From positions 1 to 58,591 of IMG/VR virus record IMGVR_UViG_3300032893_000050: a stretch of 58,591 bases of DNA; one strand, given 5' to 3'. The first letter of the stretch is position 1. Every line of letters begins with the position of its first letter. A program made the position numbers and the translations under genes. Positions 1-58,591 of the stretch are shown here, one piece after another. A model generated the notes under the pieces. That model was not told the origin of the DNA and ran no database searches. It saw only the letters and a program-made list of their open reading frames with translations. Origin of the DNA: a virus (taxonomy: Duplodnaviria > Caudoviricetes).

Positions 1-252
1 CAACTCGAGCCGCAACTTCCGCCGCAACTTACGCCGCAACTTACGCCGCAACTCGAGCCGCAACTGAAGCCGCAACTGAAGCCGCAACTTCCGCCGCAAC
101 TCGAGCCGCAACTTCCGCCGCAACTTACGCCGCAACTTACGCCGCAACTCGAGCCGCAACTGAAGCCGCAACTGAAGCCGCAACTGAAGCCGCAACTGAA
201 GCCGCAACTTCCGCCGCAACTGAAGCCGCAACTTCCGCCGCAACTGAAGCCG
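1..252 (+). repeat. 12-bp tandem repeat (about 21 units) coding T-x-A-A (x = R/S/Y/E)
   Basis: Units caactcgagccg / caacttccgccg / caacttacgccg / caactgaagccg; frame 3 is open and runs into ORF 264..1043. Confidence 0.95.
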
Positions 253-1043
253 CAGATCATCTTGTGAGTTTCCTATTAGAATGTATTTCCAAATCCTGGA
301 GAATGTATTCGGGCGGTAATCAATGGTCTTCGTGGAGTTCGTTCATCACAGCTGGGCGCTACGTCTATCAATTGCCAATAGATTATTCCAAATGGGATCA
401 CTGGGAAGTTCTCAGCAAAGTGTCTGGACCGAGATATGTTCACAAGCGATTTTCTATCGTGAGTGATTTACCGATCCGGATCGGTCGAGATGAACAAAAT
501 CGACCACACTGTTCTGAAGGTCCTCAGTTAGAATGGCGGGATGGGTGGAAGACGTACTATTGGCACGGAACGAAAGTCGATTGTAGGGTTATTGAATATC
601 CCGAATCGTTCACGAGAGAAGAATTGATGGGGTCAAATAGTGAAGCGAATCGGGCGATTGCTGAACGACTCGGCTGGGAGCGCTATATAGAGAAAATTGG
701 AGCGCATAAACTCAACGACTGGCAAGATCCGAGAACACTTCTTGACTATTCACTTCTTGAATTGCCATCAGAGTTGGGTGAATTGAGACCGCGGCTGCTT
801 ATGATGAAAAGTCCACCACTCAACGACGGCACGCAGCCGAAGTTCATTGAGCCGGTTGATCCTGGTCTGAAAACCGCTCAAGCTGCGCGCAAGTGGCAGT
901 TTCGTCTATCATCTCATCAGGCGGCGCGATACTACAGGCACGGTGATATTGTGGTAACGTACGCTCCCAAAGACTCTCTCTACTGGCCATCGGTAGAGGA
1001 ATGCAACGCAAACCCAGAAATCGAATTTGTACAGGAGGCGTGA
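3..1043 (+). CDS. DUF6745-like phage protein with N-terminal xAAT repeat (5'-partial)
   Basis: Frame 3 open from window start; motifs GGNQW and HCSEGPQLEWRDGWKTYYWHG. Confidence 0.75.
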   Translation, partial: TRAATSAATYAATYAATRAATEAATEAATSAATRAATSAATYAATYAATRAATEAATEAATEAATEAATSAATEAATSAATEAADHLVSFLLECISKSWRMYSGGNQWSSWSSFITAGRYVYQLPIDYSKWDHWEVLSKVSGPRYVHKRFSIVSDLPIRIGRDEQNRPHCSEGPQLEWRDGWKTYYWHGTKVDCRVIEYPESFTREELMGSNSEANRAIAERLGWERYIEKIGAHKLNDWQDPRTLLDYSLLELPSELGELRPRLLMMKSPPLNDGTQPKFIEPVDPGLKTAQAARKWQFRLSSHQAARYYRHGDIVVTYAPKDSLYWPSVEECNANPEIEFVQEA

Positions 1044-1044
1044 T

Positions 1045-1314
1045 ATGACTGAAATCAAAAGACACAATGGTAAACTGGTTCTCGGCGACGGCGAAGTCAC
1101 GGGTCACCAACACACCATTCGAGACAAATCGGCGAGAATGTTCCGGATAAACGTCGAAGATCGCGCTTTGAACATTCCTGACGGCGCAACACTGCGCCAT
1201 GAGCGCGGCGATGTTCCGGCTGAGCACCGCGACATCATATTGCCAGTGGGCGAACCAGTCGTAACAACAAAGAGGCAATACATTCCAGAAGGGTGGACTC
1301 CGGTTCTTGATTGA
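1045..1314 (+). CDS. Small conserved partner of DUF6745 proteins
   Basis: GGAGG RBS; motifs LVLGDGEVTGHQH, EHRDIILPVG, RQYIPEGW. Confidence 0.7.
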   Translation: MTEIKRHNGKLVLGDGEVTGHQHTIRDKSARMFRINVEDRALNIPDGATLRHERGDVPAEHRDIILPVGEPVVTTKRQYIPEGWTPVLD

Positions 1315-1573
1315 GCAAATGACTATCAAGAATCGAAAGGATGTGGAGGCTTTGCAGGACAGTGTCCAAGCTGGGCAACAAAGTCGATACGACCCTATCA
1401 GGAGCAGAAACGATGGCGAGGTCTTGCAGGTCGAGCCTTCTGGTGAGTTCCTCGGTGGTGTCGCGTGCGCGTCAGGAGTCGAAAGGATGAGGAGGTTTTG
1501 TAGTACGGGGTGCCAATGAGGTAAATCAAAGGCACCGCCGAACGCCGGGAAGCAGAAGGAAAGGTGCTGCAAA

Positions 1574-2362
1574 GTGGCCCACAAGTCAACCGTAGAGATT
1601 CCGCCAGCGGACGAACTCAAGTTGCGCTGGTACTTTTCCCTGGGAATTTCAGCCTTCGAATTCTCCACGTTCGGCAGACAAATCGAACTTGCTCGACTGC
1701 ACAACGAAGGTTCATTCATATGCCACAGCTGCGGGGGTGATGGAGTCTCTGGCTCCGGTGCGTTCGCGGTAATCTGTCGCGCATGCAAGGGCCGCGGAAC
1801 GCATCGCTCAAGTCTGTCGAGCCATGCACCCTCTAGATTCGCTACAATCCGGTGCGAGAAGTGTGATGGTGTAGTCGGAAATGATGATTGCCCCGATTGT
1901 GGTGGTGATGGCTACATCGAATCATCGGGCGCTTTCGAAACTGGTGCTCAGCCATCAGAGCTTCACGAGCCGGATATCTCGGAAATCAAGCTATACGGCG
2001 AAGTTGCCCGAGTTCTACGTGTACTCAGCAAGACACATAATCAGGTTCTTGAGCGATTTTATGGTGACTGCGGAGAAAGATGGGCTAGAACAGACCGCGG
2101 TCGCATGTTCTCGCTTTACGACCTCACCAAGGCAGGCAAGATGCTGCTGGAGACGTTTGCGAAGCCAACTGAGGCCTGCCTGCCACCAATTGAGCGCATC
2201 GGTGTCGCCGCCGAACTCGAACGAACCAAGTCCGTCGAACGCCGAAGGCAGCAGCTAAGCGACGCTCTGGCCCAATCGGTCAAACTGTACGGATCGACAG
2301 CATCATCCTGGTGCGCAGCTCGGCAGCACCAGAAGGAGACCATGTATGCAAAGGCGGTCTAG
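1574..2362 (+). CDS. Putative late-gene regulator / antiterminator Q-like with CxxCxGxG zinc fingers
   Basis: CHSCGGDG, CRACKGRG, CEKC, CPDCGGDG; lies upstream of packaging genes. Confidence 0.5.
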   Translation: MAHKSTVEIPPADELKLRWYFSLGISAFEFSTFGRQIELARLHNEGSFICHSCGGDGVSGSGAFAVICRACKGRGTHRSSLSSHAPSRFATIRCEKCDGVVGNDDCPDCGGDGYIESSGAFETGAQPSELHEPDISEIKLYGEVARVLRVLSKTHNQVLERFYGDCGERWARTDRGRMFSLYDLTKAGKMLLETFAKPTEACLPPIERIGVAAELERTKSVERRRQQLSDALAQSVKLYGSTASSWCAARQHQKETMYAKAV

Positions 2363-2558
2363 GCGTAGGTTGTCCCGTGTGTACCTGAGCTCCAGAGAGC
2401 TTGCTCAATTACTCGGTTTCGAAACGACCGAGGGCGCGGTCGAATTTTTGAAACGCGAGAAATTAGGCCGAAAGCTTGGCGGACGCTGGAAGGTAACGCT
2501 TGACCAACTGCAGTCAAGCTATCCTGAAATGGCAGCAAAAGCACTTCGAAGCGTATGA
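2346..2558 (+). CDS. Helix-turn-helix protein (excisionase/HTH_17-like)
   Basis: YLSSRELAQLLG...LGRKLGGRWKV. Confidence 0.65.
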   Translation: MQRRSRRRLSRVYLSSRELAQLLGFETTEGAVEFLKREKLGRKLGGRWKVTLDQLQSSYPEMAAKALRSV

Positions 2559-2917
2559 ATCCCAACGAAACCCAACAAGACACCCAAAACCGCATCGCGC
2601 ACGTGGGCGCGTACTTTTAGGATTACCGAACAAGCCGCAGCACGCGGCAGCGTCCAGGCCAAGTGACCGGCAGGCGGAACATCCCATCAAGCGCATGAAG
2701 CAGGAGCCAGCAGCCAAGCCCCGCCGACTCATCATCGACGTGCCGCCATCCTGGCTCAAACATGTCCGTGACAGCGCCCTCAAAGCGTCAGTGGCCCAGC
2801 GGGTCATCGAAAAGCAGATGCGGCGCCTAGAATCCGAACGAAATCAGGCGAGCGGAACACCACAGCGGCACGATTGAGCCGCATAGTGCTCGCCGGAACA
2901 ACGCACCAGGTCGCCGC

Positions 2918-3613
2918 ATGAACGACATGGCACAAGGCTGGTCCCCGGCCCTCACGGCCCTGCACGAGGACATGGCAGCGGGGCAGCACCCCATGGATGT
3001 CGCGGCACGCCGGGATGCACTGGCTCAGCTGCACCGGTACTTCAGCGCTGACCAAGCGCTTACCATCCTGGAGGTCGGTTGTGGCTCCGGATACCTGCTG
3101 GACGAAATCGCCGCAGCGTTTCCCAGCGCTGGCATCTTCGGCGAAGACGTTCACCCCACGGACTCAACGATTGCCGGGTGGAGCCTGCTCGACTGCCCGC
3201 TACCCACCGGATTGTGTGACGCCGTCCTAGCCCTCAGCGTCCTAGAGCACATCCAGGACGACACCCTGGCCCTGCAGCAGCTCTATCGCATCCTGAGACC
3301 CGGCGGCATCGCCATCATCCAGGTCCCGGCAGGGCAGCACCTGTACGACGGCTACGACGCAGCCCTGGGTCACTACAGGCGCTACGCTGATGGGGTCCTG
3401 GCTCAGCAGATGCTCAACGTCGGGTTCGAGATCACACGCGAAACGCATCTCGGCGCGGTGGCATACCCGGCATTCTGGGCAGCAAAGACCTGGAATCAGC
3501 TCACGCACGCCAAGCCGAGTCCGGAACTGGTCCGCGAAAACGCGACCAGCTCTTCCAACGGAATGCTCATGCGCGCTGCGCTCAAACTCGAACAGGCGCC
3601 GGCAAGTGGCTGA
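2918..3613 (+). CDS. Class I SAM-dependent methyltransferase
   Basis: ILEVGCGSG motif I, VLEHIQDD, ILRPGG, GHYRRY. Confidence 0.9.
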   Translation: MNDMAQGWSPALTALHEDMAAGQHPMDVAARRDALAQLHRYFSADQALTILEVGCGSGYLLDEIAAAFPSAGIFGEDVHPTDSTIAGWSLLDCPLPTGLCDAVLALSVLEHIQDDTLALQQLYRILRPGGIAIIQVPAGQHLYDGYDAALGHYRRYADGVLAQQMLNVGFEITRETHLGAVAYPAFWAAKTWNQLTHAKPSPELVRENATSSSNGMLMRAALKLEQAPASG

Positions 3614-3632
3614 ATTACCCGGTTGGCATTAG

Positions 3633-3902
3633 GTGTCTAGTCACGGGAGTCAAGACGAAGTGAATTCGGTGCTGGTGCTTCATAAATGCGGTCGATGTGG
3701 GCAAGCGGCTATTCCGTTCGACTTGGAACTCCGAGGCGAACAAGTCGCGAGCGGATGGTCATGCAAAGAGTGCTTGCAAAAGACGCAGAATGAGCTCGAA
3801 AGCGTCAAACCAGTCTTTGAAGCGATGCTAAGTTGTGGGGTTACTCGGGACGTCGCAAACGACGTCATGACGTATTTGCTCGAAAGGCATAACCCGACTT
3901 GA
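3633..3902 (+). CDS. Hypothetical zinc-finger protein
   Basis: CGRC...CKEC. Confidence 0.5.
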   Translation: MSSHGSQDEVNSVLVLHKCGRCGQAAIPFDLELRGEQVASGWSCKECLQKTQNELESVKPVFEAMLSCGVTRDVANDVMTYLLERHNPT

Positions 3903-4087
3903 ACTACAAACGCGGCAAGCCGAAGTCAAAGCGCGCTGGCTGCCTCTGGTGCAAGCCTCACAAGGCCGAGAACGTCCGCAAGATTCCTCGAAGCAAGCGG
4001 GCTCAGTCGATACTATCCGAGCGCATCGGCATCGTGTACATCAACGGCAGGCAAGTGGCCGAAATCGAAAGCATGCGTGCGAGATGA
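3899..4087 (+). CDS. Small basic hypothetical protein
   Basis: KRGKPKSKRAGCLWCKPHK; start overlaps upstream stop. Confidence 0.45.
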   Translation: MNYKRGKPKSKRAGCLWCKPHKAENVRKIPRSKRAQSILSERIGIVYINGRQVAEIESMRAR

Positions 4088-4289
4088 CCACCGACCCCCG
4101 CGAACGCCGCAGCCCCGAGCCCATCCAGCCGAGGCACATCGAAATCGCTAGGCTGTGCGGTGACTGGTGCGGTGGGACCAGGGGGACTGAATCCTACATG
4201 AGGCGGAAAGTTGAGCCGGCGAATGGCAGCGCCTCAACCCCGCCAACAGGTATGCATCAAAGTACCAGCGCCCGAGTGGCCTAACGGAA

Positions 4290-4988
4290 ATGTCTCGTAA
4301 TTCGACAGCAGAAAAGGCAGAACTGACGCCCGGCGCACTAATGCCTGACAGAAACCATGCGCGCGAGCCGGCGGCCGAATGGGTGCACATTGACGAGCTG
4401 GTCCCGTGGGAAAAGAACCCCAGGAAGAACGACGAGGCGGCCCCGAAGCTTGCAAAGCTCATAGTCAAGCTTGGGTTTGGGTCGGCCATGCTGGCCTGGA
4501 TAGACCCGGCAACGGGCGCCAAGCAGATTTTGGGTGGTCACACTCGCAAGAAGGCGGTCAAGATACTGCAGCGGAAGTTGCCGATGTGCAGCGCCACGCA
4601 GCGCGCCAAGTGGCATCCTGACGCAATCAGGACCGCCGAGACTGGCATGCTTCCGGTGCGAGTCCGGACAGACTTGACGCCTTCACAGGCTCACCAGCTG
4701 GCAATCTCTGACAACAAGGCCAACGAATGGGCCGATTGGGACGATGAGCTACTGCCAGACGTTCTGTCCGAGTTCAGTCTCGACGACGTCGAGGACATGG
4801 GCTTTGATCCAGACAAGCTCGACAGAATGGCCGACGATCTGTATGGGCTTGGGGAACTCAATAAGCCGTCGATCGATGTCACTGGTGGCGACAGATTTGA
4901 GCTTCGGATATCGGGACCGCTCGACGCTCAACTCGAAGTGATGCGGCTGTTGGGTAAGATTCCAGGCGTTGAAATCTCTGAGTCATGA
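4290..4988 (+). CDS. ParB/Srx N-terminal domain protein
   Basis: IDELVPWEKNPRKN, ILGGHTR, LAISDNK..EWADWD. Confidence 0.85.
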   Translation: MSRNSTAEKAELTPGALMPDRNHAREPAAEWVHIDELVPWEKNPRKNDEAAPKLAKLIVKLGFGSAMLAWIDPATGAKQILGGHTRKKAVKILQRKLPMCSATQRAKWHPDAIRTAETGMLPVRVRTDLTPSQAHQLAISDNKANEWADWDDELLPDVLSEFSLDDVEDMGFDPDKLDRMADDLYGLGELNKPSIDVTGGDRFELRISGPLDAQLEVMRLLGKIPGVEISES

Positions 4989-5596
4989 AATCTTCGCCGC
5001 TTGCGACGCTGAAAAATAACACTCAGCGGTTCAACGCAAAGCATGCGGTCGACGCGAAGACCACCCTTCGACTAAAAGCCGCCGCATGGTGTCAGCCTCT
5101 CAATGTTTTCGAGGGATTCTATGGGTCCGGTGAAATGCGCAAACGCGCATGGTCCAATGCTGATTATTGGGTTGGATGTGATACCGAACCATGGAAAGCG
5201 GGACAAGAACCGCGATTAGTTGGAGACAACAGAATCGCCCTCCGTTCGTTGGACTTGGGACGGTTCAACGTTTTCGATCTAGACGCCTTTGGTTCTCCCT
5301 GGGATCAGCTGCTCATAATTTCTGAGCGACGCCAATGGGATATGGGAGAACACGGATCGATCGTCATAACAGACGGCACATCCATGAATTTGAGACTAGG
5401 TTCGGTTCCAAAGTCACTAGCGCAATTGGTTGGCGTATCATCGCGCAGGTCCTCGGGGAATGGCCTAGAGCTTCAAAGCCAAGGACTGCTAGCATGGTGC
5501 GAAGTTTCTCACGTTAGACCCGTGGACATATTTAGCGCCAGGGGTGACACATGCGCAGTGATGAAATACTCATGCGTGAATTTCGAGGGTCTTTAG
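4985..5596 (+). CDS. Methyltransferase-fold protein (possible DUF5131 partner)
   Basis: VFEGFYGSG motif I-like, FDLDAFGSPW, VITDG; ATGA overlap with ParB gene. Confidence 0.6.
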   Translation: MKSSPLATLKNNTQRFNAKHAVDAKTTLRLKAAAWCQPLNVFEGFYGSGEMRKRAWSNADYWVGCDTEPWKAGQEPRLVGDNRIALRSLDLGRFNVFDLDAFGSPWDQLLIISERRQWDMGEHGSIVITDGTSMNLRLGSVPKSLAQLVGVSSRRSSGNGLELQSQGLLAWCEVSHVRPVDIFSARGDTCAVMKYSCVNFEGL

Positions 5597-6412
5597 GCGA
5601 CCAACCCCATCAAGCTTCTTGTGCACGTAGGTAGCCGGCATTGCTCCGGGCTTCGTGGGCATCTCGTCCCAGGTTCGACCGTCGAGCAATCGACCCGCTG
5701 ACGTGGGTCGGGATCCACCGTGTTGCTTGAAAAATAGCGGCACTCCGAACTTGATGCACTGGTCGCGCAGTCCGCGAATCCAGTCAGTGTGTTCAGGGTT
5801 CGGTTCCCATTTGCCTTTGCGGTTCTTGCGAGCCAGCCCGCGGACATCGGCTATGGTTGGGTCCATCATGTGAGAGCCTGACTCTCCACCGATGATCAGC
5901 CAGTCGATTCCGATGAGGTCGAGGTCAAGCGGTCCGAGCAATGGTTCCGCTGAGACGAACTTGACTCCGGCATTGATGGCCTTGAGCGTGTCGAGCCGGT
6001 GTGCTGTGAGTTGGTGTTCAATCGTGACACCGAGCCAGACGCAATCCGGAACCGCTCGAGTCGCAAAATATCGAGCGGCCAATTCGGGGCGCTTGGTCAG
6101 CAACTGATAGCGGTGCCGAGGTGTCGAGCGAATTGCGTCAAACATTTGGTCTCGATACGAGTCCGGGATCTGTTTGTGAAACCAGTCACTGGTCGAATTG
6201 CAGAAGATGAGACTCGGATTCTTGATTCGCGAGGGTTCGTCCAGCTTCCAAGGCCGCATTGTGATGTCGAATCCGTTAGGGAATGCCGTCGTGCCGCGCT
6301 TGTCCTCGGTGAGGCGCTCTGCATAGCAGTGCTTGCACCCAGCGCTCACTTTTGAGCAGCCACTTACGGCTCCCCACGTTAGCTCGGTCCAGAGAATTTC
6401 AGTCTCTTGCAT
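5570..6412 (-). CDS. DUF5131 / Gp37-Gp68 family protein (radical-SAM-like)
   Basis: GCSKVSAGCKHCYAE, NSTSDWFH, LLTKRP, SAEPLLG, GGESG, FFKQHGG, LDGRTWDEMP. Confidence 0.92.
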   Translation of the reverse strand: MQETEILWTELTWGAVSGCSKVSAGCKHCYAERLTEDKRGTTAFPNGFDITMRPWKLDEPSRIKNPSLIFCNSTSDWFHKQIPDSYRDQMFDAIRSTPRHRYQLLTKRPELAARYFATRAVPDCVWLGVTIEHQLTAHRLDTLKAINAGVKFVSAEPLLGPLDLDLIGIDWLIIGGESGSHMMDPTIADVRGLARKNRKGKWEPNPEHTDWIRGLRDQCIKFGVPLFFKQHGGSRPTSAGRLLDGRTWDEMPTKPGAMPATYVHKKLDGVGRLKTLEIHA

Positions 6413-6427
6413 TTTTACAAGCCCTTT

Positions 6428-6910
6428 CTAAATCATCGACACCAGCTGAGCCGTCACGCTGGCAACACCATCTAAGTCCGGAAACTCGCGAAATGCTCCG
6501 AGTCCCCCGATTTTGTTGCGAGTGTTCGGTTCGAATTTCGACTTGTCCCACACTGTCCTGTCTGCGAGCATAGGGCGTGTCGATTTGATATCGGAAATTG
6601 GCGCGTTATCGACCAACTGAGGATTCACCGGACCATACAGCTCTAATCGCGTTGCCCAATCCTCATTGCGGCAGCCGCCGGGCGCCGGGCTCGAAACGAG
6701 GCAATGGACACGGAGCAACACAGGCTCCTCCGGCTGTGCGTGTTCTAGTTCGTAGTTCGATTCGGCGATGAGCACGCCGCCGATGCGTTTGGTCAACGGT
6801 ATGATTCGTGCGCCACTGAGGTTGTATTCGCGAGTTTCGCCACACGGGACCTGTTTTGTGATGCGTAGATTGGTCATTTCGAGTCGCTTTCTATCGGTCT
6901 TGACCGACAC
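6428..6910 (-). CDS. Hypothetical protein
   Basis: Open frame directly upstream of the DUF5131 gene on the same strand. Confidence 0.55.
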   Translation of the reverse strand: MSVKTDRKRLEMTNLRITKQVPCGETREYNLSGARIIPLTKRIGGVLIAESNYELEHAQPEEPVLLRVHCLVSSPAPGGCRNEDWATRLELYGPVNPQLVDNAPISDIKSTRPMLADRTVWDKSKFEPNTRNKIGGLGAFREFPDLDGVASVTAQLVSMI

Positions 6911-6914
6911 ATAG

Positions 6915-6943
6915 ATAATGATGCTAAGTAAGCGACTTTGCTA
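6915..6943 (-). promoter_or_regulatory. Possible sigma70-type promoter
   Basis: TAGCAA-17 nt-CATTAT in an AT-rich divergent gap. Confidence 0.3.
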
Positions 6944-7035
6944 GTCTTTTTTGCGGCACTGCTAAAACCATAGGAAGACAACCTTTTCACCAAAAGCCAC
7001 GACCTTTCTTAGTCCAGGCCCGCGGATAAATCGAC

Positions 7036-7521
7036 ATGGCAGGCAAGACCCGAGGCCCGAAATTCAAGCTGGACCGAGCCCTTGAGGCGCGTCTAATCCA
7101 GCTGCTCGAAGCGGGCGTCCCAAGTTCAGTCGCCTATCCGGGGGCTGGAATCAGTCGCGAGACGGCCAGCGACTATCGGCGGCGTGCTCGATTGGGCGAG
7201 CCACGCTTCGTTGAGTTTGACGAGAAGATTCGGGCCGCCATCGCCAAAGGCCGTGTCGGTCTGCTCCTGCAGGTCCGCAAGCATGGCAATAAGGACTTCC
7301 GGGCTCCGGCGTGGATTCTGAACAACGCCCACTCGGAAGAGTTCGGCCCCAAGTCTAAGGTCGAAATCTCGCTCGAGCAGGAAGCGCAGAAGCTCCTAGG
7401 CGTAGCCAAGAAGGCGTTGCCACCCAGTGAATACGCAAAGCTACTCCAAGCCTACATCGCAAGCCAGCAGGGTAATGCTGGAGATGGCCCAGCGGGAACT
7501 GGCGAGCCTGACGGCGAGTGA
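7036..7521 (+). CDS. terS: Terminase small subunit
   Basis: HTH (AGISRETASDY), DFRAPAWIL; overlaps the terL start. Confidence 0.75.
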   Translation: MAGKTRGPKFKLDRALEARLIQLLEAGVPSSVAYPGAGISRETASDYRRRARLGEPRFVEFDEKIRAAIAKGRVGLLLQVRKHGNKDFRAPAWILNNAHSEEFGPKSKVEISLEQEAQKLLGVAKKALPPSEYAKLLQAYIASQQGNAGDGPAGTGEPDGE

Positions 7522-8947
7522 GACGATAGTTGACCCGCTAGAGTTCATCCGAGACAAGCTAGGCGACAGGCTCTGGTCGCGACAGATTGAGCTAGTCCAG
7601 TCAACCTGGGCGAACACGATCACAGGGTGCATCTCGGGGCAGAAGACCGGCAAGACCCGGTGCGCCGCCGACATCGCAATCACGTGGTGCAAGAGTCACG
7701 CGGAAGGAATCGTCCGGCTAGCGTCGGCATCAGAAGACCAGCTCATTGACGGTCTATGGGGTGAGATTCGCCGGCTCCTGCTGGCGCACCCTGAGCTAGG
7801 TCCCGCTCCTGCGCTTGCGCCGTCTACGGGCTGGCGACTGAGCGAGCAGCAAAAAATCATCGGCGTCACCGCCAAGGAAGCAAACCGCATTGCGGGTCGT
7901 TCTGGTCCCGAGCAGCTCTGGATCGTCGATGAGGCATGCGGGATCGACTACTCGCTCTGGGAGGTCATCCTAGGCAACCTCATGGGTGGCGGCCACCTCG
8001 TATGGCTGACCAACCCTGTTAGCATTGGCGGAAAAGTCTACGACTGGGACACCAAGCCCGATAGCGCCGCAAACGTCATCCGAATTGACGCCCGCGAGGG
8101 GCCGAACTTCGAGTTTCTCCCCGATGGCAAACCAAATCCAAACTGGACAGGCGAGATAGTACCAGGCCTGACGACGCCAGAAGGCGTACAGACCATCGTC
8201 CAGGATTACGGCGAGGACTCGGCCGAGCATGACGTGCGCGTCAAAGGCCGCTTCCCGCGCCAGGGATCGAATGTGGTCATTCCGCTTGGGCTTGCCGAAG
8301 ACGCCATCAAACGCTGGGACAGCACGCCTGACGAAGGCCCCCTTACCCTGGGCGTTGACGTGGCCCGGTTTGGCGATGATGACTCAAGCATTGCGCCGCG
8401 CCGAGGTCTACGGGTTGGACGCCCGCGACCGTTTCACGGTCTCGATAACGTCGCGCTGGCGACCAAGGTAGTCGAGGTCGCAACCGAACTTCGCATTGGT
8501 GATGAGCGCGTCTCGCTGGTGGTTGAGGTAAACGGAACCGGCTCAGGTGTAGTCGATACACTCAACAGCTGGATTGCCGACAAAGAGCGGAAGCTCGAGT
8601 GGCTCACCCTGCTGGCCTTCGATGCCGGTTCATCTGCCGAGGATGACGACGCCTACGTCAATGTCCGGTCTGAGCTCTGGTTCGCTGGGCAAGAATTTCT
8701 CAAGGAAGGCGGCGCAATCCCTCCGGACCAGCGCCTCAAGGGCGAACTGATTGCGCCCATCTACAGCTTCGACACGAAGATGCGTCGCAAGGTCGAATCA
8801 AAGGACGACATCAAAAAGAAGACCAAGCGGTCACCTGATATCGCCGATTCGGTGTTGATGTCGCTGGTTCAAGTCGATGAACCCGTTGATATCCCATACA
8901 ACCCAGCCAAGGCAGTCAAGCGCTACGAGTCAGTCCTAGGCATGTGA
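7475..8947 (+). CDS. terL: Terminase large subunit (start uncertain; ORF open from 7427)
   Basis: Walker A SGQKTGKT, Walker B WIVDEA, LTNP, nuclease LGVDVARFGDD and RSPDIAD. Confidence 0.95.
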   Translation: MLEMAQRELASLTASETIVDPLEFIRDKLGDRLWSRQIELVQSTWANTITGCISGQKTGKTRCAADIAITWCKSHAEGIVRLASASEDQLIDGLWGEIRRLLLAHPELGPAPALAPSTGWRLSEQQKIIGVTAKEANRIAGRSGPEQLWIVDEACGIDYSLWEVILGNLMGGGHLVWLTNPVSIGGKVYDWDTKPDSAANVIRIDAREGPNFEFLPDGKPNPNWTGEIVPGLTTPEGVQTIVQDYGEDSAEHDVRVKGRFPRQGSNVVIPLGLAEDAIKRWDSTPDEGPLTLGVDVARFGDDDSSIAPRRGLRVGRPRPFHGLDNVALATKVVEVATELRIGDERVSLVVEVNGTGSGVVDTLNSWIADKERKLEWLTLLAFDAGSSAEDDDAYVNVRSELWFAGQEFLKEGGAIPPDQRLKGELIAPIYSFDTKMRRKVESKDDIKKKTKRSPDIADSVLMSLVQVDEPVDIPYNPAKAVKRYESVLGM

Positions 8948-8951
8948 GCCG

Positions 8952-9224
8952 ATGCCATACTTCAAGCCAACCCCGTCCGCGCAACAGGTCCAAGCTGAGG
9001 CGGAACGACTGAAGCTTGAGTCGATGCGAGACAGGCTGCGGACGCGTCGCTACGCCGGCATCCTAAGCGAGACACAACTCCGCAGCATGCCAGACGCCGA
9101 TGGCGAGAAAGAGCTGATGGCCATGTTCGGTGCGTGCGGCTACCAAGGCAAGACCGTTGCGTCACCGACGCGCGAGACTACCGACGCCATGTCCGCTGAA
9201 CTGAAGAAGATTCGTGGATTCTAA
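8952..9224 (+). CDS. Hypothetical protein between terL and portal
   Basis: Tightly packed ORF. Confidence 0.55.
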   Translation: MPYFKPTPSAQQVQAEAERLKLESMRDRLRTRRYAGILSETQLRSMPDADGEKELMAMFGACGYQGKTVASPTRETTDAMSAELKKIRGF

Positions 9225-9247
9225 AAGCTCCAACCAAAGACTGACTC

Positions 9248-10873
9248 ATGAAATGGCCCTGGAGCAAAAAGCCGTCGGCGTTTGAAGCCGAATACGACGC
9301 CGTCAAGAAGCTACCCGATCCAAACAACCAGCTTGTGGGGCCGTCGTGGTGGGAGGGGCGAGGCTACGAGAGCGACGCAGCGCCAATCATCCCGACGTTA
9401 GAGCGCGTCAACAAGCAGACTGGATTTGCTCGTCCTCCGATCATAGACCGGTTTCCTGTTTTAATCGGTCAGAACCTCACCGGGCAATATCTCAGCTCGG
9501 CGATGCGGCTATGCAACAGCGGCTATCGGTACCAGTACGTTGACGTCATTGACGAGCTGCTCGAGAACGACCCCGACACACGTGCGGTAGTTCGTGCACG
9601 TGTTCTAGGTGTCGCAAGCGGCCGCTACGAAGTACAGCCTGCAGAGCTACCAGGTTCGGCGACAGACGCGGAACGCAAGCTAGCTCAGACGGTAGCAGAC
9701 CGATACGAACTCGACTTCCGAAACATCCCCTGCCTAACCCAGCGACTGCAGCAGCTCGCTTGGGCTGACATCTACGCGGTCGCGGCCCACGAGATCATGT
9801 GGGAGCATCCGGACAGCAAAACGTGGTGCATCGAAGACCTGTCGTTCATTCACAGCCGGCGCCTCAACTACACGAATCCGGTCACGTGGGACTTGCACGT
9901 CTATGACCAGGGCCTGGTCGGTCCCGGCAGCGACTACATGGGTCCGACCGTGGGCGTCTATGGGCTGCCGGTTGCCAAGTACCCGGGCAAGTTCATCACT
10001 CACACGCCGAGTCTGTCGGGGCAGTACCCAACCCGCGATGGCGAGGCCCGCTACATCGCCTATTACATGCTGCTCAAGCGCATGGTGGTCAGGTGCACCG
10101 GGCAAGACTTCGAGCGGCTCCTGCGCCCCTGGGTGGTTGGCTACTTCAATCGCCAGATGGCCGAGGGACAGGACGCCCCGTTCGCCGACTACAAGGACAT
10201 CGCGGCCCTGAACGATGCCCTGGACGCGTTCGGGTCGGGCTCGATGAACGCGGCCGCGCTGCCCAACAGCGTCAAGGTCGAGATTCTCCGGGCCGTCACG
10301 GCTCTGTCGGCAGATCAGTTCCTGGCCTTCCTGAATCGCTCGATTGCCAAGTCGCTGATCGGGCAAGCTTTCACGACTGAACCGGGGCCGAACGGCAATT
10401 TGGCCACGGCCGAAGTCGCTGACAAGAACACGACCAAAATTCTGATTTACTCAGCGTCGTGCTTGTGTGACACCCTGCGACGTGACCTAGCAGTTCCGTG
10501 GCTACGTCTCAACTACCCGAACCTTTCGCGCGTCTACGCGCCGCGCCACGTTGTATCGGTTGACGATCTGCCGACCCCGCAAGAGCTGGCCAAGATCGTC
10601 AAAGACATGGCTGAGTGCGACTTGCCCATTGACGGCAAAGACGTTGCACAGCGGACAACCCTGAAGCTCACCGATCCGAATGACGCGACTGCGATCCGAA
10701 CCCGGATGCTTTCGCCACAATACGGCCCAAACCCTGCGGAGTCCGGCGAAGCCCCCAATACGGCAATCGGCGTCAAGAATGCCGACCAATCAAAGGCCGA
10801 CGACAAGACAGCCGACGGCAAGAAACCCAATCTCAAAGTTATCGGCAAATCACAGCCCTCAACAGAAAGCTAA
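9248..10873 (+). CDS. Portal protein, Mu gp29 / DUF935 type
   Basis: DELLENDP, AHEIMW, IAKSLIGQAFTT, LATAEV, VPWLRLNYP; position after terL. Confidence 0.9.
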   Translation: MKWPWSKKPSAFEAEYDAVKKLPDPNNQLVGPSWWEGRGYESDAAPIIPTLERVNKQTGFARPPIIDRFPVLIGQNLTGQYLSSAMRLCNSGYRYQYVDVIDELLENDPDTRAVVRARVLGVASGRYEVQPAELPGSATDAERKLAQTVADRYELDFRNIPCLTQRLQQLAWADIYAVAAHEIMWEHPDSKTWCIEDLSFIHSRRLNYTNPVTWDLHVYDQGLVGPGSDYMGPTVGVYGLPVAKYPGKFITHTPSLSGQYPTRDGEARYIAYYMLLKRMVVRCTGQDFERLLRPWVVGYFNRQMAEGQDAPFADYKDIAALNDALDAFGSGSMNAAALPNSVKVEILRAVTALSADQFLAFLNRSIAKSLIGQAFTTEPGPNGNLATAEVADKNTTKILIYSASCLCDTLRRDLAVPWLRLNYPNLSRVYAPRHVVSVDDLPTPQELAKIVKDMAECDLPIDGKDVAQRTTLKLTDPNDATAIRTRMLSPQYGPNPAESGEAPNTAIGVKNADQSKADDKTADGKKPNLKVIGKSQPSTES

Positions 10874-10876
10874 CCC

Positions 10877-11479
10877 ATGGCTCAGCCTCCGACCCTGCCA
10901 GCTCAGTCTCATATGCTACTCATTGACGAAGTCGCCAAAGAAGTGATCCGCTTTCTGTGCGGGCAACGCAAAGGCGTCATTCCGATCAAGCAGGTGCGGG
11001 TAGTCGCCACTAGCGCGCTTACGATTACCGGCAACTCCTACACGGTTGATAGCGTCAATCTATCGACTGGCGATCGCGTGCTCCTGACCGCTCAGAGTTC
11101 GAACCTGGCCAATGGCATCTATGTCGCCACCGTGACATCGACGACGATGACGCTGGCGCGCGACGTTGACGCCAATGAAGAGAACGATTTCCAGTCCGGC
11201 ATGCTGGTAGCGGTTGGCGAGGGGACCGTTTACGGTGGAACGCTCTGGAGAGTTACGACCGCTGGCTGGCCCGGAACCAAGACGCTTGGCAATGATGCTC
11301 TAGTGTTTGCACAGCTGACGACATTGGGAGTCACCGGTGCAACGGGCGCGACTGGCCCGACCCTTTCCGTCTCGGCGCCGTCTGGCGTCACCGTGCCAAC
11401 CAACGCCACCACAATCGTGTTTGGAACGGGTCTGTCCGGTAGCATGTCGGGAACGACTCTCACGCTCTGGAAGCCGTAA
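10877..11479 (+). CDS. Virion decoration / fibre-like protein with short collagen-like stretch
   Basis: GDRVLLTAQ...NGIYV domain; GVTGATGATGP. Confidence 0.65.
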   Translation: MAQPPTLPAQSHMLLIDEVAKEVIRFLCGQRKGVIPIKQVRVVATSALTITGNSYTVDSVNLSTGDRVLLTAQSSNLANGIYVATVTSTTMTLARDVDANEENDFQSGMLVAVGEGTVYGGTLWRVTTAGWPGTKTLGNDALVFAQLTTLGVTGATGATGPTLSVSAPSGVTVPTNATTIVFGTGLSGSMSGTTLTLWKP

Positions 11480-11481
11480 GA

Positions 11482-12540
11482 GTGACGATAGCGGCCGCAA
11501 TCCTAGCCGGCGGCAATCGTGAGCACCTCATCGGCGACGCCATCAAGAGCGTCGACCCGATGGTGGACCACGTTGTGCTGATCGACACCGGTTCGTCTGC
11601 AAAGGCAGCCATTCAGGTTGGCCGCGAGCTGTTGGGAGACCGGTGCACAGTCTTTGAGATGCCGGAGCCGTTCGACTGCGCGACGGGGCGGAACTTCTGC
11701 CTTGATCGCGCGCACGAGCTCGGCTTCGACTGGGCTCTACCGCTCGACACCGATGAGCGCATGCACGGCGATCCCGCAACGGTTCGTCGAATGCTGGACG
11801 AACTGAAGCACATTGACCACATCCTGATCGACGACGCTTCGGGCCTCTACAAGAAACCAAAGTTCATCCGGGTACCACGTAGCGGTTACTGGGATGGGGT
11901 CGTTCACGAGGCATACGTCAGCATGGCGCCGCGTGCGGTCGCGATTGGCATCACGTTCTCAGAAGTGCCCAAGTGCCCGGTCGAGCAAATCTGCCTGATC
12001 GCCACGGTCGAGTACCAGACCCGCAAGGCTCTTGAGCAAGACCCCAACAACGCCCGCTATCACTACTACCGTGGCGACTCACTGGCGGCGCTGGATAGAT
12101 TCGACGAAGCCGTCGAGGAATTCCTGCAGGCGGCCAAGCTGAGTCGGTGGGACGAGGAAATCGACTGGAGCCACTACCGAGCCGCCCAGACCCGGTATTG
12201 CCAGGCCCACTACGAGGAATCGATCGGCATCTGCCTCGACTCCACGATGCGAATCCCTGAGCTGCCCTGGTTGGCAGCGCTCGGATACCATTCGCTGAAA
12301 CGATACGACCTCGAAATCGAGATGGCCAACAAGGCTGCTGATTTGGCCGCCGTGCAACGCAAGACCGAACGGGTTGGCTTCGCGAACCGGTACGCCTGGT
12401 GGGAAGGGCCTTTTGATTGTCTCAGGTGGGCTTATCACGAGCTGGGCAACCTTGAGCGGGAGACCGTCGCCTACGTGAAGTTCCTGTCCCTCAAAGACGA
12501 ACGCGAGAAGCACGACAAGCTAACCCGACTGGCAGCCTAG
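11482..12540 (+). CDS. Family 2 glycosyltransferase with TPR repeats
   Basis: LIDTGSS, RNFCL, DTDE (DxD), WDGVVHE; TPR DPNNARYHYYRGDSL. Confidence 0.85.
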   Translation: MTIAAAILAGGNREHLIGDAIKSVDPMVDHVVLIDTGSSAKAAIQVGRELLGDRCTVFEMPEPFDCATGRNFCLDRAHELGFDWALPLDTDERMHGDPATVRRMLDELKHIDHILIDDASGLYKKPKFIRVPRSGYWDGVVHEAYVSMAPRAVAIGITFSEVPKCPVEQICLIATVEYQTRKALEQDPNNARYHYYRGDSLAALDRFDEAVEEFLQAAKLSRWDEEIDWSHYRAAQTRYCQAHYEESIGICLDSTMRIPELPWLAALGYHSLKRYDLEIEMANKAADLAAVQRKTERVGFANRYAWWEGPFDCLRWAYHELGNLERETVAYVKFLSLKDEREKHDKLTRLAA

Positions 12541-12552
12541 AAAGACTCTACC

Positions 12553-13035
12553 GTGGGACTAACGATTACCTCAAGACTCAACTCGTTTGCGAGCGGCGTT
12601 GTGTCCGTGGCCCGCTCGGGCACGGGCGCCATTGCCGCCGACAACACGACCCTGAGCGACGCCAACATACCGCCCGCATCGGGAGTTGATTGCTACCTGT
12701 ACGACACCGTATTTATCGGCGTCGAAATCACAGGTGGTTCAAGCCCGACCATGACGATTGAGCCGCTGTTTCGCGACTCAACGGATGCAGCCGACGGCGC
12801 GCGCTGGTTCCGGGTTGTGTGCGGAGCGACTGATGGCGTAACACCAGCGTCAGCCGCGAACCTGACTACCGGCGCCCTTGCCAGCAACGTCAACTTCGCC
12901 GAGATCAAGGTCTTCGGTAGCCGCAACGTGTTCTTCCGCGTCACTGCGGTCGCAAACGCCACCAACACGACCGCCTGGAAGATTCTTGTGTTCCCCGGCA
13001 AGGTCCGAATCCCGACAGGTCTGTCACGTGGCTAA
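12553..13035 (+). CDS. Hypothetical virion-associated protein
   Basis: Beta-rich, Thr/Ala-rich ORF in head module. Confidence 0.55.
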   Translation: MGLTITSRLNSFASGVVSVARSGTGAIAADNTTLSDANIPPASGVDCYLYDTVFIGVEITGGSSPTMTIEPLFRDSTDAADGARWFRVVCGATDGVTPASAANLTTGALASNVNFAEIKVFGSRNVFFRVTAVANATNTTAWKILVFPGKVRIPTGLSRG

Positions 13036-13234
13036 GGCGTCTGCGGCCAAGAAGCAGCCGGTCCGCAAGGCTGCCCCTCGAGCGCGCAATCTCAAGCTGG
13101 TCAGCCCTCCAACGATCAAGATGGCGTGCCGGTCCTGCAACAAGACTCACGACGTCGATAAAGACAAGGCATTCGCGGGTCCCGTCAACTGCCCAGACTG
13201 CTTTGTCCAACTCGTTCCCGCAGAACTGTTCTAA
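13028..13234 (+). CDS. Small basic zinc-ribbon protein
   Basis: GTG start overlapping upstream gene; CRSC...CPDC. Confidence 0.5.
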   Translation: MAKASAAKKQPVRKAAPRARNLKLVSPPTIKMACRSCNKTHDVDKDKAFAGPVNCPDCFVQLVPAELF

Positions 13235-13236
13235 CA

Positions 13237-16200
13237 ATGCCGTACTTGCAGGAGCACGCCGCCCGGCAACATCAGCCCGGTGAATACAAGAGCTTTGCCC
13301 GCAAGGCTTTGCCCGGCATCAAGGGAATTGACGCCATTTACGGCGTCCGCAAGAGCGACGGCAAGACCGAGATTCAGTCGTTCAGATTCGACAAGAAGGT
13401 TTGGTCGCCATCGAAGGCCAGAGCCTGGCTGAAGCAGCACGGCAAGCGCGCCAACGTTGAAGCCGCCAAGTCCACCAAGGCTAGCGTGCCCTCAGATCTA
13501 TCCCCCGTTGCAACGGAGCAATCCTTGTCCACCAAGCAAACAGTCGCAGACGACGTCCGCGAGCAGCTGTCGGACGACTATCCACCGGAGTCTACCCAGT
13601 GGGTCGAGTCCGTGCAGTGGGATGGCCCGAAGTCTGTCTCGCTGGTCGATATCGATTTCGCCAACGAGCAGAAATGGCGTGCGTCGGCTGAGCCCGAGAA
13701 AATTCTCAAGTTCGCCAAGAAGATCCAAAAAGGCAAGCTCAAGCCGATGGTACTCGCCAAGGTGCCCGGGAACGAGAAGCTCGTCGTTCTAGACGGACAT
13801 CACCGCGCGTTGGCCAATCGTGCTCTTGGGCGCCCCGGGCTCGCCTACGTGGCGACGGTGCCGAGCAACAAGGGTCCCTGGATGGAGATGCACTCCAGTC
13901 AGACGCACGGCCCCAGCACGTTTTCGATCGAGACCACCGACGCCATCCTGCTGTCGATCGCAAAAGCGCCCACCGACCTATCTGACAATGTTCTGTCCCA
14001 GCTCTCCAAGGACTACCCCCCCGAGGCAACCGCATGGGTCAAGCAGGCGACTTGGTCTGGGCCTCGGACGATTTCGATGAGCAGCGTCGACCTCTCGCAA
14101 GAACAGCAGTGGCGAGCTGCCTCGGAGCCCAAGAAGGTCGAAAAGATCGCCAAAAAGATCCAGAAGGGGAAGCTCAAGCCGATCATCGCGGTGCAGTCTC
14201 CCGACTCCGACAAGTACACGGTCGTTGACGGGCATCACCATGCGCTTGCCTATCTCGATCTTGGCCGCGATCCAGTCGCGTACGTCGGTCAGGTACCCAG
14301 CAAGCATGGTCCGTGGACGGACATGCACTCCAAACAAATCGAGGATCCGAGCCCGATGTCCCTGCAGCCTGAGCAACAGACTCTATTCGACGTCGGCGTG
14401 GGCGCCGTGCATGTGCCAGGAACCGTCAAAGCAAAGCCACAGAAGCTATACGTGAGTGCGAAGCAGCGCGACAAGATGCCCGCGTCCCAGTTTGGTGATC
14501 CGGCGAATAAGTCCTACCCAATCCACGATAAAGCGCACGCCGACAACGCTGCGGCTCGCCTTGAGCAGCAAAAGGGCTCGATGTCTCCAGGTAAGTACGC
14601 CGCAATCAAACGGCGCATCAAGGCCGCCCAGCGTCGTTTTGGCGAAAAGCCAGGAACCAAGTCGTCGATCGTAAGTCCTTCAGGCTATCGCATTAGCCTG
14701 CGGCATCCCGGCGGTGGCAGCACGGTCATCCAGCACCGCATGAGTGCTCTATCAGGTGAGCAGGCCCTGACGGCCATGTGGCTACCAGATCCGGGTCAGC
14801 TACTGACCTACATTCCGATCGACAAGACCGAAGCGCTTGCCGAGCCACAAGCTGACGAGTCTGGCAACAAGCGCATCTGGGTCCAGATTGCCCGCACGGG
14901 TGCATGGGCGGGACATCCCCAGGGTGCGTTTGCGATCACTCCCTCGACCCTGGACCAGATGGTCCAGAACTTCTACGCGCAGGACTTCGGCCGCATCCAG
15001 TGGGACTTCGACCACGCTTCGGCGATGCCTGCGAACTCGGGCACGTTGCCTCAAATCGGCAAGCCCGCGCAGGGATGGATCTACGCGCTTAGACGCGAGG
15101 GCGACAGGTTGTTTGCACTGACCGAATGGCTGCCGCTTGCCAAGCAGTACATCAAGAATGACCAGTATACAGGCGTAAGCCCAGTCATCAATTGGCACTT
15201 CGCGGATCGGGCCACTGGCAAAGAAGTGGGTCCAACGATCACATCGGTCGCTCTCACGAATCTGCCTTTCATCACCGGCATGGACCGCCCCATCGCGGCC
15301 AGCCTCCACGGTATCGCTCGCAATCAACGAGGACCAATGCCTGTTCCACTCACCGAAATTGACGCGGGTGCTCAGCTGCTCGATACGGGCGAGCCCTATT
15401 GCTATTACTCCGATGCGGATTTGATGTCGCAGCTTAAGCAGGTTTTTGGACTGCACGAGCTAGCGACCGCGCAGCAATGCAAAGCCGCGCTATCGAATCT
15501 GACTGATCATCTCGATGCTGTAGACGGCGACGGTTCGGCGCACCACGAGGGCGTGGATCTCGGCACCTACATCGCGAAAATGCGCGATCTGATCAGTGGC
15601 GCCAAAGGGATGAGCGCCACCGAAGTCCTGCAGTTTCTGGATGGAATTCTCGACGCCTACATGAAGGAAAACGGCATTGCCGATCCGGACGAAGACTTGT
15701 CGCTGAGCGCTGCTGCCCCGCAGATTGACGCGCCCGCGGCCGCAGTCGAACCATCAACGGTCGCCACGGCGGCCTCAACGGAAGGAGCCATCGTGGCTGA
15801 CCCTCAAACACCGCCGGTCGTCGCAACCGATCCGGCAACCGTGACGCCTGCCGGCACGGCAACTCCGCCCGTAACGCCTGCCACCGAGACCGCGGCTAGC
15901 GTTGCATCCACCGAAACCCCAACGCTTGAGCAGTCTGAATTGATTCTGCGCGTCGCGGCCCTGGAGGCCGAGAACACGCAGCTCAAGACGCAGATGCAAA
16001 GTCTATCAGCTTCTGCTGAGACCGAGGAACAGCGGCTCAGTGCTGAAGTTGATTCAGTAATCCGCGTCTACGGTCAGAGCAAGGGTCTCAAGCCTGAGCT
16101 GAAGCCTCATCTGTTGCAGCTCCTCAAAGCGAAGCCCGACGCATTCCGGGCCGCGTATCCGCCGGTTGCGCCAGACCAGGAGCACTTGCTGCTCAATCTC

Positions 16201-16437
16201 ACGGGTGGCGGGGCGTCGAATCCGAACGCACCCGGTGCACGCGTTCCCGCCGATACGGCCCTGGACATCAATCCACCGACTCGGTTGAACGAGCATCAAG
16301 CCATTCTGGCGCTCGGTCTCAACGGTCTAACCGATCAACTCGTGGAAGCGGGGATCCCGTTCTCCATCGCACAAATCAAGGCGGACCAGAAAATCCGCGA
16401 GGCCCGCCAGGCCCTAGAAGCAACCCGACAAGGATAA
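13237..16437 (+). CDS. Prohead protease/scaffold polyprotein (Mu protease I-like) with two ParB-like domains and a DUF6582-like domain
   Basis: WVQIARTG, WDFDH, AQGWI, TGVSP, VALTNLPFI; DGHHR and DGHHH domains; YPIHDKAHADNA; C-terminal coiled coil. Confidence 0.85.
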   Translation: MPYLQEHAARQHQPGEYKSFARKALPGIKGIDAIYGVRKSDGKTEIQSFRFDKKVWSPSKARAWLKQHGKRANVEAAKSTKASVPSDLSPVATEQSLSTKQTVADDVREQLSDDYPPESTQWVESVQWDGPKSVSLVDIDFANEQKWRASAEPEKILKFAKKIQKGKLKPMVLAKVPGNEKLVVLDGHHRALANRALGRPGLAYVATVPSNKGPWMEMHSSQTHGPSTFSIETTDAILLSIAKAPTDLSDNVLSQLSKDYPPEATAWVKQATWSGPRTISMSSVDLSQEQQWRAASEPKKVEKIAKKIQKGKLKPIIAVQSPDSDKYTVVDGHHHALAYLDLGRDPVAYVGQVPSKHGPWTDMHSKQIEDPSPMSLQPEQQTLFDVGVGAVHVPGTVKAKPQKLYVSAKQRDKMPASQFGDPANKSYPIHDKAHADNAAARLEQQKGSMSPGKYAAIKRRIKAAQRRFGEKPGTKSSIVSPSGYRISLRHPGGGSTVIQHRMSALSGEQALTAMWLPDPGQLLTYIPIDKTEALAEPQADESGNKRIWVQIARTGAWAGHPQGAFAITPSTLDQMVQNFYAQDFGRIQWDFDHASAMPANSGTLPQIGKPAQGWIYALRREGDRLFALTEWLPLAKQYIKNDQYTGVSPVINWHFADRATGKEVGPTITSVALTNLPFITGMDRPIAASLHGIARNQRGPMPVPLTEIDAGAQLLDTGEPYCYYSDADLMSQLKQVFGLHELATAQQCKAALSNLTDHLDAVDGDGSAHHEGVDLGTYIAKMRDLISGAKGMSATEVLQFLDGILDAYMKENGIADPDEDLSLSAAAPQIDAPAAAVEPSTVATAASTEGAIVADPQTPPVVATDPATVTPAGTATPPVTPATETAASVASTETPTLEQSELILRVAALEAENTQLKTQMQSLSASAETEEQRLSAEVDSVIRVYGQSKGLKPELKPHLLQLLKAKPDAFRAAYPPVAPDQEHLLLNLTGGGASNPNAPGARVPADTALDINPPTRLNEHQAILALGLNGLTDQLVEAGIPFSIAQIKADQKIREARQALEATRQG

Positions 16438-16441
16438 TCAC

Positions 16442-16888
16442 ATGACTACTCTTCCGTATGTTCAAATCGGCGAAGGGCCTGACTACACTTCAGTGCCCGT
16501 CTACAACGCAGGCCAGACCACAATCTACGCTGGCTCTCCGCTTGTCGTTGACTCTGCGAATCCCATGAATAGCGCAGGGACAAACAATCAAATTGCCGTC
16601 GCGACGCCCGTTGCGGCCGCATCGGCGCTCATCGTTGGAATCGCTCGACAAGACATTCCAGCAACCAGCGAAGGCCGCATGGTCCCGATTGGCCCCGTCG
16701 TTACGGGCGTCTGTGACGTCGCCGGTGTGACCGCTGGTGCTCAAGTCGCTGCTGGCACAACCAGCCCCTACACGGCCCTGACGATGGCAGCCGGAGGCAG
16801 TGCCGCGTTTGGCATCGCGCTGGCTTCCGGAGCATCCGGAGAGACCATCCCCTATGTACTCACCTACATCGCGTACGCGCATTCATAA
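16442..16888 (+). CDS. Capsid cement / decoration protein (DUF2190-like)
   Basis: IVGIARQDI, FGIALASGASGE; between protease and capsid genes. Confidence 0.7.
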   Translation: MTTLPYVQIGEGPDYTSVPVYNAGQTTIYAGSPLVVDSANPMNSAGTNNQIAVATPVAAASALIVGIARQDIPATSEGRMVPIGPVVTGVCDVAGVTAGAQVAAGTTSPYTALTMAAGGSAAFGIALASGASGETIPYVLTYIAYAHS

Positions 16889-16926
16889 GGGTCAATCCTA
16901 TCACTCTTCACACAAGGACTACAAAA

Positions 16927-18423
16927 ATGTCTGATGAACACATTGTCCCTCTCTCGTACGCAAATGAGTCTGATGCTCAGGTGCTTTCGGTTCAAGTTGA
17001 CGGTCGCCCTGTTCGTATCGACGTTGTGACCGGTCATCTATTCGACAGATTCGGCAACGACGCTGGCCGTTGGTCTCCCATGGAAGAGACCAGGATCCAA
17101 GATCAGAACACGGCCCTTTCGCGTTCCGCACATCGCGAATCCGCGCACCAATCCGCCCTCGGTATTGCCGGATCATGCGTGAGCCCGCATGGTCACGAAT
17201 ATGTCCAGAGCGTCGCGAGAAGCTACCAAGCTCTTTCGATTGCAAACTCGGAGCAGCGCGCCCAGTATCTGGAAACCGGTACCTACAAGGAAACGGCCGC
17301 AAAAACTCGGATCGATCCCAAGGCTGCCAAGTTCCTGACTGATTGGCGTAACGCTAATCAGACCGAGCAGACTCAGTTGCTTTCAGCAGCGACGCCAGAG
17401 CAAATGAAGCTGCTTGTTGCGGCTGCGTCCCAGGCTCTTGACGTTGGGGTTGCTGACGTTCACGTCGCGCAAGCGCTGCCGAACTTCATCACCGGATACC
17501 ACAACGAGGGTCCCGTAGCGGACGTATATTCGCCTCCGTTGGTTGTGCAACACAAGTCCGATTACTACTGGCAATACAAGAAGGAAGACGCGTTCCAGCG
17601 TGCTCTTCCGCAGCTTGGCGCAGCCGGCGGTGCCCCGTCCGAGATCTTCCCACGATTCGGAAACACGGAGTTCACGGCGATTCAGCGTGCCGTCGCGGCA
17701 TTCGTGCCCACGGAGGTCGAGGCCAACCAAGACGCTCCGCTGCAAATCAAGCTCGGACATGAGAACCGTATGCTGGATGCGGCAATTCTGGAACGAGAAA
17801 TCCGCACCCAGGCGCTGGCTCGCACGTCCGGAAACTGGAACAGCGCAACCACGCTGGCCACCACCTATCAGTGGAACGGCGGCGCCAACAGTGATCCGGT
17901 CAAGGACATCCAGACCATCATCGAGTCCAGCTATGGTGAGCCCAATGCGATGATCATCCCGGGTCACATCTGGCACGATATGGTCCGGAACCCCGCGGTT
18001 CGCTCGTACTACACATACGGCGGGTCGACCCCTGGAATCCTCACGGACCAGCAAATGGCCGCGCTGCTTCGTCTGCCTGAGATTTACGTGGCGCGGATGA
18101 AGTACATCAACACTTCGGGTGCCCTAAAGTACGTATGGGGTGACGACATCACCGTGTTCAGGCGCCCGCTTGCGATGCCGCCCGTGAATCAACGCGACGT
18201 ATGCACGTCCGTGACGTTCCGGTGGGCGATGCAGAACATCAAGATCCCCGACGGGCAAACGTTCTCGCCCGAGATGACGGACGGTCGCGGCTGGGTCATG
18301 CGGCAGTTCTTCAATCAAATTCGCGGTGGTCTCGGCGGAATCCAGATGATTCTGTGCCTGGCTGACGCGGAAGTCCAGACGAGCAAGTATATCGGCAACC
18401 TGCTGATCAACGCTCATCAGTAG
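16927..18423 (+). CDS. Major capsid protein with long N-terminal extension
   Basis: LPNFITGYHN..VAD, QWNGGANSDPVKDI, PNAMII, YVWGD, GNLLINA. Confidence 0.85.
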   Translation: MSDEHIVPLSYANESDAQVLSVQVDGRPVRIDVVTGHLFDRFGNDAGRWSPMEETRIQDQNTALSRSAHRESAHQSALGIAGSCVSPHGHEYVQSVARSYQALSIANSEQRAQYLETGTYKETAAKTRIDPKAAKFLTDWRNANQTEQTQLLSAATPEQMKLLVAAASQALDVGVADVHVAQALPNFITGYHNEGPVADVYSPPLVVQHKSDYYWQYKKEDAFQRALPQLGAAGGAPSEIFPRFGNTEFTAIQRAVAAFVPTEVEANQDAPLQIKLGHENRMLDAAILEREIRTQALARTSGNWNSATTLATTYQWNGGANSDPVKDIQTIIESSYGEPNAMIIPGHIWHDMVRNPAVRSYYTYGGSTPGILTDQQMAALLRLPEIYVARMKYINTSGALKYVWGDDITVFRRPLAMPPVNQRDVCTSVTFRWAMQNIKIPDGQTFSPEMTDGRGWVMRQFFNQIRGGLGGIQMILCLADAEVQTSKYIGNLLINAHQ

Positions 18424-18436
18424 ACGTGGTCATGAT

Positions 18437-18459
18437 AGGGGCGGCGTAGTGTCGCCCCT
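18437..18459 (+). terminator. GC hairpin after capsid gene (no U tract)
   Basis: aggggcggc-gtagt-gtcgcccct. Confidence 0.4.
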
Positions 18460-18476
18460 CATCCAAGGAGGCGAAC

Positions 18477-18920
18477 ATGTCACAACCTAATCAACAGCAA
18501 CAATCTCAATCGCAAAGCCCTCGGGCTCAAACGCTCAAGATTCGCATGAAGCCCGGATGTGGCCGCATGCTGATCGGGCGCAAATACAAGCTCATTGACG
18601 ACACTATCGTTGCTCGGCGCCCAAAGACGCGGGACGACATTGCAGACGTGGTGGACGAATATTTGGAGCAAGGACAGGTTGCCGAGGTAACACTGGAGCA
18701 AATTGCCGCACTGCTTGGCAAAGACGGCAAACCTGCTCGTTCCGTCGAAGGCTATAGGATGCGCAAGATCGAAGGCAAGCTCTTGACCCACGACAAGCAG
18801 GGCAACGAGCTACCACACCCAGTCCAGACCGAGGACACGTGGACGGCGTCGAATGTCGTCTGGCAAGGCAACGAGCTGATTGCATCCCATCCGGATTGTC
18901 CCATCGAGATTGTGAGCTAA
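18477..18920 (+). CDS. Hypothetical protein
   Basis: AAGGAGG RBS. Confidence 0.65.
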   Translation: MSQPNQQQQSQSQSPRAQTLKIRMKPGCGRMLIGRKYKLIDDTIVARRPKTRDDIADVVDEYLEQGQVAEVTLEQIAALLGKDGKPARSVEGYRMRKIEGKLLTHDKQGNELPHPVQTEDTWTASNVVWQGNELIASHPDCPIEIVS

Positions 18921-18924
18921 CACA

Positions 18925-19419
18925 ATGGGATTAGAGACGCCCCTGATTACGGCCGCGCAATTGCGGGCGTCTCTTACGCCAGAGGTCTATCTGGCCATCT
19001 TCGACGATGATCGGACTGGTGACATTGATAGCGTGGACGTTTCTGACGGGGTCTTGGAAGTACTCAATGACGCGCACGCGCTGACAATCTCGTCTCTTGG
19101 TCCCCTGTACGCTAGGCTGCCAACAAGTTCCGACGCGAAGGTTTCAATCCTTCTCAAGGCAGCCGAAAAGCAGTGGGCTCGAGCGTTCGCGTTTGAGCGG
19201 CGCCCTGAGTTCGAGCACGAATACGGGTATGGTGGCGAGAAGAGTAAGGCGGAGTCCAGGGCCAAGCGGATCCTGGATGAAATCCGAGCCGACCTAATGC
19301 AGATAGTTGATGCACCACCCGAACCCCAGCCGCGCAATGTAGGCGGCATCATTCGTCGGCGCGTCCAGCGAGTATTCCTAGACGGGCCAAACGGCGAGCG
19401 CAACTCTGGCGACTTCTAG
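18925..19419 (+). CDS. Head-tail adaptor (Mu gp36 / DUF1320-like)
   Basis: DDDRTGDID, LGPLYARLP, AKRILDEIR; synteny. Confidence 0.65.
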   Translation: MGLETPLITAAQLRASLTPEVYLAIFDDDRTGDIDSVDVSDGVLEVLNDAHALTISSLGPLYARLPTSSDAKVSILLKAAEKQWARAFAFERRPEFEHEYGYGGEKSKAESRAKRILDEIRADLMQIVDAPPEPQPRNVGGIIRRRVQRVFLDGPNGERNSGDF

Positions 19420-19421
19420 GC

Positions 19422-20240
19422 ATGACCATGGACCATGCTCCGTATGCGGGCGACGTCGACGTCTTCGGCAAGCTCGTCCTAGATCCGGTCCCGAAATACC
19501 AGGACGGGATCAATCCTGACGAGCAGGCGATCGGAGACCCGAGCCTGGTCGTGATCGGCGAGTTCATCCGCGCCGTCATGGTGGCACGCCTGAGCGATGC
19601 ATGGTCGGACATCAACAAGCCGTCCATCGGCGGTGGAACTCCTGTTGTCAAGACGATCAGCTACAACAACCCCGAAGACAATACGTTCAACAGCAAGGAC
19701 TTGCCGGGCCTCTACGTGTTCATGCCACGGGACAAGCCGGACAAGCACGAACGCTACGCTGACTGTCAGTTCTGGCGCATCCGGTACGTGACGGTCCTGT
19801 GGATACCGCCGCAGCGCGACCAAGTGCAACGCGCAGACCGCAGCCCATTCTTCAACGCGGTTTCTTCAGCAGTTCGCGGCGCTCTGTGCTTGGACCGATT
19901 CCCTGGATATGTCATCGAGGGCGACACCGACCCCTACGCGGCCACGTGGGGTTCATCCCTGATGATCAATGCTGGGCTCTCGAAAGAAGTGGCCGCCGAT
20001 GACGATATCGAATTCAATGTCGTGGACGTCAAAATCGACATGCCCAAGGTGCCCGGTTCCAAAGATGGGACCTGGGAAGGAGCGCGGTTCAATCTGCGCA
20101 TCTACGAGGACTTGGACGTTTCGATGACGCGTCGTAACGCGTATGCGCCACCGAAGCTTGACGCGACCATCACCGAGAACCCGGACCGGACTGTCGAGCA
20201 GTTCGGATACGTGAGCGAGACCGCTGGAATACCGACATGA
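19422..20240 (+). CDS. Probable tail completion / terminator protein
   Basis: DLPGLYVF; position in neck module. Confidence 0.5.
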   Translation: MTMDHAPYAGDVDVFGKLVLDPVPKYQDGINPDEQAIGDPSLVVIGEFIRAVMVARLSDAWSDINKPSIGGGTPVVKTISYNNPEDNTFNSKDLPGLYVFMPRDKPDKHERYADCQFWRIRYVTVLWIPPQRDQVQRADRSPFFNAVSSAVRGALCLDRFPGYVIEGDTDPYAATWGSSLMINAGLSKEVAADDDIEFNVVDVKIDMPKVPGSKDGTWEGARFNLRIYEDLDVSMTRRNAYAPPKLDATITENPDRTVEQFGYVSETAGIPT

Positions 20241-20458
20241 ACTGGGAAAAGCAAGTTCCCGAGCTGCAACTCACCATCGATGACCCCGACGCTTCCGGCA
20301 TTGGGCGACGGCAATCAACGGTGTTTCGCAAGCTCGCCGTGCAGCGCATTCCAGGTCTTACCAAGCAGGTCACGATTCACACGGTGGTCGGGAACCTGGG
20401 CCTGCAGATTCTGGGCGCCGCTTACCAGCAGCAATGTTCCACACTACCTTCGAACTAG
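20237..20458 (+). CDS. Hypothetical protein
   Basis: ATGA overlap with upstream gene. Confidence 0.4.
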   Translation: MNWEKQVPELQLTIDDPDASGIGRRQSTVFRKLAVQRIPGLTKQVTIHTVVGNLGLQILGAAYQQQCSTLPSN

Positions 20459-20997
20459 ACAAGACGGGCCTGCGCGAAGCCGGCGAGGCAATTACGCGAG
20501 GACTCAAGCATCTAGTCGAGACGTCTGTCACGGAAGCGGGAGAGATTGCCCGGGACGTCGCAAGACAGGGCAACTTCAAGGACAGGACCGGCGAGCTGCG
20601 CCGAACCATCTACACGAAGCCGCTGGGGTGGTCGGGCGAGACCTTCTGGGCGCTCATACATGCCCCGGCAAGGGGCGTCAACGGATACTACGCGTTGTTT
20701 GTCGAGGAAGACACCAAGGCCCACGACATCTGGCCAAAGGCTGCTCACGGGTTTACGGGTCCGCTCCGCAGTGGCCAAACGAGACGCGCAAGCGGCCGCG
20801 GTCCCCATGAGCACATCGTCGGCCGTGGGCAAGCCCTGCGCTGGGTCGATGCTGGTGAAGAGCACTTCGCTAGAATGGTCCACCACCCCGGTACGCAGGG
20901 GCGCCACTTCATGGCAGACGGCGCCCACACGGCAGAAATCTGGCTTCGTGCACGCATCCAAAACGGATTCGCGGGTCTGCAAGCGGTCCTGAATTAG
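20434..20997 (+). CDS. Neck protein, HK97 gp10 / Mu gpG-like
   Basis: DRTGELRRTI, YALFVEEDTKAHDI, VHHPGTQGRHFM. Confidence 0.8.
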   Translation: MFHTTFELDKTGLREAGEAITRGLKHLVETSVTEAGEIARDVARQGNFKDRTGELRRTIYTKPLGWSGETFWALIHAPARGVNGYYALFVEEDTKAHDIWPKAAHGFTGPLRSGQTRRASGRGPHEHIVGRGQALRWVDAGEEHFARMVHHPGTQGRHFMADGAHTAEIWLRARIQNGFAGLQAVLN

Positions 20998-21017
20998 TTA
21001 TCCACAAGGGATTCTCA

Positions 21018-21482
21018 ATGGCATTACCTGTCAAGACACTATCGGTTTACTCGAATCCGTGGGCGGCCACGGACCATGAGGGGCGCCCGTCTGGGGCGTT
21101 TCCACACGACGTTTCCTTGCCAGGAATGGCAGGGCGCTACGTCAGCGCGACCATGCAGGCGATCGAAACGCAGCCACAGGTCACCCGAACAATCGGCACC
21201 ATGACTGAGATTCTAAATCATGCTCAACATGACCGCACATGGGACTTCAGCGACCAAGCAGTAACGGTGCCGAACTCGCCCTACTACATGCGCGCCATCA
21301 AGGACGGGACACTGTTTCCTGCCAATGAGCAGACCGCGCAACAGGCTGGACTCAAGCTCCTGAGCCGCGCCGGATACCTGAAGGCCGCGCGAGCCGCCGC
21401 CAAGGCTGAATTCGACGCCATGCACGGCGCCGGCACGTTTGACTCGGTCAACCCACCCGAACCTGCAAAGGCGGACAAATAA
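21018..21482 (+). CDS. DUF2635-like protein preceding sheath
   Basis: VPNSPYYMRAIKDGTL. Confidence 0.55.
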   Translation: MALPVKTLSVYSNPWAATDHEGRPSGAFPHDVSLPGMAGRYVSATMQAIETQPQVTRTIGTMTEILNHAQHDRTWDFSDQAVTVPNSPYYMRAIKDGTLFPANEQTAQQAGLKLLSRAGYLKAARAAAKAEFDAMHGAGTFDSVNPPEPAKADK

Positions 21483-22978
21483 TGACTATCTCGATCGTTG
21501 GCTTCACGAGCGACGACAAGGTACCGGGCGTTTATGGGCAGACCTCATACGGGTCTGGTCGCATTAGCGTCGGCGAATTTCCGGTCAAGTTGCTCATCAC
21601 TGGCAACAAGACCAGCGCTGGGTCCATGACTGCCGACTCGGACATTTCGCAAATCATCAGCGCGGATGACGCCGATGCCAAGCTAGGCGCCGGATCTGAG
21701 GCGGCAATCCAGGCCTACGCGGCCTTGGCAATCGACGGAGTGACCCTGTACGCGGCACCGGTCGCGGAAGCTACTGGCGGCGCCGCTGGAGCGATCACCA
21801 TCCTGATTGGCGGCACTTGGTCCACGACTGGCCAGATTGATTTCAAGCTACATGGGCGCCAGTACTCGGTCGGGATTGCAGCCACCGACTTGGTCGCAGA
21901 CGTGGGCGGGAAGATTCGGGACATCTTCAACTCGAACGCACGCAGCCCCGTTACAGCAACCTTCGACACCCAGACGACCACGCTCACGACAAAGAGCAAA
22001 GGCATTCGGGCCAATCAGTACAACCTTTACTGCGACAAGTCTCGAGTTCCAACGGGTCTTACGGTCACGATTACGGGCGGGACAGCGTCTCACACGGGAG
22101 CGCGGTCACTCACGCCGTTTGCGAGTGGCGCCGGTACGGACTCGGTCACGAACGTTGTGGCTCTCCTGCAGGCGGACGTTTACGACTTCATCGCGTCGGC
22201 CCAGAACGATTCCACGAATGCGGCCGCCTGGAAGACCCATGTTGAGTCCGAGTGCTCAGCGACCATAGGTCACCTCGAGCATGTCATGTTTGCGCTCAAC
22301 GGCACGTCGGCTGGCGCTATCTCGCTGGCTGGCACGACCCTCAATAGCCAGCGCGGTGCCCTCGTGTGGCTGCAGAACGGCGAGAGCCACCCTGCTGCCA
22401 TGGTAGCGACCGCGGCCGCCATCAGGGCCACCCTGAGCCCGCAGAACCCCAACACCAACTACGACAAGATGGTGCTATCAGGCATCGCCCCGCAGTCCTT
22501 CCCATCGGACGTTCCGTCGCACGGGACCATGAAGACGCTGCTGAACAGTGGCGTGACCCCGCTCAAGACGGACGGCTCGAATGTCCGGATCGTCGGCGGC
22601 ATCGGGACCCACTGTCTCAACGGCACATCGCCCGATTACCGAACGTTCACGTGGGGCGACTCGGACACGCCGGATCGCACCCGCAAGGAACTGTCGGCAC
22701 TTTGGGTCGGGGTCGCGCAGAGCAATCCGTGGAACGGAGCAGATCCGCCTCCCGGAACCCTTGCAAACGAAGGCGTCATCACCCCCAACCAGTGGAACGC
22801 CATCGTCCTTGAGGAACTCAAGCGCGAAGAGAAACTCAACTGGATTCAGGACGTCGACACGAACCTGCCGCACAGCGAGTTCGATACGTCTCGCAAGTGC
22901 ATCATGACCGGCGCACCCGTCGTGGTCCGGAGTCAAACCTGGCAGCTAGGCGTTCTCGTCATGCAGACGGCCGCTTAA
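21482..22978 (+). CDS. Contractile tail sheath (Mu gpL-like)
   Basis: KVPGVY, KLGAGS, LLNSGVTPL, ITP...WIQDVD. Confidence 0.92.
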   Translation: MTISIVGFTSDDKVPGVYGQTSYGSGRISVGEFPVKLLITGNKTSAGSMTADSDISQIISADDADAKLGAGSEAAIQAYAALAIDGVTLYAAPVAEATGGAAGAITILIGGTWSTTGQIDFKLHGRQYSVGIAATDLVADVGGKIRDIFNSNARSPVTATFDTQTTTLTTKSKGIRANQYNLYCDKSRVPTGLTVTITGGTASHTGARSLTPFASGAGTDSVTNVVALLQADVYDFIASAQNDSTNAAAWKTHVESECSATIGHLEHVMFALNGTSAGAISLAGTTLNSQRGALVWLQNGESHPAAMVATAAAIRATLSPQNPNTNYDKMVLSGIAPQSFPSDVPSHGTMKTLLNSGVTPLKTDGSNVRIVGGIGTHCLNGTSPDYRTFTWGDSDTPDRTRKELSALWVGVAQSNPWNGADPPPGTLANEGVITPNQWNAIVLEELKREEKLNWIQDVDTNLPHSEFDTSRKCIMTGAPVVVRSQTWQLGVLVMQTAA

Positions 22979-22990
22979 AGGAGCATCAAA

Positions 22991-23368
22991 ATGGCATATC
23001 GTGGCTACTCTGTATACTTGAACGGAACCCGGGTCGTCCAGGCCGAGAATGCATCACTGAAATGGATGTCGAACTCGGAATCGGTCATCACCGATGAGGG
23101 GTACCAGGGCGAAACCGAAGCCCACCAGACCTGCGAGATCACCCTCGACAAGGCGGTTCCCGCTGAGGGAGACCAGGCCCACATCATGCTCCTGGACATG
23201 CTTGCGAACAAGCAAGACCAGAACATATCGATAGGAATTCTCGGCGGCGAAATTCTACAGAGCAAGTTCAAGGTCGTTGACTCGACGTTCACGTCGGACA
23301 TGGCCAAGCAGCTCACCAAAGGTTCAATCACGTTACGCGGCAAAATTCCGAAACGAATCAGCCTGTAA
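22991..23368 (+). CDS. Tail tube protein
   Basis: 125 aa, beta-rich, follows sheath; AAGGAG RBS. Confidence 0.75.
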   Translation: MAYRGYSVYLNGTRVVQAENASLKWMSNSESVITDEGYQGETEAHQTCEITLDKAVPAEGDQAHIMLLDMLANKQDQNISIGILGGEILQSKFKVVDSTFTSDMAKQLTKGSITLRGKIPKRISL

Positions 23369-23385
23369 CATAGGAGCAATCCGCC

Positions 23386-24093
23386 ATGAGTAAGATGCGC
23401 GATCTAATGCGAGGGACGCGCGCAATACATGTCGTAGAGCTTCCGCTCGTCAACGTCCCCAACGCGGGAGCGGAACCGTCGCCAGAGCTCGACGAAGCGC
23501 GCAAGCGCGACGCCGAGGCACTGGGCACAACCGTCGAGCAGCTACCCGTCAAGGCCCGCGTGGGTCTGCGGGTGCTGCTGCCGAGGCAGTGGCTTGACGT
23601 CCAGACTGCCGCTAGGGCGCTGGCAGTCGAGCGCGGAAACCCGAACCCGACCGAGGATGACCCGAACTACAACCTCGGCACGCAGGTCAACACGCTAGCC
23701 CGTGCGTGCGTGGACCCCGACAGTAATCCGTCGGATCCAGACCTATTCTTCGGCGACGGCAAGACCATCGAGTCAGCCGTCAAAGACCTGCTGGATAACG
23801 AGCACCTGACCCGCGATTCGCTCACGTACCTGTGCGACGAGTGGGAGTGGTGGAACGACCGCGTCAATCCGCAAATCAAGAACCTGTCAGACCACGAGAG
23901 GCTGGCCTTCATCGGTCGCATGGTGGAGACGCCAGACATTTTTTTATCATTGCGGCCGGGTGTGCAACGCAGCTTAGCGCATTTTATGGCCGTCCAGCTG
24001 TGGAGCTTGTCGATGCTCAGCTCGGAATCTGGTGGTGGCTCAACCACATCTACACTGAGTGGTCCGAAACCGGAAAGCTCCCTGCTGCAGTGA
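23386..24093 (+). CDS. Tail assembly chaperone (gpG-like)
   Basis: Follows tube gene; contains slippery heptamer. Confidence 0.7.
   Translation: MSKMRDLMRGTRAIHVVELPLVNVPNAGAEPSPELDEARKRDAEALGTTVEQLPVKARVGLRVLLPRQWLDVQTAARALAVERGNPNPTEDDPNYNLGTQVNTLARACVDPDSNPSDPDLFFGDGKTIESAVKDLLDNEHLTRDSLTYLCDEWEWWNDRVNPQIKNLSDHERLAFIGRMVETPDIFLSLRPGVQRSLAHFMAVQLWSLSMLSSESGGGSTTSTLSGPKPESSLLQ
23940..23946 (+). other. Programmed -1 frameshift site T TTT TTA, giving a gpGT-like product ending at 24140
   Basis: In-frame X XXY YYZ heptamer; -1 frame (ORF 23832..24140) is open and protein-like. Confidence 0.7.
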
Positions 24094-24102
24094 AGGCGCG
24101 CA

Positions 24103-24642
24103 ATGGGGACCTACAGGCAACTGACGGCAAAGCGCAATGAGGTAGCCGCACCTCCTGCGCAGCTAAAGATCAACAACGCCGAGATTTGCGGCGACTACAA
24201 GACCATCACGGGCGAGCCGCGCCCAAAAGGCGACCTGATTGTTGGCATTCGAATACCCACGGAAGCAGACGATCATCAATCACGCAAAGCAGCCGAAGAT
24301 AAAGGCGGCGACTCGATCCGAGAATACAACCGACAGCTAGTCATCCTGCACTGCGCGAGAGCCATATGCGATCCTAACGATATCTCCAAGTGCCATCCAG
24401 ACTTTACGATGCCCGATCAGCAGCTACCACTCGTGCTTACGAGTAGCTGTCTCGACAGAATTTTCGACTATGTTGAGCGGCTCAGAATCGAGCAGAGCCC
24501 GGTATTCCCCGAAGCTACAGACCAGGAACTGGCGGAACTGGGCCATCTCATCTGCACGGCGAATTGCCTAGACGAGCTCACGTCGGCGCGCGAGGTTAGG
24601 TTCCGGAAGCTGTGTCGGTTCCTGCTGGATCAGATTCAGTGA
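24103..24642 (+). CDS. Second tail-chaperone-like protein (apparent paralog of 23386..24093)
   Basis: ARAICDPN vs ARACVDPD; LTSSCLDRIFD vs LTRDSLTYLCD. Confidence 0.55.
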   Translation: MGTYRQLTAKRNEVAAPPAQLKINNAEICGDYKTITGEPRPKGDLIVGIRIPTEADDHQSRKAAEDKGGDSIREYNRQLVILHCARAICDPNDISKCHPDFTMPDQQLPLVLTSSCLDRIFDYVERLRIEQSPVFPEATDQELAELGHLICTANCLDELTSAREVRFRKLCRFLLDQIQ

Positions 24643-24674
24643 AGCCCCTGGTGTTAGCACCGGGGGCTTTTGTT
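24642..24674. terminator. Intrinsic terminator between convergent genes
   Basis: aagcccctggtg-ttag-caccgggggctt followed by ttgtt. Confidence 0.8.
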
Positions 24675-24690
24675 CATGTTGCGATTCCAC

Positions 24691-25044
24691 TCATCGCTCA
24701 ACCACAGCGTTCTGAATCATCGGCGTAGAACTCAGGAACGCTCCGGTTAGTCTGGGCGATTCGTGATCATGCTCTGTAATGACGGCGCACGGGACTTCTC
24801 CGCCATCGACGGCTCGTTGCCCATTCGAATCTAGATAGATGGTCCCGACCAAGCTCCCGTCAGGGCTCACTTCTACACTGACAACATCACCAATGAACGT
24901 CGGGTTCTTCCGGTAGAATTCGTAAGGCCCAAGCGTCACCGCAACCGGAGCACTGAAATTGTCGTGAGCTGATCGGATATACTCGGTAGTTATCCGGGTT
25001 CCGTCGTTCACCACGAGTCCTAGCGTGAGTAGTTTGACTTTCAT
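24691..25044 (-). CDS. Degenerate prohead-protease-like protein
   Basis: Colinear motifs with the protease domain of 13237..16437; ATGA overlap. Confidence 0.55.
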   Translation of the reverse strand: MKVKLLTLGLVVNDGTRITTEYIRSAHDNFSAPVAVTLGPYEFYRKNPTFIGDVVSVEVSPDGSLVGTIYLDSNGQRAVDGGEVPCAVITEHDHESPRLTGAFLSSTPMIQNAVVER

Positions 25045-25424
25045 CGTTTCTCCTTCACGTCTTTGACCCATTCAACGATGGGATCACCAAGGCTATCAAA
25101 CCCAGTTATCCAGCCTTGCGCTTTTTGATATTCAAGAACATTCGAAAGAACTTCCGCGACAGGTATAGTCATGGTCGGGCATTCGGATATCTTCCGCTTG
25201 CTCTCGTACGCGATAATGCGTCTTCTGGTCCAAACGTATTCGAGTAGTCGAAGCATGCGACCGAGCCACATGTCTAAGGTTTCCCGGTCGTCTTCCATGA
25301 GTGTCATCTGCACGGCATGGCAATACAACTGGTCCCACCGCGCGATGTCGTCGAACGTTTCGGGTCCGCTCACGAGCAGGCGCGCGTCTTCTGGGTCTAG
25401 TCCGCTGGTGTCGATGTCAATCAT
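25041..25424 (-). CDS. Hypothetical protein; C-terminal half resembles sheath C-terminal helices
   Basis: TLDMW...VLEYQKAQGWITGFD; ATGA overlaps. Confidence 0.5.
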   Translation of the reverse strand: MIDIDTSGLDPEDARLLVSGPETFDDIARWDQLYCHAVQMTLMEDDRETLDMWLGRMLRLLEYVWTRRRIIAYESKRKISECPTMTIPVAEVLSNVLEYQKAQGWITGFDSLGDPIVEWVKDVKEKR

Positions 25425-25597
25425 CTGTCTATCTTTACTTGTGTCGTGTCAATAACATCACAGGTTTCGGGGTCCCACATGTAGCGGTCATGGCTGTCCT
25501 CCAGAGCGATTCCTACTGCTCCCGGAGGAAGACGCGTCGGGTTCAGGTCAATCAGAACAACCTGCTCTTGTTCTGGCGGATCAAAGTTTCCGATCAT
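25421..25597 (-). CDS. 58-aa ORF absent from the ORF track (MIGNFDPPEQ...AVGIALEDS...VKIDR)
   Basis: Manually translated; ATGA overlaps at both ends. Confidence 0.6.
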   Translation of the reverse strand: MIGNFDPPEQEQVVLIDLNPTRLPPGAVGIALEDSHDRYMWDPETCDVIDTTQVKIDR

Positions 25598-25938
25598 AGC
25601 TTAGCAACTCCCTTCAGCGGCCTGCCGTCAACGCAGAATTCGCCAGTTTGCCTGTCCAGTTGGATGCGCGACGGGTCGACCCTAACGTTTCGTTTGCTCA
25701 CGTCTGGATCGGTAATTTCCTCGAACCCAGCAACGCCGAATAGAGCCAAGTCGAGTTCGCATTGTGAACGAACCGATTCAGGAAAGTAGGTAGATGGCTC
25801 CAGCATCTGAACCGCTTTCTTGAGGCAGTCGAGGCAAATCTTGTACGACGCGGGGTCACACTCATGTGCCCCACATGTCCCTATTAGGAGCGGTTTGAAG
25901 TCACATTCGCTGCATTGGCAATCTTTGATTCGTTCCAC
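25594..25938 (-). CDS. Zinc finger fused to portal-like segment
   Basis: CSEC...CLDC; DLALFGVAGFEE...VDPSRI; AAAGGAG RBS. Confidence 0.55.
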   Translation of the reverse strand: MERIKDCQCSECDFKPLLIGTCGAHECDPASYKICLDCLKKAVQMLEPSTYFPESVRSQCELDLALFGVAGFEEITDPDVSKRNVRVDPSRIQLDRQTGEFCVDGRPLKGVAKL

Positions 25939-25941
25939 GTG

Positions 25942-26358
25942 CTACTCTCCTTTGATGTCAACCCCATTGCATCTTCCGCGAAGCCTCCCGATCACGTGAT
26001 ACCAGTCTGTCCCCTCGGGAAGCTTCTTGCACTCGTCATAGGCCCAACTCGATAACAGGAGCGTTGCGCCGCGAATCTCCCAGTGCTGCACGGCGCCGTC
26101 GTCAAGCGTCTTCGGTAACCGATCGACGACTTTGCAGATGAGCGTATCGGGTTGGTACGGCTGATTCTGCATCTCGGCTACAGCTGCCTTGATGTCATCG
26201 ATTGGGTCCGATCTAACGGGCCACGGCGAGGCGGCAGCGAACGTGGACAGCGGAGGAACGGGGTGCAGTGGTTGACCGATTGCGTCAATCAGGCGAACTT
26301 CATCGGACGGTGGAGTGATGATTACGGCCCCCGGTGGCAGCTTCTCGATTCTATGCAT
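25942..26358 (-). CDS. Hypothetical protein with capsid-like SDPxxDI...P.TLI segment
   Basis: WPVRSDPIDDIKAAVAEMQNQPYQPDTLI. Confidence 0.55.
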   Translation of the reverse strand: MHRIEKLPPGAVIITPPSDEVRLIDAIGQPLHPVPPLSTFAAASPWPVRSDPIDDIKAAVAEMQNQPYQPDTLICKVVDRLPKTLDDGAVQHWEIRGATLLLSSWAYDECKKLPEGTDWYHVIGRLRGRCNGVDIKGE

Positions 26359-26674
26359 CCTTCACCACCTTCAGTTTGAACCGACTCGGCTTGTAGAAGC
26401 ATTGCATCTCGGCGTGATTGTAACCGCTGCAGATTGTCACGAATGCGGGTCCTTTCTCGTCCTGCGTGATGCACTGCCCATTGGTTCCGCGGTTTATGTC
26501 CAGATGTTCGCACTGCGCGCATGACTCGAACATCGCCAGGGCCTTGAACAGGCAAGCGGGGCAGAGCTCGACGTAGTCCCCGGTATCCTCGAATTGCATT
26601 ACTCGAGCAACATCTCGATTGCATTCCGAGCACGTAAAGTTTGACGACAGAAGCTCGCGGTTCAGTAGTTTCAT
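26351..26674 (-). CDS. Cys-rich zinc-finger protein
   Basis: CSEC, CPAC, CAQC; ATGA overlap. Confidence 0.6.
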   Translation of the reverse strand: MKLLNRELLSSNFTCSECNRDVARVMQFEDTGDYVELCPACLFKALAMFESCAQCEHLDINRGTNGQCITQDEKGPAFVTICSGYNHAEMQCFYKPSRFKLKVVKDA

Positions 26675-27006
26675 CTCATCTCCGTCCAATGAGTAAGCTT
26701 TGCCTTTGACTCGGCTGCCTTGATAGTCGCGAGTCGGAATTGACCAGCCTTGAACTCGCCTGATCCAATGAACCATCCGCAATTTACCAGCGAAATGTCC
26801 TTGAACTGGACTAGTTCAATCACCGTCATCAGCGGCCCTCCAGACTTGAGCTGGACCACGTCTCCGGGTTGAAACGGCTTCGGTTCGTCGGGAGGCGGAT
26901 CGGGTTGTTCAAACTGCTTAGTTTCATCGGAGGGCGGATCAGGTTGCGGATCGACCTGCGTCCCGTCATCGTGTAGCCATGTGCGACTGATTGGATAGAA
27001 TTTCAT
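26671..27006 (-). CDS. YodC / DUF2158 family protein with Pro-rich duplicated linker
   Basis: FQPGDVVQLKSGGPLMTV...CGWF. Confidence 0.85.
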   Translation of the reverse strand: MKFYPISRTWLHDDGTQVDPQPDPPSDETKQFEQPDPPPDEPKPFQPGDVVQLKSGGPLMTVIELVQFKDISLVNCGWFIGSGEFKAGQFRLATIKAAESKAKLTHWTEMR

Positions 27007-27296
27007 TGTCTGAATCTCCAATTTCTCCGTTGTTTCTTGGATGAATACTTGAAGCTATTGCCGATGCGGTATGCCGTATCGACGACTTCATGCGGTACTA
27101 ATCGCGGACAGAGTTCTGTGACCATTTCGCGTACGATTAACTGAGGATCTTGATCTTGTCCAATGATCCTTTTTGCTTGTCTGCCGTTGAATTCTAGCAA
27201 TAGAACTAAAGATCCACTCGGTCCTCTGAGAGGATCAAAGTATTCTTTCGGTGCGCATCCAGGCAGCAAGCTTTCAGCATAGCTCATCAGATTCAT
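27003..27296 (-). CDS. Hypothetical protein
   Basis: AGAGGA RBS; ATGA overlap with next gene. Confidence 0.55.
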   Translation of the reverse strand: MNLMSYAESLLPGCAPKEYFDPLRGPSGSLVLLLEFNGRQAKRIIGQDQDPQLIVREMVTELCPRLVPHEVVDTAYRIGNSFKYSSKKQRRNWRFRQ

Positions 27297-27437
27297 CCGA
27301 AATTTCCTCTTGCGACAGCGAAAAATCCGTTCATGCTTTCCGTGCAGGTGTTTCCAAGTGCTCCTGCCAGGGCCAGGACGTGTCGCAGCGTCGCTGGCCC
27401 GATTACTTTGACCCGTCAGCCATCCTGAGCGCAACCA

Positions 27438-28091
27438 CTAACCCGATAGCCGAACCCTAGACGGGAGAATGAACGTGCCTTTTGCTATGTCATTGAAAGC
27501 CTTCATGTAGGCAGAGTGTGCTAGTTCAGGCGTTTCAAATATTCCAAGGTATACACTTTTTCCAGCAAAGTTTATTTTTGAAGTCCACTTATTGCGGTGT
27601 CTGACTGCTCCAACGGGAATTCCAGAACGATGTTTAATCTTATTAGTAGAGTTGAGTCTATCCGTGGCAACTCGTATGTTCAGTACACCAAAAATACTAG
27701 AGTTGTTCAGTCCGTTCCCGTCAATATGATCTATTTCTAGATGATCAGGGCAATCAAGAATCATCCTGTGCATGCGAATCGTCTTTTGATGGGACCGCTC
27801 GGAAAATTTGACATTTGAGGCTGCATAGTAGGTCGTGTTTCCACGAATTGCGAACCAGCGGAGCTTGCTAATAAGTGGGTAATGGCAAGTGTCAACCAGG
27901 GCGTACTTTTGCTGAGTCAGTACGATGCATGTGATACCTGGAGCAATTTCCCAATGATCGTTCTTAGGTTTAGAACTGGAACATTCCGGAGAACAGAACC
28001 TACCCCATCCGCGGAGTATTGTGCTAGGTGAATTCTTAGCAAGAAATTCATTGCCACAGAATTCGCAAGGTCGTAATATTTTACCACTCAT
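27438..28091 (-). CDS. HNH homing endonuclease with AP2-like C-terminus
   Basis: MHRMIL, IDHIDGNGLNN, YLGIFETPELAHSAY; AT-rich relative to flanks. Confidence 0.9.
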   Translation of the reverse strand: MSGKILRPCEFCGNEFLAKNSPSTILRGWGRFCSPECSSSKPKNDHWEIAPGITCIVLTQQKYALVDTCHYPLISKLRWFAIRGNTTYYAASNVKFSERSHQKTIRMHRMILDCPDHLEIDHIDGNGLNNSSIFGVLNIRVATDRLNSTNKIKHRSGIPVGAVRHRNKWTSKINFAGKSVYLGIFETPELAHSAYMKAFNDIAKGTFILPSRVRLSG

Positions 28092-28186
28092 TGGATCACT
28101 TCTCCTTTGGGTTGGGCCTCGGACGTGTCAGCGTTACGAGGCCAATTAGTTTGAATCATCAGCCGCTAAAGACAAGGTGAAATCGA

Positions 28187-30391
28187 ATGGCCGCTGATGT
28201 GAAATTGCGTATAGGATGCTCACTGGATAAGTCCCTAGACACCGTATTAGGCGACTTCGCCAAGCGTGTCGACCGGGCCACGCGCGAGATGGCCAAGATG
28301 TCGCAGGCGGCGGAGCGGCTCAAGGTCGAGGCGGTCAAGAACAGCACGCGCCAGCAGCTGACCGAGGAGGAGAAGCTTGCGCGAGAGATTGAGCGACTAG
28401 ACAAGCACCTGACGAGCAGCAAGGCGATCGAGCTGAGACGTCAGATTGATGCAAAGAAGCAGGCACTGCGCGATGAGGTCAATGCACAGCGGCAGTCACA
28501 GCGCGAGCTAGAGCGCTTCGCCTCACGGACCAGCTATCGGGCGACTCGGTTTCTGTTCCCGCGCCCCGAAGGGATGCTGGGTTATGCGGGCCGCGTTGGA
28601 ACTGACCTGTTGCGCGGCGTCGGCGTAGACACAAGCTTTGGCGGCGGGGTTCGGCGGGCAGTAGAACTGCAGCGTCAGGCCCAGATACTTGCCAACAACG
28701 CGTATCAGCCCGGACAAGCTGGTGCTGCTGGTATTCGCGTTTCCGCGAAGGAACTTACCGACGAAGCCCACAAGCATGCCGAAGCGTACGGCATCGAGGG
28801 TGGTGCCGAGACCATTATCGGCGGCCTAACGAAGTTCAACAAGTTGACGGGTGACCTCCGCCAGGGACGTGACATCACTGCCGACATGGTCAAGCTCTCG
28901 GCGGCAACGGGAGCCAACTTCGAAGACGTCATGGGCGCGGCAGCGGTGTTGTCCAAGAAACTCGGAGAAATACCGGACAAGCAGAAAAAAATCTACGAAC
29001 TAATGCGCGGATTTGCCTGGCAGGGCAAGCTAGGCGCGGTTGAGATCAGCGACCTTGCGTCCAGTATGCCGCGTCTGCTCTCGGGCGTCACGCGATTTGC
29101 TGGCGACACCGGAATCAACATAGCCAAGCTGGGTGCATTGGCTCAGATGGCCCGCGGTGGTCCAGCGAGTTCAGCGCGAGAAGCCGCCACTGGCGTCGCC
29201 CGCATGGCTGACATGTTCGTCAAGAAAACGGCCATCAAGAACATGAAAGGAATCGGCCTAACTGAGTCGGATTTGTTCGTCAAAGGCGCTGGTGGAGCTC
29301 GACAAGTAAGAGATCCGTTTTCAATCATCATGCGGGCGCTGGAACTTACCGGCGGCGACCCTGCAAAGATGATGTCAGCGTTCAGGTCCACGATGGGAGC
29401 ACGTCCCATTGAGCGCATGATCGACCTCTATCGACAGGGCGGGGGCCGCGGCGGCGGTGGCATAGCTAACGTTCAGAAAGAAATCAAGATGCTGATGTCC
29501 GGTTCGGGCGTCGGCATGTCGAACGAAGTCGTCGAGGACATGGCGAAGCGCCAGTCCGAGACGATGGCGAACAAGGCCCAGAAGTTCCAGGACAAGCTTG
29601 ACCGCATCACCGAGTCGCTTGCCGAGCGACTGCTGCCCGTACTTGAGCAACTTGCCCCCGACGCTCTCAAGGTAGCCGAGGCGTTCAGCGGAGTCGTCAA
29701 GTGGGCCGCGACCAATCCCGGTGAAGCAATTGTAGGAGCGATAACGCTCAGCATTGCTAGGGCTGGGTTGGAGTCTGGGTTCCGGCGTTCGATCGAGCAG
29801 GCACTTGGGGTGGGGACACCATTTCAGACCGGCGCCATGCAGGCCGGAAGCAGCATGATGAAATTTGCCACGGTTGCCAGCAATGCCATCACGGTAATTG
29901 CTGCGGCGGTGGCCGCCTATGAACTCGGCAAGCAGGGCGCAGAGTCAATCGCTAAGCGAAGCGCCGCTGAAGCCGGAGAGACCGGAAACGTAGTAGATAA
30001 TCTGTCGCTCGCACACGGCGCAGACTTGGCCAAGTCGATCGCCGCCGCGAAAGAGAAGGTCGGCAAAATCAAGGCGCAGCGCGCCAAGCGCGGTGGGCTT
30101 GACGTTGGCCTGAGTGACTGGCTCGAACGCGTTGGCGGTGGTCGTAGCCAAGGTCAAGACCTGGCCTCGACCGAGAACATGATCCGACTCAAGGAACAGG
30201 AACTGTCACGCTACAACGCAACTGGCAGGGCACAGCGAGTCTCGAAGCTCGAAGCGGGCGAGGCTGCCATGCTAGCTGATGCCATTAGCGGCAGGACACT
30301 GAAGGTCCAGGTCATGAACCCTCCGGCTGCTGCTGGAAACCCATCTAAGGTCGATCCGAAAGGTCGCGAGCCTCCTCCGGGGCAGAGGTAG
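28187..30391 (+). CDS. Tail tape measure protein
   Basis: 734 aa, helical, Ala/Gly-rich; GKLGAVEISDLA; upstream of DNA circularisation gene. Confidence 0.88.
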   Translation: MAADVKLRIGCSLDKSLDTVLGDFAKRVDRATREMAKMSQAAERLKVEAVKNSTRQQLTEEEKLAREIERLDKHLTSSKAIELRRQIDAKKQALRDEVNAQRQSQRELERFASRTSYRATRFLFPRPEGMLGYAGRVGTDLLRGVGVDTSFGGGVRRAVELQRQAQILANNAYQPGQAGAAGIRVSAKELTDEAHKHAEAYGIEGGAETIIGGLTKFNKLTGDLRQGRDITADMVKLSAATGANFEDVMGAAAVLSKKLGEIPDKQKKIYELMRGFAWQGKLGAVEISDLASSMPRLLSGVTRFAGDTGINIAKLGALAQMARGGPASSAREAATGVARMADMFVKKTAIKNMKGIGLTESDLFVKGAGGARQVRDPFSIIMRALELTGGDPAKMMSAFRSTMGARPIERMIDLYRQGGGRGGGGIANVQKEIKMLMSGSGVGMSNEVVEDMAKRQSETMANKAQKFQDKLDRITESLAERLLPVLEQLAPDALKVAEAFSGVVKWAATNPGEAIVGAITLSIARAGLESGFRRSIEQALGVGTPFQTGAMQAGSSMMKFATVASNAITVIAAAVAAYELGKQGAESIAKRSAAEAGETGNVVDNLSLAHGADLAKSIAAAKEKVGKIKAQRAKRGGLDVGLSDWLERVGGGRSQGQDLASTENMIRLKEQELSRYNATGRAQRVSKLEAGEAAMLADAISGRTLKVQVMNPPAAAGNPSKVDPKGREPPPGQR

Positions 30392-30515
30392 CATTTCTAA
30401 CTTCAAATTCGCTGACTTCCCCATCGTCTCGAATCACACGGGTCACGACGTAGTTTCCATCGATCAGGTTTTCGTGATTGATAATCCGAACGACGTTGCC
30501 GACTTACACGTCCAA
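30345..30515 (-). pseudogene. Small antisense ORF broken by TAA at codon 4
   Basis: GAGGT RBS + TTG; MDV*VGNVVRIINHENLIDGNYVVTRVIRDDGEVSEFEVR... Confidence 0.4.
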
Positions 30516-30545
30516 GTTCCGTACCTCGCTCCTACCCTGTAGCAC

Positions 30546-31451
30546 ATGGCTTCCCTCGACGCGACCCACAAGCTGGCTTTCGGCGGAATCCGGATACCTT
30601 ACAGCAAATTCTCGATCGAGCTGAAGACGCCGTCGCACCAGCACCGCTATCCTCACACGCCCGGGGCCGCGCTCGAGAAAATGGGGCGCGAGCCTTACGT
30701 GTTCTCGATCACCGGCGTCTATGACGACTGCCTGACGCCTGAAGTCCTGCCAGCGAACTGGACGATCGCGCTAGCGACGCTGCGGCGCATGGCCGAGGAT
30801 GAGCAGACCGATAACGCCGAGGTGCCGCTAATCGGCACCATCCGGGCCAAGATCGAAAATCTCAAGATCGACATTGACGCGCGCAGGACGTCAGGTCCCG
30901 AGGCGGTGAGCTTCATGCTGATCGAGGACATGACCGATCAGTTCCTGGACGCGTACATCTTCCAGACCGCTCAGAACGCCCTGCAGACATCCTACGACAA
31001 CATGGTCGCCAATGACCTCGCGAGTCGATTCTCAGCGCCATCCCTGAGCCTCTGGAGCCAAATCAACAACGCCGTCAGTGACGTGTTGGCTATCAAAGAC
31101 CAGGCTCAACTCTACGCGGGCCTATATGAGTCAAAGATTCTCTACGCGATCGACCTCATCAAGACGGCTGACTCTACGCTTGCAGAACTCGAAGATCCGC
31201 TCAACAATCAGGTGTTCCAAGATCTGATAGCAGCGTGGTCTGCGCTTGCTGACTTGGTCAACAACCGGTTGTTGATGAACAACGACATGCAGAAATACAC
31301 GGTCGTGCGCGATTCGACCCTGAGCGAAGTGGCTATTTCGATATCGGACATTGCCGGCCACACCATTGAAGCGGGCGACCTATTGGGCATCAATCTGATC
31401 CCCGACCCATTCAGTGTCCGCGCTGGCACTTCAGTCAACTACTACGCTTGA
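30546..31451 (+). CDS. DNA circularisation protein N-like tail protein
   Basis: HRYPHTPGAALEKMGR; INLIPDPFSVRAG. Confidence 0.8.
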   Translation: MASLDATHKLAFGGIRIPYSKFSIELKTPSHQHRYPHTPGAALEKMGREPYVFSITGVYDDCLTPEVLPANWTIALATLRRMAEDEQTDNAEVPLIGTIRAKIENLKIDIDARRTSGPEAVSFMLIEDMTDQFLDAYIFQTAQNALQTSYDNMVANDLASRFSAPSLSLWSQINNAVSDVLAIKDQAQLYAGLYESKILYAIDLIKTADSTLAELEDPLNNQVFQDLIAAWSALADLVNNRLLMNNDMQKYTVVRDSTLSEVAISISDIAGHTIEAGDLLGINLIPDPFSVRAGTSVNYYA

Positions 31452-31455
31452 GCCA

Positions 31456-32724
31456 ATGGCTGACTTTGAACCCGGCGACATCAATGATTCGGTCCAGCTG
31501 GTCATTGACGGCAAGGAAATCAAGATTGCCGAGAGCTACGAGGTATCCATTCGGGTGCTGCAGCAGCCCGCCGCATTCACGCTCCGGATGGGCTGGGGTG
31601 GCACCGTCGCAGATCTTCGCGAACAGTTCGGACCGGGGCAGAAATTCCAGCTGTACGTGGGCGGTGCTCGGGTGCAGTCGGGAAGAATCGACGCCGTGAA
31701 CGCGCCCGATGGCAAGACGGCTCAAATCGAAATCAAGGGGCGCGACTGGACTTCGGTGTTGTTCAAGAGCGCGATTGTTGACGAGGTCTCGTTCAGTGAG
31801 CGCACCTTCCTCGATGTCACGAAGCGGGTGCTGAAGATTTGCGGGCTCGAGGACCACCCGATTTTCGGCAACAATGACGCCTTGCGCGAGATGCAGACGC
31901 ACGCCGTCACCCGGATCGTCTCGACCCCGAACGCGTCAGACCAGGTTGCGAATCAGGAAACGGGCCTTACCGAAATCGGCACCATCCAGTCCGTGACCGT
32001 CCAAACCCTGGTCGCCAAGGTGGGTGAGACCTGGTGGCAGTGGTTGCAACGCCAATACAAGCTGGCTGGAATCTACCTGTGGTGCGCCGCCGATGGCTCA
32101 TTCGTGATCAGCAGCCCAGACCCCAATCAAGGCACATCCTACATCATTCGGGTCAAGCGGGACCAAACGAAGCTCGATACCACCGTGCTGTCCGGGCAGC
32201 TCACGAACGACACCACGAACCGGTACTCGCTCTACGTCTGCCACGGTCGCTACGGCGCCGGGCAAGCGGGGCGATCGAAGTACACGGGGCGCTTCCCTGA
32301 CGACGAGATGATCGGTCTCGGTTTTCCCGAGACCGAGGCCTGGGTCATCTACGACAACGACGTCAAGAGCAACAAGCAAGCGGAATATCGAGCACGCCGT
32401 GAATGCGCAGAGCATCGCCGGGCTGGGTGGAACCTGCACTACACGCTAGCGGGTCACGTGGTCCCGGCCAAGTTCCAGAAGTCAGACCTTACCAATTGGG
32501 GACCTGACCTCATCGCTGAAGTTTACGACGACGACCGTGGCATCTACGAGAACATGTACATCGAAGCGGTCACGTTCGCGCGCAGCATGGAAGGGACGAC
32601 GACCAGGGTCGAGCTGATGCGCCTGCAAGACATGCAGTGGCTCGCCGAAGACCTGAGCGAACTGCGCAAGAAGGACAAGAAAGTGTTGTCGGGCGGGTCA
32701 CCGCTTCCTAGGAGAGGTCACTAG
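31456..32724 (+). CDS. Baseplate hub (Mu gp44/gpP-like)
   Basis: IKGRDWTSVL, WCAADGSFVI, RYSLYVCHG, TTRVEL. Confidence 0.85.
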   Translation: MADFEPGDINDSVQLVIDGKEIKIAESYEVSIRVLQQPAAFTLRMGWGGTVADLREQFGPGQKFQLYVGGARVQSGRIDAVNAPDGKTAQIEIKGRDWTSVLFKSAIVDEVSFSERTFLDVTKRVLKICGLEDHPIFGNNDALREMQTHAVTRIVSTPNASDQVANQETGLTEIGTIQSVTVQTLVAKVGETWWQWLQRQYKLAGIYLWCAADGSFVISSPDPNQGTSYIIRVKRDQTKLDTTVLSGQLTNDTTNRYSLYVCHGRYGAGQAGRSKYTGRFPDDEMIGLGFPETEAWVIYDNDVKSNKQAEYRARRECAEHRRAGWNLHYTLAGHVVPAKFQKSDLTNWGPDLIAEVYDDDRGIYENMYIEAVTFARSMEGTTTRVELMRLQDMQWLAEDLSELRKKDKKVLSGGSPLPRRGH

Positions 32725-33467
32725 TGTCGCGCGAATTCAGAACCGCAATCACGACGGGCTACACGGCAGAGAAGTTTCTGGCCGTGCAGTGCGACGCTCA
32801 TGGTGACAATCCAGGCGAGGGCTTCCAGCTGCTCGTTGCCCCATACGGTTTCGTTTCCCGTCCGGTCGACGCCGACAACGACAACGGCAATTACCGCGGC
32901 GGCATTGTAGCGACTGACACCGAAGGCGCGTCTGAGCAGTTCAGTTGGTGCCTGCATGACGTCAGGATCGCATCAAAACTGCCACCTCTGACGAAGGGCA
33001 GCGCGGCACTCTACAATTCAGCAGGCGCATTCATCCTGCTTGATACCGACAACGAAGTGGAGCTCCACTACGTTCCGCAGGGAACCAGCAAGGCTCACGC
33101 GGTCACGATCGGAAAGACTTCCACGGGAAAATCCGTAATCTGCCTGCAGCACGCGGACAAGCCATTCCTGCAGCTGGATTCCGAACGTGCTCAGCTACGC
33201 GGACCTGGCAATGCTTACCTAGAAGTTCTTGACAAATCGGTCAACATCAATGGCTCCGGCAAAGTTCTAGGCTCATTTGCGGTAGGCGGCACGGAGGCTC
33301 AACCGACCCTGAATGCCACCCTGTTCGCTACGTGGTGGGAAGCCGTATCGTCAGCGGTATCGGCTCAGGGTACCACGCCACTGACCGGAGCGACCCTGGG
33401 TGCCGTCCTTCAGGGTCTCGGAGCCGCGCTCGAGTCTACGTTCACCCAGTTCTTGAGAGGCCTTTAG
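32724..33467 (+). CDS. Baseplate spike (Mu gp45 / gpV-like)
   Basis: PYGFVSRP, LTKGSAALYN; beta-repeat region. Confidence 0.75.
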   Translation: MSREFRTAITTGYTAEKFLAVQCDAHGDNPGEGFQLLVAPYGFVSRPVDADNDNGNYRGGIVATDTEGASEQFSWCLHDVRIASKLPPLTKGSAALYNSAGAFILLDTDNEVELHYVPQGTSKAHAVTIGKTSTGKSVICLQHADKPFLQLDSERAQLRGPGNAYLEVLDKSVNINGSGKVLGSFAVGGTEAQPTLNATLFATWWEAVSSAVSAQGTTPLTGATLGAVLQGLGAALESTFTQFLRGL

Positions 33468-33471
33468 GTCA

Positions 33472-33825
33472 ATGGCCTCGGCCTGCAATTTTGCTCTCAC
33501 GATTCCGCCGGAGCCAGCGCTACCGCCACAGCTTCCGATTCCAGAGCTTCCTCCCGTACCGCCTATTCCTGACCCGCCTGGGCTTCCTGGGCTCACCTTG
33601 GCAGGACTGCCGACGATTGTGCCTCCAGTCATCGAAGCGCCCGTAGTGCCCGTCCTAGACCTGCCGCCGATGCCTCCAGTGCCGGAGCCTCCAGCGGTGC
33701 CGCTGCCAGGAGTCCCGGAGCCAGAAATCCCGATCCCAGTGCCGCCCGCCGTCCCGGACCTATCAATCCCGGACATGCCGCTTCCCGAGCTGGCCATCTG
33801 CCCGCTGGACCAGCAGTACACGTAA
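33472..33825 (+). CDS. Proline-rich protein with terminal cysteines
   Basis: MASAC...(P-x-x-P)n...ICPLD; tight spacing after spike. Confidence 0.6.
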   Translation: MASACNFALTIPPEPALPPQLPIPELPPVPPIPDPPGLPGLTLAGLPTIVPPVIEAPVVPVLDLPPMPPVPEPPAVPLPGVPEPEIPIPVPPAVPDLSIPDMPLPELAICPLDQQYT

Positions 33826-33901
33826 GACTCACCAGGACCCGAGTGTCCCTCGCCCCCTGTCTCGGGTCCGCCCTTTCCACCGGATTGCTCCGGAGCCATC
33901 A

Positions 33902-34315
33902 ATGTCATTTTACTCAGCCGCTTACGCGACCGGACCGTTTGGGCAAGACCCCACCGAAGTCGAAGCGCCTGTGCAGCGCACCGCTACTGCGGCGGCACTC
34001 CATTACGACGGGACCCTTCGCGATTGGCTACTAGACGCCAACGGTGTCCCGGTGCCGGCAGATCCGACCGATGTCGGGATGGCGCTGAGCTTCTGCGACC
34101 CGCTCAACAACGACCTGTTTTCGATTGAGTATCTGGGCCTGCCCGACACGCAAAAGCGGCTCGAGGACATCGTCGCAAACGCGCAGCCAGCAAAACGTCT
34201 TGTAGCCGAAGGCAAAGCCAAGATCATGTCGGTCGATTACGAGGAGCAGGAGCGCGGATTGAAAGTCTTGGTCCGGTATCAGAATCTAGTCACTGGCAGC
34301 ATTCACACGGTGTAG
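33902..34315 (+). CDS. Baseplate wedge protein (gp46/gp25-like)
   Basis: RLVAEGKAKIMSV...VRYQNLVTG; synteny. Confidence 0.6.
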   Translation: MSFYSAAYATGPFGQDPTEVEAPVQRTATAAALHYDGTLRDWLLDANGVPVPADPTDVGMALSFCDPLNNDLFSIEYLGLPDTQKRLEDIVANAQPAKRLVAEGKAKIMSVDYEEQERGLKVLVRYQNLVTGSIHTV

Positions 34316-34316
34316 C

Positions 34317-35849
34317 ATGGCAGAGCTCGTAGTATCAACTCGGACGCAGCTGCATGACCGCATGTGCGCCAACTTCAAGGCGCGGGTCATTGACGCGGGC
34401 CTGTCAACGTCTCCCGACATTGGACCAGACTCGTATGAGTCAAAGCTATTTCAGGCGATCGGCGACAACCTGGCTCTGATGTCCAACAATGCAGTCGTGG
34501 TCGCGCGTGGCGTGTCCCTGCAGGACATGGACATGACGCAGCTGACCGCGTTCGGGAACACGCCGGGCATCGACACACCGCCACTCGCGGCCGTTGGGGC
34601 ATTCGGGTACATCCAAATCACGACCGCGACCGGCGGCACGTCGCTGGACACGACCCGGCAGTGGAAGAATGCTGCCACAAATCTGGTTTATCAGGTCGTT
34701 ACGGCTGGCACGTACGCGAACCAGGCGACGGTTCCAGTGCAGTGCACGACCGGCGGCATCGCCACAAACGTCGACCCGGGCGTCATCCTGACGGCGGTTA
34801 CGACCGCTCCGGGATGTTATCCGACCGCGCCCGTTGTCGCACAGCCGAACGGACTAGGGCTTGCGGGTGGGCGCGAAGCCGAGCAGGAAGGCACCTATCG
34901 GCAGCGACTGAGCAATGCTATTGCGCACCCAGCCGCGATGGGCAACGTCGACCAGATCGTTGCTGCCGCCGAGAATTCGGCCGGGCACGGTGTGCCAGTC
35001 CAGAAGGCATTTGCCTACCCGCAAATCATGGGGCCTGGAACGTGCGCGGTCGCGATCATGCTGACGCCCGCTAGCGCAACAGGCTCAGTGTTTCCCAGCA
35101 GCGGGCAGCTCAATTCGGTCGGCGCATTCATCGACGCGCAGGAATCGATCGACGACGGCATCTTCATGCTTGAGATGCTTGCCCGGAACGTTGACCCGAT
35201 CCTGAAGATTCAGTGGACGCGCAGTAGCTCGGGCTGGGCAGACGTCGCCCCGTGGCCGACCATCGCCGCGACCCCCAGCGCGGTGGCAAAAATCACGTCC
35301 GCGACGTCCCCAACCTCGTTTGTGATCAGTACGTTCACCGGCTATGCCCAGCCCGTGAATGGTCAACGGCTGGCCATTTGGAACCAGAGCACGGGGCAGT
35401 TCGTCCGCAAGACCATCGCAAGTTTCTCAGGTACCGGGCCATGGACGATCACCGTGGACGTGACCGGTAACGCCTCCGACATCACGTACACGCCGGCTAC
35501 GGGTCAATTCGTGATGCCGTGGTCCGACAACATCAACGACCTGGTGCCCGTCATGCTTGCCTACTTCGCAGCATTCGGACCCGGAGAAAATGCGCCCGAT
35601 GGATTCTCGCCCACGACTAGCGACCGTTGCTGGCGCCATCCTCTGCAGGACGTTGGCGAGTGGCCCACAATCCTTGATGCGCGCGTCGCTAACGTGCTCA
35701 ACGAAGTAGCATCGGTCTCGTATGCAACCTATGTGACGGATTTGGGCACGGGCAGCTACTCGACCACGACCACCAAGACCAACGTCGGGACTCAGACGGT
35801 GAGCGTGTATCGCCTGACCCTCGACGACATTGCCTTTTACCCAGGGTAA
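34317..35849 (+). CDS. Baseplate J / Mu gp47-like
   Basis: GGREAEQEGTYRQRL, AFAYP..GPGTCAV. Confidence 0.88.
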   Translation: MAELVVSTRTQLHDRMCANFKARVIDAGLSTSPDIGPDSYESKLFQAIGDNLALMSNNAVVVARGVSLQDMDMTQLTAFGNTPGIDTPPLAAVGAFGYIQITTATGGTSLDTTRQWKNAATNLVYQVVTAGTYANQATVPVQCTTGGIATNVDPGVILTAVTTAPGCYPTAPVVAQPNGLGLAGGREAEQEGTYRQRLSNAIAHPAAMGNVDQIVAAAENSAGHGVPVQKAFAYPQIMGPGTCAVAIMLTPASATGSVFPSSGQLNSVGAFIDAQESIDDGIFMLEMLARNVDPILKIQWTRSSSGWADVAPWPTIAATPSAVAKITSATSPTSFVISTFTGYAQPVNGQRLAIWNQSTGQFVRKTIASFSGTGPWTITVDVTGNASDITYTPATGQFVMPWSDNINDLVPVMLAYFAAFGPGENAPDGFSPTTSDRCWRHPLQDVGEWPTILDARVANVLNEVASVSYATYVTDLGTGSYSTTTTKTNVGTQTVSVYRLTLDDIAFYPG

Positions 35850-35851
35850 CC

Positions 35852-36322
35852 ATGACCACCAACCCATTTGGCACCTCGCCCCCAACGGTCCCGACCTTAG
35901 CGGACATCGGTCTCGGTCTACTCGTTGACGATCCCGAATATCCTCCAATTCCTACAGAACAACCAACCGCGCAGCAGATCAACCTGCACGACTTTTGCTC
36001 GGCTGTTGCGGCCTTGATGTGCCCACCCCTGATCGTGTCAGTCGTCTACGGCTCGAGCTACACACTTGGCGGATTTAGGGCAACCAATCCGAACATCGCC
36101 GCTGGCGACATCACGATTATCCCATGGGCGACCGGATCAATGTCCGTCACAGTCACGGCGGGAAAACTTCCGTCACATGGCGGAATGCTGCCCATGGCAT
36201 GGTCTCACAGGACCGGAGCTACTGCAGCGGGGCTCTACATTTCGAACGGCGCTAACGTGACCATGGTCAACAGTTCTGGTTTCATCGACGGTTCGTTCAC
36301 GGTTGCGATTTGGGGCTCGTGA
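35852..36322 (+). CDS. Hypothetical tail protein
   Basis: Position and composition. Confidence 0.55.
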   Translation: MTTNPFGTSPPTVPTLADIGLGLLVDDPEYPPIPTEQPTAQQINLHDFCSAVAALMCPPLIVSVVYGSSYTLGGFRATNPNIAAGDITIIPWATGSMSVTVTAGKLPSHGGMLPMAWSHRTGATAAGLYISNGANVTMVNSSGFIDGSFTVAIWGS

Positions 36323-37290
36323 TGGCTGGATCTGCCCTGAATGCATTCGCCTGTTGCGGGGCGTTTCGGCTGTCTTCGCGGACCACCTATGCCGAGAAAT
36401 TCTACCGTGAACTGACGGCGGCCGAGCAGTACAAGGGCGGCGACGGAGCATTTGACTCGTCGTGGAACACGTACAACTCATGTCGCAATTACGCGATCGC
36501 GATGGCGATGCAGACCGTTCAGCTGCAGCTCGACCACGCAGCGGCTCAGCGCGATCCGCGGTACGTGACCGAAAAGCTCGAAGAACTTGAGGCGGACTAC
36601 CAGCTAATCCCACTTGCGACCGACACGATTGTTGACCGCCGCAATGCTCTGGCGTCAGCGATGGCGCTTCGAGAGGGCAACGTCGAGACAGCCATCCGCG
36701 CTGGACTGACGAGCATCTTTGGAGCTGGCTTCATGGGGATCAAGACACTGTCAACGACAGATGTTCCGCCATTTCTGATCGGGCAAACGACGCTGAAATC
36801 ATTCGATGCGCGCCGGCCTGGTATCGAGACCAAGCTGGTTCAGACGACCTCAAACGTTAGCGTCGTCGGCTCGAAGACGGTCACGTACCAGCAGGTGGGC
36901 TCGCACACGACCGCCGTGGCCGCTGGTGACAAGTTGGTCGTAGACATCAACTGCAACGGCCGCACCGAGGTCGTTACCGTAACGGCCGCTGATGCGGGCT
37001 CATTCACGGCGACGTTCGCGAATGGGCACGATTCCGGCGCCATCTGCTCGACCGCGCAGTGGCCAGCTTGGATCGGCTACAAGCGGCACCTGCTAATCCT
37101 TCTGAGCGCGACCGCTTGTGCAAATGCAGGCATGCTCAGGAAGGCAAACAACTTCCTCGACTACGCTATGCGGGGCACGTCGTCCTATGCGTTCGTGCAG
37201 GCCCCAACGTCTTCGCTGAGCGCAGGACCGTACAAAATCGGCTCGTCTCTAACCGGCCACAACGTAATCGGCACCGTTTCGTTCTCCTAG
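36322..37290 (+). CDS. Baseplate protein (Mu gp48 / DUF2313-like)
   Basis: DPRYVTEKLEELEADYQL...DRRNAL. Confidence 0.65.
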   Translation: MAGSALNAFACCGAFRLSSRTTYAEKFYRELTAAEQYKGGDGAFDSSWNTYNSCRNYAIAMAMQTVQLQLDHAAAQRDPRYVTEKLEELEADYQLIPLATDTIVDRRNALASAMALREGNVETAIRAGLTSIFGAGFMGIKTLSTTDVPPFLIGQTTLKSFDARRPGIETKLVQTTSNVSVVGSKTVTYQQVGSHTTAVAAGDKLVVDINCNGRTEVVTVTAADAGSFTATFANGHDSGAICSTAQWPAWIGYKRHLLILLSATACANAGMLRKANNFLDYAMRGTSSYAFVQAPTSSLSAGPYKIGSSLTGHNVIGTVSFS

Positions 37291-37298
37291 AGGTCAAA

Positions 37299-38255
37299 TT
37301 GGCACATTTCGCATACCTCACATCACCGGCTGCCCGCGGCGGAACGACGACGCAGTGGCCCGATCAAGGCCAAGTCTATTCCGAGGACTTCGCCTGGTTC
37401 GCTGCGTGTGCGTTCAAGTCCATCAATGGCGACGACGGCGGCACGTGGGCGCCTGGGGCAGCGATCATCATCGGAGGTTCTGGGCTGCAGATTTCTTCGT
37501 CGTCGGCTTTTTTGGTAGCTCACAGCGCAACCATTGGCACCTACGGCGGAAGTGATCAACTAACCAGCAACGGAACCACGTGGCTGCGTGGCGTGGCCAC
37601 ATTCGACGCCGGAGCCCAATTCAACGCGAGCGGCAATGTAACCGTTCTTGGTAACTTCACCGCAGTCGGCGACAATATCACGTTGGGGGATAGCCCCGCT
37701 GATACGTTAGCGGTAAATGCAGGCACATCGTTCAGCGCAGCGGTGTCGTGTACCGACAACTTCACAGTCAACGGCGGCTCGTCAGGATCTCACAAGGCAA
37801 TCACGATTGGCCAATACGTTGACGTGAATTCGCACGGCGTATGGACACACACTGGCAACGCTCTATTGCAGGGAGCAACGACAATTATTCAGCTTAGCGT
37901 ACCTGCCGGCGAAGCTGTTCTAATCGATCCCGAACTTCGCGCCAATGGCGGAATTCGTCAGCCCGTCCAGACCATCACGGCATCCACGACCGTAGTAACG
38001 ACTGGTACCCGATGGGTGATTTGCAATATTGCGGCAGGCGGCTACATCACGCTGCCGTCAGGTCAGCCCATCAACTCGATGATTACGATCAAGAACATCT
38101 CGACTCTGTCAGTTGCGGTGCATTACCCCGGCGGCGGTACAATCTGCCAGCTGCAGGATGCAACCGTCATGGACGCCGATCATCCGCCGCCTCGAGCCGA
38201 TGTCTATTGGGATGGATCAAATTGGCAGATTTTCGACTGGTTCAAGCTGCTCTAG
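37299..38255 (+). CDS. Tail fibre-like protein
   Basis: TTG start after GAGG; INGDDGGTWAP; Gly/Thr beta repeats; ITLPSGQ...ITIKN...WDGSNW. Confidence 0.7.
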   Translation: MAHFAYLTSPAARGGTTTQWPDQGQVYSEDFAWFAACAFKSINGDDGGTWAPGAAIIIGGSGLQISSSSAFLVAHSATIGTYGGSDQLTSNGTTWLRGVATFDAGAQFNASGNVTVLGNFTAVGDNITLGDSPADTLAVNAGTSFSAAVSCTDNFTVNGGSSGSHKAITIGQYVDVNSHGVWTHTGNALLQGATTIIQLSVPAGEAVLIDPELRANGGIRQPVQTITASTTVVTTGTRWVICNIAAGGYITLPSGQPINSMITIKNISTLSVAVHYPGGGTICQLQDATVMDADHPPPRADVYWDGSNWQIFDWFKLL

Positions 38256-38591
38256 CGCGCAGTCGGACAGAACGCCGCAGCTGGCCGCGCAATCCCCGTT
38301 GCCCGCGTCTGGAGCGATGATGCGGACGCGACTTTCGCATGGGTCAATCGTCAGACCGCAAATCTGGTAGTCGTCGCCCATCATGCAATTGAGAGGCTCG
38401 CCACTGATGACCGTGGTCGGGTTGCAGAACGGGTAAACCTGTCGGCACTGGCAGCCCCATTCGCCATCCTTGCACCACGCCTGAGAGCTTTTCGATTCAG
38501 ACTGGGGATCCCAATCTTCCGAGTAGGAAGCAGCGGCAGTCGAGCACCCCATCAGCAGCGTGGCGAAAATCAATGTGGTATAGCGGGTCAT
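38217..38591 (-). CDS. Cys-rich lipoprotein (moron-like)
   Basis: GGAG RBS; signal peptide with lipobox LLMG-C; many Cys. Confidence 0.65.
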   Translation of the reverse strand: MTRYTTLIFATLLMGCSTAAASYSEDWDPQSESKSSQAWCKDGEWGCQCRQVYPFCNPTTVISGEPLNCMMGDDYQICGLTIDPCESRVRIIAPDAGNGDCAASCGVLSDCALEQLEPVENLPI

Positions 38592-38656
38592 AGTAGGTCT
38601 CCTGTCCAGACTTGCTCGGGGTCCGGTGGTTCCAGCCACGCGGACCCGGCTGCTCA

Positions 38657-38980
38657 ATGGTACGTCCAGAACAGAGGATTGCAATAGTGGGCAAATGCGC
38701 AGCGGCGCGATTAGTCGCGCAAGACCAGAAAATCAGGGCGATTCTGCAGATTCTTGCGCCCGGCCCGAAGCTCGCAACCGACCTACCCCGGTACGCGTCC
38801 GAACTTCTGATTGCCAAACAGCAGGGACTCTGCGCGGCCACGTGCGTGCACCGGACCACGTCCAGCAATGCTGGTGAGCACTCCAAGTGGCTATGGCGCA
38901 TCACGCCCGCCGGCAAGCGGTGGCTAGCCGATCATCCCAGTCGCGCACCGGTCATGCATCAGTCCGCTGCTCCAAGTTGA
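38657..38980 (+). CDS. Possible winged-helix protein
   Basis: AILQILAPGP...WRITPAGKRWL. Confidence 0.45.
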   Translation: MVRPEQRIAIVGKCAAARLVAQDQKIRAILQILAPGPKLATDLPRYASELLIAKQQGLCAATCVHRTTSSNAGEHSKWLWRITPAGKRWLADHPSRAPVMHQSAAPS

Positions 38981-39179
38981 GCTGAGCAACGCGACGAATC
39001 GTATCGCGCTCCACTTGGGCGGCGTCTATCTCGCGCTGAACTGACTGGCGTAGGTTCTCGAGCGCGACGGCACGCTGCACCCAACGCTCGCGCCATCGCA
39101 GCTGGACCATGTTCCACGTGAAGCTCAGGGCGAGGGCGCAGACACCGACCCCAGTCAAAACGCCGTAGAAGAACTGCAC
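38952..39179 (-). CDS. Small membrane-anchored coiled-coil protein
   Basis: N-terminal hydrophobic helix. Confidence 0.4.
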   Translation of the reverse strand: MQFFYGVLTGVGVCALALSFTWNMVQLRWRERWVQRAVALENLRQSVQREIDAAQVERDTIRRVAQLNLEQRTDA

Positions 39180-39213
39180 CCCGGAACGCTACCCGCAAGC
39201 AAGGCAACGCGCA

Positions 39214-39402
39214 ATGAACACCTCTGAATACAGGGCCACTCAGGCAGCTTTTGCCGGCAACAACAAGGACTTGGGCATCAAGCAGTCTTGGGGAGGGCAG
39301 CCCGGCGCCACCGACGCCGACGTGATGCCGGACGGCGTCCTGACCGATGAATTCGGCAACTACATGGTCGACCATCAGAGCCGCTGGCAAATCGCTCTCT
39401 AG
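39214..39402 (+). CDS. Small virion-associated hypothetical protein
   Basis: VLTDEFGNYMVD; precedes tailspike. Confidence 0.5.
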   Translation: MNTSEYRATQAAFAGNNKDLGIKQSWGGQPGATDADVMPDGVLTDEFGNYMVDHQSRWQIAL

Positions 39403-39414
39403 AAGGAACTATCA

Positions 39415-41133
39415 ATGACACAACCGATCAGCAGCGTATTCTCGACGCTGAATCGTTATCGTGACGTCCAGTACGTCGCGTCGTCGCCCAGCACCGTTGA
39501 CCCCGCTTCGTGCACGTACGCGGACTTTGACGGAGCAACTGTGGACAAGTTTGCGAACCTGCGTGTCTTGATTCCGAGCGGAGACAACGTCGGCGTCTAT
39601 TCGGTCGACTCGGGCGGGACGTCCCTAACGCTAGACCCGCACTTCGTCTGCTATGAGGGAGCTACCATCAGGTGCCTGGGGTCTGCGGCTCGCCCGACCT
39701 ATCGCCAGATAGCCGCTAACGGATCCGTGACCCCGACATTCGTCATTGTCGGGAATGGGCCTGTGACGGAATTCGGGGCTGATCATACGGGAGCGACCGA
39801 TTCGACGACGGCACTCAACGCAGCGCTCGCCGCGGGTGTTGGGGATCTGCTTCCGGAGAGTCAGTACAAAATCAATGGGACTCTTATCTTGCCGGCCGCC
39901 ACCGTTGTACAGGACGACAGTCGCCGCACGTTTACTGGTATGCGGCACACGCGCCTGCACGGAAGCGGCCACTCACGTGTGACTGTTGCCCCCCGAGGTT
40001 ATCCAACGTGGGGGTATAGCGGGGTGGTTGGTGGGTCGGTTATCAAGCAAACCAGCTCCGAAGCGATCCCTGCAATCAAGGTGAATACTGATGCGACGAG
40101 CGCAACGGGCCACGAGCTGTCGGATTTCGAATTGCTTGGCGCTGGCATTGCTGGATCGACTGGAATAAGCTACTCCGGGGGCGGGGTCAAAGGCAACGAA
40201 ATCATTGAAAATGTGCGCGTTGACAACTTCGGCACGGGCATTGATCTCACCAATTCGATCAACTCGCGCTTGCGAAACGTAGAGGTTGGCGGTTGCGACA
40301 TAGGGATCACGACCGGAGACGGAAGTGCTATCAATTCGCGCACAGAGATAGTCAGCGCGACCTTGGAGCAGTGCGCTACGGGAGCTGTGCTTTCCGGGTT
40401 TGGCGCCGATACCGTGTCGGGTGGACTGGTCGAAAATTGCGGTACCGGGATTGTGGTGCGCCCCGCAGCTAACGTATCCGACCCGCCTATAAAATGCATT
40501 CGCGACACGATGTTCGCCGATACACCAAGAGGCGGCTGCGACGTCGTCATTGACACAACCAGCGGATACTGCAAAGTCGTTGTTGACGGCAACACGACCA
40601 GTGGCGGATTTAAGACCATGGGAGGGTGGCTGTATACTCTAACGCTCGGGCATAACAGTGGTAATCAACATTGGTGCGTGTGCCTATCTCCCCTAAGCTA
40701 CAACACGGTCATTGAGCGTGTCAGTGACCTGTATTGGCTATTTGACTACGGTGTTGGCACTACTGTCATCAATTCAGCGGCGCGCCGGGCGCCAGCGTTG
40801 TACCTCGACGCCGACAACATTGTTGACGGCGGCGGAGGAAGCGCATCTTCGTGGGCGGCGTCGCAAGGTTCCGCCGGAACTGTGGCGGTGTACACGGCAG
40901 CCAAAACATCGACTACCGTGTGGGGTGGTGGCAAACGTACGGCGGATTTCGACACGGGCTATCACGGGTGGCAAATCACCAGCGGCACCACGGGCCTCAA
41001 CGGAGTCAATGCGCCTTTTATGTTTTTGATGTCGCAACACAATTTGCCGTCAACATTTTGGATATGTGGAAAAAAGCGGACTAACAATGACCTACGATCC
41101 GGAATTCACCACCAATCGCGATGCGCTGTTTAG
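39415..41133 (+). CDS. Tailspike / depolymerase (pectate-lyase-like beta-helix), C-terminus probably truncated
   Basis: VTEFGADHTGATDSTTALNAAL; parallel beta-helix repeats. Confidence 0.8.
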   Translation: MTQPISSVFSTLNRYRDVQYVASSPSTVDPASCTYADFDGATVDKFANLRVLIPSGDNVGVYSVDSGGTSLTLDPHFVCYEGATIRCLGSAARPTYRQIAANGSVTPTFVIVGNGPVTEFGADHTGATDSTTALNAALAAGVGDLLPESQYKINGTLILPAATVVQDDSRRTFTGMRHTRLHGSGHSRVTVAPRGYPTWGYSGVVGGSVIKQTSSEAIPAIKVNTDATSATGHELSDFELLGAGIAGSTGISYSGGGVKGNEIIENVRVDNFGTGIDLTNSINSRLRNVEVGGCDIGITTGDGSAINSRTEIVSATLEQCATGAVLSGFGADTVSGGLVENCGTGIVVRPAANVSDPPIKCIRDTMFADTPRGGCDVVIDTTSGYCKVVVDGNTTSGGFKTMGGWLYTLTLGHNSGNQHWCVCLSPLSYNTVIERVSDLYWLFDYGVGTTVINSAARRAPALYLDADNIVDGGGGSASSWAASQGSAGTVAVYTAAKTSTTVWGGGKRTADFDTGYHGWQITSGTTGLNGVNAPFMFLMSQHNLPSTFWICGKKRTNNDLRSGIHHQSRCAV

Positions 41134-41800
41134 TGTGTTGCCGCCGTGGCTTCGCAATTTCTGGGGCGCGCGTCTACTCTATGCGATCACAATCCAGGTG
41201 GATGCGCTGGAAGAGATGGTGAAGCAAGCGGTCTTGGCGAGATTTCCCGGCTTCAACGCAAGTGCACTTCCAGACCTTTGCCGTGCACGTGCGATCATCC
41301 GCGGACCGCACGAAACTGAAGCGCAGATTACGCGGCGCCTGATAGAGTGGCTCGAGATCCATCGTCTCGACGGCCATCCTGGTGGCATTCTGCAACAGTT
41401 GCTTGCGAACTTCTCGCCGTGGTCGTTGCACATGCGCGTCGTATTTGCAAATGGTAACTACTTCGATTCAGACGCGGCAATCACTCGTGCTCAACCTTGC
41501 GGAGGCCGAACGCTGGGCAGGGCAAATCACGCAATTCCACTCGGAGATCACCTAATGCGTATCAAAATCAAATACGTCCCGGTCTACGTGTTGAGCGACG
41601 CGGAAGGTACACTCGCCGTATTGCGGACACCTTCACATGCGCGCAGTCTGCAAGCTGACTTTCCTGGGTCCACATTCGAGCGGCAGCACTACGTCGAGCC
41701 ATCGTGGGAGTCGGCAATCCCCGATGGTCCCAAAATGATTTCGAATGTCTCGGATCGGGTTCGAACATTTCTTCAAACACGTCTGGAGGGGCAGGCGTGA
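41087..41800 (+). CDS. Orphan baseplate-wedge-like fragment in frame with a small ORF (internal ATG at 41555)
   Basis: LPPWL, ALPDLCRARAIIRGPHETEAQITRRL; GGAG before 41555. Confidence 0.5.
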   Translation: MTYDPEFTTNRDALFSVLPPWLRNFWGARLLYAITIQVDALEEMVKQAVLARFPGFNASALPDLCRARAIIRGPHETEAQITRRLIEWLEIHRLDGHPGGILQQLLANFSPWSLHMRVVFANGNYFDSDAAITRAQPCGGRTLGRANHAIPLGDHLMRIKIKYVPVYVLSDAEGTLAVLRTPSHARSLQADFPGSTFERQHYVEPSWESAIPDGPKMISNVSDRVRTFLQTRLEGQA

Positions 41801-42087
41801 AACTTAACACACCCACTCGCTGGCTGCTTTGCCGGTGACCGTGACGGGTTCGGCACCGAACAACAACACTATGCGGATAGGGATTACCGGACCCGGCGGT
41901 TCCATCCAATGGACCACAAAGGCCGTCATTTGGGCCAACTAAACGATCTGTCGCTAGTCGCTTAACCACAATCACACAAGTCATCTGCTCCGCTGAATCT
42001 TAGGCAACGGCGGAGCGAACGTGCGTCGTAGAAACTTTTGGCGGCCGGCGCGACGCTGGTATGCCCACAACTCTGAAAGGAACCATC

Positions 42088-42657
42088 ATGCAATTACATG
42101 ACATCGTACACAGCAAGGCGAATCCGCGGGTCAACATGACCATTTGCGGTTTCGCAACACGCGAGCAACTGATCGCCAACACGCATCAGAAGTATGCTCT
42201 ACACATTGCCCATTTTCGGGGCAGCATCCCACCTGAACTCGAGGATGACTTTGGTGACAAGGCACCGTCGGATGACGCGGTGTTTTGCGTCTTTCACGAG
42301 CCTGATGAGAATCATCCGCGGCGCGTAGCGTCACGCGAGAAGGCTGACAAGGCTGTCGCGGCTGCTCACGCTGGCGACGCTTGGAAGAATCACCCAGTGA
42401 TGACTGGAGTTAACCATGTTCGATCGGGTGTGTTACCGCTTGTCGATCACACTACTCCCGAAGGGGCACTCGCTATTGCGGAAGGTCGCGCGCTTGCTGC
42501 TGATGCGCATCTAGCGTGTTTCGGCTACGCAAAAGACGTCGTCAAGATGAGCGACGCAGAAATCAAAAAGTGCGCGCTGGCTTTCATCCACGCGAGCCAC
42601 ACGCGTGATGGCTATATTCATGCTTGGTTCAAGCGCGAAGAACTGGTGGAGGGCTAA
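42088..42657 (+). CDS. Hypothetical protein (YodC-like termini)
   Basis: AAAGGA RBS; LHDIVHSK..PRVNMTI...VFCVF...WFKREEL. Confidence 0.6.
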   Translation: MQLHDIVHSKANPRVNMTICGFATREQLIANTHQKYALHIAHFRGSIPPELEDDFGDKAPSDDAVFCVFHEPDENHPRRVASREKADKAVAAAHAGDAWKNHPVMTGVNHVRSGVLPLVDHTTPEGALAIAEGRALAADAHLACFGYAKDVVKMSDAEIKKCALAFIHASHTRDGYIHAWFKREELVEG

Positions 42658-42659
42658 TC

Positions 42660-43055
42660 ATGGCATTTGCAAAAACTACAGCTGGACAGGTTGCATGTCT
42701 AACGCAGGTAACCGCTAACTCATATGGTGGTTTTGCTGGGGCTCTTGGTGGCACGAGCGGTGGTGGGCTGATCAAGGGTTACACGACTGGACTCGGTACA
42801 TTGCTGACTACGTGGACGCTTCCCGCGTGTACGGCTACGTCCAATGCGTACGCGATGACGGGAACTCCACCGGTAGCAACGCCAGGAAACAACGGTGTCA
42901 TGGCTGCGTATACTGTCTGCACCTCAGGCGGTACTTCGCTCGGCCAAGGGACAGTGACAGCAACTGGTGGCGGCGGAGACATGACGTTGAACAACACGAC
43001 TGTCGCGACGACATCAAACGTCACTTTGTCAACGTGGAGCCACACGGAAAACTAA
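42660..43055 (+). CDS. Virion structural protein
   Basis: QGTVTATGGGGDMTLNNTTV. Confidence 0.7.
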   Translation: MAFAKTTAGQVACLTQVTANSYGGFAGALGGTSGGGLIKGYTTGLGTLLTTWTLPACTATSNAYAMTGTPPVATPGNNGVMAAYTVCTSGGTSLGQGTVTATGGGGDMTLNNTTVATTSNVTLSTWSHTEN

Positions 43056-43058
43056 CCA

Positions 43059-43472
43059 ATGACTGCGGTAGCGCTAAATTACTTCACCGACTTTAAGCTG
43101 CAGTTGTGGCTCGGCAAGCACAATTTCAACACCAATACGTTCAAGCTACTGCTGACGAATGGCGCACCGTCAGCAGCTTGGACGGCCATTTCACAGGCGA
43201 CTGAGATTACCGCTGAACACGGCTATCCATCGGCAGGGATCTCGCTCACGACTTCGGCGACAGCGAGTGGATTTGTAATAGTTAGCTACACTCTGACTGC
43301 GTCAGGAGGCACAATAGGTCCGTTTCAATACTCGATCATCTATAATTCAAGCGTCGGCGATTCAAACAACCTAGTTGGTTGGCTTGACTATGGTTCCGCT
43401 ATCACGATGCAGGACACTCAAACAAACCTGTGGGATTTCCCGGCAACTCTGATTTCACCAACCTGGTCCTAG
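43059..43472 (+). CDS. Virion structural protein
   Basis: TFKLLLTN, EITAEHGY, TASGGTIGPFQY, LVGWLDYG. Confidence 0.75.
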   Translation: MTAVALNYFTDFKLQLWLGKHNFNTNTFKLLLTNGAPSAAWTAISQATEITAEHGYPSAGISLTTSATASGFVIVSYTLTASGGTIGPFQYSIIYNSSVGDSNNLVGWLDYGSAITMQDTQTNLWDFPATLISPTWS

Positions 43473-43475
43473 TCG

Positions 43476-46400
43476 ATGGGCATCAATGTCACCAATATTA
43501 CCGCAGCGCTTGCGAACACGAACATACCGTTCGGTGCGCCCGCTGGGATCATCGTTCGCGACTCTGTTACGGGTGACTTCCTTTATCCACTTCTATCCAC
43601 TAGTGCAGTTAACTTATGGACAAACACCGATGGAGCAAGTCAGCCGTCGAAGTTAGCCAGTTCTAACATCACTGCGTCTGACGGACCATTTTGTATGGTC
43701 CAGGACACGGTCAATGACCGCATACACATGTGCTCCTACTACGGTGGAGCAATGGCTTACTACCGTCTGGCGCTAACGCGTTCCGGTGGTCATGTCACTG
43801 GATGGACCGTCGAGGCAAACGGCATCGCATTTCCAGCGGTCCCAAGCTCGCTTAGCGATGCTCGCGTTTGGCAAGTCGTTATCATGCCAGATGGCAATGG
43901 CACGAGGCAACTCGTATTCGTTGGTACCGATGGCAGCGACACAGGCAATTGGCGATATACGATTTGCACAGCAGCGTTGACGGTTTCGGCGACAAGCGGT
44001 TTCAAGTCGCTCGCCGGCACAGCCAATACGTGGTCAGTCGGCACGACTCATACGGATGGGACATTTGCTTCATATGGCTATCATGCGCAGGTCCAGCCAA
44101 TCGGATCCGCTGGCAATTTGGTTGTGTTGTGGGGCGCGCAGGGTCTGGGAGATCAGACTAGTTATGTTGCTCCAGTACGAGCCCAGATCTGGACGGCAAG
44201 CGGAGCGACATGGTCAGCGGGTGGCGAATCAACAGTAGTTACCGGTTCAACTCAGTCGTTTTTGGGGACGTCATGCTCGCTTAATGGCAATGCGTATTTT
44301 GCCACGTCGTACAATGCTGCGCTTCCCGGCGTAGGCAGTCTCTACATTACTAAGGTTGACAGCTCAGGAACCATCACACAGAGCATCACGGGTGCGCTGA
44401 GTTTTGGCACCTCGATCGACGGCTGGGAACCCATGATGGGCCTGCACGTCACGACAGATGAAAAGGTCATCCTGATTTGTTGCCCGCGTCAATATAGCGC
44501 GATGACGGTGCGTTGCTGTAGCTGGGATGGCGCTAGCTGGACCTCACAATCACTTGTGGGTGGGACAACGGCAAAGTTGGCGCTGTGGACCTCGGGTAGG
44601 AGCTGGGGTGACACAGGAATTGCGATTGCGGTAGGGAATAATACTGGTTCCCCTCCATATTCGGCTTATTTCGCATCCGCATGGTGGACGGCAGACGCAA
44701 CCTATGTTTGGACCGATAGCGCTAAAACCCTTACTCTCACTACCGGATCGACTAACTGGGTTTGGAGCGGTGCAGCGCCGTCCATTTCGGGCAACACCGC
44801 CGGTAACGCAAGTGGCAGCACCGACGTCACAACGCTGAGTGTCAACATTGGAAGCCCGACAAATGGTGAGCGCGTTGTGCTGTGTCTGGTCAAGCGCGGC
44901 ACCGCCGCATTTACGGCTACTCCAGACGGGTGGACCGCGGTTGATTCGTTGCGCGCTAACGGTACCACAGATAGTACCTGCTGCTACTATCGAGATTGCG
45001 ACGGCACCGAGGGGGCTACAGTCAGTTTCACGGTTGCATCGGCGATCTCATTTGCGGCCAAGACTTGGCGCATCGCGGCTGGTACTTTTGATCGGTATTC
45101 ACCTCCAGCAATCGCGGTACATCAAGTCACGAGCGCGGCATCGAATAACAATCCTTCAGCGGTAACGCCCGGGTGGGGCAGCGGAAACGACCTGTTTTTG
45201 TGCTGGGTTGGTTGCAACGGAAACGCGACAATCACCGGAAGCCCGACGAACTATTCGACGATCGGCTCAGTGCGATCGACAACGAGCACAAGCGCAAACC
45301 GGCAAGCGTGTGGCTACTGCTATCGTACGGCGCTCACGACGACGGAAGATCCGAGCGCGTTTACCAACTCATCATGCATCTCGACCGCATACACGATTGC
45401 AATCGCTCCGCTGAATATCGGTGTTGCAAGTTCCGCGACTTGCGCGCAGGTGAGTAGTGGGGTCGCAACTGAGTCGGCGACTGGTACATCTGCTGGCAAT
45501 GCTACGAGCGGAGATTGCTCCGAGGTTGGCGGCACGGCTGCGACTGAGTCAGCAACTGGATCTCAGGTTGGGACCGCGGATTGTTCAGAAACGGCCACCT
45601 CCGCGGCAACTGAAGCTGCGACCGCGACGCAAACTCAATCAACAGATTGCTCTGAGCAGTCAACAGGAGTTGCGGCTGAGTCGAGCACAGCAACACAGAG
45701 CCTGTCCGCGTCATGCTCCGAGACCGCCAGCGCTGCTGCCACTGAGTCTGCAACTGCAACTCAGACGGGCACCGCCGATTGTGCGGACACGTCGAGCGCA
45801 GCGGCAACCGAGGCCGCAACCGGTACACAGTCACAATCAGCCGATTGCTCCGAGATCGCGTCAGCTGCAGCCATCGAGGCCGCCACCGCGAACAATCCCA
45901 TTGCGACCACGGCAGTTTGCGCGCAGTCATCGTCAGCAGCGGCAACCGAAGCATCGACACTGACGCAGGCGCCGCAGGCAGCCTCGTGCGCTGAGACGGC
46001 GAGCACGGCGGCCACGCAGGCAGCAATAGCATCTCAGACGCTCACCGCACAGTGCATACAGCAGTCGGTCGGCATTGCAACCGAGGCTGCTATTGGGGAC
46101 AACGCAGGCACGTTCGCGACAACGGCCGCGTGCTCTGAGCAGGGATCTGCTAACTCCACCGAATCGGCGGCGGCAACCCAACAGAATCAGGGTACATGCT
46201 CACAATCGTCGAGTGCTGCTGCTGCCGAGTCTGGCACTGCAACACAATCAGCCATCGCGCAGTGCAGTGAGGTGGCCGCGACCGCTGCGACCGAAAGCGC
46301 ATCCGGGACCAATCCGGTAGCTACTACCGCCGCATGCATGCAGCAATCGTCGGGCATTACGATCGAGAGTTGCACCGGTATCGGGTACAATGCGGCATCG

Positions 46401-46979
46401 TGCGCGCAATCCAGTTCCGCGATCGCTACCGAATCAGCAACGTCGACGCAGTCGGTGACCGCTGACTGCGATCAGGATTCCTCGGGCGGCGCTACTGAGC
46501 TGTCCACCGCAGTCAACGTCGGAACCTATGCGACGGTTGCATATTGCTCACAACAGGGCGCCCCCAATTCAGTGGAATCGAGTAGTGGCAGCCAGTCGGC
46601 GTTTGCTAACTGTGACGCGCAGTCAAGCGCCAATGCTACTGAGCACGGACAAGCGCTGCAGAGCATTTCGGCGCAATGCATCGAGCAAGCCGTCGAGATG
46701 GCAACCGAATTTGCCACGGCACTCTCTAACCTGGCAGCCACCGCATCGTGTGACGAGCGTGCCCGAGATCTAGCAACAGAGTTGGCCTCAGCTTGGCAGA
46801 TGACATTTGCTGATTGTTCCGAGGAATCAAGCGCATTCGCGACGGAAAGCGGCATATGGCTCAATGCTTTGCCCATGATGACGGATGTGTTGTTTTCGCT
46901 TCAGGCGACCGCGCAAATGCAGCTGTCTCTCGACGCTTTCGGTAAACTCCGAATGTCACTCACAGCGAGGCAAGCATGA
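43476..46979 (+). CDS. Large fibre/adhesin-like virion protein with C-terminal Cys-periodic repeats
   Basis: 1167 aa, Ser/Thr/Ala-rich; about 21 repeats C-x-[EQ]-x5-A-T-E. Confidence 0.75.
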   Translation: MGINVTNITAALANTNIPFGAPAGIIVRDSVTGDFLYPLLSTSAVNLWTNTDGASQPSKLASSNITASDGPFCMVQDTVNDRIHMCSYYGGAMAYYRLALTRSGGHVTGWTVEANGIAFPAVPSSLSDARVWQVVIMPDGNGTRQLVFVGTDGSDTGNWRYTICTAALTVSATSGFKSLAGTANTWSVGTTHTDGTFASYGYHAQVQPIGSAGNLVVLWGAQGLGDQTSYVAPVRAQIWTASGATWSAGGESTVVTGSTQSFLGTSCSLNGNAYFATSYNAALPGVGSLYITKVDSSGTITQSITGALSFGTSIDGWEPMMGLHVTTDEKVILICCPRQYSAMTVRCCSWDGASWTSQSLVGGTTAKLALWTSGRSWGDTGIAIAVGNNTGSPPYSAYFASAWWTADATYVWTDSAKTLTLTTGSTNWVWSGAAPSISGNTAGNASGSTDVTTLSVNIGSPTNGERVVLCLVKRGTAAFTATPDGWTAVDSLRANGTTDSTCCYYRDCDGTEGATVSFTVASAISFAAKTWRIAAGTFDRYSPPAIAVHQVTSAASNNNPSAVTPGWGSGNDLFLCWVGCNGNATITGSPTNYSTIGSVRSTTSTSANRQACGYCYRTALTTTEDPSAFTNSSCISTAYTIAIAPLNIGVASSATCAQVSSGVATESATGTSAGNATSGDCSEVGGTAATESATGSQVGTADCSETATSAATEAATATQTQSTDCSEQSTGVAAESSTATQSLSASCSETASAAATESATATQTGTADCADTSSAAATEAATGTQSQSADCSEIASAAAIEAATANNPIATTAVCAQSSSAAATEASTLTQAPQAASCAETASTAATQAAIASQTLTAQCIQQSVGIATEAAIGDNAGTFATTAACSEQGSANSTESAAATQQNQGTCSQSSSAAAAESGTATQSAIAQCSEVAATAATESASGTNPVATTAACMQQSSGITIESCTGIGYNAASCAQSSSAIATESATSTQSVTADCDQDSSGGATELSTAVNVGTYATVAYCSQQGAPNSVESSSGSQSAFANCDAQSSANATEHGQALQSISAQCIEQAVEMATEFATALSNLAATASCDERARDLATELASAWQMTFADCSEESSAFATESGIWLNALPMMTDVLFSLQATAQMQLSLDAFGKLRMSLTARQA

Positions 46980-47275
46980 GCTTTAAGCAGTATTCCGATG
47001 TTGTGTTGTCGAATAAGGCGAACGAACCAGTTCAGGATCTGGACGGCAATCTATTCGATGGAACGGCAAAGCTTTACCTAGCGATGGACAGCGAAGATTT
47101 TTCCAAGGTGTTACCCGTCGATGTGCTGGTATCAGCAGGACTTTGGTCCTATAAGTATTATGCTGATACCAAGGGACTGCTTTGCGGAGAAATTCGAGCC
47201 GAGGGAGCAACGCACGGCTCATCTGGAATTCGCAAATGGATAATAGAACCAAGCCCATTTCCGGGGCCAATTTGA
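46976..47275 (+). CDS. Hypothetical protein
   Basis: ATGA overlap with fibre gene. Confidence 0.6.
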   Translation: MSFKQYSDVVLSNKANEPVQDLDGNLFDGTAKLYLAMDSEDFSKVLPVDVLVSAGLWSYKYYADTKGLLCGEIRAEGATHGSSGIRKWIIEPSPFPGPI

Positions 47276-47305
47276 CAATGCCAGACTTAGGGCAGAATTG
47301 GACAG

Positions 47306-47761
47306 ATGAAGATGACGGAACGAGAAGCCATATTGGAAAGCGAGCTCGCAGAAAAGAACCGTCAGTTAGCCGAAACATCGGCTGAGCTTGCTAAAGCCCG
47401 ACAAATCATCGCTAGCTATGAGAGCCACGATACCATGCCGCCATCGAATAGAGACGAACCGACTGGAGATCACTCGCGCGACGTTGAACAGATGACAATT
47501 CTGCTCAGGTTAGACGGTCTCGAATCTCGAGAGTCTATCAGGGCCGGGGAAATTCAGGACTTGATTCAGCGGGTGGATGGCATGCTCGAGCGAACAGATC
47601 GCGTGTTGAGATTGGCGGAACAACAGCCTGTAGTCGATCCGGAGGCCTTGAGGGAACTGACGGCATTGGTTCGATCGTTGCCATGCCTTCCGAAGGGTAC
47701 CTGCCCAGAACATGAGCCGTTGCATCTAGCATCGGTAGCGCCGTCAAGCCGAAAGCTATAG
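47306..47761 (+). CDS. Hypothetical coiled-coil protein
   Basis: End of late operon. Confidence 0.55.
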   Translation: MKMTEREAILESELAEKNRQLAETSAELAKARQIIASYESHDTMPPSNRDEPTGDHSRDVEQMTILLRLDGLESRESIRAGEIQDLIQRVDGMLERTDRVLRLAEQQPVVDPEALRELTALVRSLPCLPKGTCPEHEPLHLASVAPSSRKL

Positions 47762-47777
47762 CCATTCCGGCAGTCGA

Positions 47778-48239
47778 ATGAAAACGCTCTGCATCGCTCC
47801 AGAAACCTGCCCGATTGCGCACGATGCACAGCGGGAGGCGCATGCGGCAAAAGCTGCGGCGCTCGAGGCCGTCGAGAATTCCGGCGCGGCTATTGGTCAA
47901 CTCGCCACGCTACATCAGCAAGTCGACGCGCAGGGCGACATTCTACGGCGCATTGATAGGCGCACGCGCTGGCAGACGATTCTGCAATGGGCGGTCCCGG
48001 TACTCGTCACTGCTGTCGGGATTTACGTCGGATGGGCGGGGGCGACACAGCAAACCCGCAACGACCGGGCTGGGTATGACGGTGGCCAAAGGGCGGCCGT
48101 CGATGAGCTGCGCCGCCAGAGCGAAACGACGGAGCAGATTGCTATTCGTGCGGGACGCGCAGCAGCGAAACAGTTCGCCGAGGAGTTCACATTGCGCGCG
48201 AATCCAGCGCCCATTGCGTCAGCTTCCGCGAAGCGCTAA
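47778..48239 (+). CDS. Single-TM protein, possible holin/lysis-related
   Basis: Coiled coil then ILQWAVPVLVTAVGIYVGWAG. Confidence 0.45.
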   Translation: MKTLCIAPETCPIAHDAQREAHAAKAAALEAVENSGAAIGQLATLHQQVDAQGDILRRIDRRTRWQTILQWAVPVLVTAVGIYVGWAGATQQTRNDRAGYDGGQRAAVDELRRQSETTEQIAIRAGRAAAKQFAEEFTLRANPAPIASASAKR

Positions 48240-48263
48240 CACTGCCGAGTGGTAAGCGACGTT

Positions 48264-48292
48264 CCCCGTGCCCATGGTGGGTGCGGGGTTTT
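48264..48292 (+). terminator. Intrinsic terminator ending the late operon
   Basis: ccccgtgccca-tgg-tgggtgcgggg-tttt. Confidence 0.8.
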
Positions 48293-48538
48293 CGTCATTT
48301 CACGCAGCCCGCTCCCATGCCTCAATCTCGGCGCGGCTACAAGTAGCTTGCCATGCCGTTGCTGCAGCCCATCCCTGAGCGCGGACCAAACATCTTCTCG
48401 ATTCGTCTCTCTATAGCTGAGCTCGAATGGTTTTGATCCATTCGCTGGAAGACATTCCAATGGGCAAGCAAGTCGGCCGACAATGCGCATGCGGCACCAG
48501 GGTCTTCGACAAAGTAAGCGACACTTCAAAACCGACCA

Positions 48539-48730
48539 CTACCCGAATTTCGCGCACGGCTCTCCGCAATTCACACAAACAGAGCCGCGTTCCCCCTGCC
48601 AGTCGATCCGTAGATTAGGCTCGTCGATCGATCCAGCGCACGCGTCGACGGAGGCTCCTAGTTCGCGGCCAGCGTCGGAGTTTTGAAACTCCTCAAGTGC
48701 TTTCAGGATGTCGTCAGTCACGCTGCCCAC
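48539..48730 (-). CDS. Small zinc-finger hypothetical protein
   Basis: CVNC; overlaps upstream ORF. Confidence 0.45.
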   Translation of the reverse strand: MGSVTDDILKALEEFQNSDAGRELGASVDACAGSIDEPNLRIDWQGERGSVCVNCGEPCAKFG

Positions 48731-48900
48731 ACCTCGCGGTCCAGTTCGTCACGGATGAGCGTGACCTGCCATGCCATGGTGGCGGCGTGCTCCGCCGCGA
48801 CTCGTCGCTCGAGTTCCTGCTCGATGACATCCGGGTCCTGGCTGCGCTGCGGCGCGTCTACGGGGCGGTTTTGGGGGTTCTGTTGGGGTCGCATTGGCAT
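48718..48900 (-). CDS. Small hypothetical protein
   Basis: AAAGGA RBS downstream of promoter. Confidence 0.5.
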   Translation of the reverse strand: MPMRPQQNPQNRPVDAPQRSQDPDVIEQELERRVAAEHAATMAWQVTLIRDELDREVWAA

Positions 48901-48943
48901 TTTCCTTTGCGGCCGGAGCCGCAGTCTAACGAGTCATGCGCCA

Positions 48944-48972
48944 ATTGTGCATCACGGGCGGCCGGTTGTCAA
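48944..48972 (-). promoter_or_regulatory. sigma70-type promoter
   Basis: TTGACA-17 nt-CACAAT in intergenic gap. Confidence 0.6.
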
Positions 48973-49024
48973 GCGCTAGGTCGTTTTGTCTTGACTGGCT
49001 CGCCTCAGTGTCTCGCGGATCTGA

Positions 49025-49393
49025 TCATTCACACAGCTCCCCGATCACGTCTTCCAGCTCCGCGAACTCCTCGCAGTCATCGAACCACCAACCCGACTCT
49101 CTGAGTTGCCTGAGTAGCGCCTTGATGTCGCCGACCGTCATCTGCACGGAATCCCAGCACCAGTTGCCGACGCCGGATGTGCGTCCACGCTTTGGATACC
49201 GCACGCCATCGACAACAATTGCCTTGTCCTCGAACTCCAGTGACGGCACCAGCTCTGCATCGAACATCAGACAATCGCCTTCTAGTATGTCGCTCTTGCT
49301 GTTCTCGACTTGGATGCCGTCGAAGCACCCGCGAAACGCTCCGTTGCCGCCATCGTTGCAGCAGAAGTCGACCGTTAGGAATTTGTCAGGCAT
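49025..49393 (-). CDS. Hypothetical protein
   Basis: GGAG RBS; GVGNWCWD. Confidence 0.6.
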   Translation of the reverse strand: MPDKFLTVDFCCNDGGNGAFRGCFDGIQVENSKSDILEGDCLMFDAELVPSLEFEDKAIVVDGVRYPKRGRTSGVGNWCWDSVQMTVGDIKALLRQLRESGWWFDDCEEFAELEDVIGELCE

Positions 49394-49581
49394 CACGTAT
49401 TCTCCGGCAGTTCGCAAAACTGTTCAGGTTCCCAATCGACCCCGTACTCAGTGGTGCATATTCCGTGGCGACGATGCAGTGCAACCACTGGTGTTTCTCC
49501 GGGCTTTCTCAACACTACGAATCGCTCGAATCCGCCGAGTGCTTCGATTGGATGCCACTTGTCAGGCTCATCTCTAAACAT
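49393..49581 (-). CDS. Hypothetical protein
   Basis: GAGG RBS; coupled to neighbours. Confidence 0.5.
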   Translation of the reverse strand: MFRDEPDKWHPIEALGGFERFVVLRKPGETPVVALHRRHGICTTEYGVDWEPEQFCELPENT

Positions 49582-49801
49582 AGCGCCGCGCCTCTCGAAT
49601 CCAACGGATGCATAGTCTGAGCGCTGACGGAGTACCGACTCGACCATTCAAAAAGCTCTCGAAGTAGTCTGCCGCAAACTGAAGCTTCGTAGCCAGACTC
49701 GCGTTGCGACCGGGAACTTTTGCCGGATCGAAGTGAATGACTAGCTTTGAATTCTTGCTAGTCAGTGTTTGGATGTCGGGTAGTTTTCTACTTGCCATCA
49801 C
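49574..49801 (-). CDS. Hypothetical protein
   Basis: AGGAGGAG RBS. Confidence 0.55.
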   Translation of the reverse strand: MMASRKLPDIQTLTSKNSKLVIHFDPAKVPGRNASLATKLQFAADYFESFLNGRVGTPSALRLCIRWIREARRYV

Positions 49802-49806
49802 TCCTC

Positions 49807-49998
49807 CTATCCGAATGATGTAAAGAATCCGCGCGCTCGGCTATCCAAAATAATCTGCTGGGTGCATGGATAGCATAGCCACTCGCCCCACCGAATGGGC
49901 GCCACATCGTTGAACCGAAGTTCGGTGCATTCACCGCATTTTTCGCAACGAAATGGTGAGTCTTTCGGAACGTCCTGAATGGGGTTACTTGCCATCAT
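49807..49998 (-). CDS. Small zinc-finger protein
   Basis: CEKC...CYPC; GGAG RBS. Confidence 0.5.
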   Translation of the reverse strand: MMASNPIQDVPKDSPFRCEKCGECTELRFNDVAPIRWGEWLCYPCTQQIILDSRARGFFTSFG

Positions 49999-50887
49999 TT
50001 CTCCAAGGCAATTCAGTATGCTGCCGCCCATCGAGTTCGGGCATTGAGACGAGTTTGCTATCGCGCATGAGCTATTTGAGGAAGAACGCCACGCCAGCCT
50101 GGGCGCACTGGTCACGAATCGAGCGGACCCAGTCGTCCTCGCACGGGCGCGCACCGGGGCCGCTTTCACAGCCGACGAGCATTCCGTCAATCTTAGAGCC
50201 AAACGCTGCATCTTGTGATTCGCCGAATGCTGCAGCATCCCAGAAGTTGATTTCGGAAAGCAGAGGTTCAGCACTCACAATCCGCGTTGCCGCCGGAGTA
50301 TCCAGCAGCCACAAGATGCGTTTCTCCGCCTGCTCTTGGTTCTCGCAGCTGACGCCGGGAATGAAATTTGGCAGCGGCCAGTATTCTCCCTCGTGGGCGT
50401 GACACCACTGGTGACGCTCAGCCAGCGCCTCGCCTTCATCACACACGAGGTCTTCAAACTCCTTGTCGCTCAACAGTTCTGACATCCTCTGCGGGCGCTT
50501 TGTGAGTGCGATGAATTTATGCTGCGGACAAGCGGCCATTATTGCAAACACCCTGATGATGAAGCCCAGCGGTACTTTTTCGTGGAACAAATCGCTCATC
50601 GAATTGCAAAACACCGTGCGCGGCTTGCGCCACCTGAGCGGTCTGTCGAGCATCTCGGGTAGGCACCTGACTTCACCTGTCCAATGCGCCCCATACTTGT
50701 TTCTCGACCGAGAACCAATCTCAGTCACCAATCCATGGTATGGTAATCCTTCTTTGGAGAACCTGCCTGCCATTCGCTCTGCATAGCAATGCTTGCACCC
50801 ATCCGATGCATGAGAGCATCCACGGACACAATTCCAGACCTCGCCCGGCGTCCCGTCAGGATTCGCTGCCCACTCGATGCTAGTCAC
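49985..50887 (-). pseudogene. Second DUF5131 / Gp37-Gp68 gene with in-frame TAG at 50072-50074
   Basis: GCSHASDGCKHCYAE, NSMSDLFH, LTKRP, SAEPLL; FFLK* followed in frame by LMRDSKLVSMPELDGRQHTELPW. Confidence 0.8.
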
Positions 50888-51108
50888 GGCTGCACCGTTT
50901 TGACCGTAATGACTGGTTCGCCGATGAACTCCAAGTCGTTTTGCGTTTTGGCGTCCCATGCCTGGTTATTTAGAGCATCCTTAGCCGATTGTTCTGCCTG
51001 CTTCAGCACCTGTGCCATCGAGCAATCTAGCCCCCAATGATCGTGGCATTTGACGCGAATTGTCAGGACTACTTCTGCCGTGATACTTATAATTCGTTTG
51101 TCACTCAT
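50884..51108 (-). CDS. Hypothetical protein
   Basis: Overlapping start/stop at both ends. Confidence 0.6.
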   Translation of the reverse strand: MSDKRIISITAEVVLTIRVKCHDHWGLDCSMAQVLKQAEQSAKDALNNQAWDAKTQNDLEFIGEPVITVKTVQP

Positions 51109-51479
51109 GATTTTGCCTTCCGCGCCGCGAGCTCATCGGCGGCGGCAACGAGCATTTTGAGATGTCGATACCAATCATCGCCACACAGCGGAACAAGCGA
51201 CGTTGTTTCACCTGTTCGCAAATACCAGCGCGCATTGTTGCGATACAATTTATCCCCATCACTCAGTTCAATCGTTGGCGGCGCGTCCTCCAATTCCTTG
51301 GCCTTGAGCGCTTCCCACTCGCGGCGCAGAGCGATGGCGGTTTCGATGACGTCGATTGTCCATGAGTAGCCATTCGTGACGACATCCGAATAAATAACGG
51401 TCCGTTCATTGCGGTGCACGTTGCCGCCCTCATCAACTAGCCACCGAAACCCATCTATTTCTCGCTCGATCGTTGCCAT
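51105..51479 (-). CDS. Hypothetical protein
   Basis: Coupled early operon. Confidence 0.6.
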   Translation of the reverse strand: MATIEREIDGFRWLVDEGGNVHRNERTVIYSDVVTNGYSWTIDVIETAIALRREWEALKAKELEDAPPTIELSDGDKLYRNNARWYLRTGETTSLVPLCGDDWYRHLKMLVAAADELAARKAKS

Positions 51480-51480
51480 C

Positions 51481-51747
51481 TCACTCGCCTTTCTTCGGTT
51501 CGCCGTAGCTGCAATATCCAGAGCCGTCTTTCGGCATCGCAGGAACTAGCATTGTGCACCGGCGTTCTTGTTGTGGATGCCAATGCAAGCAATCCCGGCA
51601 CCTGGTTGGCTCTGGGATGTAGGCGGCCTGATCGGGATACCGACGTTCTCGAGTAACAGAAAAACCTCCATGTGCAACCAACGGTAGAATCAGGTAGAGA
51701 ACGTCTGGTTTCTGCCACATCGGCAATCGTCGCTTGTCAGTTGCCAT
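51481..51747 (-). CDS. Cys-rich hypothetical protein
   Basis: CRDCLHW...C...YCSYGE. Confidence 0.55.
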   Translation of the reverse strand: MATDKRRLPMWQKPDVLYLILPLVAHGGFSVTRERRYPDQAAYIPEPTRCRDCLHWHPQQERRCTMLVPAMPKDGSGYCSYGEPKKGE

Positions 51748-51994
51748 CGCAAATCCCTTTCCTATCAAGTTCGATGAGGCGCTCAACTCGTGCCACGTGT
51801 TCTCGGTACCTAACTGGTCCCATTTGATCACGCAGAGCCGCATCGTGGCGCTGTCGAGGCGATGCGGGTGACACTTCTCGCCCGCACCCAGGGCAGTGCG
51901 TCTCCTCATCACGCACGGCACAGTCACAGTTGTCACAAAACAGCGTGCTATTGGTGGCGCAGCAGTAGCGAACTGTTGTTACCTTGTCAGTCAT
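51737..51994 (-). CDS. Zinc-finger hypothetical protein
   Basis: CDNC...CPGC. Confidence 0.55.
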   Translation of the reverse strand: MTDKVTTVRYCCATNSTLFCDNCDCAVRDEETHCPGCGREVSPASPRQRHDAALRDQMGPVRYREHVARVERLIELDRKGICDGN

Positions 51995-52009
51995 ACAATC
52001 CCCAAATCG

Positions 52010-52264
52010 TCAGTCATGGGTAATCGATTTCATCCTCTCGGAAAACTTGTCGGCGGCCGCGTAAACAGCTGCCATGTGCTTCTCCTTTGCCCGCTTGCGC
52101 CCTCGGCGCCAGTCTTCCAACTGGTCGTACCAATCTATGGCCGTCACGACCAACTTAATTAATGTAACGACTATGATTGCCGTCACAATGCAGAACACTG
52201 CACACGCCACACCGAAAGCAGCTGCCTGCTTGATGAGCTCAGTCATGGTGGCACCGGTAGCCAT
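52010..52264 (-). CDS. Small membrane protein
   Basis: Long hydrophobic stretch. Confidence 0.5.
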   Translation of the reverse strand: MATGATMTELIKQAAAFGVACAVFCIVTAIIVVTLIKLVVTAIDWYDQLEDWRRGRKRAKEKHMAAVYAAADKFSERMKSITHD

Positions 52265-52488
52265 TCGGAGTCAGCTGCAACAAATTCACCGTGCGGGTTG
52301 AGGACCCAAGTATTACCGTTCATAACAAATCGCTCAAGCACCTCGATGCCATGTGGCGCCCGTTCCTCGCTCTGCTTGCGCCAGCGGAGTTGGTCTTTCA
52401 GGTCAGCGACTTGCTTCTGCAGCTCTGCGTTCTGGCTTTTCAATTGACTCAATTCCGAGTCGATTAGCTCGTCTTCAGGACCGTCCAT
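52243..52488 (-). CDS. Hypothetical coiled-coil protein
   Basis: GGAG RBS; LRWRKQSEE...WLPVP. Confidence 0.55.
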   Translation of the reverse strand: MDGPEDELIDSELSQLKSQNAELQKQVADLKDQLRWRKQSEERAPHGIEVLERFVMNGNTWVLNPHGEFVAADSEWLPVPP

Positions 52489-52744
52489 GATTGCTCCATA
52501 CCCGGCGAATGTCGGAAGTTATGCCGTGTTTTAGACACAGGTCATGCAGATGTTTGCGGTCCATTCGAGCCTCGCGGGCCGCTTTGCTGATGTTCCCCCG
52601 GTGGCGCTTCAGCAGTTCGCTGATGTACCGGCGCTCGAACGATTCTGTGTACTGCCTCCGGTTCTCGCCGTAGCTTTTAGTCCAGTCGAACTTGTTCGGA
52701 AACAGGTCGAACCTATCAAGATTTTCTATGATGTTCACGCTCAA
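52475..52744 (-). CDS. Stand-alone Fis-type HTH (sigma54 activator DNA-binding domain-like)
   Basis: FERRYISELLKRHRGNISKAAREARMDRKHLHDL. Confidence 0.85.
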   Translation of the reverse strand: MSVNIIENLDRFDLFPNKFDWTKSYGENRRQYTESFERRYISELLKRHRGNISKAAREARMDRKHLHDLCLKHGITSDIRRVWSNHGRS

Positions 52745-52885
52745 ACCTCCACAATCCTAGCGGGCACAATCGGCAATGAGACGGACCAGCCAGTCGAGTC
52801 TCACGCGCGATGAATCTGGCCTCGAGTTCGCTGCTTGCCGGGACGCACATCGTGCCCGTTGCGTGGTGGGCGGTGTATTGACGGG

Positions 52886-53191
52886 TCATTGTTCCTCGGT
52901 CGCCTCTACCGCGTCTTTGAGTTGCTCAAGCAGAGCGTTCAGTTCGCGATTCATCGACGGATAGTACGCGATCATCTTCTTGGCCGCAGCGAAAACGGGA
53001 TCAAGTTCAGCATTACGGATGACGGCGAGCGCAATCTCTGGGGGAGCCATCCGCTCAGGGCACGCTAAACCGGGCCGTTCATCAAGGATTTGCAAGCTTC
53101 CGTGTTGCGATATTCCGACAAGTCTTCCTGGAGAAACCGCGCTTCCCCATGCGTTGAATGCCCATCCAATTGGTAGTTTCTGTTTAGTCAT
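52886..53191 (-). CDS. Hypothetical protein
   Basis: AAGGTG RBS. Confidence 0.55.
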   Translation of the reverse strand: MTKQKLPIGWAFNAWGSAVSPGRLVGISQHGSLQILDERPGLACPERMAPPEIALAVIRNAELDPVFAAAKKMIAYYPSMNRELNALLEQLKDAVEATEEQ

Positions 53192-53281
53192 TGATCACCT
53201 TTAGTTTGACGGCGCCCGAAGCGGGATGGAATCGAGCGCCGTCCGTGTTGCAGACCGCGGTAGTCCGCCGCGGCAGAGTTG

Positions 53282-54349
53282 CTATTCAATCTCGCGCAGT
53301 TTCGGCATGTGTTGGTCGCGCCAGTCCATGACCGCCCCAACATCCTCGAAGTCCTCAGCTGCTTGCAGAATTCTGTCGCACGCTTCAACTATCGCGATGA
53401 CGCCGGCTTCTTTTGCGTGGCGCTTGATGTCCTTGACTTCGGCGGGGAGCAGGCCAGGCTTCGAGTCGGTCTTCGGTGGCGGAGCGGCGGATTGCTGTTT
53501 GCGCGCTTGCGATGCGGGCAGTCTTTTGCCGTCGTTCTCCGGCAGAGCAGGGGCCGGCGCCGGGCCTTCGGTTGTGTCGTATCCGGTGATGTCGTGGACC
53601 TCTCCGTCCATGAGTCCACTATTCCCTCCTGTGAGAATGTCGTACACGGCCTTGTAGAGCTTGCGTTCCGCCTTGCCAAGTATTCCATCGTCGCCCATTC
53701 CGAAGTTCTGTTTGATCGATAGGCGCGAATCGCGCAATTGTCCATCCTCCAGCTTTTCGATGTCGAGATCCAATTTCTGCAGCTTACCATTCAGGAGCCA
53801 TGACGCGTGAGCGCCAACGTATGCCGACTTTGTTTTTTCGTCCTTCACCGGCACCAGAAGTGATTTGCGAAAGTCTGTCAGCCCTGGCCACTCCATCACC
53901 AGGCGCTTGATCCCGTTCTTCGCAACGTACATGTTTTGAGCCAAAATATTGAACTCGTTGTCATTTGGCTGAAGCCCGCGCATGAGCGCTTCGATCAGGC
54001 ATTCTCTAACTACGGGCATCGGATATCCTGGACGCCAGTCTTTTCCAGCGCCTTCCTGTGGTGGCCGATCTCTATCGGTACGGAAGCCAAGTGAGCTGCT
54101 CTGGAGGTTCATGAAAATCTTCATCACGTCGTCGGTAAGCACCTTCCGAAGTTGCTGGATACCCACCGAGCGTCGAATTGAACGGGCTAACACGGGCAGC
54201 GCGATCATTTCCTGAGTTGCGCACGAAGCAACAACCAATTGCACCTCATCAATCGCAGCAAGAACCGCTGGAGCGTTCGACACCTGATCAATGCGCGCTA
54301 GGGCAGCGCTTGTTTGTTCCCTCTGTTCTGTCGTTTCTTGAGTCATCAC
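53282..54349 (-). CDS. Putative single-strand annealing protein (RecT-like position)
   Basis: GFRTDRD, GLQPNDNEFNI..NMY; adjacent to exonuclease. Confidence 0.55.
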   Translation of the reverse strand: MMTQETTEQREQTSAALARIDQVSNAPAVLAAIDEVQLVVASCATQEMIALPVLARSIRRSVGIQQLRKVLTDDVMKIFMNLQSSSLGFRTDRDRPPQEGAGKDWRPGYPMPVVRECLIEALMRGLQPNDNEFNILAQNMYVAKNGIKRLVMEWPGLTDFRKSLLVPVKDEKTKSAYVGAHASWLLNGKLQKLDLDIEKLEDGQLRDSRLSIKQNFGMGDDGILGKAERKLYKAVYDILTGGNSGLMDGEVHDITGYDTTEGPAPAPALPENDGKRLPASQARKQQSAAPPPKTDSKPGLLPAEVKDIKRHAKEAGVIAIVEACDRILQAAEDFEDVGAVMDWRDQHMPKLREIE

Positions 54350-55485
54350 AACCTTCTTTCTGAAATACTGAACGTGTCCACCATCTCGACCGCGCCCGCG
54401 GCCTCCAAATCTGCCTTGAGTTTTCGCTTTGCTGCAGCGCCATTGCCGCGACCGGCGCGCTCAGCGACTAGCTTTTCAATCTTGGTCACGCTGAGCTTCG
54501 ACACTTCGGCGTAGTCCTGTTCGTCGAAGCCAATCCGCTCAAGCACCTGCCACGTCAGCCGTGTGTCGAGTTCCCGCTTGGGCTGATTCTCTAGCATCAA
54601 CTTCGCTTCACTTCCAACGATTTCGCCGCGTTTTTGCAGCAAAGCTCGGATCGCATCATTGGTTCTCTCGGCGATGGTTGTTACCATTTTCGCCGTGCGT
54701 CGGAGCTGAATCAGCTCATCCGGTGGCATGCGCTCAACCTGTTGCGCAATCGAGTCAACGTCCACGTTTTGAATTGCCGCTACCGACGCTCGCGCGAGAC
54801 CGTTTGCCGCTTCGCATTCATACCAGCGCGGGCAGTGCACGCACTTCTCATGAGGGTGATAAACGCCATCCCACTGCACAACCTCGGTCTCGAGTTTGCG
54901 CATCCATTCTTGCGCCTTTTCCCGGGTAATCGTGTAGTTTTCGAATTGCTCGTGGCGTACCCACAAGATCGTGACTGTTACCTCGCGCAGCTGCGGAAAT
55001 GCGAGCAGGACCATCGAGCCATAGGCCATCATCTGGTGGTAATAGTCGGTGTCTAGACGGCCACCCTTCCAATCGTACAGTCTAGCAACGTCGCCGCTGA
55101 TTGCGATTCCGTCGATCGTACCTGTGATCTTGAGGCCCGCAACTTCGATCGGATATTCGATGGCTACCTCTGTGATGGATCCCGGGAACGACTCTCTGAG
55201 CTTCGCCCACAGCCTCGTGGCTTTCGCACACAGGAAACGCAATTCATTGCAATCGCAGCCATGCTCAGCTGCTACCTCGTCCACGAACTCCCAGTCAATT
55301 GAGCCGATTCGCGGTAGCGATTCGCAACACTTGTGCATTGCGCTGCCAGCGTCGGCCGCTTCGTTGGATATATTGATCCGTGTTGACGTGTTGCGAATAG
55401 AACCAGGACACTTGAAAGCCAGAGGCAACGTGCTTGCCCTGAGCAGAGATATGATGATTCCGTGTGTTTCGACCGGGGCGTTCAT
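54346..55485 (-). CDS. PD-(D/E)XK Cas4-like exonuclease (DUF2800-like)
   Basis: LRAS..CPGS, G..H, GTID, DWKGG, QMMAY, CVHC...C. Confidence 0.85.
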   Translation of the reverse strand: MNAPVETHGIIISLLRASTLPLAFKCPGSIRNTSTRINISNEAADAGSAMHKCCESLPRIGSIDWEFVDEVAAEHGCDCNELRFLCAKATRLWAKLRESFPGSITEVAIEYPIEVAGLKITGTIDGIAISGDVARLYDWKGGRLDTDYYHQMMAYGSMVLLAFPQLREVTVTILWVRHEQFENYTITREKAQEWMRKLETEVVQWDGVYHPHEKCVHCPRWYECEAANGLARASVAAIQNVDVDSIAQQVERMPPDELIQLRRTAKMVTTIAERTNDAIRALLQKRGEIVGSEAKLMLENQPKRELDTRLTWQVLERIGFDEQDYAEVSKLSVTKIEKLVAERAGRGNGAAAKRKLKADLEAAGAVEMVDTFSISERRL

Positions 55486-55961
55486 GCAGCTTTCCTTTGT
55501 ATTGGTTCGCCAAGGGCTCGCTCAATGGACCATCCGCGTTTCAGTCTTCCATTGAGACAACTCGTCGTAATACCGATAGCCTCGGCCCATGCAGATATGC
55601 AGCGCCTCTGTCCGTTGAACTCAATGAACACGTTCCTGCGTAGATTGCGATTCTGCTCCTTGCGAGTTGCCCATCGAACATTTCCAGGCTCGTACCCCTT
55701 GGAGTTGTCGATTCGATCGAGGGAGTGTCCGGGCGAGGGACGATTCCCTATTTCATTCAGAAAAGCCATGAAGCTTGATCGAAATCCTGTGTGAACAGCG
55801 ATTCCGCGTCCACCATAGTTTCTATAGTGCTTGCAGTTCGGATTCTCGCATCGCTCGATCATCGCCTTCCAGGCTCGATATTCGGGTGTGAAGTTGGAGC
55901 CGCCAAAGCAATGCCCGTGATGTGAACGAGGCGCTTTCTTTATTCCAAGATTCTTGCTCAT
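55482..55961 (-). CDS. HNH endonuclease
   Basis: NYGGRGIAV, SLDRIDNSKGYEPGNVRWAT. Confidence 0.9.
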   Translation of the reverse strand: MSKNLGIKKAPRSHHGHCFGGSNFTPEYRAWKAMIERCENPNCKHYRNYGGRGIAVHTGFRSSFMAFLNEIGNRPSPGHSLDRIDNSKGYEPGNVRWATRKEQNRNLRRNVFIEFNGQRRCISAWAEAIGITTSCLNGRLKRGWSIERALGEPIQRKAA

Positions 55962-55963
55962 AG

Positions 55964-57457
55964 TTACTCCGCAGCCTCAACTTTCTGTTCGACGTATGGC
56001 ACGCCGCGCAGCTCGCCATCGGTCGCCATTGCTGTGATGACGAATGCTCCGTGCGCTTTTGCCGCCGAGTGTAGCTCATTGCGTAGGCTTCGTGCCAGTT
56101 CGCCAAACGCCTCCTGAGGAAATGCAATCAACCGGTTCTTGCGCGTCGCAATACGCATGATTTCGTGCCACTTCTCGCCACCGCTGAGCTCGTCGAAATA
56201 CTCATGGTCGCTGCGATCAGTAGCGACAACCAGGCGCGGGTCACCATCTTCTGACATGCGCACGCGCAGTGGGCAGTCTTCCAGCGACGCGATCGAGTTC
56301 GAGAGCACCTCAAACGTATCGGCAGCAGCTTGGCGCAGCCTGTCCGCATGCTCCGCAAGCTGCGCAGCCTTGGCCAAGTGTTCCTTGGCGCGGTCGCGCG
56401 CCTTGAGCGCTGACCGTATCGCGATGGCCTGCTCGACAGCTCTGCGCGCGGTTCCCACGGATTCAGCCGCGTCGTCCACCTCGTCGTCGGTTGTTTCGGT
56501 GGCCCCGCTGGCTGCTTCGATTGCAGAGTCTAGTTCGCCGCGAAGTGACACCTGAGAATTCGCACTATTGAGTTCGCTCCTCGCGTTGCGCTCCTTCTCG
56601 GCGGACAGCTTCTGCTGCGCTTCGGCGTCACGGAGCATCTCCGAGATTCGTGCTACTTGAAGGTTAGCTTGCCTAAGTTCACCGGCAGCCTGCTCGAATG
56701 CTTCGCTGGCCTCGTACACCGACTTCCCAGGCGGCAACTTCGCGAGCCGTGCGCGCGCCTCGTCAGCGGCCTGGACGGTCCTGAGGTATGTCGCCCGCTT
56801 TTCCTTGATGGTACTATGCTCCCGGATCGCGTCCTCGAGATTGCGTTGCAACGTCTGCTCATCGGGCGGCTCTGCATCGCCAACGCCTTCAGCTATGGTC
56901 AGCTGTGCCTTGGCGTCGGACTCTGCGGTCCGCTTCTGATCCTCGATGCGCCGGCACTCACGCTCAATCTCGCTCTTAGTCCGCGTTGCCATCTCGACCA
57001 AGTCTGTCGTCTCCATGAGTTTGTCCGACACAATCTCGCGGAAATTCGCGCGGCCGCCAAGCAGCGGGTAGAACAGTTCCGGGCGCGCATCGGCGCCAGC
57101 CAGACGACACAGCGTCACAATGCGATGACGGTCACGGGTCTTGGCATCCTGGAATTTGGGCGAGTGCAGATCGACGATCGACAAGTCGCCAAGCCCCTCG
57201 ACTGACAAGTCTCCTTCTGACCGAGTCGTCTTGCTAATTCTGACAGTCTTGCCGGCGACCTCGGCTAGTCCCCTGTTTGCACCGTCGCGCTTCGTGGGCT
57301 TGACGTCGCAGCGCCCATCGACCACCAGTTGAATCGTGCGTATACAGGTAGATTTTCCGGCTCCTGGATTTCCCTCTAGAACATAGAGGCCAGGCTCGGT
57401 CATCTGGAATTCAAACTCAGTGATAGGTCCAATGTTTTCGATGTGTATACTAGGCAT
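55964..57457 (-). CDS. Rad50/SMC-like ABC ATPase with coiled coil
   Basis: GGAGG RBS; IENIGPI, GNPGAGKST, LSGGEK. Confidence 0.8.
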   Translation of the reverse strand: MPSIHIENIGPITEFEFQMTEPGLYVLEGNPGAGKSTCIRTIQLVVDGRCDVKPTKRDGANRGLAEVAGKTVRISKTTRSEGDLSVEGLGDLSIVDLHSPKFQDAKTRDRHRIVTLCRLAGADARPELFYPLLGGRANFREIVSDKLMETTDLVEMATRTKSEIERECRRIEDQKRTAESDAKAQLTIAEGVGDAEPPDEQTLQRNLEDAIREHSTIKEKRATYLRTVQAADEARARLAKLPPGKSVYEASEAFEQAAGELRQANLQVARISEMLRDAEAQQKLSAEKERNARSELNSANSQVSLRGELDSAIEAASGATETTDDEVDDAAESVGTARRAVEQAIAIRSALKARDRAKEHLAKAAQLAEHADRLRQAAADTFEVLSNSIASLEDCPLRVRMSEDGDPRLVVATDRSDHEYFDELSGGEKWHEIMRIATRKNRLIAFPQEAFGELARSLRNELHSAAKAHGAFVITAMATDGELRGVPYVEQKVEAAE

Positions 57458-57667
57458 GTTGCCTCCAAATCTGTGTGATCCTGTACGTTCAAGCTGTCGG
57501 AATAATTCCCGGGAAATGCCGCGAAATGTCGATGATCGTGTGGGCAAATCGGTCAAGGGTTGCCCGATGATTGCGCACTCCAAATCGGTGGCTGAGCACG
57601 ATCGAAAACGCCAGAGTTTCGATGGTGTCGATCGCGAAGCAGCGCCCGCATGAGCAGCCGTTGAGGC

Positions 57668-57907
57668 CTATCTTGAACACGACTCAAGCTCCCGCAGTTG
57701 CTCCCGCAACTCGGCGTCAATCGTGACATCGGCGTATTCGTTAAATGCCAATACCATCGGGTGCCTCGGAAAGTTCTTGCTCAGCTCGTCAACCACGGGC
57801 TTTGCTGCCAGCGCGAACCGATTGGCTACCGCAACTCTGTGCAGAAGGTCCGCGTAGTTCGGATTGCCGGCGCTTCGTTGAGTTGTTGGTGAGTCATTCA
57901 TGGGCAT
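57668..57907 (-). CDS. Hypothetical protein
   Basis: Coupled ORF. Confidence 0.5.
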   Translation of the reverse strand: MPMNDSPTTQRSAGNPNYADLLHRVAVANRFALAAKPVVDELSKNFPRHPMVLAFNEYADVTIDAELREQLRELESCSR

Positions 57908-58076
57908 CCCTCATCACCGTCATGACATGGCGGCTCAATCGGTCGTATTCGAGACGCAGCACGTCGATCGGCTCAGCGTGCATGTCGAGCGCCACTGAGA
58001 CGCCCTTGAGATATGCCGACGCAAGGTGCGGCTTATCGGGGCAGTTCGCGAGCAGTGGGCTAAGCGACTCAGGCAT
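57894..58076 (-). CDS. Hypothetical protein (MPESLSPLL...)
   Basis: GAGG RBS; overlaps upstream stop. Confidence 0.45.
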   Translation of the reverse strand: MPESLSPLLANCPDKPHLASAYLKGVSVALDMHAEPIDVLRLEYDRLSRHVMTVMRDAHE

Positions 58077-58591
58077 TGGATGCCTCGCCAATTCCCATCG
58101 CCTCAATATACGCCTTGACAGCGAGATAGTTTGCTCGAATGCGTTTGAAGTCTTCCGATTCGCGCGGGGTCTCGAATACCTCGGAACTTGCAAACCATTC
58201 ATCCCATTCAGCAATCGATTTGGACTTGCATCCAATGTGGATGATCCCGTCGAGTCTGTATGTGACGCTCCATTTGCACCAGATCGGTACCCTTGCGCCG
58301 TCGAGACTTGCGCGGACGAGCCTTGCGCGGACGAGACTTGCGCCGTCGAGCCTTGCGCCGTCGAGCCTTGCGCCGTCGAGACTTGCGCCGTCGAGACTTG
58401 CGCCGTCGAGACTTGCGCCGTCGAGACTTGCGCCGTCGAGCCTTGCGCGGACGAGCCTTGCGTAGTCGAGACTTGCGCGGACGAGCCTTGCGCCGTCGAG
58501 CCTTGCGCCGTCGAGCCTTGCGTAGTCGAGCCTTGCGCCGTCGAGCCTTGCGCGGACGAGACTTGCGCCGACGAGGCTAGCGCGGACGTGA
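58069..58591 (-). CDS. Pentapeptide-repeat protein (5'-partial), absent from the ORF track
   Basis: Manual translation: (A[RS]L[DV][GRY])n then VPIWCKWSV...[17 protein letters not shown]...SNA*. Confidence 0.85.
58291..58591 (-). repeat. 15-bp tandem repeat (about 20 units) coding pentapeptides
   Basis: Units ccttgcgccgtcgag / acttgcgccgtcgag / ccttgcgcggacgag. Confidence 0.95.

What the first reader, a model, noticed from the sequence alone, without database searches (positions are those of the whole stretch)
24691..27296. Antisense operon of apparent virion-protein fragments: candidate decoy or assembly-interference system
Seen: eight small, mostly overlapping (ATGA-coupled) minus-strand ORFs, headed by an HNH gene, sit between the tail chaperones and the tape measure (normally adjacent genes) and end at a strong hairpin. 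Five consecutive ORFs each carry a segment resembling a different virion protein: major capsid, portal, cement, sheath C-terminus and prohead protease. They are diverged, not DNA copies of the resident genes. Known: bacterial immune sensors recognise structural proteins (Avs senses portal and terminase, CapRel senses capsid protein, DSR2 senses tail tube), and satellites and prophages block rival phages with assembly-interfering proteins. Inference: an array of mimics that either titrates host sensors before late genes turn on or poisons assembly of competing phages. The similarities were judged by eye.
Basis: partly seen in the sequence, partly recalled or inferred. Interest (0 to 1): 0.88.

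Follow-up and report, generated by a model that had tools for sequence, protein, structure and literature searches.

The report
Antisense phage operon with head-protein look-alikes
A tightly packed backwards-facing set of nine small genes sits inside a phage's tail genes, and two of them, not five, look like cut-down, inactive versions of head-building proteins, which hints at molecular mimicry that has not been tested.

Summary
The anatomy is real. Nine minus-strand ORFs (24691-28091) lie between the post-tube genes and the tape measure. An HNH endonuclease heads eight small ORFs, five junctions are ATGA overlaps, and a strong bidirectional hairpin closes the set.

The claim of five virion-protein look-alikes holds for two:
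- **o5 (25942-26358)** belongs to a small metagenomic family that shares a 30-80-residue segment with the resident-type major capsid protein. hhalign gives E 1.6e-4 and the score is about 11 sd above shuffles. PHROGs' only notable hits are major-head families.
- **o9 (24691-25044)** looks like the N-terminal protease domain of P2 GpO / Mu-type prohead proteases. ESM Atlas gives TM 0.74-0.83, and hhalign against GpO is 6 sd above shuffles. It has Phe where the catalytic His should be and has no scaffold half.
- **o8** is not sheath-like. It carries only a 26-residue Mu-protease motif.
- **o6 (portal)** and **o7 (cement)** have no support.

No function was tested. My best reading is an accessory (moron-type) operon that includes two head-protein domains put to a new use. 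They probably act as non-catalytic binders in capsid assembly or capsid sensing. The five-decoy array is not supported. Genomic context of relatives and RNA evidence could not be obtained.

The parts
24641..24670 (.). Bidirectional hairpin terminator between the convergent + strand gene 24103-24642 and the minus-strand cassette
   Evidence: 13-bp stem with 8 G-C pairs and a loop of 4. MFE -21.5 kcal/mol, z -2.65, and 2 of 200 shuffles fold as well.
24691..25044 (-). o9, 117 aa: stand-alone pseudo-protease, similar to the N-terminal protease domain of GpO / Mu-type prohead proteases
   Evidence: The ESM Atlas model aligns over 114-117 of 117 residues at TM 0.74-0.83 to clusters carrying Phage_GPO (100% of members), DUF2213 (88%) and Mu-like_Pro (12%). 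hhalign against a GpO N-domain profile scores 26.4 with E 6.2e-4. Shuffles average 11.7 (sd 2.4, max 21.4 of 200), and the other eight cassette ORFs score 10.5-16.2. PHROG head maturation protease hit at E 0.29. Phe43 aligns with catalytic His48 of P2 GpO, and Asp14 with Asp19. No Pfam hit. Only itself found in the 5.8-billion-protein word search.
25041..25424 (-). o8, 127 aa: ORFan whose last 26 residues resemble the hairpin motif that follows the catalytic His in Mu-like proteases
   Evidence: hhalign against a Mu-like_Pro N profile scores 28.4 with E 2.3e-4 (residues 99-124). 200 shuffles average 12.0 (sd 2.4, max 21.5). The score is 25.8 without the resident protease in the profile. No sheath similarity. 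ESM Atlas gives nothing above 0.85 by features or TM 0.5 by structure. Only itself found in the word search.
25421..25597 (-). o7, 58 aa: ORFan
   Evidence: No Pfam or PHROG family at E<=1. No profile similarity. Own frame has the best codon score.
25594..25938 (-). o6, 114 aa (GTG start): Cys-rich protein, probably a zinc ribbon; ORFan
   Evidence: Only itself found. Shares a CxxC...CxxCL-KA-x-M-E motif with o4 (pairwise E 0.035). No portal similarity.
25942..26358 (-). o5, 138 aa: member of a small family (87-223 aa) that shares a segment with residues about 305-385 of the resident-type major capsid protein
   Evidence: Seven homologs at E 2.9e-21 to 2.2e-8. Family against the MCP family by hhalign: probability 50.5%, E 1.6e-4, 81 columns. 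Column shuffles average 12.2 (sd 2.1, max 21.5 of 120) against an observed 35.6. MCP is the top hit of 29 window proteins. PHROG major-head families are hit by 3 of 8 members. Against this: Foldseek finds no capsid and Pfam finds nothing.
26351..26674 (-). o4, 107 aa: Cys-rich protein, probably a zinc ribbon
   Evidence: Weak zinc-ribbon hits only: DZR at E 0.02 and FmdB at E 0.087.
26671..27006 (-). o3, 111 aa: DUF2158 (YodC-like) small protein
   Evidence: Pfam PF09926 at 45.9 bits against a cut-off of 22.3. phrog_3261 at E 7e-12.
27003..27296 (-). o2, 97 aa (or 143 aa from the TTG at 27434): doubtful ORF
   Evidence: No family hit. Own frame is not the best-scoring frame. GC 0.45, like the HNH gene.
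27438..28091 (-). o1, 217 aa: HNH (with AP2-like tail) homing-type endonuclease, compositionally foreign
   Evidence: phrog_99 HNH endonuclease at E 2.8e-19. Pfam HNH_3 and AP2 score below their cut-offs. GC 0.44, against 0.51-0.58 for o3-o9 and 0.56-0.61 for structural genes.
16927..18423 (+). Resident major capsid protein (comparator for o5)
   Evidence: phrog_1005 at E 1.3e-36. Weak Phage_cap_E hit over residues 309-411.
13237..16437 (+). Resident 1066-aa ParB-like plus Mu-like prohead protease fusion (comparator for o8 and o9)
   Evidence: PF10123 at E 5.9e-23 over nt 14914-16155. phrog_328.

Best explanation
This is an accessory (moron-type) operon transcribed against the late structural genes. 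It is inserted between the post-tube tail genes and the tape measure and closed by a bidirectional terminator. Its genes are translationally coupled. An HNH homing-type endonuclease with foreign base composition sits at its head and probably arrived separately. Two products appear to be head-morphogenesis domains put to a new use. o9 is a stand-alone GpO/Mu-type prohead-protease domain that has lost the catalytic His, probably also the Ser, and the scaffold half. o5 belongs to a small protein family that keeps a segment of the capsid protein's conserved core. o8 carries a short protease-like motif. INFERRED mechanism: these proteins act as non-catalytic binders. A dead protease domain could hold cleavage-site partners such as the capsid N-terminus, scaffold or portal. 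A capsid segment could occupy a capsid subunit interface or a capsid-recognising surface. They are far diverged from the resident capsid and protease, so the likeliest targets are other phages' procapsid assembly or host proteins that recognise head proteins. The remaining genes (DUF2158, two Cys-rich proteins, o7, o2) have no link to virions.
For: Operon anatomy and coding signal. o5 is a real conserved family with 7 homologs. Its similarity to the MCP family holds when both o5 and the resident MCP are left out (score 33.1 over 30-32 columns). It also shows in the tool's own hhalign (E 1.6e-4), in PHROGs and in a HMMER rank test, where 4 of the 7 homologs take ranks 2-5 of 646 sequences behind the resident MCP. 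For o9: ESM Atlas structure and feature hits to protease/scaffold families, hhalign against GpO about 6 sd above shuffles, and a weak PHROG protease hit. Phe43 aligns with His48 of P2 GpO. GpO residues 1-141 form the protease domain and S107A abolishes activity (PMC7552001, passages). o8 motif. Lower GC than the surroundings.
Against: No function, binding or expression was tested. All similarities are remote: hhalign probabilities are 28-50%, and HMMER E-values for o9 (5.9, rank 4 of 646) and o8 (1.1, rank 3) are not significant on their own. o5 itself is not among the top 8 of the MCP HMM. o9 against the Mu-like profile is only 2.2 sd above shuffles. The AF2 model of o9 failed (pLDDT 34), so the fold rests on the ESM Atlas's ESMFold model (pLDDT 0.68). 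The AF2 model of o5 (pLDDT 67.8) finds no capsid in BFVD or PDB. Pfam sees neither protein. o6, o7, o8 and o9 have no detectable relatives, so selection on them cannot be shown. The alignment around Ser107 has low confidence.
Confidence: 0.45

Rival explanations
1. This is an ordinary moron island whose products have functions unrelated to virions, such as host takeover, DNA binding by the zinc-ribbon proteins, or unknown small regulators. The capsid-like and protease-like similarities would be old evolutionary relics or partly chance, with no mimicry involved.
For: 7 of 9 ORFs show no virion link. DUF2158 and the Cys-rich proteins are generic small proteins. Structure searches with the o5 model find no capsid. 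The ESM Atlas lists many stand-alone 110-137-aa viral clusters similar to o9 that have no annotation. All similarities are remote.
Against: Two independent head-protein similarities, plus a third motif, fall within four adjacent genes of one operon. Each is well above shuffle controls. Loss of the catalytic His with the fold retained is typical of a domain reused as a binder.
Confidence: 0.3
2. One reading: an array of five different virion-protein mimics (capsid, portal, cement, sheath, protease) that titrates host immune sensors before late genes turn on.
For: Capsid-like and protease-like members exist. Capsid protein and prohead protease are published determinants of CBASS, Thoeris and CapRel responses (10.1101/2023.05.21.541620 abstract; PMC13728456 passages). 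The orientation matches the minus-strand replication/recombination genes at 49.8-57.6 kb rather than the late genes.
Against: Portal, cement and sheath resemblances are not supported by Pfam, PHROGs, ESM Atlas (o8) or profiles. There is no hit to known defence or anti-defence families. Host, sensors and timing are unknown. Literature searches (listings and the passages read) surfaced no described structural-protein decoy, so there is no precedent to lean on.
Confidence: 0.1
3. The ORFs are non-functional debris: fragments of another phage's head genes dragged in by illegitimate recombination or by homing-endonuclease repair, surviving only as open frames.
For: An HNH endonuclease is adjacent. 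o6-o9 are ORFans. The fragments are shorter than their parent proteins.
Against: o5 has 7 homologs that are themselves small stand-alone proteins with family-specific conserved motifs. The packing is tight and in frame, with 5 ATGA couplings and ribosome-binding sites. Own frame is best-scoring for o3-o9. There are no internal stops. The HNH gene's GC (0.44) differs from o3-o9 (0.51-0.58), so they did not arrive as one piece.
Confidence: 0.08

Closest known systems
N-terminal protease domain of P2 GpO and Mu gpI-type prohead proteases (Pfam Phage_GPO PF05929, Mu-like_Pro PF10123)
   Same: o9 matches their predicted fold over nearly its whole length. It aligns to GpO residues about 13-66 with the conserved DG(R/T)xI and GDV motifs.
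   Different: o9 is 117 aa and has no scaffold domain; GpO's C-terminal domain at 195-284 is the scaffold (PMC7552001, passages). It has Phe at the catalytic His48 position and no Ser at the aligned Ser107 position. It scores below every Pfam threshold. It is encoded antisense within the tail module, in addition to a resident Mu-like protease.
Capsid-assembly hijackers of phage satellites (P4 Sid, SaPI CpmA/B, PLE TcaP, capsid-homolog proteins of PICIs)
   Same: These are small accessory proteins that act on another element's capsid assembly. Some are derived from or mimic scaffold or capsid proteins, which gives the closest precedent for working by head-protein mimicry. Sources: PMC7552001 (passages); PMC6893505 and PMC10945586 (search listings only). 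The PICI capsid homolog is recalled, not checked here.
   Different: Here the genes sit in a full phage that has its own head module, not in a satellite. No sequence or profile relation to any of those proteins was found or specifically tested. No size-redirection evidence exists.
Phage morons and accessory-gene islands next to homing endonucleases
   Same: A compositionally distinct, separately terminated gene set interrupts a conserved structural module, with an HNH endonuclease beside it. A homing endonuclease that promotes amplification of anti-defence loci is described in PMC13096335 (abstract start in a search listing only).
   Different: The content is unusual, with two head-protein-derived small proteins. 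Nine tightly coupled genes is long for a moron.
Phage triggers of CBASS type I, Thoeris and CapRel (major capsid protein, prohead protease)
   Same: The two protein classes that o5 and o9 resemble are the ones reported as immune determinants (10.1101/2023.05.21.541620, abstract and section headings; PMC13728456, passages).
   Different: Those are the phage's own full-length structural proteins acting as triggers. No phage-encoded decoy copy turned up in what I read.

Membership tests
GpO / Mu-like prohead protease (PF05929 / PF10123) | Protease-domain fold | tested here: met
   The ESM Atlas model (pLDDT 0.68) gives TM 0.74-0.83 over 114-117 of 117 residues to six clusters, three of which carry protease/scaffold families. 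This compares predicted models only. My own AF2 model failed.
GpO / Mu-like prohead protease (PF05929 / PF10123) | Score above the Pfam family cut-off | tested here: not met
   o9 has no Pfam hit at E<=1. PF05929 and PF09979 find nothing in the window. PF10123 finds only the resident protease.
GpO / Mu-like prohead protease (PF05929 / PF10123) | Catalytic His (His48 of P2 GpO) | tested here: not met
   Glu42-Phe43 of o9 align with Glu47-His48 in the confident part of the hhalign alignment. That His48 is catalytic is recalled, not read here.
GpO / Mu-like prohead protease (PF05929 / PF10123) | Catalytic Ser (Ser107 of P2 GpO; S107A is protease-deficient, PMC7552001 passages) | tested here: inconclusive
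   In the extended low-confidence alignment, Ser107 faces Gly82 of o9. The alignment there is unreliable.
GpO / Mu-like prohead protease (PF05929 / PF10123) | C-terminal scaffolding domain | tested here: not met
   o9 ends at residue 117, and the aligned part covers only the N-domain.
HK97-fold major capsid protein (resident type: phrog_1005, weak Phage_cap_E) | Full-length capsid fold | tested here: not met
   o5 is 138 aa and its homologs are 87-223 aa. Foldseek with the AF2 model (pLDDT 67.8) finds no capsid in BFVD or PDB; best E-values are 0.72 and 0.36.
HK97-fold major capsid protein (resident type: phrog_1005, weak Phage_cap_E) | Profile similarity to the family's conserved core | tested here: inconclusive
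   hhalign probability 50.5%, E 1.6e-4, 81 columns, about 11 sd above column shuffles. PHROG major-head hits have a best E of 0.0073. No Pfam hit.
Portal protein (o6) | Any profile similarity to portal families | tested here: not met
   No PHROG or Pfam portal hit at E<=1. hhalign against a 15-sequence portal profile scores 15.0, which is noise. Not in the top 8 of 646 for the portal HMM.
Tail sheath (o8) | Any similarity to the sheath, especially its C-terminus | tested here: not met
   hhalign scores 17.7, and to sheath columns 89-113, not the C-terminus. Not in the top 8 of the sheath HMM. ESM Atlas finds nothing.
Head decoration / cement protein (o7) | Any similarity to decoration families | tested here: not met
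   No Pfam or PHROG family at E<=1. The resident decoration protein is not among the top 4 hhalign hits. No family profile of decoration proteins was built.
HNH homing endonuclease (o1) | HNH nuclease family profile | tested here: met
   phrog_99 at E 2.8e-19, plus 10 further PHROGs annotated HNH endonuclease (11 of the 15 families listed). Pfam HNH_3 (16.6 bits) and AP2 (15.2 bits) are below their cut-offs.
DUF2158 (o3) | Pfam score above cut-off | tested here: met
   45.9 bits against a cut-off of 22.3.
Known anti-phage defence systems (PADLOC) | Match to any model | tested here: not met
   8 of 9 ORFs have no hit at E<=0.1. o6 hits PDC-M16B at E 0.029 and 10.6 bits.

The most novel reading that the evidence does not exclude
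A phage carries an early-oriented operon whose products include a catalytically dead prohead-protease domain and a stand-alone capsid-segment protein. These act as molecular mimics of head proteins. They might soak up bacterial sensors that recognise capsid protein or prohead protease (CBASS type I, Thoeris, CapRel-like systems), or act as dominant-negative poisons of rival phages' procapsid assembly and maturation. Either would be a class of structural-protein decoy not described so far.
Probability: 0.15. Interest if true: 0.85.

Novelty: new variant of a known kind. Interest (0 to 1): 0.55.

Why it matters
Capsid proteins and prohead proteases have recently emerged as what several bacterial immune systems detect. 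Satellites are known to subvert capsid assembly with scaffold-like or capsid-like proteins. If a bona fide phage keeps cut-down, inactive copies of exactly these two proteins in a separately transcribed operon, that would point to either a decoy counter-defence or an assembly-level weapon against competing phages. Both ideas can be tested with simple expression experiments. Even without a known function, the o5 family and the stand-alone pseudo-protease proteins are unannotated small-protein families that deserve a name. The five-fold decoy array, which drove the original high score, is not there.

Tried and rejected
**DNA and protein searches of cultured phages.** These found nothing useful for the region, sheath, o5, o9, P0004 or P0007. 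One search gave only 4 Gordonia phage records at E 0.8-0.9.

**Context of relatives.** The search for related loci in viral contigs found nothing with g179, o5, o9, A2, hub or tube. With the sheath it found 3 contigs (41-48% identity), and all end at or just after the sheath, so the junction cannot be seen. Two metagenome-contig scans found nothing. Genome contigs gave one locus, L002, which I reject as spurious: only the 'LPEGVD' end matches, and it lies in a high-GC chromosomal housekeeping context. A distant prophage (L070) has sheath, then 122-aa, 92-aa and 541-aa genes on one strand with no antisense cassette. Its tube and tape measure are not alignable to the window's, so it is weak support for 'normally adjacent'. 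tblastn of o1-o9 against 87 fetched loci (376 kb) gave no hit at E<=0.01.

**Sequence searches of solved structures.** PDB sequence searches with o5, o9, the A1 profile and the MCP gave only chance hits such as designed helical repeats.

**Row dropped.** P0010 (547 aa, E 9.6e-6) was left out of A1 because its match is a fourfold internal repeat unrelated to the conserved core.

**Structure and complex predictions.**
- The AF2 single-sequence model of o9 was unusable (pLDDT 34), so it was not sent to Foldseek.
- Complex prediction of MCP 171-498 with o5 30-130 gave no verdict (score 0.00, controls not run). This is no evidence either way.

**Expression.** The look-up of sequencing runs listed one DNA run, which may be the source sample, and no RNA holder.

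**Other libraries.** Rfam had no family in 24000-28600. NCBIfam and PADLOC gave nothing meaningful.

**Corrected recollection.** I had recalled the GpO catalytic Ser as lying in the 'TDxPAS' motif. Fetching P2 showed that Ser107 lies in 'YTSMEI', so I dropped the earlier idea.

**Closed or unseen sources.** Supplements of the papers were not seen.


Full report
**What the window is.** The window is an IMG/VR virus record of 58.6 kb that CheckV estimates to be 63% complete. Its + strand carries a myovirus-type late module:
- small and large terminase, portal, and a decoration-like protein
- a 1066-aa fusion of ParB-like domains with a Mu-like prohead protease (PF10123, E 5.9e-23)
- major capsid protein (MCP) at 16927-18423
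- sheath at 21482-22978 and tube at 22991-23368
- two unnamed genes at 23386-24093 and 24103-24642
- tape measure at 28187-30391, then baseplate genes

The phage is far from cultured phages. Neither the region nor the sheath protein finds anything in 50,697 phage records.

**The observation.** Between 24642 and 28187 the coding strand flips. Nine minus-strand ORFs fill 95.8% of 24691-28091.
- o1 (HNH) is followed by eight small ORFs.
- Five of the eight junctions are ATGA overlaps, one is an 8-nt overlap and one is a 3-nt gap. Shine-Dalgarno-like purine runs precede o1, o3, o6 and o9.
- For 8 of 9 ORFs the annotated frame has the best codon-usage score of the six frames. o2 is the exception.
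- GC is 0.44-0.45 for o1 and o2, 0.51-0.58 for o3-o9, and 0.56-0.61 for neighbouring structural genes. The HNH gene (with o2) and the remaining genes therefore look like two separate acquisitions.
- A 13-bp hairpin at 24641-24670 lies between the convergent stops. Its MFE is -21.5 kcal/mol, and 2 of 200 shuffles fold as well.

That the two upstream genes are tail chaperones rests on position only, because they match no family.

**Database-wide family searches.**
- Only o1 and o3 have solid assignments. o1 hits the HNH endonuclease family phrog_99 (E 2.8e-19). o3 hits DUF2158 (45.9 bits against a cut-off of 22.3).
- Among 38,880 PHROGs, the only hits at E<=1 for o5 and o9 are 'major head protein' (E 0.0073) and 'head maturation protease' (E 0.29).
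- o6, o7 and o8 hit no virion family.
- BLASTP against 29 resident proteins gives nothing below E 0.1.
- PADLOC and NCBIfam give nothing meaningful.

**o5 and the capsid protein.**
- An exhaustive HMMER search of 1.84 billion representatives found 8 proteins besides o5 at E<=1e-3. Seven of them (87-223 aa, E 2.9e-21 to 2.2e-8) share a conserved core and were aligned with o5 as A1. The eighth, a repeat protein, was dropped.
- All seven are metagenomic singletons on contigs of 1-15 kb (30 kb for the second member of one cluster, P0013), and their context could not be read.
- A1 against the resident MCP scores 28.4 by hhalign over 74 columns (o5 35-115 against MCP 305-385). MCP is the best of 29 window proteins. 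150 shuffled MCPs average 13.6 (sd 2.3, max 19.5).
- I built an MCP family profile from 15-18 homologs found in sampled genomes. Against it, A1 gives probability 50.5%, E 1.6e-4 and 81 columns. Column-shuffled A1 averages 12.2 (sd 2.1, max 21.5 of 120) against an observed 35.6.
- With both o5 and the resident MCP removed, the score is still 33.1 over the first 30-32 columns, which hold a W...SDP(I/V)xxI motif.
- In a HMMER rank test, the MCP HMM built without the resident places 4 of the 7 o5 homologs at ranks 2-5 of 646 sequences, behind the resident MCP. o5 itself is not in the top 8.
- Against this: no Pfam hit for any member. The AF2 model (pLDDT 67.8; core about 80-90) finds no capsid in BFVD or PDB.

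I conclude that the o5 family probably shares ancestry, or at least a conserved motif block, with the core of this MCP family. It is an independently conserved small protein, not a capsid protein.

**o9 and the prohead protease.**
- o9 has no sequence relatives in the word-indexed 5.8-billion-protein search.
- The ESM Atlas holds its model (pLDDT 0.68, pTM 0.64). That model aligns over 114-117 of 117 residues at TM 0.74-0.83 to six clusters, among them Phage_GPO (100% of members), DUF2213 (88%) and Mu-like_Pro (12%). The feature search adds Mu-like_Pro and Peptidase_S80/S77 clusters, as well as many unannotated 110-137-aa viral clusters.
- My AF2 single-sequence model failed, so I tested the lead by profiles.
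- Against a Mu-like protease N-domain profile (17 sequences), o9 scores 17.7. That is only 2.2 sd above shuffles.
- Against a GpO N-domain profile (15 sequences), o9 scores 26.4 (E 6.2e-4, residues 12-60). 200 shuffles average 11.7 (sd 2.4, max 21.4), and the other eight cassette ORFs score 10.5-16.2.
- For scale, the GpO and Mu profiles, which are true distant relatives, score 34.4 against each other.
- With P2 GpO as reference, Asp14 of o9 faces Asp19 and Phe43 faces His48. In a low-confidence stretch, Gly82 faces Ser107.
- GpO residues 1-141 form the protease, S107A abolishes activity, and residues 195-284 form the scaffold (PMC7552001, passages).

o9 is therefore best read as a stand-alone, catalytically dead protease domain without a scaffold half. 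Pfam models do not detect it.

**The other three claims.**
- o8 is an ORFan and has no ESM Atlas support for any fold. It shows no similarity to a 17-sequence sheath profile beyond noise, and what there is does not fall at the C-terminus.
- Its last 26 residues do match the hairpin motif that follows the catalytic His in Mu-like proteases. The score is 28.4 (E 2.3e-4). 200 shuffles average 12.0 (sd 2.4, max 21.5), and the score is 25.8 without the resident protease in the profile. This is a short motif found in a targeted comparison (32 ORF-by-profile tests), so I treat it as a lead.
- o6 is an ORFan and is Cys-rich. It shares a zinc-ribbon-like motif with o4 and shows no portal similarity.
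- o7 (58 aa) matches nothing.

The 'five different virion proteins' therefore reduce to two, plus one motif, and all three point to head morphogenesis.

**Mechanism.** Nothing functional could be tested.
- Shown: a separately terminated, translationally coupled operon, compositionally distinct and antisense to the late genes. It lies in the same orientation as the replication/recombination genes at 49.8-57.6 kb.
- Inferred: o5 and o9 act as non-enzymatic binders that exploit surfaces inherited from capsid and protease. Both are far diverged from the resident proteins, and o9 is closer to GpO than to the resident Mu-like enzyme. The targets are therefore more likely foreign phages' procapsids or host proteins that recognise head proteins than the phage's own assembly.
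- Published work makes both targets plausible. Escape from type I CBASS maps to prohead protease and capsid (10.1101/2023.05.21.541620, abstract). Capsid proteins trigger CapRel and Thoeris (PMC13728456, passages). Satellites redirect capsids with dedicated proteins (PMC7552001, passages; PMC6893505 and PMC10945586, listings only).
- Literature searches 64, 85 and 86 surfaced no description of a phage-encoded structural-protein decoy, judging by the listings and the passages I read.

**Limits.**
- No RNA run holds the region.
- Lifestyle is unknown. No integrase or repressor was seen among the ORFs I scanned, and the record is incomplete.

**Verdict.** I rate this a new variant of a known kind: an accessory operon that contains head-protein domains put to a new use. 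Interest is moderate.

Noticed in passing
window 13237-16437 (+): A 1066-aa protein fuses ParB-like domains (PHROG ParB hits within residues 95-344) to a Mu-like prohead protease (PF10123, E 5.9e-23, nt 14914-16155). This is an unusual head-module fusion.
   Followed up: partly
window 16927-18423 (+): The major capsid protein (498 aa) has an N-terminal extension of about 170-180 residues compared with its 307-332-aa homologs in sampled genomes. This may be a fused delta/scaffold domain.
   Followed up: no
window 5570-6412 (-) and 50072-50959 (-): Two DUF5131 paralogs (E 2.5e-75 and 1.3e-67), both on the minus strand. The first forms another small antisense, lower-GC island just before the terminase genes.
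   Followed up: no
window 26351-26674 and 25594-25938 (-): o4 and o6 share a CxxC ... CxxCL-KA-x-M-(F/L)-E motif (pairwise E 0.035). They may be diverged paralogous zinc-ribbon proteins.
   Followed up: partly
window 27003-28091 (-): The HNH gene and o2 have GC 0.44-0.45, about 8-14 points below the rest of the cassette and 12-17 below the structural genes. This suggests a later, separate insertion of the endonuclease.
   Followed up: partly
window 28051-28080 (+): A sigma-70-like site (TTGCCA, 17-18 nt spacer, TAATAT) lies inside the start of the HNH gene and faces the tape-measure gene. The late operon would need to restart here after the hairpin at 24641-24670. The number of such sites in the region does not exceed that in shuffles.
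   Followed up: no
window 11482-12540 (+): A glycosyltransferase-like gene (phrog_13126, E 2.8e-15) sits inside the head module between the decoration-like protein and the protease fusion.
   Followed up: no
L086, L087, L088 (IMG/VR contigs): Three viral contigs encode sheaths 41-48% identical to the window's. They are the only relatives found, and all break off at or just after the sheath gene.
   Followed up: partly
L002 9935-10243: The only genome contigs 'relative' of the o5 family is a 102-aa frame in a Mesorhizobium MAG, set among housekeeping genes. Only the LPEGVD end matches, so I judge it spurious.
   Followed up: yes
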